From the NCBI GenBank assembly GCA_040954595.2, contig CM082597.2:3378014-3442013 (forward strand): 64,000 bases of DNA, written 5' to 3'. Numbering within the stretch: the stretch's first letter is position 1; every line of letters begins with the position of its first letter. The position numbers were made by a program, and so were the translations under genes. Shown here one piece after another: positions 1 to 64,000 of this stretch. The DNA comes from Balanoglossus misakiensis. Taxonomy: Eukaryota > Animalia > Hemichordata. The notes under the pieces are model-generated. The model had not been told where the DNA came from, did no database searches, and worked only from the letters and a program-made list of their open reading frames with translations.

Positions 1-3000
1 AACCACCAGTTTGGGTTAAACCTTGGTTTTTAGAAAAACCGCGAATTTTCGAGTTGCCGAATTTCGAGATTTTCCGGCCGATTTGAACAATTTTCATGGG
101 TTAACCATCATGTTTTTGTCGAAAAAAACCGCGAATTTTTCGAGTTGCCGAATTCGAGATTTTCGGCCGATTTGAACAGTTTTCATGGGTTAACATCATG
201 GTTTTTGTCTAAAAACCGCGAATTTTCGAGTTGCCGAATTTCGAGATTTTCGGCCGATTTGAACATTTCTCTAGGAGTATGGGTTAACCACCCATGGTTT
301 TTGTCGAAAACCGCGAATTTTCGAGTTGCCGAATTTCGAGATTTCGGCCGATTTGAACATTTTTCATGGGTTAACCATCATGGTTTTTGTCGAAAAACCG
401 CGAATTTTCGAGTTGCCGAATTTCGAGATTTCGGCCGATTTGAACATTTTTCATGGGTTAACCATCATGGTTTTTGTCGAAAAACCGCGAATTTTCGAGT
501 TGCCGAATTTCGAGATTTTCGGCCGATTTGAACATTTTTCATGGGTTAACCATCATGGTTTTTGTCGAAAAACCGCGAATTTTCGAGTTGCCGAATTTCG
601 AGATTTTCGGCCGATTTGAACATTTTCATGGGTTAACCACCATGGTTTTTGTCGAAAACCGCGAATTTCGAGTTGCCGAATTTCGAGATTTTCGGCCGAT
701 TTGAACATTTTTCATGGGTTAACCATCATGGTTTTTGTCGAAAACCGCGAATTTTCGAGTTTGCCGAATTTCGAGATTTTCGGCCGATTTGAACATTTTT
801 CATGGGTTAACCATCATGGTTTTTGTCGAAAAACCGCGAATTTTCGAGTTGCCGAATTTCGAGATTTTCGGCCGATTTGAACATTTTTCATGGTTAACCA
901 TCATGGTTTTTGTCGAAAAACCGCGAATTTTCGAGTTGCCGAATTTCGAGATTTTCGGCCGATTTGAAACATTTTTCCATGGGTTAACCATCATGGTTTT
1001 TGTCGAAAAACCGCGAATTTTCGAGTTGCCGAATTTCGAGATTTTCGGCCGATTTGAACATTTTTCATGGGTTAACCATCATGGTTTTTGTCGAAAAAAC
1101 CGCGAATTTTCGAGTTGCCGAATTTCGAGATTTTCGGCCGATTTGAACATTTTTTCATGGGTTTAACCATCATGGTTTTTGCGAAAAACCGCGAATTTTC
1201 GAGTTGCCGAATTTCGAGATTTTCGGCCGATTTGAACATTTTTCATGGGTTAACCATCATGGTTTTTGTCGAAAAACCGCGAATTTTCGAGTTGCCGAAT
1301 TTCGAGATTTTCGGCCGATTTGAACATTTTTCATGGGTTAACCATCATGGTTTTTTGTCGAAAAACCGCGAATTTTCGAGTTGCCGAATTTCGAGATTTT
1401 CGGCCGATTTGAACATTTTTCATGGGTTAACCATCATGGTTTTGTCGAAAAACCGCGAATTTTCGAGTTGCCGAATTTCGAGATTTTCGGCCGATTTGAA
1501 CATTTTTCATGGGTTAACCATCATGGTTTTTGTCGAAAAACCGCGAATTTTCGAGTTGCCGAATTTCGAGATTTTCGGCCGATTTGAACATTTTTCATGG
1601 GTTAACCATCATGGTTTTTGTCGAAAAACCGCGAATTTTCGAGTTGCCGAATTTCGAGATTTTCGGCCGATTTGAACATTTTTCATGGGTTAACCATCAT
1701 GGTTTTTGTCGAAAAACCGCGAATTTTCGAGTTGCCGAATTTCGAGATTTTCGGCCGATTTGAACATTTTTCATGGGTTAACCATCATGGTTTTTGTCGA
1801 AAAACCGCGAATTTTCGAGTTGCCGAATTTCGAGATTTTCGGCCGATTTGAACATTTTTCATGGGTTAACCATCATGGTTTTTGTCGAAAAACCGCGAAT
1901 TTTCGAGTTGCCGAATTTCGAGATTTTCGGCCGATTTGAACATTTTTCATGGGTTAACCATCATGGTTTTTGTCGAAAAACCGCGAATTTTCGAGTTGCC
2001 GAATTTCGAGATTTTCGGCCGATTTGAACATTTTTCATGGGTTAACCATCATGGTTTTTGTCGAAAAACCGCGAATTTTCGAGTTGCCGAATTTCGAGAT
2101 TTTCGGCCGATTTGAACATTTTTCATGGGTTAACCATCATGGTTTTTGTCGAAAAACCGCGAATTTTCGAGTTGCCGAATTTCGAGATTTTCGGCCGATT
2201 TGAACATTTTTCATGGGTTAACCATCATGGTTTTTGTCGAAAAACCGCGAATTTTCGAGTTGCCGAATTTCGAGATTTTCGGCCGATTTGAACATTTTTC
2301 ATGGGTTAACCATCATGGTTTTTGTCGAAAAACCGCGAATTTTCGAGTTGCCGAATTTCGAGATTTTCGGCCGATTTGAACATTTTTCATGGGTTAACCA
2401 TCATGGTTTTTGTCGAAAAACCGCGAATTTTCGAGTTGCCGAATTTCGAGATTTTCGGCCGATTTGAACATTTTTCATGGGTTAACCATCATGGTTTTTG
2501 TCGAAAAACCGCGAATTTTCGAGTTGCCGAATTTCGAGATTTTCGGCCGATTTGAACATTTTTCATGGGTTAACCATCATGGTTTTTGTCGAAAAACCGC
2601 GAATTTTCGAGTTGCCGAATTTCGAGATTTTCGGCCGATTTGAACATTTTTCATGGGTTAACCATCATGGTTTTTGTCGAAAAACCGCGAATTTTCGAGT
2701 TGCCGAATTTCGAGATTTTCGGCCGATTTGAACATTTTTCATGGGTTAACCATCATGGTTTTTGTCGAAAAACCGCGAATTTTCGAGCTGCCGAATTTCG
2801 AGATTTTCGGCCGATTTGAACATTTTTCATGGGTTAACCATCATGGTTTTTGAAAAACCGCGAATTTTCGAGTTGCCGAATTTCGAGATTTTCGGCCGAT
2901 TTGAACATTTTTCATGGGTTAACCATCATGGTTTTTGTCGAAAAACCGCGAATTTTCGAGTTGCCGAATTTCGAGATTTTCGGCCGATTTGAACATTTTT

Positions 3001-6000
3001 CATGGGTTAACCATCATGGTTTTTGTCGAAAAACCGCGAATTTTCGAGTTGCCGAATTTCGAGATTTTCGGCCGATTTGAACATTTTTCATGGGTTAACC
3101 ATCATGGTTTTTGTCGAAAAACCGCGAATTTTCGAGTTGCCGAATTTCGAGATTTTCGGCCGATTTGAACATTTTTTCATGGGTTAACCATCATGGTTTT
3201 TGTCGAAAAACCGCGAATTTTCGAGTTGCCGAATTTCGAGATTTTCGGCCGATTTGAACATTTTTCATGGGTTAACCATCATGGTTTTTGTCGAAAAACC
3301 GCGAATTTTCGAGTTGCCGAATTTCGAGATTTTCGGCCGATTTGAACATTTTTCATGGGTTAACCATCATGGTTTTTGTCGAAAAACCGCGAATTTTCGA
3401 GTTGCCGAATTTCGAGATTTTCGGCCGATTTGAACATTTTTCATGGGTTAACCATCATGGTTTTTGTCGAAAAACCGCGAATTTTCGAGTTGCCGAATTT
3501 CGAGATTTTCGGCCGATTTGAACATTTTTCATGGGTTAACCATCATGGTTTTTGTCGAAAAACCGCGAATTTTCGAGTTGCCGAATTTCGAGATTTTCGG
3601 CCGATTTGAACATTTTTCATGGGTTAACCATCATGGTTTTTGTCGAAAAACCGCGAATTTTCGAGTTGCCGAATTTCGAGATTTTCGGCCGATTTGAACA
3701 TTTTTCATGGGTTAACCATCATGGTTTTTGTCGAAAAACCGCGAATTTTCGAGTTGCCGAATTTCGAGATTTTCGGCCGATTTGAACATTTTTCATGGGT
3801 TAACCATCATGGTTTTTGTCGAAAAACCGCGAATTTTCGAGTTGCCGAATTTCGAGATTTTCGGCCGATTTGAACATTTTTCATGGGTTAACCATCATGG
3901 TTTTTGTCGAAAAACCGCGAATTTTCGAGTTGCCGAATTTCGAGATTTTCGGCCGATTTGAACATTTTTCATGGGTTAACCATCATGGTTTTTGTCGAAA
4001 AACCGCGAATTTTCGAGTTGCCGAATTTCGAGATTTTCGGCCGATTTGAACATTTTTCATGGGTTAACCATCATGGTTTTTGTCGAAAAACCGCGAATTT
4101 TCGAGTTGCCGAATTTCGAGATTTTCGGCCGATTTGAACATTTTTCATGGGTTAACCATCATGGTTTTTGTCGAAAAACCGCGAATTTTCGAGTTGCCGA
4201 ATTTCGAGATTTTCGGCCGATTTGAACATTTTTCATGGGTTAACCATCATGGTTTTTGTCGAAAAACCGCGAATTTTCGAGTTGCCGAATTTCGAGATTT
4301 TCGGCCGATTTGAACATTTTTCATGGGTTAACCATCATGGTTTTTGTCGAAAAACCGCGAATTTTCGAGTTGCCGAATTTCGAGATTTTCGGCCGATTTG
4401 AACATTTTTCATGGGTTAACCATCATGGTTTTTGTCGAAAAACCGCGAATTTTCGAGTTGCCGAATTTCGAGATTTTCGGCCGATTTGAACATTTTTCAT
4501 GGGTTAACCATCATGGTTTTGTCGAAAAACCGCGAATTTTCGAGTTGCCGAATTTCGAGATTTTCGGCCGATTTGAACATTTTTCATGGGTTAACCATCA
4601 TGGTTTTTGTCGAAAAACCGCGAATTTTCGAGTTGCCGAATTTCGAGATTTTCGGCCGATTTGAACATTTTTCATGGGTTAACCATCATGGTTTTTGTCG
4701 AAAAACCGCGAATTTTCGAGTTGCCGAATTTCGAGATTTTCGGCCGATTTGAACATTTTTCATGGGTTAACCATCATGGTTTTTGTCGAAAAACCGCGAA
4801 TTTTCGAGTTGCCGAATTTCGAGATTTTCGGCCGATTTGAACATTTTTCATGGGTTAACCATCATGGTTTTTGTCGAAAAACCGCGAATTTTCGAGTTGC
4901 CGAATTTCGAGATTTTCGGCCGATTTGAACATTTTTTCATGGGTTAACCATCATGGTTTTTGTCGAAAAACCGCGAATTTTCGAGTTGCCGAATTTCGAG
5001 ATTTTCGGCCGATTTGAACATTTTTCATGGGTTAACCATCATGGTTTTTGTCGAAAAACCGCGAATTTTCGAGTTGCCGAATTTCGAGATTTTCGGCCGA
5101 TTTGAACATTTTTTCATGGGTTAACCATCATGGTTTTTGTCGAAAAACCGCGAATTTTCGAGTTGCCGAATTTCGAGATTTTCGGCCGATTTGAACATTT
5201 TTCATGGGTTAACCATCATGGTTTTTGTCGAAAAACCGCGAATTTTCGAGTTGCCGAATTTCGAGATTTTCGGCCGATTTGAACATTTTTCATGGGTTAA
5301 CCATCATGGTTTTTGTCGAAAAACCGCGAATTTTCGAGTTGCCGAATTTCGAGATTTTCGGCCGATTTGAACATTTTTCATGGGTTAACCATCATGGTTT
5401 TTGTCGAAAAACCGCGAATTTTCGAGTTGCCGAATTTCGAGATTTTCGGCCGATTTGAACATTTTTCATGGGTTAACCATCATGGTTTTTGTCGAAAAAC
5501 CGCGAATTTTCGAGTTGCCGAATTTCGAGATTTTCGGCCGATTTGAACATTTTTCATGGGTTAACCACCATGGTTTTTGTCGAAAAACCGCGAATTTTCG
5601 AGTTGCCGAATTTCGAGATTTTCGGCCGATTTGAACATTTTTCATGGGTTAACCACCATGGTTTTTGTCGAAAAACCGCGAATTTTCGAGTTGCCGAATT
5701 TCGAGATTTTCGGCCGATTTGAACATTTTTCATGGGTTAACCATCATGGTTTTTGTCGAAAAACCGCGAATTTTCGAGTTGCCGAATTTCGAGATTTTCG
5801 GCCGATTTGAACATTTTTCATGGGTTAACCATCATGGTTTTTGTCGAAAAACCGCGAATTTTCGAGTTGCCGAATTTCGAGATTTTCGGCCGATTTGAAC
5901 ATTTTTCATGGGTTAACCATCATGGTTTTTGTCGAAAAACCGCGAATTTTCGAGTTGCCGAATTTCGAGATTTTCGGCCGATTTGAACATTTTTCATGGG

Positions 6001-9000
6001 TTAACCATCATGGTTTTTGTCGAAAAACCGCGAATTTTCGAGTTGCCGAATTTCGAGATTTTCGGCCGATTTGAACATTTTTCATGGGTTAACCATCATG
6101 GTTTTTGTCGAAAAACCGCGAATTTTCGAGTTGCCGAATTTCGAGATTTTCGGCCGATTTGAACATTTTTCATGGGTTAACCACCATGGTTTTTGTCGAA
6201 AAACCGCGAATTTTCGAGTTGCCGAATTTCGAGATTTTCGGCCGATTTGAACATTTTTCATGGGTTAACCATCATGGTTTTTGTCGAAAAACCGCGAATT
6301 TTCGAGTTGCCGAATTTCGAGATTTTCGGCCGATTTGAACATTTTTCATGGGTTAACCATCATGGTTTTTGTCGAAAAACCGCGAATTTTCGAGTTGCCG
6401 AATTTCGAGATTTTCGGCCGATTTGAACATTTTTCATGGGTTAACCATCATGGTTTTTGTCGAAAAACCGCGAATTTTCGAGTTGCCGAATTTCGAGATT
6501 TTCGGCCGATTTGAACATTTTTCATGGGTTAACCATCATGGTTTTTGTCGAAAAACCGCGAATTTTCGAGTTGCCGAATTTCGAGATTTTCGGCCGATTT
6601 GAACATTTTTCATGGGTTAACCATCATGGTTTTTGTCGAAAAACCGCGAATTTTCGAGTTGCCGAATTTCGAGATTTTCGGCCGATTTGAACATTTTTCA
6701 TGGGTTAACCATCATGGTTTTTGTCGAAAAACCGCGAATTTTCGAGTTGCCGAATTTCGAGATTTTCGGCCGATTTGAACATTTTTCATGGGTTAACCAT
6801 CATGGTTTTTGTCGAAAAACCGCGAATTTTCGAGTTGCCGAATTTCGAGATTTTCGGCCGATTTGAACATTTTTCATGGGTTAACCATCATGGTTTTTGT
6901 CGAAAAACCGCGAATTTTCGAGTTGCCGAATTTCGAGATTTTCGGCCGATTTGAACATTTTTCATGGGTTAACCATCATGGTTTTTGTCGAAAAACCGCG
7001 AATTTTCGAGTTGCCGAATTTCGAGATTTTCGGCCGATTTGAACATTTTTCATGGGTTAACCATCATGGTTTTTGTCGAAAAACCGCGAATTTTCGAGTT
7101 GCCGAATTTCGAGATTTTCGGCCGATTTGAACATTTTTCATGGGTTAACCATCATGGTTTTTGTCGAAAAACCGCGAATTTTCGAGTTGCCGAATTTCGA
7201 GATTTTCGGCCGATTTGAACATTTTTCATGGGTTAACCATCATGGTTTTTGTCGAAAAACCGCGAATTTTCGAGTTGCCGAATTTCGAGATTTTCGGCCG
7301 ATTTGAACATTTTTCATGGGTTAACCATCATGGTTTTTGTCGAAAAACCGCGAATTTTCGAGTTGCCGAATTTCGAGATTTTCGGCCGATTTGAACATTT
7401 TTCATGGGTTAACCATCATGGTTTTTGTCGAAAAACCGCGAATTTTCGAGTTGCCGAATTTCGAGATTTTCGGCCGATTTGAACATTTTTCATGGGTTAA
7501 CCATCATGGTTTTTGTCGAAAAACCGCGAATTTTCGAGTTGCCGAATTTCGAGATTTTCGGCCGATTTGAACATTTTTCATGGGTTAACCATCATGGTTT
7601 TTGTCGAAAAACCGCGAATTTTCGAGTTGCCGAATTTCGAGATTTTCGGCCGATTTGAACATTTTTCATGGGTTAACCATCATGGTTTTTGTCGAAAAAA
7701 CCGCGAATTTTCGAGTTGCCGAATTTCGAGATTTTCGGCCGATTTGAACATTTTTCAATGGGTTAACCATCATGGTTTTTGTCGAAAAACCGCGAATTTT
7801 CGAGTTGCCGAATTTCGGGATTTTCGGCCGATTTGAACATTTTTCATGGGTTAACCATCATGGTTTTTGTCGAAAAACCGCGAATTTTCGAGTTGCCGAA
7901 TTTCGAGATTTTCGGCCGATTTGAACATTTTTCATGGGTTAACCATCATGGTTTTTGTCGAAAAACCGCGAATTTTCGAGTTGCCGAATTTCGAGATTTT
8001 CGGCCGATTTGAACATTTTTCATGGGTTAACCATCATGGTTTTTGTCGAAAAACCGCGAATTTTCGAGTTGCCGAATTTCGAGATTTTCGGCCGATTTGA
8101 ACATTTTTCATGGGTTAACCATCATGGTTTTTGTCGAAAAACCGCGAATTTTCGAGTTGCCGAATTTCGAGATTTTCGGCCGATTTGAACATTTTTCATG
8201 GGTTAACCATCATGGTTTTTGTCGAAAAACCGCGAATTTTCGAGTTGCCGAATTTCGAGATTTTCGGCCGATTTGAACATTTTTCATGGGTTAACCATCA
8301 TGGTTTTTGTCGAAAACCGCGAATTTTCGAGTTGCCGAATTTCGAGATTTTCGGCCGATTTGAACATTTTTCATGGGTTAACCATCATGGTTTTTGTCGA
8401 AAAACCGCGAATTTTCGAGTTGCCGAATTTCGGGATTTTCGGCCGATTTGAACATTTTTCATGGGTTAACCATCATGGTTTTTGTCGAAAAACCGCGAAT
8501 TTTCGAGTTGCCGAATTTCGAGATTTTCGGCCGATTTGAACATTTTTCATGGGTTAACCATCATGGTTTTTGTCGAAAAACCGCGAATTTTCGAGTTGCC
8601 GAATTTCGAGATTTTCGGCCGATTTGAACATTTTTCATGGGTTAACCATCATGGTTTTTGTCGAAAAACCGCGAATTTTCGAGTTGCCGAATTTCGAGAT
8701 TTTCGGCCGATTTGAACATTTTTCATGGGTTAACCATCATGGTTTTTGTCGAAAAACCGCGAATTTTCGAGTTGCCGAATTTCGAGATTTTCGGCCGATT
8801 TGAACATTTTTCATGGGTTAACCATCATGGTTTTTGTCGAAAAACCGCGAATTTTCGAGTTGCCGAATTTCGAGATTTTCGGCCGATTTGAACATTTTTC
8901 ATGGGTTAACCATCATGGTTTTTGTCGAAAAACCGCGAATTTTCGAGTTGCCGAATTTCGGGATTTTCGGCCGATTTGAACATTTTTCATGGGTTAACCA

Positions 9001-12000
9001 TCATGGTTTTTGTCGAAAAACCGCGAATTTTCGAGTTGCCGAATTTCGAGATTTTCGGCCGATTTGAACATTTTTCATGGGTTAACCATCATGGTTTTTG
9101 TCGAAAAACCGCGAATTTTCGAGTTGCCGAATTTCGGGATTTTCGGCCGATTTGAACATTTTTCATGGGTTAACCATCATGGTTTTTGTCGAAAAACCGC
9201 GAATTTTCGAGTTGCCGAATTTCGGGTTTCGGCCGATTTGAACATTTTTCATGGGTTAACCATCATGGTTTTTGTCGAAAAACCGCGAATTTTCGAGTTG
9301 CCGAATTTCGGGATTTTCGGCCGATTTGAACATTTTTCATGGGTTAACCATCATGGTTTTTGTCGAAAAACCGCGAATTTTCGAGTTGCCGAATTTCGGG
9401 ATTTTCGGCCGATTTGAACATTTTTCATGGGTTAACCATCATGGTTTTTGTCGAAAAACCGCGAATTTTCGAGTTGCCGAATTTCGGGATTTTCGGCCGA
9501 TTTGAACATTTTTCATGGGTTAACCATCATGGTTTTTGTCGAAAAACCGCGAATTTTCGAGTTGCCGAATTTCGAGATTTTCGGCCGATTTGAACATTTT
9601 TCATGGGTTAACCATCATGGTTTTTGTCGAAAAACCGCGAATTTTCGAGTTGCCGAATTTCGAGATTTTCGGCCGATTTGAACATTTTCCATGGGTTAAC
9701 CATCATGGTTTTTGTCGAAAAACCGCGAATTTTCGAGTTGCCGAATTTCGAGATTTTCGGCCGATTTGAACATTTTTCATGGGTTAACCATCATGGTTTT
9801 TGTCGAAAAACCGCGAATTTTCGAGTTGCCGAATTTCGAGATTTTCGGCCGATTTGAACATTTTTCATGGGTTAACCATCATGGTTTTTGTCGAAAAACC
9901 GCGAATTTTCGAGTTGCCGAATTTCGAGATTTTCGGCCGATTTGAACATTTTTCATGGGTTAACCATCATGGTTTTTGTCGAAAAACCGCGAATTTTCGA
10001 GTTGCCGAATTTCGAGATTTTCGGCCGATTTGAACATTTTTCATGGGTTAACCATCATGGTTTTTGTCGAAAAACCGCGAATTTTCGAGTTGCCGAATTT
10101 CGAGATTTTCGGCCGATTTGAACATTTTTCATGGGTTAACCATCATGGTTTTTGTCGAAAAACCGCGAATTTTCGAGTTGCCGAATTTCGAGATTTTCGG
10201 CCGATTTGAACATTTTTCATGGGTTAACCATCATGGTTTTTGTCGAAAAACCGCGAATTTTCGAGTTGCCGAATTTCGAGATTTTCGGCCGATTTGAACA
10301 TTTTTCATGGGTTAACCATCATGGTTTTTGTCGAAAAACCGCGAATTTTCGAGTTGCCGAATTTCGAGATTTTCGGCCGATTTGAACATTTTTCATGGGT
10401 TAACCATCATGGTTTTTGTCGAAAAACCGCGAATTTTCGAGTTGCCGAATTTCGAGATTTTCGGCCGATTTGAACATTTTTCATGGGTTAACCATCATGG
10501 TTTTTGTCGAAAAACCGCGAATTTTCGAGTTGCCGAATTTCGAGATTTTCGGCCGATTTGAACATTTTTCATGGGTTAACCATCATGGTTTTTGTCGAAA
10601 AACCGCGAATTTTCGAGTTGCCGAATTTCGAGATTTTCGGCCGATTTGAACATTTTTCATGGGTTAACCATCATGGTTTTTGTCGAAAAACCGCGAATTT
10701 TCGAGTTGCCGAATTTCGAGATTTTCGGCCGATTTGAACATTTTTCATGGGTTAACCATCATGGTTTTTGTCGAAAAACCGCGAATTTTCGAGTTGCCGA
10801 ATTTCGAGATTTTCGGCCGATTTGAACATTTTTCATGGGTTAACCATCATGGTTTTTGTCGAAAAACCGCGAATTTTCGAGTTGCCGAATTTCGAGATTT
10901 TCGGCCGATTTGAACATTTTTCATGGGTTAACCATCATGGTTTTTGTCGAAAAACCGCGAATTTTCGAGTTGCCGAATTTCGGGATTTTCGGCCGATTTG
11001 AACATTTTTCATGGGTTAACCATCATGGTTTTTGTCGAAAAACCGCGAATTTTCGAGTTGCCGAATTTCGGGATTTTCGGCCGATTTGAACATTTTTCAT
11101 GGGTTAACCATCATGGTTTTTGTCGAAAAACCGCGAATTTTCGAGTTGCCGAATTTCGAGATTTTCGGCCGATTTGAACATTTTTCATGGGTTAACCATC
11201 ATGGGTTTTGTCGAAAAACCGCGAATTTTCGAGTTGCCGAATTTCGAGATTTTCGGCCGATTTGAACATTTTTCATGGGTTAACCATCATGGTTTTTGTC
11301 GCAAAACCGCGAATTTTCGAGTTGCCGAATTTCGAGATTTTCGGCCGATTTGAACATTTTTCATGGGTTAACCATCATGGTTTTTGTCGAAAAACCGCGA
11401 ATTTTCGAGTTGCCGAATTTCGAGATTTTCGGCCGATTTGAACATTTTTCATGGGTTAACCATCATGGTTTTTGTCGCAAAACCGCGAATTTTCGAGTTG
11501 CCGAATTTCGAGATTTTCGGCCGATTTGAACATTTTTCATGGGTTAACCATCATGGTTTTTGTCGCAAAACCGCGAATTTTCGAGTTGCCGAATTTCGAG
11601 ATTTTCGGCCGATTTGAACATTTTTCATGGGTTAACCATCATGGTTTTTGTCGAAAAACCGCGAATTTTCGAGTTGCCGAATTTCGAGATTTTCGGCCGA
11701 TTTGAACATTTTTCATGGGTTAACCATCATGGTTTTTGTCGAAAAACCGCGAATTTTCGAGTTGCCGAATTTCGAGATTTTCGGCCGATTTGAACATTTT
11801 TCATGGGTTAACCATCATGGTTTTTGTCGAAAAACCGCGAATTTTCGAGTTGCCGAATTTCGAGATTTTCGGCCGATTTGAACATTTTTCATGGGTTAAC
11901 CATCATGGTTTTTGTCGAAAAACCGCGAATTTTCGAGTTGCCGAATTTCGAGATTTTCGGCCGATTTGAACATTTTTCATGGGTTAACCATCATGGTTTT

Positions 12001-12560
12001 TGTCGAAAAACCGCAAATTTTCGAGTTGCCGAATTTCGAGATTTTCGGCCGATTTGAACATTTTTCATGGGTTAACCATCATGGTTTTTGTCGAAAAACC
12101 GCGAATTTTCGAGTTGCCGAATTTCGAGATTTTCGGCCGATTTGAACATTTTTCATGGGTTAACCATCATGGTTTTTGTCGAAAAACCGCGAATTTTCGA
12201 GTTGCCGAATTTCGAGATTTTCGGCCGATTTGAACATTTTTCATGGGTTAACCATCATGGTTTTTGTCGAAAAACCGCGAATTTTCGAGTTGCCGAATTT
12301 CGAGATTTTCGGCCGATTTGAACATTTTTCATGGGTTAACCATCATGGTTTTTGTCGAAAAACCGCGAATTTTCGAGTTGCCGAATTTCGAGATTTTCGG
12401 CCGATTTGAACATTTTTCATGGGTTAACCATCATGGTTTTTGTCGAAAAACCGCGAATTTTCGAGTTGCCGAATTTCGAGATTTTCGGCCGATTTGAACA
12501 TTTTTCATGGGTTAACCATCATGGTTTTTGTCGAAAAACCGCGAATTTTCGAGTTGCCGA
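1..12560. repeat. 88-bp tandem satellite array, ~143 copies; consensus GAAAAACCGCGAATTTTCGAGTTGCCGAATTTCGAGATTTTCGGCCGATTTGAACATTTTTCATGGGTTAACCATCATGGTTTTTGTC
   Basis: Directly visible. ORF-track starts recur every 88 nt, and monomers are nearly identical. The array runs off the left edge of the window. Confidence 0.99.
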
Positions 12561-12850
12561 ATATTGATTTTTTGGGCATTTTTCATGGGTTATACATCAT
12601 GATTTTTTCCAAAAAATGACAAATTTTCGAGTTAATACATCATGATTTTTGTCTTATTTTCGATTATTTCATGGTTAATACATTATATTTAAAATGCCCA
12701 AAAAATCAATATTTGGTGTTCAGGTCATTTTTCGACATTTTTATGAGTTATGCTCATGAAAATTGTCAAAAGATGACAAATTCCTGTCTTTACGAGTTTT
12801 GGTGTTTTTGTCATATTACGGCATTTTTCATGGGTTATAGTTCATAAAAA
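12561..12850. repeat. Degenerate satellite monomers at the array boundary
   Basis: Diverged copies of the monomer motifs, e.g. CATTTTTCATGGGTTATACATCATGATTTTT, AAATTTTCGAGTT and GGCATTTTTCATGGGTTATAG. Confidence 0.85.
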
Positions 12851-14844
12851 TTGTCACCTTGGTAGATTAGGGCGGGTTATTTCGTTACTCGAGTTGATGA
12901 ATATAAAAGTGGCAAAATATTAATGGAGCTAAACCGTTACGAAACCCGTATACTTACCGTGGTTAAGATCCCTTTAACGCTAAATTGAATACTTGCCAAC
13001 TGTACTTGAAAGACAAATATGCTTTTTACAGCACGAGCACTAAATAAATCAAGTTGTTTCATAGTATTAATTAATGTATGTCTCGTAAGATTGTATTTTT
13101 CTTTATATAATACTAAGTTGTTAGCGATCGCCTTCTTATGAGACAAAGTGGAAAACCCCGCGAGATTTTACGCTTGAGAAAAATCCCAACAAAACTACTT
13201 GCCCCCTTACGCTATAACTGACTGTATCTAGAGACTAAAGTATTTGAACAAAGCCGTTTATAAACACTCGATATGAGTTATTGTCGGCGACGGAGATTGA
13301 CCTCGACCCTTCACTTTTTACACAATGGAAAACTGTCCTGTTGATAACAATGGATAACCGCGTCGTCCTTTGACTTGTTGCGGTGTTTGAGGCAACGTTC
13401 GACTCTCCCCACATAACAGAAACGTTTTGTTAGAAATTCTTATATTTTTAAATCTTAAATCTGAATCTTAAAACCGTCTCCATTCTGCTGGACGCACTGT
13501 CGACTTTGTTTGCAAATACAATTATAGCACATGTAGGTACAAGTGTAATAACAAACGCTGTGAATCTTTTGTATAATTAGGCATACTTAAGAATTTTACA
13601 ACCACATGACCTGTTCAAAAATTAGACGGGCACGCTTGATTAAATTTTTACCTATTTGCTAATTAAATTTATATAGATTCCTGTCCTTCCAGCGTGTATA
13701 GCCAAAAACGCACCTAATCACATTTGAAACTGACCTCGATAATTTGTATACGTACGTTCTAAAATTAAATAATGTCTGAAATCGGGTAAATAGAATTCAA
13801 AGTTTTGGTGCACCAATTTGCTATCACAAAACAAGAAAAAAATATGTGATTGATGTCGATAACTTCAAGTCTTCATAGTTCAATCGCACTTCGAAGCCTC
13901 AAGTTAAGTCTGCCGACAATTACGAGTGACATTTCGTGCGTCTGTATAAAATGTTTCGTGCATACTGATGACATTTTGCCCAGTAGTTACCTCTAAGAAC
14001 GTGTAATTGTGAATTCAACTCACCTTGAAATGACCAAAATTTGTTTCCAGCGTCGCAGAACAGCCTTGAATGCGAGACATGCAGGTTACTTATGTCTAGA
14101 TACCGATTAGCTGTGTTGGTAGGGACCAGCGTCTGTCCACATGATTGTTGGCAGGCACCACTGTCGATCCATGCGAAGACAATAACCTTTTGTGTTTTTG
14201 TACATCACAATGGGGAGATGCCACCAACCAACAATCACTTCGCTTCCAATAGTGTCCTCAGAGTAGTGTATTTTCTTGCATTTAACTTCCCCACCAAGAA
14301 AACTTCCAGGTTGATCATGAACTTTGAGTTATTGTTTTATACCTTGGTACTTTCAACGTATACATTTACACTTCGATGCAGTTTCTTACATACACCAGAC
14401 TATTCAAATCAGTTCATCATTTTATAGACATTCACTCATACTGTGCTCATCACAGGGCCCAATTTTAATTTAGATGCACTGTCATTTATGACGCAGCAAT
14501 TATTTACAAATTTCTTCTTTTCTACATGGGTCCAGGATCCTTACATATGAATGTCACAGGTAGTGAGTATAGGGAAATTGCACACAGAAAAACACAAAAA
14601 CATAAACATATATCCTAAAAATGAGTTTTATTTACTAGTGTCATTATCAATGAAAATCGCCTTATATTTTCATACATACATTGTATATTATATATTGCTG
14701 CTTATGATTTTTGTTCTGTCAGTAAGAAAGGACAGTAGCAAAAATAGATAATTGATTACATTATTTTTACACATACAAACTTACTTGCATTTGTTAGATG
14801 TGTGTTCTCATGACAAAATTAATACTCCTATAATTCAAAATGGC

Positions 14845-17800
14845 CTAGGTCAGGCCAAAAAAATTTGTTGCATTTTCTGTTGTTGCCTTGGCAACTTCTT
14901 CTGGTTGAAGTTTCATGGAAAACGCAATGATGCGATTCAACACTCCCAATGAACAGGGCTCATTGCGATGTCCGTTGCAAAATTCTCTGAGGAGTCTCTG
15001 CATCTTGTCGAGTTCCTTCTTGGCGTCGTCTTTGTAGATGGCCTTTCCGCGCGGAGTGCCGGAGAACTTCCTGACGTCCGGGAATAAGAACGGCGCGTCC
15101 GTCTCTATCATGAGTTTGTCCAGGGGCAGCTCCTGTTCCATCAGGCACTTGAGGACACCATCCGTGGAATGGTCCTTGCACAGAAATCCTGAAAGATTGA
15201 CAACACATTAAAAACCATTCTGAAGCAAAGCACATCTAGGAAAACAGTCACAACTGAACAGATTTCTCAGGTCCCATCGCACATAAAACACTTTAAAGGT
15301 ACAAAGCCTCTCATTTTCATGAATTTTGTTTGATATGAAAAGTTGTTCCTGTTGTCTGACTACTTGAAACATGCTGAAATACTGGTGAACATTACTTAAC
15401 TTGTAGAAGAAAACGTTGAACATTCAAACTATGTTTCAGACAAAATTTTAAGCTGTCTGATATTATCAGCGTTGATAAAATGTCTGATGCAGTTACTTAC
15501 CAGTCAGACCAACATAGAATCCCAAATCTAAATACGCCTTGAGTTCCTTCACTGTGCCGGTAAAACAATGGATGACCACTTTGGGCAAATCATCTTTGTA
15601 TTTTTCCATGATTTTCGTCAGGGAATCGAACGCTTTCCGTTCATGGACAAACATTGGTTTCTTCAGCCGACATGCAAGTTGTATCTGGAATGGATATTTT
15701 CATAAAGAGGTAATAAATAACACCATCAAAAATAGTTATATATAAATATTCCTGCAGTTACAATGGAGTAGAGCAGGGAAATATATAAACAGCAACTTTA
15801 TGGTGTGTATGCATGATTTGCTTCTTTGCTGTCATTGCCTATTTAAATAAAATGAGTACATGTATTGATATGTTTCACATGTGAATGCGTATCTTCAATT
15901 TCAGATCATGCCTACTGTTCCTTATAAGACGATGCCTGATTGGTTGTTTTGGCCACAGTGTGAAATTTGAGAGTGACCTTCTGTGATTGGTGAGATAAAC
16001 TCTACAGGCTACAATAATAGCTGGCAAGGTTAAATATGTTGCCTATTACTACAGCTGATTTCAATCCGATCTGGAACAGGGATGCATCTTTTAACGAACT
16101 CACCTGCTTCTCAAACACTTGTTCTTGCGCATCGGGAGGAGAGAAATTCCGCTCGAAATCGAGACCAGTCTCGCCAACGGCAACACAGGCAGGGTCCTGC
16201 AGTAGCTTCTCCAGTTCGGCTTCTGAGTTGTCTTTCCAGTTCTTCGCGTCATGTGGATGGACACCTTGGAGAGCACAACAAAATGCATGTCATCGCTTTA
16301 CGTGTACTTCTCACGCAGGGTGTACACTCAACACAGTTATAACACAGCACGGGTCGATCCAAATCAATTGTTTCTAGGGTAGAGCTGGACCATTATACAG
16401 AGATAAATGGGGTGAAAGAGTTAAAATTAAGTGTATTCTTACCTGCAGTAAAATAGAAGTAGTCTTTATCTGAAGATGCCAGCTTCTGCGCTTCATGACT
16501 TGTTCTCAGCGATGTCCCAGTAATGATTACCTTTTTGACACCAAACATCTTGGCTCTCTGAAGGATGTTAAAATAAATATTTGATTAATCATTAAAATGT
16601 GAATTTTATACACCTCAAGTGAAGTTGGTTTTTATCTTTGACGCAAGTTCATTTTTGATGCAAAGGATTAATCATACGAGTTTACAAATGGCAAATAGTG
16701 TCTCTGAAATGTTTCTTGTTCTACCCAGTGTGAACAGGGTAATAGACGCACGTGTAGACTTTCCAACACAAACATGTTTCTTACACTGACAACCCCTTTT
16801 ATGTTATTCTTCAGGGACGGATGTGTCAGGTTAGCGCCGATATCCACAATTTCCGGCCAGTTGCTCTCCTCCAGTTGGTGTACGTGAGCTGGAACATAGC
16901 GTCCTCTATATGGCTGTGACTTATACGCTCCAGTTCCTCGGTCAGAAAATTTGTACTTGGTTTCTGCAGCATGGTGTCCTTCGCGGGCAACTTCAACCTT
17001 GAGCTTTCTCCCTTCTAAATCTCTAAAACAGAAGAAAAACGCTATTATTTACAGATGTAAGTATGTACATATGTGGCTGGCTTTGTTGGCAATATTTGGC
17101 ACAGAAAAAAGGTCTTGGTAATTTTAAACATATCCTACCACATTATTTACACGACTGCACCAATATCCCCCAACCCTTATTGTGTCATTAAAGAAAAGTT
17201 AGAATGCATCGAAATCCATATGGAATGAGTGTGTGATCCTGCCATACATAGTCTAGAATCCAGATTAGTTTTTGTGCTGTGCTTTTGCTAAACTTGGAGC
17301 ATTGTGAAAAATCTCACCGGATATTCCCGAGGTAAAATTATAAGACTTTCGAGATACATGAAGCATGTGTGGAGTGACCGTGCATGAACTCAACCGTACA
17401 ATACTTTGAGTATTATTCATCATATAATAAATCCACCTACGTCTGATTGTATTCCAGGATTTTCTCTTCCATGGCGACAGGTACATCGACAAAACCATAT
17501 CCCCTTGATCGTCCTGAGTTGTCCATAATCACTTGTACACTGGCGATTCCCGATGACCATTCTTGCTTGATTTGAAGATATTCCACCAGTTGATCTGTCC
17601 TTACTTTAAAAGGAAGATTTCCTATATTATACAAAGAGAAAAAAACATCGCATCAGCTCTCAGTGTAACCCTGCGTACAGGTCTCTGTGTTCCCGGCGTT
17701 ACACGGCCTCCACCACCGTGTAACGCCGGGAACACACAGACCTGTACGCAGAGCTACACTCTCAGTGGTAAACAAACACATGTACAGACGTACACAGCGA

Positions 17801-18058
17801 AATGTGTGTAACGGACTGTATGCTGGCCAGCCGATACGATAACTGAGGGCTAACTCGTTTTTCGTGAGTTAGTTAGTGAGTCAGTGAGTGGGAGAACGGG
17901 GGGACAAGGAAGCGAGAGCATATACATACACGATCCGGCAGTCTTGTCATTACAAATCGAGGTGAAGCGAGAATGAATTGAAAGTGACTAGTTTGAACAA
18001 CAATAATTTGTTTACCTACGAATATCCTTTTCATGTCAGTCGTTGACAATGATGACAT
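14845..18058 (-). CDS. RRM-domain / TatD-family nuclease fusion protein (421 aa, 7 coding exons)
   Basis: Exons (minus strand): 18058-18016, 17621-17441, 17022-16785, 16557-16443, 16264-16104, 15684-15501, 15188-14845. All introns are GT-AG with consistent phases; total 1266 nt, open. RRM: RNP2 KRIFVGNLPF, RNP1 RSRGYGFVDV, beta4 DLEGRKLKVEVAR. TatD: IVDIGANLTH, AGVHPHDAK, VAVGETGLDF, PMFVHER, VVIHCFTG, GFYVGLTGFLCK, LMIETDAPF, RNEPCSL. Confidence 0.92.
17664..17758. mobile_element. 95-bp hairpin MITE-like insertion in intron 1 of the RRM-TatD gene, flanked by a 7-bp duplication CTCTCAG
   Basis: Arms 17662-17706 and 17716-17760 are reverse complements (3 mismatches in 45 bp) with a 9-nt loop. 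CTCTCAG lies at 17657-17663 and 17759-17765. A related copy is at ~53853-53930. Confidence 0.8.
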
Positions 18059-18742
18059 TGCGAAAATATGTATATATATATATATATCTTCTGAAGTTAT
18101 AGATTATTTCTCCTGAAAAACAACCAGCTCAAGAGTCAGAATTTATCAGAAAGCATTCACCACTGTTGCGTTGAGCCATGAGTTTGCAATGTACATGTGG
18201 AAAGTGTCAGACTCTTGTGAAATCACGACCTTTGACCTGAGTCAGGTGACAAACTCCCATCATGCACTGTAAACGTCACATCCGCTTATCGGAATATTTT
18301 GAAATCGAGTTGTGCTGTGTTTGGTTTCATAGACGTCGTGTATTGCGGAGCTGATTTCTACAATTGGCAGATGCCCCAAGGAAAAGTCATTGGGGTTATT
18401 TGAGAGAGCGACTTTACCTGAGAGGGAAATCACTGCCCGATTGCGATTTTATTCGCTTGGCGAGGATTTTGCACACAGGATTCGGCACTCGTGTGCTGAG
18501 ACGAGACGCGATCGATTCTCCGTGTCGCTTATGGTAAAGCTTTCTGTGGTCGATGACATTTCTCAAGCTTGATCGGACACTGTCGGGTACTGTGCGTGTA
18601 ATTTGACATTGCTGGGAGCAAACACACTTGTAAGTTCTCTGGTTTATAATTCACAAAGGAACAATCGTTGGTATTTTTCGATCGGCCAGTTCAATTTATA
18701 GCGGACGATCTTGCCTTGTTGAGCTGAGAACTGTATTACAAG
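18059..18742. promoter_or_regulatory. Putative bidirectional promoter / 5'UTR region between RRM-TatD and IFT57
   Basis: The two ATGs diverge 684 bp apart, and the segment ~18270-18600 is CpG-rich. TSSs cannot be determined from sequence. Confidence 0.6.
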
Positions 18743-21700
18743 ATGTCCGATGAACAGCAACGACGTGGTGACGGGGGTAGTGGCGGTGCGGACGGTGGCC
18801 CGGGCATGATGTATATGCCCTTCGTAGTAATGGAAGATTTACTGGACAAGTTGAAGTTGTTGAATTACGAAGAGGACTTCCTTCGCGGCGTTGGCTTCAA
18901 GCCGTTGTCAAGGTAACGTGCGATACTTCCGGTCAAGATCTGACCATGTATGTTTCTTCGTTTTTTATGTATGTTTCCTCATGATTACCTCAATAATTTA
19001 TCATATAAACTTTATCCTATTTTTTTCTGCATTTTGCATTGTAGTCGTGTAATACTAGATCTGTTATTTTTGAGATATTTATTGTACATGTTAATTTATC
19101 ATTTTGACAGGCACTACTTTGCCATTCAAACCAACCCAGGAGAACAATTCTTCATGTTTACATCACTCTCTGCTTGGATGATCAATCTTACCGGCAAACA
19201 TTTCGACACTCCGCAAGAGGTGAGCAATCTACATTTGTATTCATTAAAATGGGTGCATTAGAACGCACCATTTGGGGGGGGGGGGGGTGACCGTGTATTA
19301 TATTGTGATCTCTGAAATACTATGATAGATAATTGATTTTATGTGGTGTTAGATGCTTAAATGCAGTTACTGCAGAATATCAGAAGCAAAACGAAAATGA
19401 TGATTTACCTCACAAAGTCTGCGAAAAAAGTTCATTTAATCATGATTTTCTGATGAGATCAAACATAACCTGTTTTCCTTGCCATTTCAGTATGACGACC
19501 CGAATGCCACCATATCCAGCATCTTGGATGAGCTGCGTCAGTTGGGGTCCACCGTGGATTTCCCGCCTGCCAAGCTGAAATCCGGATTCGGTGAGCACGT
19601 CATCTATGTGCTGGACAAGTTTGCTGACGAGGCCTTGAAACAGACCAACTTCACCTGGAATAGGTAAGTCAGGATTTCAGTGATGAGGAGCGACAAGTAG
19701 GAGAAGTTGATACAAGTACTTCACTTGTAGGGAAAATATAAGCATTGAACAAATGATGACCACTGACAACAAACTGAATTTTCAACCCAAATACAGACCA
19801 ACTTGATGCATACAATCATAATACAGAGAAGAAAAAAAAAATTGCCAATATTATAACCACTGCACAGGTAGACTACATGTAATACTGGTACATGAAAATA
19901 GCATTCATAAAGTAAGGCAAAACCTGTGTACACTACAACAGGTATGTTCAACTGAAAATAAGCACTGCAACTTTTCCTTTGATTTCTCACAGACCTGTTT
20001 ATCCGGAAGAAGAGATGGAGGAAGAATCCACCATGGATGACGATGCGGAATTGACTCTGGATAAAGTGGAAGAGGAAATGGGGGTAAGTTTATCCCGGAT
20101 GTTGTTATCCGAGAACATGGAATTGTGAGGGTGGGATCATGGAAGTTCAGATGGGTGGGTTGATGTTGGCATGATCCATGGCATTACATAACATACAATG
20201 TGTGTATTCATCTGTTCTTTGCATTTTAGAATGACTATGATGATATCGAAGAAGAAGAAAGTTTCCTTGATCTGGAAGGCTTGAAGAACTTAAAAAATAA
20301 ATCTGTAAGTAGAATTAAAAACAGAATTGCAATACTTTTAGTTTTGAAGTCAATTTGCTAGTGTGCATACACCATCCTCTATTGATCATATTGATAGCAG
20401 CGTGTGATACTAGTATGTTTAATGGTAATAACACTTACTTCTCTTCCCCCCCCCCCCCCCCCCTTCACAGGAGAGCAGTGAGCTGAGCAAACCCCAGGAA
20501 ATAATGGAATCAACCACGGACGCCATCGACTGGCGACTCGAAGTGGAGAGAGTCCTGCCCTCCCTAAAAGTGACCATCCGTACCGACAACAAAGACTGGC
20601 GAACTCACGTCGACCAGATGCACCAACACAGAGACGGCATTGAACAATCTCTGTCACAGACCAAGGTGTGTCTTGTGACCATCCACAGGGAAAAATAGAA
20701 CCTCACACACCTAAGGACCTGGGATCAGATTTCTCACATGAGTTTTTAATGACAAAATATCCTTGAAGAGTGTGAGAAATCCTATCCCAGGTCCTTGGTG
20801 TGTGAGATTCTATTTCTAAAATGACTATAAACATCTCAAATTCAGACTTGAAACATTGAATAAATGACTATGTAAGTGTCGTCTGCCAGATTGTAGTTTC
20901 TGTCCATGTATTACACAATAATTAGCACTCATTAGACTCAGCACTCGTGTCATATAACACTTTTTAGTCTACGAGAATGTGGGATAGGTTTTACATTGCC
21001 TGAGTCTCATACATTGTGCATAAACTATTCATAGTAAGATCTTGCTGTGTTGAGTTGCACGTACATGTACTGACAATGCATGGAATGCTGTGTCTTCCAG
21101 GGCCATCTGGATAAACTCCACCAGGAGATCTCCCGAACTCTGGAGAAGATCAACAGCCGGGAAAAGTACATCAACAACCAACTGGAGCATTTACTTGGGG
21201 AATTTAGACACATGCAGGATTCGCTGGCTGAAGTATGTACACGATTGCGACCATGTTGATGTGTTTATAATTAACCCCTCCACCACCATGGTTCAGTCAA
21301 AACCCATTGTTTTGTATGGTAAGGTTGGACCTCTACAAAGGAGACTGGGGGTGAAAGGGTTCAAGTTTCTTTCAGTTTTACTAATCTAGTGTTCAACTTT
21401 GCTTTCTAGGTAAAGGAGCAGTACAGGCAAGCTAGTGGTGGAGTCACCGAGCGAAGTCGTACACTGGCCGAGATTTCAGAAGATTTAGAAAAAGTCAAAC
21501 AGGAAATGGAAGAGAGGGGTTCTAGTATGACAGATGGAGGTAATGATAAAGTCTACTTATATGGCACACATGAAATATGGACAGAAGTAAAGACTGTTGA
21601 ATGCGTTGATCACAAAATTTGCCTACATTTGGATTGGACATAATGTTTGTCAGCACAAACTTATGCGCATGTGTATAAAATGATCACCGGGCTTTAAAGA

Positions 21701-21957
21701 CGGTCGATTACTGACAAAATCACAGTTCCCATCTGAGCCACATGTAGCCTGTTTGTAACTGTTTTTCGTTCATTATTACAGCTCCGTTAGTGAAAATCAA
21801 GCAAGCTTTGCAGCGACTGAAAACAGAGATCGTTCAGATGGATGTACGCATGGGCACAGTAGAACACAGTCTTCTCCAAGCCAGACTGAAAGATCGGAGT
21901 AACATGCAGCGAGATATGAACAAGCCACTCACATCAGATAGCTACGACTATGCATAA
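18743..21957 (+). CDS. IFT57: Intraflagellar transport protein 57 (IFT57/HIPPI), 416 aa, 9 coding exons
   Basis: Exons: 18743-18912, 19111-19219, 19491-19663, 19993-20083, 20230-20304, 20471-20665, 21101-21232, 21410-21539, 21782-21957. GT-AG introns, phases consistent, 1251 nt. Recognisable IFT57 peptides: FVVMEDLLDKLKLL, RHYFAIQTNPGEQF, PQEYDDPNATISSIL, DFPPAKLKSGFGEHV, WRLEVERVLPSLKVTIRTDNKDWRTH, EKINSREKYINNQLE, EERGSSMTDGAPLVKIKQAL. Confidence 0.97.
20693..20815. mobile_element. Foldback / MITE-like inverted repeat in IFT57 intron 6
   Basis: AAATAGAACCTCACACACCTAAGGACCTGGGATCAGATTTCTCACA (20693-20738) pairs with 20771-20815, ~45 bp with few mismatches. Confidence 0.75.
21271..21361. mobile_element. 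~90-bp TTAACCC...GGGTT MITE-like element in IFT57 intron 7; degenerate relative at ~16340-16424 in an RRM-TatD intron
   Basis: Starts TTAACCCCT and ends GTGAAAGGGTT (TTAA/CCC ends typical of piggyBac-type MITEs). The interior aligns by eye with 16345-16424 (...CCAAATCAATTGTTTCTAGGGTAGAGCTGGACC...GGGGTGAAAGAGTTAA). Confidence 0.55.
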
Positions 21958-22034
21958 TATTTTATACTTGCTACATAACTACAGGGGAAAAAATCTATGT
22001 ACATTTAATTATTTTGTTATTCTCATATTCCTAC

Positions 22035-22460
22035 TTAAAGGGGGAGTGATGTCTGAACTGCAACTTTTTCCCAATGTTCAGGGGAACCTTTCACATGTTA
22101 TATTAAAATAACTTGAAATGTGATAAAATGTAGCAATGCATTGATGTACAGTGTAATACAAAGTAACAACCACATTGTTTGCATTGATGTACATTGTAGC
22201 AGTTACACTACAATGTAATACAAAGTAACAACCACATTGTTTGCAATGATGTACACTGTAGCAGTTACACTACAGTGTAATACAAAGTAACAACCACATT
22301 GTTTGCAATGATGTACTTTGTAGCAGTTACACTACAGTGTAATACAATGTAACAACCACATTGTTTGCATTGATGTACATTGTAGCAGCTACACTACATT
22401 GTTATACAAAGTAACAACCACATTGTTTGCAGTGATGTACATTGTAGCAGTTACACTTTG
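22035..22460 (+). mobile_element. Non-autonomous element (TTAAAGGGG start) carrying a 62-bp minisatellite (~5 copies, 22140-22457), downstream of the IFT57 stop
   Basis: Unit CATTGTAGCAGTTACACTACAGTGTAATACAAAGTAACAACCACATTGTTTGCAATGATGTA; AAGTAACAAC recurs at 22161, 22223, 22285 and so on. The same leader and unit occur at 47711 and 60357. Confidence 0.75.
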
Positions 22461-22820
22461 CACCAACTTTTGAGTATCTATTACTTGTGTCCACATATGA
22501 GATATGACCCCCATCCTTTACTGGATATTGTCAATTGTTTACAGTTTGTGCAATTGGTCAAATTACTTGTACATTTTGCAAGATCATCCATGGAACCTTC
22601 TGTACATGTATATAAGAATATTGTTTAGGATTATTATGTTTGTGAATCATCACATTTTTGTATTTCCTATCTGTCATACGAATTTGTTTACAATACAAAT
22701 TAGTTCACCTTAGCTAAACCATGAACATGAGTAGTTGTTTATTTTTCGCACTGTCTTCAATGCTTGCTGTACTTTCCAAAATGACCCATTGATCCTTCTG
22801 TACATATTGCATTTTCCTAA

Positions 22821-22826
22821 AATAAA
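22821..22826 (+). terminator. Candidate polyadenylation signal of IFT57
   Basis: AATAAA followed by a GT-rich tract (GTTGTTGTCAATTGTGATCTGTTGTGG). Confidence 0.4.
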
Positions 22827-23367
22827 GTTGTTGTCAATTGTGATCTGTTGTGGATATACTTAGTAATTGAATGATCGGAGGTTTGGTTGTTACCAAGGCG
22901 TTCTTACACTCTTACACTGTTCAAAACACTATCTTGTTTTGCATGCAAACAAAAGTAAGACATGAAATATATATAAAACAGGTCACACTCTCACAGATGT
23001 CATATGGAATTTTTAAATCAAAATTCTGTTCACATGACCCTTGTAGACTTTCTATAAAAAAATGATTATCCTTAGAGAATAAATGAACAAATAAGTAGAT
23101 TTACTTTTCTTTGCGACTTGCTTTATGAATTGGTACGGTCAATATGGTGAATCTACGCCCATGGCATTTGAAAAAAAATGGCATATCTTATAAATAGGAA
23201 ACAAACCCTCTAACATAACAAGAATTAACAATATGGAACTCAGTCCATGAGTGGCAGGTAAAGTACGGCGATGGGTGACGTCATATGTGTTTACAATCTC
23301 GCGGTAATCTAGGTGACCATACTAGTACATTACACGTACATGGTTGGTTTCAAGTCTTTATGTGATC

Positions 23368-25581
23368 ATGGCGCACAGAGACTCTGATATTTTGGATGAA
23401 CTTGACGAGAACGCTTTGTCGTGCCCGATCTGCTTAGAGCGATATGATAATGCCAAAGTTTTGCCCTGTATGCACAGTGTCTGTGAGAAGTGTCTGGTGA
23501 AGTGGGCTGACAAACATGGATCGCTGCAGTGTTCCGTTTGTCGACGCCATTTTGACATGCCAGAAGGGGGCATCGCCGAACTTACGCCGAGCTACTTCAT
23601 CAACAGTGTTGTTGAAATGGTATCTAAGAGGGACGGGAAGGGCGAAAAGGCGTGTGAAATATGCGAAGAGGAGGAGCCGATCACCGACAGGTGCATAGAA
23701 TGTGCAAAATATCTTTGCCGACGGTGTGGAAAAGGTCATCTAAAAATACCTTTCCTATCACATCATCAGGTTATGCCTGTAGATGAATATCGAGAGGTCA
23801 GCTGCAGGTCAGGCTCGGAGTCCTCTGGCGTGCAACTGGCGGCAGTTCAGTGCAAGACACATCGTGAGAACCAAGTCAAGTTCTTCTGTAAGCAGTGTAC
23901 TATTCCAGTTTGCTTAGAGTGCACGGTCATCGAGCACAGGGCTCCCGAGCACGATCTGATGAGTCTGCAGGCAGCCAAGGAAGAATATGAGACAGACCTG
24001 AAGAATTCGATGCAAGAATTGAAAACGAAAGAAGGCGAATTCACAGAAACTGTCAGCGTTCTCCAGAAGGCGTTCGACAACACGACAGGTCGGTTGAAGG
24101 ATGAAGAAGAGAAGATTGCAAAATGGACTGACAATGTCCTGGATGTGGTGAAGGGCCAGCGAGACGCCATGTTGCACTCGCTGCAAGGTGTGTATGCATC
24201 GAACCAAAAAGAACTGCAGTGTAAGATTGATGAAGCTGAGAGAATGAGAGTTGACGCCCACAATTTGCTTGCATACATGGACAGACTGATGCGATTTGGG
24301 AATGCTGGACAGCTTCTGGCAACACGGAAAGAAAGCAGTGAGCGATTGAACGAGCTCCTTGCATTTCCAAGCTTGGGCAAAGATTGTAATGTGGGTATAA
24401 ATGATACTAGCTTTACACCAAACCGAAAGCTAAGCAATCTTCAGCTGGGGTCTTTGCAACCAGACCCTTCAAGATCATCTATCGATGTTTCGACAGTTCC
24501 TGACATCGTTAGATTTAACGAAGAAATCGAAATCGCCGTGAAGTTGTCACACTCTCATGGCCAGTATGTCTCTGCGAAAGATATCGGCCTGGCTGCTGAA
24601 GTGATCTTCCCAAATGACACCACCAAAGAGGTCGACCTAACCCAAGCAAAGGTGGAGGGTGATACATTTCACTTTAAACTCTCAACTAGTGTGGAAGGTG
24701 CTCACAACCTCAAAGTGAAGGTGAATGACGTCGAAGTGAAGAACTCGCCCTGTATCATCTATGCCATACCAAAGAAGGGAACCACAACTACCATAGGAAA
24801 ACAGGGGAAATGTCCTGGTCAGTATAACGGTCCAAGAGGCATCGCCAAATCACCTGATGGAGATCTCTTTGTCGCTGATCGGCACAATAATCGTGTCCAG
24901 CGACTGGGCAAAAATTTCCACCATAAACGTACAATCACATTTGTTGATTTCAGTGATCCCTTTGAACCATGGGGGATCACCCTGTCGGCTGATCGGCTTT
25001 TCATCACTGATGTTAAAAATAAGCAGATCTTGGTGTGTGACCACAATGGCACATTGAAAAAGATAATCGGCCAGGGTAACTTAAATGAACCATGTGGAAT
25101 TTCTCTTAATCAAGCCAGCAACATATTGTATGTCGCAAATTTCCACGCGCATAACATACTTATGTTGAAAACAAACGGAGATTATGTAAAACATTTTGGC
25201 AGCTCTGGGTTTGGTCCAGGGCAGTTTAAAAACCCATTTGATGTTTGCATTAACTCCAAAGGTCAAGTCCTTGTGTCCGACTACAATAACCACCGCATCC
25301 AGATGTTCAACGAGAATGGCAGCTTTTTGTGCATATTTGGTTCTAAGGCAGTAAAACTTCCCGAAATTGTTGGCCTGGCATTAGGCACCAATGGTAATGT
25401 GTACACATCAGTCAGAAACAGCCTAACTATACGAATCTACGACGACGGTTATTTAATTGAGACTATAACCAAAGAGTTTCAGTGTAAACTCTTTGGTATG
25501 GTCGTGACAAGAGATGCACCACTTGGCAAAATTATCGTATGCGATGCACACAATAATTGTCTCAGAGTGATCCAACAGTAA
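23368..25581 (+). CDS. TRIM-NHL E3 ubiquitin ligase (RING, B-box1, B-box2, coiled coil, filamin, NHL repeats; TRIM2/3/71-like), single coding exon, 737 aa
   Basis: First ATG at 23368. RING CPICLERY..PCMHSVCEKC..CSVC; B-box1 CEIC..CIECAKYLCRRCGKGH; B-box2 CKTH..FFCKQCTIPVCLECTVIEH; coiled coil; filamin-like EGAHNLKVKVNDVEVKNSPC; NHL repeats GQYNGPRGIA..LFVADRHNNRVQ and GQFKNPFDVCINSKGQVLVSDYNNHRIQMF. Confidence 0.93.
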   Translation: MAHRDSDILDELDENALSCPICLERYDNAKVLPCMHSVCEKCLVKWADKHGSLQCSVCRRHFDMPEGGIAELTPSYFINSVVEMVSKRDGKGEKACEICEEEEPITDRCIECAKYLCRRCGKGHLKIPFLSHHQVMPVDEYREVSCRSGSESSGVQLAAVQCKTHRENQVKFFCKQCTIPVCLECTVIEHRAPEHDLMSLQAAKEEYETDLKNSMQELKTKEGEFTETVSVLQKAFDNTTGRLKDEEEKIAKWTDNVLDVVKGQRDAMLHSLQGVYASNQKELQCKIDEAERMRVDAHNLLAYMDRLMRFGNAGQLLATRKESSERLNELLAFPSLGKDCNVGINDTSFTPNRKLSNLQLGSLQPDPSRSSIDVSTVPDIVRFNEEIEIAVKLSHSHGQYVSAKDIGLAAEVIFPNDTTKEVDLTQAKVEGDTFHFKLSTSVEGAHNLKVKVNDVEVKNSPCIIYAIPKKGTTTTIGKQGKCPGQYNGPRGIAKSPDGDLFVADRHNNRVQRLGKNFHHKRTITFVDFSDPFEPWGITLSADRLFITDVKNKQILVCDHNGTLKKIIGQGNLNEPCGISLNQASNILYVANFHAHNILMLKTNGDYVKHFGSSGFGPGQFKNPFDVCINSKGQVLVSDYNNHRIQMFNENGSFLCIFGSKAVKLPEIVGLALGTNGNVYTSVRNSLTIRIYDDGYLIETITKEFQCKLFGMVVTRDAPLGKIIVCDAHNNCLRVIQQ

Positions 25582-28500
25582 TGCTTATCCCACTGTACTG
25601 ACATTTGAATTTGAAGGGACTACATGTAAGTCACTAGAATAGGACACGATTTTTGTTTCAAAACTTGAAGACAATTAGTCTTATTCTTGTGGGAAAAACA
25701 TTTTGACTTTCATTCCTGAACTCGCATACAGCCTGTGAATTTACCAGGCAAAATATAAGAATGTTTATGACACAAGAAGTTTGATAGTTCAACTTCAGTA
25801 ACATACTTGGTGTGTAAGTTTTATTGTACAGAACAACCGACCCTTTTTAACCTGGAATACCTACCAGATCCGCATTAAAAGTCAGAATATCATTTAGGAC
25901 TGATGCTAGTATTTGGTCAAATGAATTCCAAATAATTTCTTTGTTTTCATAAGTGTATATCAGTAGTTGACTTTTGTGGCCTTCAGTGGTTGTCATGATC
26001 ACGATCATTTTAGGAATGGAGGCAGAGAAAGAAATTTTGCTTGTTGAAAAGTTTTTTTTTGCTTTGTTACTCCAGTGAGAAGTAATAAAATATAATAAGA
26101 ACGTACAACACGAAATGATGTTTGTCATTCATGGAGGAAAATTCCTATGTCACCAACACCAACGGTCACGTGTGTGTGTTTGTAGCATGGATGTGAGGAA
26201 AGACATGATGTACCACAAACCTGTACAAAACACCACCTGTGCACAGTCATGTCTGTGTAGCGCCCCCTAGAAGCTGGTAACTAAAATGATTGACGATATT
26301 GTTAGTAATCAGGTGCACGCTTCTTATTCTCACTGATACTGAGAGAGAATGGTCCTTGAGGAAAATATGAGAGAAAGTTTAAGACTTCGATTTTCAACGC
26401 GCACACTACTCAACAAGAATTAATTGCATTGGTTTAACTTTCAAGGTTCCTTTACTCCACGTCGCTTTAACACCTGTGTCCGTTCAACGTCACTGAAACC
26501 GAAACGGATCAACTGTCACAAATTGAAACAGGCACAGGCAGGTGGTTACACCCCTCCTCAAGGCGGCACTTGATTAGATTTCCAGCCTCCTTCCGCTGTC
26601 AATTTCCCAGATTATAGTATTTGTGAAACACACTAAGGATTATACACCAACTTATCCGCATTCAATATCAAAAGTCATCTGGCTGTATGGTTAATATCTC
26701 TGAGAGGAGGACGTTAGTGAATAATTGAATTTCTAGTCGACACACTTGAGGTATTGTCACCGGCGTACTTGACGTTCGCTTCGACAGCGAGGAGCACAAA
26801 CATCCTGTTGGCCTTGAAGGGGATTGCATCTGAGCTCGAGGCGGCATGAATGGCCGTCTCTTGTTCACAGGCCGCTTCTGACGATAATTCATTCGTTTGC
26901 GGAAACAACAGTTATTTGAGATAGAGGAAGCGAAATTTGCCACCTGGTCCAATGCACGCCGTCGGGGGTATCGGTGGAAAATCTAATTTGTGAGGATACT
27001 TTTTGAAAATTGCTTCCACCGCGGCAGGAAGAGAAAGGACTGATTTTGAAAACATGTAAATTTAAATGATTCCCTTCGTGCCCGCGTTCCAGGAAAAATA
27101 AAAACCTCCGGTTGTTTATCATTATCTTACATCTAAACATAATGATCCGAAACTCTAGTTTCCGTGTATGATTACTATCTTGTGAAAAACATACGGAAAA
27201 TGGCCTTCCTTGATAAGTTTTCAACGTGATCAAATGTTTGCCCTGGGGCGTTCGAGCAAAGAGTTGCTACTGGAGACATTTGGCTTTCTGTTTTCTTGGT
27301 TGTCTCGCACTTTCGACTGAATCTTTTAAGCAAATTTCTGAAATACACTGGGATTTCTGTTAAGGTCACAAGAAACTCCATTTGACCACATTTTATAATC
27401 TCCACCTCCGATATAATCTTATAATTCGGAAAAGGGCTTATGTGGGAATACACGGGACAGCAAACTCACTATAATAGTTGAGGAGTGGCGTTTAATATTC
27501 CATAACTGTCTCCCAAGTCTAAACAGCGCCGTCTAGAGTCACTACTGACGAAACAGTCCTACATGCAGCGTGGGTGCGCACGGAGCTCATATCTCTACAG
27601 TAGATTTTAATCAGATTGAGAATGAATGTCACATATGGTTATCTGTAAATCCTATAATAGCGTTGAGCTCATTTACAGGCGATTTTCACTGATACCCTGC
27701 TCGGTCACTGGTTGATGCTATGTATCTCTCCTAACTGGTCAATGTTCTTTAAATGACTAGATATGGGAGAAAAGCTTTCCCCAGAGTATTAAACGTTGGT
27801 TGAATTTTTTAAAATGAGCTTTACATGTATCCAATGAACATGTGTGCCTATATACTCTTACATGCACCGATAGCGAGGATGGCGGATTAAGACATGATCT
27901 ACTCAAAATCGAAAATGCGCGTACCGTGTATGCAAATTTTCCAATATCTGTCGCCTACATTGGCTGAAGATTTTTTGGGGAACCAGACTGTGGTTTGGCA
28001 CATGCGCATAAGACGATCGTCGCCCTTTAATATCGTCTGCAAAGTTCGAGAAAATCAAAACACGGCGAAGCTGGCTAATTCAGCTTGATACAAATGCACT
28101 TTCAAAGCTATTAGCAGGTCTTTGGCCTTCAATTCTCAAAACACAAAATCGGTAAAAAAGATATCATTTCGCTCAGTCCGTCTCCATGGCGACAAATCCT
28201 GGCTGCATTTGATTGCAGGCAACCAATGGGGCACCCGTCTTTAATCTCGTATATACCCATAAAACATTGATGCGCTTGCTGTGTGAGATATCTGTCGATT
28301 TTATAATAAGTCGCTTTGAGATCTTCATGAAAATTCCCCGCCCTGGGTATTTTTCTGACTAAAAGCGTCTTAGTAGTGTGTCTTCTACGGTGTGAGCGGC
28401 GTTTGCCGGGGTACCATGGAAACAAAGAGAGGACGAGATTTAGACTGACCTAGTTTGATATACGATTATTTTCGGTTACATATGCAAGAAAATAACCAGG

Positions 28501-29000
28501 CAAGTTTATTCTGGGGCGCGAGTTCTTCCATGTATATATCATGAGCTCGCGAGAAAAAAAAATACATGACCGAACGCCGCCACGGGTATCATTTAAATCA
28601 TCTTTTATCTCTACCTACATGTAGGTCATCTGAAAACAAAAAAGGTTGTTTTTTGTCCGCTGTATATAATATTATCTCCCAAAATGGCTAAATTTCCCTC
28701 CTATGGTCGTCGTTACGTTAATGTAGGATATACACAATTTAGAATGAAAGGGAAAAAAACCAGGTTGACGCTTGGCTTTTAAAGTGACGTGGGCGGTGAT
28801 CAAAACCAACTCATTTTTGGTCTTATAGTGTTTTCTTCACCTCTGGCTCCCCAGGTTCATTTTAAGCAAGCACTTACGGGGTTTTAACCTTTCCTTAAAA
28901 GGCTTTTACCACTTTAAGAGAAGAACAGACTGCGTCCTTATAAAGTTTTGATGGCAACGGAAAGTATTCTCGCACACGTGAGTAAGCTAGCGAGTGACTG

Positions 29001-29172
29001 TACATACATACATACATACATACATACATACATACATACATACATACATACATACATACATACATACATACATACATACATACATACATACATACATACA
29101 TACATACATACATACATACATACATACATACAGACATACATACAGACATACAGACACACACACAGACAGACA
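29001..29172. repeat. (TACA)n microsatellite with degenerate CAGA/CA tail
   Basis: Directly visible. Confidence 0.97.
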
Positions 29173-31556
29173 ATTCGGCATGACGTGTGAGTGCACGTGA
29201 ATATGCCGGCTAACAACCGATGGGGGAACTGTCAGACTAGAAAACGCGCCAAATGGAGCATTTTGCACGAAGCCCCATCAACGACACACATTAGTGACTG
29301 CTTATCTCCCCCCCCCCCCCCCCTTCCTCGCCAAGAAGTGAGGTCGAAAAGTAACGATTCACATGCGACGTGCAGCTTGTGGCTGGAAAGCATGATTTAC
29401 GGCCTGGCGGGCCTTTTTTACGCGGTGCACGTATAAACCGCAAGATTTGCACTAATCTCCTTAACTGGCTATTTTAAAAGCTGTCGCTGAAAATTTCATT
29501 TTGTGTATTTAATAGACATTTGAACGTTCCCTTGATTAATTCAATCTGTTTTGAATGGAATTTGTCGAGTTTACACGCTGTGCCTGCTTACGAGGCTAAT
29601 CTTGGCGATGACCGAGTATCCCAGCATGCCCCGCGTCCACGTGCTGGGCGAGACGATGGGCTTCTATCGTGTTATATTAGGCGCCGGTATCCCATTTTCA
29701 CTGATACAAATATAATGTTAAACTTTTTTTTCTTTTCTTATGGATTTGAACTGACTGTTCTAAAACTCACATATATCCTACAAACCTATCTACCCATTGG
29801 ATCGCACGCCATATCATTCGGCCATACTTCTAACCCTATAACAGTCAACACCGTAAGTAAATAACATGCAAGGCACGCAGACGCGAAGGCAAACCCTCTC
29901 CGATCACGCGTGACACGACCAGGGCCAGGAGAAAAAAATGCCTCCTTTTAATGTATATCTTGTATTAGTGACGGTTATATATGAGTGGTTCGCTCGGGTG
30001 ACTTTTCCATTAATTGAAGTAAAGTTTCTCGGCGCAGGGGTTGGATTAGAATGCTAAGCTCTGTGACGCATACTAGAACCCTGACAGCGCCTTTAGTACT
30101 AGAGTTATGACCCCCTATAGACAATATCATAACGGCGACTTTTTAACTGGTTATTATATATAATTATTATATTATTGTTATTAATATATTTATTATTATC
30201 TGGGAGAAATTGTCGTCTTTTTGATTATTTTTTTGCATTCATGCCGTTCGAATATAAACACTTCTTCGAGAAGAAACGTACCCCGGCGGAAATGAAAACG
30301 AAAACACGCAAGATATACCAATTTGACCCTTGCTACATATTGCTGAATCACCACTAAATACTGAAGTCTAGTTACTTGACTGAAAAGTCACAATCTAACA
30401 AGTGCGTAATTACCTCGATTTCTAAAACGACATTTTGAAAATACATCATTTAAAAGAGACCAAATGTTCATTACACTAATTGCACACGGGTCATCCGTCT
30501 GTCAGCAGAGACACGTATTCTCGTTTCAGCTCCGATATCGCCCGAGGGGCGATTTTATTGCAGATGAATTTATCCGTAAAAGTTGCAAGTAAACCTATAG
30601 CATGTTATGCTCCAGTGAATTCAGACATGTCTGATATTAAGTGTTTTTTGTATTTACATGAAAACTGCAGTTTCGTATGGTTGTGTGAGTCACAATTCTT
30701 GGAACAGTACAGCTACGGAGGCTACAAGTAACATTTTATCTCAAGCGATCTAATGTCTACTTAAACACGTTTTATAGATTAGTAAAAGTTAGGGGGGTTC
30801 TTGTAGGCTTCTCAAAAAAAAAACATCAAAATATGTTAGGTGTTTCACTCAAGACTTAAACACCGCACTGGGTGCCAAGGCAACAGGCTACTTATATCGA
30901 TGGCGGAAACGTGATGTCACGCGCAAGCTCAGAACACTTTTGCATGTTCGTGTGGGAAATTAACGCACTTTTGGTACCCATGGTTACTTGACAGTTAAGT
31001 GTGTTTCAGTGGAAGTTTTCGCGCAGAGGTTCTGTCTGAAACATCAAGAAAACACATCTTGGAAAAAATACTTTGAGTTACTTGACAAATAAGTCGTTGG
31101 TGCCCTTTCGCGTCATTTCATGATTTTAGTCTGATACTTTAGTTATATCATGGCATGTTTAGCATTTACTAAAGGCCGCGTGTATGCTCAATTTCAGCGT
31201 GTACGCTGAGCTTGTAGAACAAAAAGGGAGAATGTCGCGTGGTGCTATCTACATGCTGTAAATTAATATATTCCGACATAATGCACATGCGCTAACCTTA
31301 AAGGGAGGGGGTCACATTAACAGGTTCACCCACTGAGACCTTTTCATTGCAACACTTTGGCCCCACGCGCATCACTCAACTGGGCGAGGCTGTTTAATTA
31401 TTACATTATGTAATCGCTGGTGGGGATGAAAGGTGGGAAATACACATAATTACCCATGAGTTGGTCGGTTTGCTGGACCACCCAGGGAGCTCTATTGTTG
31501 AATGTTACATTAGGAGTTATGATGTGTCAATATATTCATAATTTCGCGCTACGTTG

Positions 31557-31660
31557 TACACATACACATACACATACACACATACGTACATACAGACAGA
31601 CAGACACGTGGACAGACAGTCAGACAGACGGAGACCAAAGAGAGAGAGGCAGAGAGAGAG
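31557..31660. repeat. Compound low-complexity microsatellite (TACACA/CAGA/GA)
   Basis: Directly visible. Confidence 0.8.
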
Positions 31661-32455
31661 ATATGATATCAAAACGCCATTTCCTTCTTTTATTGTCCTC
31701 TTTATATGTGAAAGTACCCCGGGGGCATGTTGCTCACCAGATGGAAACCGTCGACTCACATTCGTAAACATGATTGATTTTGTAACCTTCAATCTGACTT
31801 CACAAAGGACGCTGCTACTTCACTTACAACCACCATCACGACTTTAACGACCCGAAAATAAATAACACGGAATTAATAAAGCTTCCCTCGTCTATGAAAT
31901 ACGATCCCTGCACTATTTTGAGGTGATTTATCGCTTCTAAGAGAAAAAAAGACTTGAACGGCGGGCGTTCAGTCCGTCGGTAAAGCCAAGACGTGTATTA
32001 ATTTCTCGGAAGAGTTATGGCGAAACAAATGAAATCAACATGCAATCGACATGTGCCGAATTCGTGTCCACCCTCCTTCAGCCGTAGGTGTTTCAAAGGA
32101 TGACGTCATATGAATATATAATATTGCAGTTCAACAATTAGGGTGTGTATGAGTAGTTTTATTTCCACTTGGAATGGTAGAATTGCCTTGGGTTGCGTAA
32201 TTACATCGTGTGTTTGAGTTGCAAAAATTGCATACTGCTAAGATATTGAACGCGGGCAACTATTTTATAGCGCAACAATTCTGCGTAATCGCACTCCCCG
32301 GTCTGTTGTACTCGCAATATAAATGCTCATGTCATGAGAATGAATGGACAGATTCTGAAAATGTATAATTCTGAAGTGGATTTGAACCGCAAAAGGCCAA
32401 TTATACTACTGTGGTAGGACATATAGACGGATGGTGGGATAGATCGAAGATTGTG

Positions 32456-32610
32456 ATAGATACATATATACATACATAGATACATAGACACATACATACA
32501 TAGATACTGCATACATAGATACATAGATACACACATACATACATACATACATACATACATACATACATACATACATACATACATACATACATACATACAC
32601 ATATATACAT
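32456..32610. repeat. (TACA)n microsatellite with degenerate 5' part
   Basis: Directly visible. Confidence 0.95.
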
Positions 32611-35131
32611 CTCTTCGCCTCTTGAAAATGTCAAGAGCAACCTATATGTCAAGAGGAACGTCAAACTGTTACAGTTGCATTCGCTTTTGTGCATTTCTCT
32701 TTCGACGGACGTCGGCGTGAGAGGTATAGGGTTTGACAGCTGCACGTTGTTTAAGATGTAGCCCGCAGCGAGTGCCAATCGAAAAGCTTTGGAGCGCTGA
32801 TCGCAACCGACGATAAAAGGCAAATGTAACCGACGACCAAAAGGAGCAAAGCTGGCACATGTTAGCGTCTCGGTATTTTGCAAATTGAACATAAACTGAA
32901 AACAGCTGATACATGGCTCCTTATGGCGGGCATGTGTGGCAGTTACTAGCCAATTAATAGGAACCAATACACACATTCAGATACAAACTATTTACTATCT
33001 ACGACCAAAACTTTAACGACAGTGAGACAAAACTGCCATGGTTTTAACATATTTGAATAAAGTATTGAAATGCAAAATAAAGTATTAAAATGCAAATTAA
33101 GAACGACGGGAGTGGTTATTGTTTTCTCCAGTGTCGTCATCATGGAGGCAACGAGACATAGGTGTTTGGCCGAGATGACAATCCTATCCGTGTTGCTAAA
33201 CACTCATTAATGGTCAGATAAATCACCGATTCGAGGGAAGACTGTGTCATCCTTTTACAACAGACGCACTTATGAAAGCTTAGACCTTGTCAAAATGAAC
33301 AAGGTTGCGTTTAAGCTAACATCCTACAAGGCGCAAACCCTTCATCGCGTGGAAATCGCAAGAAAATCGACGGATTGCCGAACAAGTGATATGTTTTAAT
33401 GGAATAGAGCCTTCGGGTTCTAATGAATCATGTGGAGTAAGTGACGGAACCTTGGCCGTTAACCTGTTTGAAACTTCGATTTTTAGGGCGTACATACAGG
33501 ACACGTGGACTTCAACGTCTAAATTACAATCCTTCAATTACTTGTCATGAGATATACCTGACATGGACTACTAGCTTGAGGGACTGTTTCAAACAACTCA
33601 TGTTATAGATGTACCACATATACAAAGTATCGCTATTTCTTGATATGAATGCACAATATTAGCAAATTGAAAAATTGACTCAGGTCTGTCTAATCAGAAA
33701 TGTTTGTTCTCTCGTTGAGATACACAGCAAGGGGAAACGTCGGCGTTAAGAAAATCTCCCATTAAAAGCAATCAGGAAACTTTCCTATTTGTCATAGCTT
33801 TGTGTGCGGAACGTAACTATCACTTCAGGTTAATTATCGATTGCAATTTGCAGAAGTGTGTTGGTAGTCAGGCCTGGGGTGCCAACTGGTTCCCCGAGGA
33901 CAATCAATCAATTGCCGAATAGATTTGGTCTAATTGCCCTGCTCGCAAGTCGCTAAAAGGTGGCAAAATTCTCACAACATTAAACAGGTTATTGCTACCT
34001 AAGTGAGTGTCAGATAAAAACCCTATGTGGTCGACTGACCTTCGAGATGGCGGGTGTGTGCCATGTCAACAAATCGAAGGCCATAAGCTAAAGTAATGTT
34101 GGGACAAAAATAACAATCTAAAAAGTTGAACGAGTTCTATGGTCTAGACCAGGTGGTACATGTTGATCAAAGCAGGTCATGAAACATAATTAGCATATTC
34201 ATTTCTTCAAACCATGCTTACAGTGGGTCGTCGAATTTTACCCGCAATGCAATTATTATGAAATGGTTTGACCCCTAGCACGAAGATACCCGTGCACAGG
34301 ACCGGAAAACTGGTGACGGGGGTGGGGAGGTTAGCGCGCGGGGGTGATGGGCTGGCGTATTGCTGCCAGCGGTTGTAGACGGCTTAGTTGAGCAGGGGAA
34401 ATACAGGGACATGGTTTAGACAATGATTACCGTTTTCTGGCATTATCTGGGGGGACCCCTTTCACGCGATTAAATTACACAACGTACAGGATCATTCTCC
34501 ATCTTACCTGCATTGCCTTGACACGTGTGTAATGCTCTCTCAACGGTGTACTTGACACTTCTTCCGAGTCGTGATGTCCATGATGGCGCAGGGGTCACAG
34601 GTCAGGTCTCTCTGTAGGAGGATAGGTCGTCAGTTCGAGGCGCACTTCCGGTTTCACCTGCCCTCTACGTCAAAGGAGTGGTCACGCCTGTTGTACACGC
34701 GTACGCGGGTGTGACTCTATTGGCCTCATTGTTTTTGCTAGTGTAAACCATAAAATCAATTCTTTTTATTCGGAATGGCCATTTCAAAAGGAAGATGTAG
34801 AAATCCCCTCTTGAATATAACATCCACATAATTGAATAGAGTGCATTAAAGAATCTAGTTCAAAGTATGAACACTCAATCAACGTGAATGTTGCCTGATG
34901 TTGTGTTGGTTATCTACACACGTGGTTTGTATGGCGGTTGTCCATGGTTACATCTGTTACAACGCTGGAGATTCCCATTGATGTCAGGCGATGGCAGATG
35001 TGATCTACAAACGTTGATCTCCGTACTTGTTCAATCTTTCCGTTCAAGTCAATGGTATTTGTTTACTCTTAATGACGGCGAAGGATCGCGTTGAATACAG
35101 AATGTTACTGTCAGTGTTTGAGTACAAGTTC

Positions 35132-35323
35132 GTATGTATGTATGTATGTATGTATGTATGTATGTATGTATGTATGTATGTATGTATGTATGTATGTATG
35201 TATGTATGTATGTATGTATGTATGTATGTATGTATGTATGTATGTATGTATGTATGTATGTATGTATGTATGTATGTATGTATGTATGTATGGACGAAAG
35301 TGTGGTGTGTGTGTGTGTGTGTG
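35132..35323. repeat. (GTAT)n microsatellite followed by (GT)n
   Basis: Directly visible. Confidence 0.97.
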
Positions 35324-38300
35324 AGTGCGGGTACGTGGGCGTACGCGTCTGCATGCAAACACACATAGTGTTTTCAATCCGTATTTCTGTGTGAAAATGC
35401 TGTTCCGCTCCACCACCAACTCTCAACGTAAATTACACACACACCTGTAAATTACCTCTCAGTAAATGTCACTTTTGAGTGACCGGGCCACTCCAGGAAG
35501 TTCGAAGAATGGCATAATTAATCGATCGCGCCGCCTGAAGTGAGCGCAGGAAGCAATTCGACAGATGACTACAATTTCAAGATGTTCTCATTAGCGAAGA
35601 AAGCGTTACTTCGGCGCCTCTTAACCCGCAGAACAGTAAAGGTTGCAACGGACTTCAACTGCAGAAGTGGATTAGTTTTGACTGCTTGATAATTCCGCAA
35701 TTTTTTTCTCCCTTTTATATTGCAAATGGTCAATGACGCGGGAAATTATTCGTCATCCACTTAGCGCTACTTCTGAGGGCGAGTCGTGATTTCCAACGGG
35801 GTTTGGAAGATGGATCAGCGTGCAGTGCCGTGTTGTCGTCACGCCCAAAGGCCCGGGGATTACGACTATTAGCTGATTGATGGCTGCGGGCGAAGTCTGG
35901 CGAAAACTCGTCGAGAGATCATCTGGATGAAGAGATTATATTTGACACTACTTGTGGCGCTGATGAGCCCTATCAAACTTCGCCGAATGGAGGCAGCGAA
36001 CCAAAACAACTTTAGTGAGAGATTCTCTCCCCCTCTCTCTCGCCCCCTCGCCCCCCCCCCCTCGTTCACCCCCCGTTATCCCCGTCTAATGACGACGATA
36101 AAGCTTACATTGTAGTTAAATTGAAAATATCCTTTCGAGAAGTATTTCCTAAACAGGAAAGGGAAGGAGACACTGAAGGAGTAAAACGCCGGAAACGTCA
36201 CATGGCGGACGGGTATTTTAATGATTAGCGTGGAAGGGTGTGGAACGCGAAGGAAATGCGCCAATTCTTCAAATGGTCGATCAGTCGTAAAATGGCACCC
36301 CGCCGCGAGCGAAATTATTTGATCAGTTTGTCCCAGGGGGAGAAACTTAATCGACGGAATGCCGTCTTTATTCTGCTAAACCCTGCCTTATTGAGCAAGA
36401 AGGGATGCATTATGGATGGTGTTTACTTAAAAGAACGGCGCTCAGAGCCACTTCGATGATTGTCGTGCTATAAGGCCCAGATCTTCAATTATGTTATTTG
36501 CTTTTCTTCTGGCTATTAATTATGCTGACGTAGAGACAGCTTGTGGACTTTCCAGACTTGATTGAAAATAAGCTTGGCGTAGTCCTGAGTAATCGAGAAA
36601 TTCTAATCATATATTTAGGATATGGCGTGGATGTCGGAATCTCGTTTTTTCTGTTCGGAACAATACACAATATCAAAGGTGCTGGGATACCCGTGACAGT
36701 TTATACCATTGAAAGGTCGTTGACTCCTGTGGATCTTGCACAATGAAGTGATAATTCCAGATGAAAAAAGGTGTGAGTTCAAACTAAGCTATAGCACACG
36801 ATAAATGAAAGCAACCATAAAGAAATAAACGAGAACTATGAGCTTACATAACCGCGGCAGATGGGACGACAACGCGACAAACCTTATTGGTTGGTTCCGA
36901 AGTCGGTACCATTTACGTAAGGCCTGTTATGCCATAATCAGCAGGTAAAAGAATATTGTCAGAGACGCCATGCGAACCCCCACCCAAGACCGGTAATTGA
37001 TAAGTGCTTTAATTCGGCAGGAAATGTCCCCTTCAATTAGGAAATGTCTACTTCTTGAATGACAATTTCCCAAAATAATGACTTGCGTGTACGCATGCGG
37101 CGAGGCAGTCTGTCTCGGTTGCGGGTTTGACAGTGTTTGCCTTTTGGTCTTTACGTAGCAAAACTTAGCGACCGATTTTGTATACATGTAAACTTAGAAC
37201 TTTCAAAGAGACGACGTGAGACGGTGGGGTATGCCTAGAAAGTAGGTCCCATTGACAGTTGTCAGCAAATCAAAGTGTAACAGTATGGAAACTGCGGAAG
37301 GACACACGACAGGCTGTACTCAAAAGTTCCTGGCGTTATTTCTGCTGCGTGTTTACGGAAGTTTGAATCATTCCGCGTACAGGCCGTCCGCCTGATTTAC
37401 CCCACCGCGTAGCCACCGTGCGCACCGGCAGGTAGAGCGAAATGCTTTACGGCGTCGGCAGAACCAACGTCACGGGGAATCAATCTCTCTTCATTAAGAC
37501 CAGGGCATCAATCAGTGGCTCCATTAACATGCACGATATACTTCGGTCGCCATCAGAATGCAACAAGGCGTCTCGACAAAGATTTAGATGGTGCGTCAAA
37601 CCCGGCGACCACAGAAAAAAGTTGACAGTGCAATTAAGATGGGATTTCGCTGCGGTGCTGGCAGAGATCACGATTTACCTTGCTCGAGTGACTATTTACT
37701 TACATGGAGTTAAGTGGCATCAGTTTTGCCATGAAAGGGATTTCGGAAATTAGCCCTGAATTATTATTTACGACTCCCCTCATATGTAACCCTGCTTCAC
37801 GCGAAAAGTTAACTGTGTTAAAAGTCGGTGATCGAGTCGGGCTTGACTCACTGAACAGGCATTCCCATCACTCTCCGAGCTGAATCTCCGTTTCCAGCGG
37901 TTAACTCAACCGTTATAAATTTATTACCGTGATGGATCGCGCTTATCTTAATTACTAAAGTAACTAACAAGGCCAATGGCTTAATGTAACGGGGATATTA
38001 CTTGTACAAATCACAGTAATGGACACAAGGGGCAAGCGAAGCTTCGGCTGGGTTGGGTTTAGATAATTGTTGCCTCTTATCTCCAATCAGTAACACTGCA
38101 ACATGGACATGGCGAGTACGTGTGTCCGATGATCCCTACGATAGGTTAATACATGCAGTCTCTCTCTCTCTCAACCATCTGCACAACACCCACACGCATA
38201 AAGAACATCAACAACCTGGGAATATGATACAAACTAACTACATATTATTTTCAATGATGTACGTTGCAACAATTTTACTTTGTGGCTATTTTGACTTGCC

Positions 38301-39100
38301 AGCAGTTGTGTCCCGCGAGACTTTTCTGCGCAGCCGCAGACGGGACGACTGCAGCCCTCTATTCAGCGACCATTGCCCGGCTGATCTTTCAGCATCGCCA
38401 CATACTCAGTATGCGTCCATACATAATCCCGCCCTACTAATGAACGCAAATTCTTTCTGATTAGGAACGTGGGTTTCCTTTCAGTCGCGTGGCTTGATTT
38501 TAATTGAAAAGAGAAGAAATGTATGAGAGCGCGTATTAGTTTGCCGCCAATCAATTAACTGCTTGACTGTTCGTCAAAAACTAAGAACCAATTTTCCAAA
38601 TTTTGCACAAAGTCAAGAGTTCAATATCGCCTAAGTAATCCACATAGATGGAATCAACTGCAGACCTTCTAGTCGTTCATTACATTCTATATTACATACA
38701 TTTATGCATGGGAGTGGACTTATAAGCCGTCATCAAAATGAACTAATTTTTCAATCCACAGCATTGCAGTGCAAGAATTATGGAACCAGTAGGAGAATTG
38801 TTCTTTAGCGCGACCTTTCACCGCGTTCCCCGGGCGATAGCTCTGGTATTACCGTCAAAAATATTAAAAGCACACCGCACGTCAGTTGACATCAAAGAAC
38901 ACGACAGCGGTTAAGCGGCGTGTGTACGCCAGAAAAAGAGGATATTTTTCACATGAAGGTCAAGGTTTATCTGTATGATCCGACATTTAATTGGATGTCC
39001 CACTGTGCTTGACAACGTGAAGTAGAAGTCACTGTAAAAAATAACATGTTGCAAGTGGAGCGAAAGTGGCGCGTTAAGAGGTTTAAAATAGCACACACAA

Positions 39101-39322
39101 GTATGTATGTATGTATGTATGTATGTATGTATGTATGTATGTATGTATGTATGTATGTATGTATGTATGTATGCATGTATGTATGTATGTATGTATGTAT
39201 GTATGTATGTATGTATGTATGTATGTATGTATGTATGTATGTATGTATGTATGTATGTATGTATGTATGTATGTATGTATGTATGTATGTATGTATGTAT
39301 GTATGTATGTATGCATGTATGT

Positions 39323-39367
<45 letters not shown>
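39101..39367. repeat. (GTAT)n microsatellite abutting (AG)n
   Basis: Directly visible. Confidence 0.97.
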
Positions 39368-39371
<4 letters not shown>

Positions 39372-42300
39372 AATCAAACCGTGACATCGTACTTATGCAC
39401 AGGATTAGACCGGCGTTAACTTATCATGGCGGGCCATCGATGTCTATTATAGCTTTACATTATTGATGCACGCGAGGAGATTCGCGACTGGAAGGGAGAG
39501 CCTGCCTTCATTTCTGCGTCTTTAGTCTTTCACTGCACGGCTCTGCGTCTCCTTGCCCTTCAGTGTTTTTGCCGTACTCAGTTTCGGCGGTTAGTGATTA
39601 AACCTAAGGAGGGAAACTATATAGACGACATTCAAACTATGCAGGCCAACCCGTTTACGGATATTACCCAAACATGCTGTCTGTGAATCTGAGATCTATC
39701 TTCGCGACATATGCAAATATGGAGTCTTATCTGCGCGCCCGCGTGGCAATGTACATTTCATCCAGGCCATCTATTAGGATGACGTATGCAAAAGTGTACC
39801 ACAGTTCACATTAGACCAAATAACTAACGCCATTATAGACACAACCGTTGTTCCACTTGCCATGCGTAATCTTGTTTTGAAGTCGTTCAGTACAGATGTC
39901 TATCCGGGCGGCGGGAGTTAAAGTTATTGAGATTCTCGTTCAGAAGAAATGTCGTTTATTTATGCCACGTGGGCGTGCGTGTTGCCCCTCTACGCTGCGA
40001 ATGTCTATCTTGCCAACGGGCTTGTTTGATTCTTGCTGGTTTAATAGTATTACCTCAGAAACAATCATGGCGCATAAATGTTGACAGGACACGGCGGACA
40101 CGTGCAGCGGACTCCGCCATCCCACGCGATGTCACAGAACACACGTCTTCATTCGGCGTAAGGGCTCAACGCACGACTACTTGTTTACGAAGAAGACCTT
40201 TCAGTTGTCTAGATCCCGCAGAACAGGGCGCCCGTCCGTTGACGCCGAGAGTTGTTTATCAGCTACATGCTATATCTAAAGGCCAAATGATTTACTGACA
40301 AACACGTCAACTGGAAGACAAAAACAACAACATGAAAGTGTTCACTGTCAACAAGCACTGATGCGAGAACATTAGATTTGGAAATTCGTCGTCAATGAGT
40401 TTATTGCACTTTTTTGGAACGAACGCGAGTAATTTCGACACGACACTCTACAATTTATTCTTGCTGACGGGACTTTTGATCAGCTCAAATTTACGCTGAA
40501 AGAATTGAAGGTAAATGATCCCGAAAATGTGAAATATGCATACACTTGGCAGGTCCCTTTGAACCAGGCGCGACTTATCGGAAGCAATTAGCGGGCCTTG
40601 TTCATGAGTTCAGGCGAGCATGGAAAATGTTGACGTATCACAAAGTGCTCGTGCCCTTACACGGACGGCGGTGATTTGTATCACCGCGCTAAATTAAAGT
40701 GGATTTCTCAGATGGACGAGAGTGCAGACTTCAGGCCATTGCGAAAACGTCTGCCAGAAGTCAGTCAAACAGACGAAACTGCCATTTTGTTTTAAATTTT
40801 AAACTAGCTCGAAAGAAGATACACGCTGCTCTTCTCTGTTTCGTATGAATAAACAATCACGCAATGGCTGTATATACATATGTATAGGTGCGTGGGTCGC
40901 AATTAACGATTGCATACAGGGCGACATCTCTTTTAATTGATCAGTCAGAAGGTTTAAGATATCCCTACCAGCGTTTGAACAGTTTTCATGCTGATAGCCA
41001 CCGTCGTAATGTAACACTTTATGACCTCTTCAGAGCTTAAAACATAACAGTCGCCCGTAAAGAGAGCTCTCAAACTCTTGTACATCGCTGTAAGACACCT
41101 TAGCATTCAAAAGGCAAGTTTAACCTGGCGGCTTTTGTTGAATCTGTATGCCGACTGTGGTGATCTCACGTAACCAATTTTCTTCGTTAGTCGAACGATG
41201 TTTAGACCGTCCTGTTCACACGTTGCGTCATTATCGGAGCGTTTTTTACAACATTTGATCGGTGACGAATAAATATCCTAGGGTCATAACGGAACTGCGG
41301 TGTTGATGTGCTGAGGGATGTTGGCGATTTGGTGGCGTGGTTTTTCGCAAGTCTTGGGAATTATCACATTAGCGTTTGAGTTGACTCCCGAGGAAATTAC
41401 AGGAGATCACGAGGATGGTTTGAGATTGTAGTTCCAATCCTGTCTCAGCTGTACGATGGGGGCGATTATCGTTAGTTTTATTGCCGTGACCCCGGCAGTA
41501 GCTACGGAATGACAGGACTAGAATTCCCGAGAGGATGCGCACGCGGACGCGGAGACTACGGCATTAGGCGCGAATCGTTGCGAGATGGGTATACATGTAG
41601 TCGCAGAGTAGGCGAGTCTCGGCGCAGATGGATGTTATTATCTGCATGTCGCCAAACGAACTGTAGCTGCTGTCGTTTGCGAAAATCAGAAAACCGTCGG
41701 CGATAGTCTGTGCCTTGCCTAACGAGGCCAGGGGGTGCATTCGGGAAAAGAAGTAAATGTTACCGATTATTTTCAAAGTCAAATATTCCAGTTTGTATAA
41801 AAAAAAGACTTCTATTGAATAAATACTTAATCGTTATTCGGTAACATTTACGACGTTAATTTCCCTCGATTTGTCGACGATTCCCGGTTCACAAGTACTG
41901 AAACAGAATAACTAAGATGTGTAATTTATTTGTGTCGTCCCAATTTGTGGTTGGCAAGAGAATGGCTGGCTCAGCGGGGCCATCAATCAAGCACAGCCTT
42001 TGCCACGGCGATGAAAAAACATGCACTGGCGCTGTAAATTACCATCGTGGTAGAAACACTGCCGTCTTCGCGAAGCACTCTTCGGCAATAAATCGAGAGA
42101 CTCCAGTCAAACGGTGAAATCCTTTTTTTATTGAAACATCAATAAACGTCAGCATCGGCTACATGTAATATTCCACATGGATGGTTTAAGACTCACTGGT
42201 AATTTGTACCGGGTATTTATCTAATGAAGGCTGTCCTGGCCGTGGCGGTTCTGACATGGAGGAGAAGATGGGTTCGCCGACACGGCATATAAATCACCGA

Positions 42301-45139
42301 GAACGGTTCCACCAGAGTGGCGTTTGCGATGTTCTCAGCCGGGAGGCAACCGCTTCATCCGCCGCCGGGGCTAAGCTTTAAAGACCGTGCCTTCCAGGCA
42401 AGGACCGTCACCGGCTACCCTTCATTGGATTGGGCGTATAAAGCGATCACTCTACATTAGTGGAGCAGATAAGAGTGATGTTTTGGCAAAATACGTTTCC
42501 TTTGATGATACAAGCATGAAAATCTGTAAAAGAGTTCGCAAATTATCAAAGCATTTCATTTTAGCGGAAGTGGGCTTGTCGGCCATCTTGAAAAATGCCC
42601 GCCATATTGGATTTTTGGTGTGGCTAATTTTTTTTAAATTACCCAATATTTGCATGCTTGTATCATCGTTGAAATGTTTTCTTACTTATCTGCTCCACTA
42701 CATAGCCCCGTTTTCATATAAGGGGTGTATTCCCAGTGTACTCTTTCAAGCAATCATTGAAATAAAACAACTTCAGTAAATGCTTTATTTTGGCATAGCT
42801 CAACCAATGTTAGAACTGTATCATTTTGGCTCCAATTTTCGTAAGAATCCCGATGTCAGAATACAAAACGTATTCTTACAAATCTACACCATGCTATTAA
42901 TAAAATACTTGAAACTTTGAACCTGATTTCGTAAAGACTGTGTTTTTCTGTTTAAATTTATTGTGCTTCCCCATTAAACAAAAACAGTGTTTGCCTGCTA
43001 TTAATCTGTTATCAATACATTACCGGTGGTAAAATGTAAATTAGGCAAAAAAGTGTTTCTAGTAACAAGCTGATCAGAAATAGGATGGTAGGTAGGATTT
43101 TTCTATTTAGTAAACCGTATAGGACTAATGACGTAATTGTGAAATTTTCTTTAATGTTGGAGTAGATAAGTCTTGTTACCGGAAACACGCACGATTTGTG
43201 ATGTTGAACTCTGGTGAGACCAACAAATTTAAATTAGGCAGAATTTCGAAAAATGATTTGTAACATGTAATTTATACCTGGCATTGAAGCCAACAGCACA
43301 TATGACAATGCCAATATACACAATATTTACAAAACAATACAAGGCATGGAGAATTGTTTCACCATCTGAAATACTTGGGTTGGGATCTTTAACGTCACGT
43401 GGGCTAAAATGGTCTGATGGCACATATACACGAATTGAAAATATATATACATGTACATCACATATCATGGCAAGTTTCGAATCATTCTATTTGCTGTGCG
43501 GTGCGGGTGACGTATTACACACAAGTACACACGGTCACTGCACATTAACGTACTGACTTACAAGCGACCTCGCTTGTTGCCAGTTATTATTAATTGGTTG
43601 TAACGTTAACACTAACGACATAAACACCGTCGAGTATTTGAAACGCTCGTAATATTCTTAAAGCTTCTACCAAATGTACTCTAGTTTGGCTGGCTAGAGA
43701 GAAAAGTGCTCTTCTAATAAAAGTCTCCCCTCCCGACAAAGAGATACACTTTCGAGAAATATGGCCCAGAAAAATATATATCCTTGGTTTCAAAATACTG
43801 TACACAAAACGAAACGAGTTGAAAGGTATCATGTTCTTGAGTGTATATACATGGCTATATTAGCTGTGGTCCTGTATTGGCAATAAGTATATTCTGTGCG
43901 AAGCTCGTCACGTGCCGTAAGCGATTTCTCCTGCAGTGTACCACAGGGGTAACTGCACCATGAGTCCGCCGTCTTTCTGGTCCAAACAAGAGTAGTTTGT
44001 CATCGGCCTGCTCATTCACTCTCCCTTGTAGAGTGCATGTACCCTGCCGCTGTTTTTTAACCAGCACAGCCGCCACACAAGACAAAACACCCCATCTCGA
44101 GGTAACCACACATATTACCTCCTTGCAAATCACATGATCAGCGGGCGTATGGAAATTCGACTCATATCATAAACACTCGGCGTGACAATATTTTCATAAT
44201 TAGCTGTTCTAAAATTATGTAAAAAGTAGCCAATAAACAGAGATGTACAGGATCTCTGCATGTCAAGTTAACGAGAAAACGAAGGAAATGTTTCACATTC
44301 ACGTGCAAATTATTTATATATTTTTTGGCTTTATATTTAGGCAGTGAGTCTCCTTATATAGTGCTAACAGGCACGAAGTAAACGTTATATGTAAAAACAA
44401 TGAAACCATACATATTTTTTTCCGTTCTGCAAGTATTCAGTTTACAATGCGACCACCCAGATGGTATTTTTTCAATTAAAGTATTCAACATTGTCAGTGT
44501 ACATCACGTGAGTGTCGAATAATCCAAAAATACGAAATAATTAAAAATAGAAATCAAGAATCGCGACATTTTGATTAGTGTTGTGGTCTTGGCAAACTAT
44601 GTGACTGTTTTTTTTTTTGTTATCTTCTTCTTTTGAATCTCTATGAAGATTGAGTGAGCCAATCCTAATTGAATGGATGTCACCAGTAGGCAGTCTTCGT
44701 TATTATGCTGTATATGAGCTCTCTCCATAGGTGACCATGTCAGACAAACAGCGTCTATCCGTGTACTTGTACCGCGCTGTTTGTTTTTGTTAATGCCTCG
44801 GCCATTAAGTGAATATTCGCCACAGAGCAATTAGAGACTCCTGTTTGTGTGTAAATTCAAGGTACTTTAATGTCAGTGACAAACGTGAGACAGTGTTTTT
44901 TTTCTTGCCACAAGACATCGCGAAGTGACGTCGGTAATTACTTGGGACGGTTACCTGTTCTTGATGGGATGTGCATGCCGTGCGAATCCAGCAAGACGTG
45001 CGCGGTTTTGTTGGAGCCTATTTCCTGCACGCTTGCTAATAACATAAACGCCATCATTCTATTTCAGATCTAGAGTCGGTGGGCACGATCATTTACCACA
45101 TACACTTTGCTCACCGCTGCACGATATCCAAAAACTGAT

Positions 45140-46315
45140 TCAGGCGTCCGCCTTCTTGCAGCGGCTGACGCGGCGCGTGGACAGCGTCGTCATGGTTACT
45201 CCGTTGGCGTCATTGTTCGTGTGATCGGCCGGGTTGTAGATGCGCTTGGGAAGACAGGCCAGCAGCGTGTCCTTGAACGCCTCCCGGTACCTGTCGCACA
45301 GCGCGTTATAAATGATGGGGTTGGCCGCCGAGTTGATGTACGTCAGTGTCCGCGAGATGTTCAGCAGGTAGTAACCCACGCTGGGGTCCATGGTGACGTT
45401 GTAGAAAAAACAGAACGCTAGGATACGGTACGGGGTGATGCAGACCACGAACACCAGCGTCGTCGCCACCAACATGCGAATGAGTTGCTTCTTGGCCTGG
45501 AAGGACGCCTTGGCGGTGAACGTCTTGCTGGAGCGTTCCGTCTTGATCAGCCGCATCAGTATGCAGAGATAAATCAACAGCAGCGCCGGTAGCATTCCCA
45601 GGAAGAACACCTGGCTGATCTGGTAGTACACGGTGTAGAACAGACAATCCTCCAGACACGCGTTGCACACCTGGTAGGTGGCGGGCATGGACGTGCGGTT
45701 GGTGAACGATTCCGGCCACACCAGATCGACGACGTACGTGTACGTGTAGATGGTGTCCGGGAGCATGTAGATGAGACAGAAGAGCCAGACGACCACGCAG
45801 ACGATGAGCACATTATTCGTCGTGCGGTACACCCTGAACTTGACGTACCAGCGGATGGCCAGGTACTTCTCGACGGCCAGGATCAGGATGGTGACGCAAG
45901 ACACGGCGATTGTGACACCAGAGAGGTACGTGAAACCCTTGCAGCCGACCTCGCCCAGGAGGTGGTAGTCGTTGACCAGGGGCACAGACACGCCGATGTA
46001 GCTGTAGAACTTGGGGGCGACCGAGATCAGCAGGAAGAGTATATCCGCTATGGCCAGGTTGACCAGCAGCATGTTGGTAACGCTCTGCATCCCGCGCGCT
46101 TTGATGAACACCACCACGGTGAGGGAGTTGCCCACCACGCCGATGATGAAGACGATGGGCATCAGCACGCAGACGATGAGCGTGTCCGTGCTGGAGTACA
46201 TGAGTTGGGCGATTTGCGACGGCGTCAGAACAGTCTGCCCGGTGTCGTTATCCATGTACGGGCTCTCCGCCGCCACCACCTTCGGCGTGACGATATCGTA
46301 CTCCGTCGTCACCAT
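45140..46315 (-). CDS. Rhodopsin-like (class A) GPCR, orphan peptide-receptor type, single coding exon, 391 aa
   Basis: Seven hydrophobic segments: TM1 IGVVGNSL, TM2 NLAIADIL, TM3 GCK..AVEKYLAI, TM4 VVVW..LP, TM6 FVVCITPY, TM7 INSAANPIIY. N-glycosylation site NDT in the N-terminus; strong GC3 bias. A splice acceptor (TTTTGTCTTCACCCAG) lies 6 nt upstream of the ATG. Confidence 0.95.
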   Translation of the reverse strand: MVTTEYDIVTPKVVAAESPYMDNDTGQTVLTPSQIAQLMYSSTDTLIVCVLMPIVFIIGVVGNSLTVVVFIKARGMQSVTNMLLVNLAIADILFLLISVAPKFYSYIGVSVPLVNDYHLLGEVGCKGFTYLSGVTIAVSCVTILILAVEKYLAIRWYVKFRVYRTTNNVLIVCVVVWLFCLIYMLPDTIYTYTYVVDLVWPESFTNRTSMPATYQVCNACLEDCLFYTVYYQISQVFFLGMLPALLLIYLCILMRLIKTERSSKTFTAKASFQAKKQLIRMLVATTLVFVVCITPYRILAFCFFYNVTMDPSVGYYLLNISRTLTYINSAANPIIYNALCDRYREAFKDTLLACLPKRIYNPADHTNNDANGVTMTTLSTRRVSRCKKADA

Positions 46316-47126
46316 AGCTACCTGGGTGAAGACAAAACCGAGAAGACGACTTCGTGTTAGTGAAAACCGTGGCTAAGCGAGCACATCACACGATCTGTGT
46401 ACACAAGTCAACCTCTCTTCTGGTCTCCCAAGCTTTTGATTATAAATCTGCCCGAGCTCTGCCTATAAATCCTCCTACCTACACTGGAGGAAAGAAACAA
46501 CCGGCAAACTCCAGCAAAATGGGTGGGCTAACTTTATTATGCTTTGACATTCAAGGCTTCGGATGTGAAATGCAAATGTACAAATTTAGAATGATTTTGA
46601 CAGGAAATCACAAGAGAAGCCAATTTTTACTTTTATATTTAAAGAAAATCTCACACGTCGTGAACTTCACGCCCCTCAGCCACAAAGTGATTTTCATCAT
46701 CGTCGCGAAATTTCTACCCCTTCCTGTCTCCTTTATATACATATTTAGATTAACTGCTTTGGATCAGGGGCGATTATCTTAATGCGGCAGTCAAATATCA
46801 ATTCTCATTACTGTAATTCCATTAGCTGTCTCAGACGCCTTTCATATCCAGGAAAGTGAAAAATTTCTGCTCAGGGATTTTCCTTTCCCCAGTTGGGGAA
46901 ATTGTCTAAGAGCCGGTGACCAAGGGTTCCAATTAATATTTTTTAAAATCGTACATGTTTAGAAGGCCATGGCGTCACTGGGGTTTGTATGGATATACGC
47001 GCTAAGGCCTAGCGCCAGGTTTCTAAAGTAACTGGTTTGAGTTTTCTCAGATTGGTGAAATCAAAAAGCTTTACAGTTGAATGATGTAATAAACACTCCA
47101 ATGATACTGTACAAATATAAGCTTTT

Positions 47127-47207
47127 GTATGTATGTATGTATGTATGTATGTATGTATGTATGTATGTATGAATGTATGTATGTACAGGTATGTATGTAT
47201 GTATGTA
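47127..47207. repeat. (GTAT)n microsatellite
   Basis: Directly visible. Confidence 0.93.
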
Positions 47208-47710
47208 TTTTCGTGTAATGTTTCTTCTGGCAAACATGTGTATGAATAGCTGTTGTCCAACATCGTTGGTTAGGATGTATATCCGATCGGACAGATGCAT
47301 GCCACACCATGCACGTATAGACAAACATCTCAACTCATTTGTCACGTACCATGGCAGAGTGTTGATACAACCGCAATAACAGGCGTCACTACTAGCTAGA
47401 CATAAACCAACGCTCGCCCCCTTTGTGTAACATAAACCCTATGTCCCTCGGCCACTATATTGGTTGCCGTAATTAAAATTACCATTTCAACCTTTTGACC
47501 TCCTTTCAGAGTGAAATCAGACCATTTTAATCAAATGAAGACTTCGAATCGCGACGGCACATGTCGGTTTAGACGTCGATGAGCCTGATGCGACTTCCTA
47601 ATGGTCAATTTGTTAGATTTAGGACGTGTTATCATTCTGCTCTCGACGTGTTTCTGTCATCATAGCGGCTGTTGACATCGGGAGCATTACTTGTTAAAAT
47701 CTTTCCACAC

Positions 47711-48011
47711 CTAAAGGGTGAATGTTGTCTGGACTGCACATGTGCGACTTTCCTGTTTACATACACAGCATTGGCATCGTTCCCACAGTTCAGGGAGACC
47801 AATCAATACATGTATATCAAAGTAATTTGGACATGTGATGAAAAGTAGCGATGCATCGTTCGTAATGATATACATTGTGATACAAAGTAACAACTACATT
47901 GTTTACAATGATGTACGTTGTAGCATTTACATCCTGCCTTCTTTGACTTGCTAGTAACTGTATACCCTTACACACAGCTGCAGCCACAGACTGGACGACC
48001 CCCGCCCTTTA
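47711..48011 (+). mobile_element. Copy of the 62-bp-unit element family with about one unit and degenerate terminal inverted repeats (TAAAGGG...CCCTTTAA; Kolobok-like ends)
   Basis: Leader ACTGCACATGTGCGACTTT.CTGTTTA is shared with 60379. ACAAAGTAACAACTACATTGTTTACAATGATGTAC at ~47882. The end GGACGACCCCCGCCCTTTAA resembles the reverse complement of the start. Confidence 0.65.
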
Positions 48012-49160
48012 AGATGGGTCATTCCAGTCTCTATTTTAATGGCTATACGTGAACTATGGTATGCCTTCACAACTAGTACTGTAAATAGACCTTCAACCGC
48101 TGGCTAGTTTCTGTAGCCATCTTTACGTATCAATTCCTTCGAAAACATGACACTCCATGCACACTTGCGACGACAACTTTTTTCTTTCCCGCCACTGTTT
48201 TTGTGATGTCCATCAATAAAATGTTCCATTTGTTGGCCAGTTTCGACACTTAAGTTCACAGTGGTGTGTACATGAAAATGATTGATTATCAAATGGTATG
48301 TCGCGCACTAAATGGGATTGCTCTTCTTCCTAGTTGCGACATGTTCTAATCGTTCCCGGGGGCATGATAAACAGGAACTGCCTGGCAATGGCCACTCGTC
48401 ACTAGAACCTAGATGGATCTTTCGTGTTACGGTACCATCCTGCCGGTTCCCATTAGGCCCTTCCCAACGAGATTGGACTGAGTCTGCCCCGGCAAAGCGG
48501 TTGTAGCGTCTCTCCCTTTAATTCACCCGTGGGAGGCAAAGGTACACGGCAAATGCATTACACAGGCGCCTGTAAATGAATTTACCTTTGCACGACCGAG
48601 CTGATCATGCACAACTCGGGACCGTGGCCTCGGTAACCCTTCAGATGGTGGGGTTAAACTTGCTATCATATCTATGTTTATGTGATGTGGGGTGGCAGTG
48701 ATGAATAATTTTTATGGGGATCAGCGATCAACTTCTATCTAGATTTAAACTTCTCCAAACAATCACTGATAATGCGTTCTATATTTATCCTCAATTCCCT
48801 TGATTTATCAAGTTAAATGGCAAACGACAATTTTTCACATTGACATGTCGTCGGGCTCTTTTGTTTATTTTTAATCTTCTGTAACATCATAATTGCACAG
48901 TATCACTATCACTATCATCCTAATGCAACGTAAATCAAACACAATCATTGTGTTTGTCGGTTATTGTTGCGGCATATGTTGTCGGATTTAATTGCGCTGA
49001 TGATTTATGTGCTTTGATGGAATCTTGTGCCGCTTATTGCGTTCGTGGAAATGGACCGTTGTTCTTTCACCTCTTTATAGAATATAGTTGAGGACAGTAT
49101 GGTTGAGTATGGTCACATGCAAGCTGAGAGAGACCCCTACGGCAAAGAGCGCCACCAGTG

Positions 49161-49295
49161 ACCACCACCACCACCACAACCACCAACAACAACACTGTTC
49201 GCATATACCACCAAGGGCAAGTGGCTCCTACAGCAGTAAAAGCAAGCTGCCATCTCACTGTCTCCACCACCACTACCACCACCACCATCACAACA
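49161..49295. repeat. (CAC/CAA)n low-complexity tracts
   Basis: Directly visible. Confidence 0.8.
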
Positions 49296-51287
49296 GCAAC
49301 GTCAAAACACATCACATCAACGACAGACTCCATGGCTGTGATTGATACAGGAACGGTGAAGATACGTCAGTTTGATGAGATTTAAGAGTAGTCAGTCGTC
49401 CAACAACAGCTGTGTTAATTTTACGATAAAAGTATTACATCTGCGCAAAATTTATCATGGTACTCACTGCCTATCATTAGCATTCTCACAACAAATATGC
49501 AAAAGCTATAAAATTAAACGATTTCGTGGAGTATGTGAAAAAATCTGACTGCTTTAACGGTTAATACTAAAACACGATTAACTATCATTTAAAACTGACA
49601 GGGTTCTGACATTGTTCTTAAGCAAACTGCAAAACAGTTCGATGACGTAATTATTTAACGTCATGCCGCTGGCTACAAGCCAAAAATTGACTTTCCACAG
49701 CTAAGTTGTTTATATACTTCCGTGATTTTTGAATGAACAAGGAAATCCACAGGGACAGGAACAATGGCGTCCCCGTTGGGAAAATGTGTTTAAATACACG
49801 CCGAATCTCATGTGATGAATGTTGAATGCATTTCATGGAAGCTGTCTGCGATTTCTAAGTATGCCTCCAAGTCCTTGCCATATCGTTCTTTCATTCCGTA
49901 ATTAAAAAAATCGAAATTTCAAACCAGAGAGAACTGATTTGACTTGATGGTTGGCAGGTGTTTAGAAATCCGATTTAGTTAGGGAAAACTAACCGCGCCA
50001 AAAAACCAGCGTTTCAATTTTCGTCGAAATGGATTAATGTGAATACGCCCCACAAATGTATTCAATGTTTTACTTTACTGCTTATTTTTATCATCTCCTA
50101 TAAAGTTATATTTCTCAAAAAATGATTGACGAGTCCCCTCGTCAGTCACAAATTGGATTCTTGGCTTTTGATGTTCTCTTAGTCCTCGCGGGAACGAGGT
50201 CGTCAAAGCAACACGTTTTCAATCCTGCTTCGCAAACATCGCATGTGCTTCTGGCCGTTCTCTCCCCGAGATGAGAAGAGCTTTGACGAAGTGAAAAATC
50301 ACATTAAAGTGCCAGCGGCTGTACCAAGGCTAGAGTTACCACTCACAAAACAGTATTCGGGATTCACACGCGTGAGGCGCACCTGGGAATCAGTAATCCA
50401 AGAAGTGGGGGGGGGGGGGGAAACAGTGGGGAATACTTTTTTCAAATCGAAAACATCTGCCCTTTCCGTATGTCCTCATGTTTGACTTCGAGAGATTAGT
50501 AAAGGGTGTATAGTGAAGGCTAACACTGGCCATGGGAAGGTATAGGTACACAGTTAATACAAAACTAGAGAACCATTTGAAAGTTTTGTAGTAATGGGTT
50601 ATTTTGTTCTCCACTCCACTCGTAATAGTGAGGACACATGCGTCGTTGTTTTGAACATGCTTATTGAGTAGGTATGACCTAACGTCGATTTTGATTTCAA
50701 ATAGTTGCTGTCATAGAATGTGTTGTGCAGCAGGTAATGGCGTCTTCAATTGGCATCCGTTCGGTAATTACTGGAGGAAACAGCATTGTTGCAACACTTA
50801 ACGAAACATGTCATTACAGCGAGGCAATTAGGAATTGGTGTTCGAAAATCAACCTTGCCACTTACATTTTAAGTATCGTCTTTCGGTGACAAAAATAAAA
50901 TTGAAAGGTTTTGACAACTAATTCACCGTTTAGCAATGCGGACGTAATGACATTGCTGTTCGATTGCTCTCGCTGAGGAGAACGACAGGAAGAGTGTTGG
51001 GGGCCATTTTGTGTTCAGGTCAAAGGTCGTTCTACACTCTTCTGATTCAGTATTTAGGCTGTAAACCCGTGACACTGCGAATCATGTTTATAATGGAAAT
51101 GGTGAATTTCTGTCGCTGCTCATTTCTCTAGTAGGGCTTACATACTTCGTCGTTAATTTTTGAATGAATGACCGTCTCGCTTTCTATGGAGTCAAGAAAA
51201 ATGGCGTGTGCCGGTTAGTGCCCTGTCAAGAGCGTGAAGTTGTCCTCTGTGAAAAGTTGCATTAAGTTTCCTTTTACAGCAATACCA

Positions 51288-51337
51288 TACAGTACAGTAC
51301 AGTACAGTACAGTACAGTACAGTAAATTACAGTACAG
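51288..51337. repeat. (CAGTA)n pentanucleotide microsatellite
   Basis: Directly visible. Confidence 0.9.
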
Positions 51338-52239
51338 AAAAGATGTGTAAAGTACAGAACAGTATACCGTACTTACAAAACACAAATACAGAAAACAGAT
51401 CAATCAATCAATCAACCCCACAATTACTGAAATTGTAAAATTATTTTTAGCACCAATTCAGATTGATCTGCTCTGTCAGGCACATCTCTGCCCCTAATAA
51501 ATTACATCTTCAATTTAATCAATCAACAGTGTTGTCCGTCAGTGAATGTCCTCCAAATTGAAACCTCATAGTCTGACGAAAAATGATGAGCAAGTTAGGT
51601 GGGATACAAATTTCCCTCCCTGCAAAACGCGCCCATTTTATGTAGTCCATGTTTTAAAGTCATTAACAATAACACAATCAAAACATGTCCAGAAAATTGG
51701 AAGCTAAATTTTGGACAAAAGAGACAACACTTATAAGGCCTGCAAGCTCCGTGTTACATTAAAATTGATGAAAAAAACGACTTTTACTGGAGATATTCAC
51801 AAAATGACTTGCTATGAACCCATGTTTTAATGAATACATAAATTTAGTACGTGCTGTAATGGGTTACTTTATCAAGTTTTTAATCAAAATGTCCAAACAC
51901 CATAAATCAATCGCTGTTGGAGTTGAACCTGTTTTGTCAAGGTTCACATGGTGCACATTGTAAAAGATAATGCAATTTTTATTCATCACAATTCCAGTCA
52001 TAATGACGGGCGAAAGGAAAGGGGAAAACACACTTTAATGAGGCTAGCATAACTGTATGAATTTTCTAGAATATTGGAACAACCACCCACATCTATTACA
52101 ACGATATCTGATAATGAATCTGCCAAAGTTGTGAACTCTTACTCAAAACTTTTAAGTATAAGTATTGCTGACCTCTTTAACTAACGATTCAGTGCTGGAA
52201 TCCGAGTTTAATTTGTACAGTAGTGTACGATATTGTACA

Positions 52240-52275
52240 GTGTGGTGTGGTGTGGTATGGTATGGTATGGTATGG
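52240..52275. repeat. (TGGTG)/(TGGTA)n pentanucleotide microsatellite
   Basis: Directly visible. Confidence 0.85.
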
Positions 52276-53231
52276 CTCATTTATAAATCATGTATATTAT
52301 GAAAAATTATCCAGTCCAAAATGTATGACAAAAGTGCATAATTAGTGGGAAATTACGTGCATCGAGCCATGAGCTATGCAACTCTTAAATTGACAGGTAA
52401 TTGTAATTTAACTAATTAATAGCAGTGTAAACATTTCCATAATGGGAGTCAGTTGTCTAATTATTAACAGGCTTTTGTAGGTATTTTGAAAGTGGCAGCT
52501 TTGTCACCTTACATTCTCCGGCTCAAAATGTGATAAAACCAGTCCGTGATTCACAAGTTACTGATATTGTATTGAAATTGGCTCGTGCTATGGTCAAATA
52601 GTGGGTAACGACCCGATGGCACGGTCGCAAATCATGATTTCAGTGTTGTAACCAGTGCTGACTTAAAAGTATTACAGCACGACAACTGTGACGTAAGGTG
52701 TTGCGTAGAAACCCTAGTTGAGCTTAGAATTGAAAGCAGCTAGCGACTCGTTAAATTAACTTATTTTTCAAAATGATTCCTCGAGTCATACTGCGGTCAA
52801 GCCAGGACATTGAAAGTAAAAAACCCTCGTTTACATAGTTACGTCACGTTTGCGTAAAAATGTTCGACTTTTATTGTCGCCATGAAATAAGTTTTCATTC
52901 GCAAAATTGAATTGGTGTCGTGTGGGTTTTATGTTTAATAGTGTGGTTATATAAAACTCACTTAATTTTATGGAAGTATGATTCATTAGACGTGGTCAGA
53001 CAACGCTAACGGATATGTTATATTCTGTGCAATGTTTCTGTTCTGAAGGCGAAGACGTAATAAAGCATACAAGATTAATGATTTGCCAACATACAATTTG
53101 AAACTGCCCTCTAGATGTTTTCATTTGGTACTTGTTAAATGGTCGTCAAATTCTCAAGAGAATTTATAACAAGCGTCACATAGACTTTTGATTCGCGTCT
53201 CCATACTTCTACAGGAAAATCGCAAATGCTG

Positions 53232-53268
53232 TCATCATTATCATCATCATTGTCAAAATCATTGTCAA

Positions 53269-53309
<41 letters not shown>

Positions 53310-53349
53310 CCACCACCACCACCACAACAACACCATCGTCATCACCATC
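53232..53349. repeat. (CAT)n/(CAC)n trinucleotide microsatellite
   Basis: Directly visible. Confidence 0.9.
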
Positions 53350-53852
53350 CTGCTCGTCAATCCATAGCCTCCTCTGTCGCCAATCAGTCTATCCCTACAC
53401 GAGTTTCCTCTCTGATAATTATCGTAGCTTTCCTCCGACCAAATGACTCTTTGACAGAGTTCACCAGTCTCTCCAAACTGCGCACCAACCGATCATTTAG
53501 CGAGCTTAATTTCCCGCCATTGAAGTCGTCGACATTATTCTCCCCAGTGACAGTTCATTTATTCTATTACATTGACCTTACGTGACCTTCACCAACGTGA
53601 AGGGAGCGTAATAAACGAACTGTCACTTGCGTTTACCATTTGATTATGTCCAAGTCTTTACCGATCAGAACACAGTAATACATCAACTATTTCAGTGCTT
53701 AAACATTTATCATTAATGCCTGGTTTATATCTGTTTCACAGATTAAAGTATTTGTTATATCAAGATATACAAAGTTAAGTACCAGCGCCACAAAACAGGC
53801 ATATAAGTTTTATTCCTAATCACTGCAAGAACAGATAATTGTATATAATGGA

Positions 53853-53930
53853 CTAGCCTTTCGTATACAGGTCTGTGTGTTCCCAGCGCTACACGACCGG
53901 GAACACATAACACTGTACACAGGACTACTA
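53853..53930. mobile_element. Degenerate copy of the 17664-17758 hairpin MITE
   Basis: TACAGGTCTGTGTGTTCCCAGCGCTACACG...CCGGGAACACATAACACTGTACACAG matches the arms of the intronic copy. Confidence 0.7.
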
Positions 53931-54735
53931 TTGGATGCAAGGAATTGAAAGTTTGAAAGCTCAATAGTTGCTATCGGAAACGATATATAGGAATGCTGTC
54001 TGTCTCACAAATGGCGACATCATGAAAACATAATGAAAACCCACAGAAAGATATCACCTAGCCAGGGCAAATAGGATTTTGACAACCACATGGTGTGAAA
54101 ACTTTGGCTAAACATATTTAGATACAGGTTTGTTGTTAAAATGATAGATGATATCATCATGATCTTTTTCAATCGAATAAAATTTCACCGCCGACATGTA
54201 TATGAATTATGATTGAATCGAATTACATTGCCGTAGGTATGCTTGTAAGCCTTTAAAACATCCACACAGTGTCCAGAACGATTAATGTAAACACGATCGA
54301 CAGTTTTGTGTATTCAATAAGAGGAGATTTGTAATTGACACTATCGCATGACAAAGATTTATGGGACCTGGTTATATATTTCTGGAAAACTCAGAGGATT
54401 GCTTGAGTTGATGCTAATTAAACCGGAATTCGTGGGTTGGGGATATTTACAACTGACAACCCACTCGGTGGAATTCGCCCCGTGTTGGGATAAGCAGACA
54501 AGCGCCAGTGGTCATGGCAAACATGAATGTTAAAAAAAGGATCACAGTACAGTGAGTATAGACAGAAGCCAATGCATCGTGATGTTTTTGTGTAGTCAAC
54601 ATTCCATAAATCTGAAATCTGTCTCCTTCAGCACAGAATGGGATTAAGCAAACTACGCTGCACTACGTCCCACGTACACGTTTTACGACGGTGAAATGTC
54701 ATACAACACGCATGGGCAACGCAGAATATGTCCTG

Positions 54736-55081
54736 GAGGTAATATGCCCTTCGAAAATCATGATCTTAAACTTTTAAAAACAGATTGTGTTCCAGGCAAT
54801 TTTAGAATACTCGGTCTTAAAATTGAGAGTATAAAGTTGGGATAACCGTGCACAATTTTGGATGAGAGGAATAAACTGTTTTGAATTCAAAATGGCCGCC
54901 AATGTCTACGTTGACTCTATGGAGAAAATGTAAAATATTAATTTTTATTTTTAAAGATGGTGAACAACCAATTTTTTTCCTTTTTTGGAAACACACACTT
55001 TAATATTGCAAAGAATTCACAGTTTTGGAGGACTATATTTTTTTCTTTAAAAATCGGTCCCTGAGGCTCAAACTACCTTAA
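54736..55081 (+). mobile_element. ~350-bp non-autonomous DNA-transposon-like repeat ending CTACCTTAA
   Basis: Degenerate inverted ends GAGGTAATATGCCC / GAGGCTCAAACTACCTTAA. The core AAAATGGCCGCC..TTGACTCTATGGAGAAAAT is shared in reverse with 58949-58988. Confidence 0.55.
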
Positions 55082-58000
55082 GTCATCCCGAAGGCTCTGA
55101 CATGAGGTATGATGAACAGCCCATAAAATGCATTCCCCGGCCACTTGGCTTGTTTGCATTCACAACAGTCTGTAGTTGCTTTACTCCCGCAACTGGTACA
55201 TTTCATCTTTGATAAGGGAAACACGTGACCTGTATAGAGGACACAACTATTTCCCGTCTCCTGGACGATGTCTATTTTAATCAACTTATCACCAGATTAC
55301 ATGTTTACTAGCGAGTTCTTTACCTCATGCTTGTACAGCACAGATCAAGTGTATTAGACACGTGTTGCAGCAACAAAGTTACGAGGAGTCCTATAGTATT
55401 GTTGTTAAGAATTGATAACTGAGTGCAAATAGGTTTATAGGATCACACCTCTAAGCGGCGACAGTTTTAAACTCTCTAGGGAGTTCAGTTTTTTCTCTAT
55501 GTGTGGCCAACCTTAATTGTTCACAGATTCGCACATCAAGGAAGCACCTTAAACACAACACTACAAAGCAACCGACAAAGGAAACGACTCCCGTATCCAA
55601 GATGCCGTATGATAACCTACCCTATAAAAGATATCACACACACGCGATGCAGTGGATGTGAAAACGAGTACGCCAGCCCACGACTGATATCGATGATAAA
55701 ATTTTATACCCACTAAACAAATTAAACTTTCACATGAGGACAGGGTTTAATGTTACATGTAATTCGTCTCTCTCGAATCGGCATCATAAAGTTCAATATG
55801 ACCCACAGTTCAATAAATCAAACAAGTTTTTGCGGTTGAACCACAGAGAAAGGTCTGCTTTTTGAGGTCACATTGCCTACTTTATGAGTAGCCATTTGAG
55901 CAAAAAGCAGGTTGATAAACAAGGATAATAGAAGGAAGAAAAGAGTACATTGATATACATTGACTAAATACATACCTACATACCTACATACATACTATCA
56001 TCTTTGTCTTCATGAATGCGACAGTCACAAGATTTAGACTGAGATGAGATAGACACAGATAAACAGACATACAACTGGAGAGACAGACAGTCTGAAGAAT
56101 AATATTTGACATTTCAAACCTATCAGGCAAATCGTGACATATTATTTATGCCAGTACTAAGCACTGTACGTTTCTCAATACTGCCCGGCTGTAGTGAATA
56201 AAAATAACATACAGCGGTACACATCAAATCCATGACTTCCCTTTGTCGCCTGGCCCACTCTCTCAATCACTATGAAAATAACTCTCACTAACAACAAAAT
56301 TAGCCGCACTTGCTGTAAATTGTTAAAGGAAGAAAAAAAACATGTTCACAAGGGAGATGGTGTTTTCTTTGCCCGGTGAGCCACTTGACCGTACTCCAGT
56401 CAACTCGGCGACGGCACTCACAAAACCAATTCCATAGCTAATATTGCTCTTTCCATCATTTATTAAATACCCCCGTGGATTTAACTGCGTCTGCGAACGA
56501 GAGTCCCTCCACCAAATCAACGCTAGTAAAAGAACATGATAATTTGTTCTTTGCTGCAGAATTTATCGTCAGACCCGCTTGGTTGCCGCTCGATGGGTTG
56601 GAGCCAGGCAGGCGCCGAGGTCGTTACAACAGGAGACAAGCGGCTATTCGCAGGACCAAACGCCAGGACTTTTTTCCAAGATCGTTCGGGCTGACTTTTG
56701 CCCGGGCTTCTCTTGCAAAAGTCACAATGTAGAAATCAAACGGTTAAGGCCCAGGCAAGACAGATGAATCATCCCAACTATGCAAAAGTTCAGTAGTAGG
56801 GTTAATCAGTTTGTTAGGTCTCCGTGACAATCATAAATCAAAGGTTTTCATATAATATAGTATAACCCAAGAACAGCCACATTGCTTTCTTTTCTTTCTT
56901 ACATGTAGCTCAAACAAGTAAACTGCATGAAACCACATTCTACATCAGTTGCATTGTAAAGCCACCTATAGACCATTGTCTGAACTCCACGAGCACTTAA
57001 TATATGAGGCACAGGACCAACAAAGCATGGCCCATCTCATTAAACGGCAAAAAAGTTACAATTTTTGCTAAACTCTGCAACTATTCTACTTTCCTACAAA
57101 GCCTGACTTGTATTATTTCCAAGCAACTTGTTGCTATGGTAATTATTAGTAATCAAGTCTAGCAAGTCCCGCGAGATCTCGCAATGAGCGGAAACCATCT
57201 ATTCCACCGGAAACCAGAATACTGCGATCGTTGATGCAGTCGGTAATGCTTCAGTAGGGAATGGTGTATACTGCTGACAATTTCAAATCATGTTCCGTTC
57301 AGGTGCATTTACAAGCAGGCAGGGACATTAATATCCATGGGCAGCATTCTCGTCACGGCTTATATCAGGTGCACTTGTATCTGTACTTCATAAAAAACTG
57401 ATTAAAGTTGTTATTCATTTTTAGTAGAACGCGTATTCGTGACATAGCCTTCACGGCTTGCATACAGCTCCAACTGGGCAAGAGTCGGCAGTTGTAAGGA
57501 TGGCTTCTGCGCACAAGTTATTGCGCAGTTCATCGGTATCCTACGCCGAGTTGACGATACTTATGCTCAAATGGGGGATGCGCCATCTCACGATGAACAT
57601 TAATTCATAAAGTGATTTGTAGTCTCACGATCGAAAAGGGAGATACATTTACAGCCCGAGTTCTTATTTTATGAATGATTATTTCAATCTCGATATTACA
57701 TACTGCTGCTTTAATAATAATTAAAATTTTAGCAATGATGGAAATGTCAACTCCATGTAACCCTGGCTACAACACTGAAAGGTTGGTGCACTGAACATGG
57801 CATTCAGAGCACCAATAACGCGACTGCAAATAAAGCGGTTGGCTGCGTCAACAGTATCGCGTTATTGCCCTAAGCACTAAACTCATTGGCTGTTACAAAC
57901 ATGTCTATAAAACCGAATGTGCAGAAGAAGAAGAAAAAAATGATGAAAGGTGTAGGTATGCAATATTAATGAATTGTAAAACCTAATACGTGCCATCGCT

Positions 58001-58794
58001 TCGAGGCAACTATCATTCACAGCAGCTACCCACACATAAAAGTACACCCCCACTCTCTTCACACATTGTTTGTACGTTGATTGACACGAACAATTCCCAT
58101 CCACCGTTATTAAGATACTTTCTACTAAGGACGAGCTGAGTGAAGCAATTCTGTTCCTTCCAAACACTGCCTTCTAGTATAACCTAATAATTAAATTAAG
58201 CTTAATTAAATTAAATTAAAATTAAATTAATCAGATCAATATGTTCACATGAATATTTCAGCATTGCTAGCTTCCTTTCTTGAAGTTGGCTTTGTGTTTA
58301 TTGGAATATCATGTATTTGAAGGAGCTTGCCACTGGTAAACTGCATCTTAGCCACATTTCTCTATTGAGAGCAGGAACTTAAGGAAGCAAGCAACTAACC
58401 ATTACATAGAAACTAAAGGGGCAACATATTGGGACTTTAAAGAAATTGAAAGTGAATAATCGCCAATTTGAACATTTTTAGAGGGGAATTGCTTCCACTT
58501 TGATTAAAACTCACTTGATTTTGAACAATCAGATACACTAATGTGGTCGTATGTAACTAGAAAAACCAGTCCAATTTTAATAAGAGGCGCCCTTATCTCT
58601 AATTAGAGATGAAAGATTGCTCCAATCCTTCAATGCTTCGACCGTTCAAATGGGACATATTACACACAAAACATCATCACTGGGCTCCTTCTAGATAATT
58701 TCTTCATAATAGGGTCGGACGTGCGTCATCCGAGCGAATTTTCGACTTGCTCGGGGGGAGGGGGATGGATATGAATCGAATTATGGCATGAACT

Positions 58795-59112
58795 CAAGGT
58801 AGGTATAGTCAGCGCCTTGGGGAGAGTTTCAGAAAAAATGATAGCCCTTCAAACCGTTTCATTCTTGTCTACCGGTATATTGAAAAGAGTGTGCTGTCTT
58901 TTTGAAAACACAGAAGAAAACTGGGTGCTCACCATCATCACTAGTTAAATTTTCTCCACAGAGTAACATATAGCCGGGCGGCCATTTTTAATGTCAAGTT
59001 TGAGAAAATTTATCACAGCGACCCCATTTTATATTCTCAAATTTTAGAGAGAATAATCCAAAGATGTTGATCAAAATATGAGAAAAGCATCTGAGACTTT
59101 CTAGGCGCATAC
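58795..59112 (-). mobile_element. Inverted, diverged copy of the 54736-55081 repeat
   Basis: ATTTTCTCCACAGAGTAACATATAGCCGGGCGGCCATTTT is the reverse-complement homolog of 54889-54929. Ends are AAGGTAG and AGGCGCATAC. Confidence 0.5.
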
Positions 59113-59609
59113 AAAAGTTCAGTGGCCCGGCCATGACACTTGTGTATACACGCACCATCCACTGTGGCAGAGTCTCATTTTATTACCCCTTGGTGTGGTC
59201 ATATTATCTGACATTCTGTGAACATCTCATTTGATGTTTACACAGTGCCTGCACAGTGCATCAGTCTGCCTATTACCAAGCTTATCACGCCGTCAAAAGT
59301 GGATCTATGCAGATGTCAATTCTCAGAGAAAGCCGAGGAAAATACTGAAACGGTCCCAAGGAACCGTCGAAACGTTCAGCCCTCATTGACTTTCATGGCA
59401 GGACCCCAGATCGTCTTGCCTTTGAGGACCTTGGCTATAATTCACAATCCCCAAGATTGCCAGTGTCGCCAACTGCTACCACCTCTATTATTAAGCAGCG
59501 ATGGGTAATCCCCAAGTAACAGTCGGTCAGCTAGATAGTGATCTCCGCTGACACTGTCTTATTCCTGTAGACCAGGAACACGTGTGAAACATTCATATGT
59601 TTCGTGCTC

Positions 59610-59656
59610 TATGTATGTATGTATGTATGTATGTATGTATGTATGTATGTATGCAT
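59610..59656. repeat. (TATG)n microsatellite
   Basis: Directly visible. Confidence 0.92.
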
Positions 59657-60356
59657 GTGTATAGAAACACTCAGGCAGATGCAAGACGTATGACAGATAA
59701 CAACCACAGGTGATTTATAGAAACAATTTACAATGGAATAAAATGAATTGTAACATTTGAAGTCCTAAAAAAGTAATTCACTATTGACATAATAGAGACC
59801 ATCGTATTTCAATGCTAGTATAATTAAATTTATGATATCTTATGATCTGATGATTTGCCAGCATACTGATTTACGATGAAACAGCAGAGGAATAATTGCT
59901 TGGTAACTCATAAATAGTGTTGGCATATTTGTATAAAATAGTTTCTGAAATCTCTCAGTGGCACTCTGGTGATTTGTCAAATATTTTATATTACCCCAGA
60001 GAACCAAGAGATAAATTTATTGATATGGTATATTATATAGTGACAAGGCTTGATATTTTTTTACTACTTCATGTTGTACCGGTATACACAGATGTCGAGA
60101 AAAATCCTTGTGAAAGTACCGGTACAGCAGAAGATGACATTTACTGGCAGGCGACTCACATGTACATAAGGGGGAAGAGAAATCAGGTCACCAGAGATTG
60201 AAAACAATCCAATTTGGTGTCCTCTGTCAGGTAATTGGTCTGTCTCAGGGGTGAAAGACATTAGTGAGTGCTATTAAAGCCTACTTCCAGGACAGAGGCG
60301 ACTGTTGAGATCATTGCTGCAGTAACATGCAGCCAATGTCTGCAGTTTGAGATCTT

Positions 60357-60810
60357 TCAAAGGGGGGATGTCGCCTGAACTGCACATGTGCGACTTTTCT
60401 GTTTATAAATACACCATCAGCATTGTGACTGTTCAGAGAGACCCTGCCAATAGATACATGTTATATCAAAACTGTGATAAAAAGTAACGACACATTATTT
60501 GCCATGATGGAAAGTGTAAAACAAAGTAACAAACACATTGTTTGCAATGATGTACATTGTAGCAGTTACACTACAGTGTAATACAAAGTAACAACCACAT
60601 TACTTTCAATGATGTACATTGTAGCAGTTACACTACAGTGTAATACAAAGTAACAACCACATTGTTTGCAATGATATACAATATAGCAGTTACACTACAG
60701 AGTGATACAAAGTAACAAACACATTACTTGCAATGATGTACATTGTAGCAGTTGGCTTTTGTCTACTTTGCCTCACCAGTAACTGTGTCATATGGGACCC
60801 ATACCTATAG
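60357..60810 (+). mobile_element. Copy of the 62-bp-minisatellite-bearing element (~4 units, 60520-60753)
   Basis: Leader AAAGGGGGGATGTCGCCTGAACTGCACATG resembles 22037 and 47713. ACAAAGTAAC recurs at 60521, 60583, 60645 and 60707. The right boundary is approximate. Confidence 0.75.
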
Positions 60811-63800
60811 CTGAAGAAACATCTCCCCAGAACATGTGTACTCAACTCCAGCTGCATTCGTCCCTTGCATTGTTCAAACAGTGGGGCGATTACAACTTTC
60901 TCCTCAAACAGAACAAATATTACAAATGTATAATGCATTTTCTCTTTGCAATTATCCAAAAATAGCTCGTATTTAAATACACACTCATTATTCACACACA
61001 AACACAGCCTTACTGTGCGAGTTTTAAGCGATATATTCTTCATGAAAGATAGTTTATAGTATTCTCATTCGATCAAATATTCACCTCAACACATAAAAAC
61101 AGAAGTTGTCACTGTATTGGCTGTTCATAAACAGCGCGAGTGAGCTCTCGACCCGGAATTATTTGGGTCACGGCCTAACAAACGAAACGCGTGGCTCTGA
61201 TATGTGTTAATTTACCCCGCCTCACATTGTACAAGCGAAGTTGAAAACGCAATCAACTCAAACAGCAGAGGGCTGTGTTGGTGGATCATCATAATTTACT
61301 ATAAATAGTGCACTGCCTCTCACAACTTCTAAATCATCAATCGCGGTATACAGTGTTCTTCCACTTGAACACGCGATGCACGTATACCCCACGGGCAATG
61401 CCATGTGTGTCACTCTAACTAGGACAGACCCCATCAAAAAATCCCTCCAATAATTAGTTGCAGAACCTGCTTACTTATAAAAACATTTAACAAGGTGGAC
61501 GTTGTTATTCCAATTGCAATTCACTGCAGCTCTGTCTATTGACCCAACATCTTCGCTTTCTAATGAAACGATATGTATATATTCTTTACCGATGAACGAA
61601 ATCACTATTTTTTGACAGCGTACCTGTCAAACATTTCTCCAGTTAATGAACAATCTGCAGAATTTCACGTGGGGTAGACACGGGTAATTAGAAACTTCAG
61701 AGTTCGGTCAATATCTGCACAAGACTGACGTAGATTACGTTTTGTCATTTGCCTTCCATGTGAGGGATTTGCAGTTGCCAGAGTTATTCTTATTACTCGG
61801 CCCATGCCTGCAGGCTAGATCCGCGTCGATGCCACCTTTTCATATTTGCCGGATTATCAGATGAGAAAGGGGGATTAACTGGCAGCCGTTCGAGCAAATA
61901 ACAAGTCACTGCGCAAAATGTTAGCCTGATGGTACACGAGATGGGCAGGAAATGCTAACATGTAACATAATTCGACCGACGTTCATAGAATACGAAAGCG
62001 TACAGCTGTCTTGAGACAGCAGCGGGCTAAGAACAACAACATCACGATTGATTAGGAAGAGAATGCTTCGTCTTTGACTGGCGTGTTTTCATCGATTTGT
62101 ACTATTAACCAAATACGTGGACGTCGGGCGTATGATAATTCGCTAAAGAAAGCCTGACATGCTCGGAGATTGATTATTGGGGAATTTTACAGCACAGGTG
62201 AAGTTGTGCAATCTCTTAAATGATAATCAAGAAATGCATGTTTTCATGATATGTGAATGCTGTCAGGATCTCTGACAAGCGGGAGATGCATTTCATGCAA
62301 GACAATTCTTGCTGCCTCAAATGGGGTTTTGCCACTTAGGCGAGCGATAAAAATCTCACGTGGCCGACAGAATTGAGAGATGGTGTATTTCTACTATGTT
62401 TAATTAATGGTAGTTCAGAGGCAAAATTATAGTTAGGTCACACTGAAATTTTACAGCAGTACTAATTATAAAGACAGAACTTTTAGACTGGGGGAAGTCA
62501 GGAAATACAGCTGACATCATCTATTCAATTTCTTACTACAGTGAGCTGTCTATCTTTTTACCCACAATGCATTTATTATGATGTAATTAGACCCCCTAGC
62601 ACCAAGTAAAAACCTATTTAGTGTTGCTAGATTTGTCTCTCAGTATCCAAGTTAAACCGGTAGTTTTCATGAGCAACCTTTGGATAGTTCCCAGCCATGC
62701 ATACATTGAACTGAAAATATTCTGCACCAATTACCATAGATATAATAGGTATTAATGAGGTTTTGTGAAAGCATGTAAGCAATCTACATGAATATCAGGT
62801 GTCTAAATCTAAAATAGAAATGCGCCAACAATGAAATATTTTGTTCTGGTGATTCACCTTTAGGCTTTTCATCTGCATGTACAGTTGTTAAAATTGTACT
62901 GGGCTTCAAACATTATAATGTATTTTTGTCAATGATGCATCCGTCTGTCGATGCATACATGTATATGTTACATACATTCATACATACATACATACATACC
63001 GGTACGTATGTAAAAAACACATGCATACATCTCGTATCATTACTATTTCTATTGAAATGTCACATGATACCTATCTTTACAAAAATTATTTATACTGGTT
63101 CTGACATGCTATCAGGTGGTAACCTTATGTTTCACCATATTCTACACCTGCTCATTAAAATATATATTACCTGAATAACAAATATACAGCTACCCACCTA
63201 GCGTACTTTTTAAAGTTCAAGAAAGAAGACGCGATCAGCAGTTAACCTATCCTCATTTACCAGCTGGACGTTTCCCACGCAACCCTTAGGATTATAAGAT
63301 GTTCAACGACCCATGCAGGGCGAATTTCTTCGCCTGTTGCAATAGTTACTACAATGAAAATGGATTGAGCTGCACAGAAGGAATGTACTGACCACTGATT
63401 TTGTCTTCAGTCCAGATGATAAGTTAGTGTACTGATTGTATAAATTGTTGCAAATCTCAGTTGAAAAGAAACAGTTTGTGTATAATTTGTTGCAAGTCTA
63501 ACAAAGACGTGTGTTGACACCAGTAGAGATTTTGGGTTGTGTTTTGTTTAGGGTGATACATTGGAAGGTCAGTACATTTTCTTCTATGCAGCTTAATTCG
63601 TTTTCATTGTATTTTGTCATCAAGCTCAAAACCTTTTTGTTTTCAACAGTACAAGTGGATCTACACAAGCAACGGAGAAAGTGGAAAAACAACACAGATC
63701 AACAAATAGCAGACGTCTGCTTGCTTCCATAATTAGACACGTTCTACGTAAACAGGTTTACCGTCCGTGATCGTCGCCGATTTCTATCGCCGCGTGCAGC

Positions 63801-64000
63801 TGACAGTTGTTGTGAAATGAGGGAATTTAGAAAAGTTGTGAACAAGTCTGTTAGGGCTAGCTGGCGACGTGCACGACTGACAAATTACACCACTCAGTGG
63901 TGTTATGAACGCACAACGGAAACGACACCCCAGCAAGGGAGAATGGTCTTCGAAAATGTCACCTAAAAAAGCTCAATTACCTTTCTCGCAGTCCTTCGCG

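What the first reader, a model, noticed from the sequence alone, without database searches (positions are those of the whole stretch)
14845..18058. RRM-TatD fusion: an RNA-binding domain joined in frame to an intact TatD nuclease
Seen in sequence: seven GT-AG-bounded exons splice into one 421-aa ORF. A canonical RRM (IFVGNL, RGYGFVDV, DLEGRKLKVEVAR) is followed by a ~45-aa linker and a full TatD barrel. The RRM beta4 strand and the TatD first motif (IVDIGANLTH) share one exon (17022-16785), so the fusion does not depend on joining two neighbouring genes. Established: E. coli TatD, C. elegans CRN-2 and human TATDN1/3 are essentially single-domain metal-dependent nucleases (3'-5' exonuclease/AP endonuclease; apoptotic DNA degradation for CRN-2). 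I do not recall a described RRM-TatD architecture. Inference: the RRM could direct the nuclease to specific RNA, R-loops or ssDNA, giving an RNA-targeted nuclease for RNA decay, genome maintenance or defence. The ORF track misses it because it is split into fragments.
Basis: partly seen in the sequence, partly recalled or inferred. Interest (0 to 1): 0.85.

Follow-up and report, generated by a model that had tools for sequence, protein, structure and literature searches.

The report
RNA-binding TatD nuclease of invertebrate animals
This acorn-worm-type gene joins an RNA-binding-type domain to an intact TatD nuclease, an arrangement shared with other acorn worms, starfish and an annelid but absent from the insect and nematode versions, which suggests that this little-understood enzyme family likely works on RNA in animals.

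Summary
Seven GT-AG exons (minus strand, 18058-14845) give a 421-aa protein: RRM, 44-aa linker, group I TatD barrel with all seven E. coli active-site residues. It is no one-off. The same architecture is in three acorn-worm families, two starfish, an annelid (eroded RRM) and six unnamed sequences, two of them intronless contigs. None of 62 named arthropod, nematode, tardigrade and amphioxus relatives has the RRM. The best tree makes the RRM ancestral and lost in ecdysozoans, but a single RRM-bearing clade is not rejected (p-AU 0.29). Non-animal relatives are fused to RNA cyclase, Tpt1, 2H, RNase T, CCCH, S4 and a separate RRM. Best reading: an RRM-tethered, Mg-dependent 3'-5' exonuclease for single-stranded RNA (inferred, 0.55). 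The gene models are already in RefSeq, named only as TatD; ten literature searches found no description. No RNA run is listed for this DNA, so its junctions are unconfirmed. The scan had not noted this before.

The parts
18016..18058 (-). Exon 1 (43 nt): start codon at 18058, first RRM strand
   Evidence: Ptychodera residues 12-22 match weakly
17441..17621 (-). Exon 2 (181 nt): end of RNP2, helix 1, strands 2-3 with RNP1 (17505-17482), helix 2
   Evidence: RRM_1; 84% to Ptychodera
16785..17022 (-). Exon 3 (238 nt): RRM strand 4, 44-aa linker (16982-16851), TatD strand 1 with the group I G-x-N motif (16841-16833)
16443..16557 (-). Exon 4 (115 nt): TatD barrel
16104..16264 (-). Exon 5 (161 nt): His195, His197, Glu224 (E. 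coli H62, H64, E91)
15501..15684 (-). Exon 6 (184 nt): His260, His285 (E. coli H127, H152)
14845..15188 (-). Exon 7 (344 nt): Glu336, Asp338 (E. coli E201, D203), a helical insertion of about 25 aa shared with acorn-worm relatives, stop codon
14627..14632 (-). AATAAA about 210 nt after the stop: candidate polyadenylation signal (a variant ATTAAA starts at 14469)
   Evidence: not tested with RNA
17662..17760 (.). Hairpin in intron 1: 45-nt arms, 93% complementary, 9-nt loop, ending about 40 nt before the exon 2 acceptor; likely a small mobile element
   Evidence: a 30-nt partial copy at 53866-53895

Best explanation
A real seven-exon gene of an acorn worm (inferred from its nearest relatives) encodes an RRM joined by a predicted flexible linker to an intact group I TatD barrel, and it likely works as an RNA-tethered, magnesium-dependent 3'-5' exonuclease that trims or degrades single-stranded RNA. 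Shown: the reading frame, the two domains, the conserved active-site and RNA-stacking residues, and the spread across invertebrates. Inferred: the RRM sheet (Phe13, Arg54, Tyr56, Phe58) holds a few unpaired bases, the linker gives reach, and the free 3' end enters the barrel. The RRM would supply the affinity and choice of substrate that the weak stand-alone enzyme lacks. The fusion is likely at least as old as bilaterian animals and was likely lost on the line to insects and nematodes, which is why model organisms do not show it.
For: Active site: all 7 residues mutated in E. coli TatD (PMC4176340, passages) are kept in the window and the three acorn worms; closest solved sequences and folds are E. 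coli TatD and its P. putida kin (171 bits against 103 for human TATDN1; Foldseek E 4e-20). E. coli TatD digests ssRNA as well as ssDNA and is described as having low activity. RRM: AlphaFold model of the Ptychodera protein gives the four-strand two-helix order at block pLDDT 70-91 and a linker under 50; it matches solved RRMs. RNP2 position 2 and RNP1 position 5 are aromatic in 10 of 13 RRM-bearing rows. The RRM is 63/79 identical to Ptychodera, against 214/289 for the barrel and 22/44 for the linker. Linkers are basic in 11 of 13 rows, with RGG repeats in P0016, L001, L002. Among 62 extended proteins scanned out of 150 top hits, partners at or above the Pfam cut-off include RNA 3'-phosphate cyclase (5, one clade), Tpt1 (1), 2H ligase/phosphoesterase (1), RNase T (1), CCCH finger (2), S4 (1) and a separate RRM in a chytrid. 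No methionine lies between residues 65 and 158, and joining exon 1 to exon 3 shifts the frame to a stop, so no RRM-less barrel with its first strand can be read from these exons.
Against: No activity or binding was measured. RRMs also bind ssDNA and proteins (established knowledge), and every in vivo role reported for this branch is on DNA (CRN-2 in apoptosis, E. coli TatD in peroxide repair). The RRM drifts faster than the barrel over long times (27/79 against 172/289 to Saccoglossus), has lost its aromatic residues in 3 of 13 rows, and is absent from 62 of 62 other named animal rows, so it is dispensable for the core job. The window's own linker has net charge 0 and no RGG. The last two catalytic acids are changed in 5 of 13 RRM-bearing rows. 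Some partner domains are not RNA-related (DUF4326 x3, histidine phosphatase, AIG2-like) and some fusions on unnamed contigs may be gene-calling merges. The ancestral-and-lost history is not statistically secured (p-AU 0.291).
Confidence: 0.55

Rival explanations
1. The RRM binds single-stranded DNA and the protein is a DNA repair or apoptotic DNA-clearing nuclease like CRN-2 and E. coli TatD, only more processive.
For: Reported roles of group I TatD enzymes are on DNA: 3'-5' exonuclease, AP endonuclease, apoptotic fragmentation. The RRM-less nematode and arthropod proteins fall in the same animal clade (98/96). RRMs such as hnRNP A1 bind ssDNA (established knowledge).
Against: The other partners fused to this TatD group are mostly RNA-processing or RNA-binding domains; a mouse study found no evidence of DNA degradation by TATDN1 in vivo and placed it in the cytoplasm (PMC12505432, passages).
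Confidence: 0.2
2. The RRM does not feed the active site; it places the enzyme (on ribonucleoprotein particles or a protein partner) or holds it in check until RNA binds.
For: The linker is long, variable (39-191 aa) and predicted disordered; the RRM surface is eroded in the annelid-containing group while the barrel stays intact there.
Against: The base-stacking residues are kept in 10 of 13 rows across distant groups, which fits nucleic-acid binding; this does not separate tethering from localisation.
Confidence: 0.15
3. In part of the family the barrel is no longer a nuclease and the protein is an RNA-binding scaffold or 3'-end sensor.
For: The E201/D203 pair, needed in E. coli, is changed in both starfish, P0016, L001 and L002, which keep good RRMs.
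Against: The window protein and the three acorn worms keep every residue; the equivalent residues of human TATDN1 are dispensable (PMC10085689, passages).
Confidence: 0.07
4. The fusion is a gene-model artefact: an RRM gene and a TatD gene side by side.
For: Support in this species is by DNA only, and the named relatives are predicted proteins.
Against: One exon carries parts of both domains; the linker is conserved in frame in three families; L001 and L002 hold the whole RRM-TatD frame without introns.
Confidence: 0.02

Closest known systems
E. coli TatD (ExoXI; group I TatD; PDB 4p5u, 1xwy)
   Same: TIM barrel, G-x-N motif, all seven tested active-site residues; best solved match by sequence and fold; cuts ssDNA and ssRNA 3' to 5' (PMC4176340).
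   Different: Single domain of about 260 aa; no RRM, linker or helical insertion before the C-terminal motif.
C. elegans CRN-2 and Drosophila CG3358 (listed as TatD counterparts in PMC11574390)
   Same: Nematode and arthropod TatD proteins fall in one animal clade with the window protein (98/96). That CRN-2 and CG3358 themselves belong there is recalled, not tested: neither sequence was retrieved.
   Different: The ecdysozoan proteins retrieved lack the RRM (median N-terminal extension 24 aa); the reported role of CRN-2 is apoptotic DNA degradation.
Human TATDN1 (group I)
   Same: Same motif group; UniRef labels the acorn-worm and starfish proteins 'TATDN1'.
   Different: Scores far lower than E. 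coli TatD (103 against 171 bits; 28% against 37% identity in the fold match); no RRM. The label looks like an automatic transfer; no tree with TATDN1 was built.
Human TATDN2 (group II)
   Same: A TatD with an N-terminal extension that acts on RNA (3' exonuclease, R-loop RNA strand; PMC10711561 abstract): the best functional precedent.
   Different: HxH motif group, a different clade (PMC10085689); no RRM is mentioned for it in the passages seen.
RRM-bearing 3'-5' exoribonucleases such as PARN (recalled, not looked up)
   Same: An RRM attached to a 3'-5' exonuclease core is thought to raise binding and processivity.
   Different: Unrelated DEDD catalytic fold; an analogy only.

Membership tests
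TatD DNase family (PF01026) | Pfam match over the barrel | tested here: met
   Exons 5-7 39-57 bits each; relatives 213-227 bits over profile 1-253
TatD DNase family (PF01026) | TIM-barrel fold like solved TatD | tested here: met
   Model of the Ptychodera protein, not of the window's own spliced protein; Foldseek to 4p5u E 4e-20, TM 0.88 by target
Group I TatD (E. coli TatD, TATDN1) | (G/A)xN motif on strand 1 in place of HxH | tested here: met
   Gly137-Ala-Asn139; definition from PMC10085689
Group I TatD (E. coli TatD, TATDN1) | H62, H64, E91, H127, H152, E201, D203 equivalents | tested here: met
   7 of 7: H195, H197, E224, H260, H285, E336, D338
Group I TatD (E. coli TatD, TATDN1) | Mg-dependent 3'-5' exonuclease / AP endonuclease activity | not testable with these tools
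   needs an assay
TATDN1 orthologues proper | Closer to human TATDN1 than to bacterial TatD | tested here: not met
   By similarity only: 103 against 171 bits; no tree with TATDN1
TATDN2/TATDN3 (group II) | HxH motif | tested here: not met
   G-x-N present instead
CRN-2-type animal TatD | One clade with nematode and arthropod TatD | tested here: met
   34-row clade, 98/96
CRN-2-type animal TatD | C. elegans CRN-2 itself lies in that clade | not tested
   sequence not retrieved; membership recalled
RRM (PF00076) | Pfam match at the cut-off | tested here: inconclusive
   Window exon 2 alone 20.2 bits against 20.7; Ptychodera 23.5, Glandiceps 26.5, P0016 34.6 pass; Asterias 20.5, P0015 18.4, Saccoglossus 13.0 fall short; Patiria, Lamellibrachia, P0021, P0023 undetected at E 0.05
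RRM (PF00076) | RNP2 and RNP1 with aromatic stacking residues | tested here: met
   F13, R54, Y56, F58; last RNP1 position is Val followed by Pro; consensus recalled
RRM (PF00076) | Four strands and two helices in RRM order | tested here: met
   Model residues 15-92 of the Ptychodera protein; fold matches to solved RRMs at TM 0.7-0.8 by target
RRM (PF00076) | Binds RNA | not testable with these tools
   needs binding assay or CLIP

The most novel reading that the evidence does not exclude
The E. coli-type TatD lineage of eukaryotes is at heart an RNA 3'-end processing enzyme that cleans up broken or damaged RNA ends alongside the healing and sealing enzymes it is repeatedly fused to (RNA 3'-phosphate cyclase, Tpt1, 2H phosphoesterase). 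The ancestral animal form carried an RRM to find its RNA, and CRN-2 and its insect relatives, studied as apoptotic DNases, are truncated descendants. The RRM-TatD protein would then be the tool for finding the natural RNA substrate of a family misnamed as DNases.
Probability: 0.2. Interest if true: 0.8.

Novelty: new variant of a known kind. Interest (0 to 1): 0.55.

Why it matters
[quoted passage not shown] A conserved animal form with its own RNA-binding domain makes the question testable, because the RRM can be used to pull out the natural substrate and removed to see what it adds. It also suggests that worm and fly studies have looked at a shortened version of the animal enzyme. Both domains are well known and the gene models are public, so this is a new architecture with a good lead, not a new system.

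Tried and rejected
RNA runs: none was listed for window 14600-18300; no evidence either way, and no reads were laid. No whole genome is held for the window, so paralogues elsewhere in this genome could not be sought; within the window there is one TatD copy. Exon 3 alone found no homologue (0 of 23 candidates) although true relatives exist, which shows how insensitive the word search is; the same search missed P0015 and P0016 even when they were in the query alignment, so absence of molluscs, sea urchins, named cnidarians or vertebrates from the lists is weak evidence. ESM Atlas gave nothing for exon 3 (best 0.82) and only plain TatD clusters for P0016 (best 0.83). The donor family of the RRM could not be named: solved RRMs of many kinds score alike. 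A donor-like site early in exon 2 (17606) and skipping of exon 2 were considered as routes to an RRM-less protein and rejected: both put exon 3 out of frame (phases). The one-clade test did not reject a single RRM-bearing clade. A recalled review on RNA repair systems is not held in the library, so a mention of TatD fusions there cannot be excluded. PMC12582537 and PMC12699882 (passages) were not relevant. The supplement of PMC10085689 held as text had no hit for six terms; its supplementary tree is a figure that could not be seen and may place CRN-2. Earlier scan notes held other TatD fusions but not this one. No complex prediction was run.

Full report
Observation. On the minus strand, exons 18058-18016, 17621-17441, 17022-16785, 16557-16443, 16264-16104, 15684-15501 and 15188-14845 are separated by six GT-AG introns of 178-419 nt and give 421 codons and a stop. 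Scanned exon by exon (6 exons given; exon 1 is too short), exon 2 matches RRM_1 just under the cut-off and exons 5-7 match TatD_DNase. Exon 3 has a single open frame that runs from the last RRM strand through a 44-aa linker into the first TatD strand. There is no methionine between residues 65 and 158, and both skipping exon 2 and using the donor-like site at 17606 put exon 3 out of frame, so these exons cannot give a complete barrel without the RRM. No RNA run is listed for this DNA, so the junctions rest on splice signals and homology.

Nearest relatives. A search with exon 7 returned 11 proteins among 274 candidates; the best three are from the acorn worms Ptychodera flava, Glandiceps talaboti and Saccoglossus kowalevskii (71, 65, 55% identity; 423-431 aa), three different families. 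All are RefSeq predictions named only 'TatD-like exonuclease'. They align to the model over its whole length, linker included; identity to Ptychodera is 63/79 in the RRM, 22/44 in the linker and 214/289 in the barrel, and to Saccoglossus 27/79, 10/44 and 172/289. The window is thus most likely an acorn worm close to Ptychodera (98/92 in the tree); this is inference.

Range. A profile of those three against 1.84 billion representatives gave 27,939 hits; 7 of the best 150 carry this RRM: Glandiceps, the starfish Patiria, the annelid Lamellibrachia and unnamed P0015, P0016, P0021, P0023. A second search with ten sequences listed 120 of 6,967 hits, 7 with the RRM, adding Asterias. The other 62 rows with an organism name (61 arthropods, nematodes and a tardigrade; one amphioxus) have no trace of it. 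A scan of metagenome contigs, stopped at 7 of 64 parts, gave two contigs, L001 and L002, each with an uninterrupted RRM-TatD frame of 435 and 437 aa flanked by non-coding ends; they look like transcripts, though their source type is not known. The searches are insensitive and crowded by arthropods, so the range is a lower bound.

One origin? A profile of the six acorn-worm and starfish RRMs scores the P0015/P0016/L001/L002 group at 47-57 bits, the Lamellibrachia/P0021/P0023 group at 14-22, and the unrelated chytrid RRM at 6; the reverse profile gives 32-43 for acorn worms and starfish, 32 for Lamellibrachia. All 13 have a proline right after RNP1. Only one control RRM was at hand, and ordinary RRMs reach 22-27 bits against a single sequence, so the link of the eroded group rests partly on position. 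In a maximum-likelihood tree of the barrel alone (44 rows chosen from 187 in a first FastTree run), 34 rows form one clade (98/96) whose inner order resembles animal phylogeny: an unnamed RRM group first, then annelid-containing, starfish-plus-acorn-worm, amphioxus and ecdysozoan branches. That reads as an RRM present at the base and lost in ecdysozoans and perhaps amphioxus. But the deep forks are weak (92/79, 80/69), and forcing the 13 RRM rows together, with P0063 (no N-terminal extension, on a 1-kb contig, taken as a fragment), is not rejected (p-AU 0.291). An old RRM-bearing paralogue beside an RRM-less one remains possible. Either way the fusion would predate the split of annelids and deuterostomes if it arose once.

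Anatomy and mechanism. The barrel is group I (G-x-N in place of HxH; definition in PMC10085689, passages). It keeps all seven residues tested in E. coli TatD (PMC4176340, passages; mapping), and E. coli TatD is its closest solved relative by sequence (171 bits; human TATDN1 103) and fold. That enzyme is a Mg-dependent 3'-5' exonuclease for ssDNA and ssRNA with low activity. A model of the Ptychodera protein (three-sequence alignment, mean pLDDT 72.5, pTM 0.61) shows an RRM fold at 15-92, a low-confidence linker at 101-134 and the barrel. The RRM keeps the usual base-stacking residues (F13, Y56, F58, with R54); they are kept in 10 of 13 rows and eroded in the annelid-containing three. The simplest mechanism is tethering: the RRM holds single-stranded RNA and the barrel trims its 3' end. 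This is inferred. Against it: the family's reported in vivo roles are on DNA, RRMs can bind ssDNA or protein, the RRM is dispensable in ecdysozoans, and the last two catalytic acids are altered in 5 of 13 RRM rows, though their equivalents are dispensable in human TATDN1.

A wider pattern. Of the 150 top hits, the 62 with extra length were scanned with Pfam. Besides the animal RRM, the barrel is fused to RNA 3'-phosphate cyclase (5 rows, one clade, two named as oomycetes), Tpt1, a 2H ligase/phosphoesterase, RNase T (a chytrid), CCCH fingers (2 at the cut-off, 2 weak), S4 and an independent RRM (the chytrid Geranomyces). Seven of the 150 have N-terminal extensions with five or more RG pairs. 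Non-RNA partners also occur (DUF4326 x3, a histidine phosphatase, AIG2-like x3), and single fusions on unnamed contigs may be merges. Still, repeated recruitment of RNA-end enzymes and RNA-binding modules is independent support for an RNA substrate and suggests the bolder reading, a role in cleaning damaged RNA ends.

What is known. Ten full-text searches were read as listings: TatD with RRM gave 22 papers and TatD with 'RNA recognition motif' and exonuclease gave 1, none on such a protein by title or abstract start; TatD with 'terminal phosphate cyclase' gave 2, and the one opened mentions them separately. The library lacks most subscription papers. Precedent for an RNA-directed TatD exists in human TATDN2 (PMC10711561, abstract and outline), a group II enzyme. 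A review table lists CRN-2 and CG3358 as TATDN1 counterparts (PMC11574390, passages); by similarity this animal clade is nearer E. coli TatD than TATDN1. A mouse study calls DNA degradation by TatD proteins in living cells unproven (PMC12505432, passages).

Verdict. Real, conserved, apparently undescribed domain architecture of two well-known parts, already sitting unremarked in public gene models. New variant of a known kind; interest 0.55.

Noticed in passing
window 18728-20698 and onward, + strand: An IFT57 gene (Pfam PF10498 in three exons) starts head to head with the RRM-TatD gene; about 680 nt separate the two likely start codons, so a shared two-way promoter is likely.
   Followed up: partly
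window 279-12562: An 88-nt satellite, 139.6 copies at 99% identity, with a degenerate edge to 12650; it ends about 2.2 kb beyond the gene's stop codon.
   Followed up: no
window 23326-25581, + strand: An intronless 751-codon frame for a TRIM-NHL protein (RING, B-box, filamin-like, NHL repeats).
   Followed up: partly
window 45140-46372, - strand: An intronless rhodopsin-family receptor frame of 410 codons.
   Followed up: partly
window 22147-22457 and 60513-60753: Two arrays of the same 62-nt unit (5.0 and 3.9 copies), likely a dispersed repeat.
   Followed up: no
proteins P0032, P0034, P0057, P0120, P0157: TatD fused to RNA 3'-terminal phosphate cyclase, one clade; two are named as oomycetes (Phytophthora, Aphanomyces). 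No description found.
   Followed up: partly
proteins P0020, P0082, P0125, P0060, P0024, P0055, P0159: Single TatD fusions with Tpt1, 2H ligase/phosphoesterase, RNase T, S4, CCCH fingers and an independent RRM; not checked at the DNA level.
   Followed up: partly
P0013, P0181, P0016, L001, L002: RRM-TatD relatives in which the last catalytic Glu and/or Asp is replaced by Gln/Asn: possibly changed or lost activity.
   Followed up: partly
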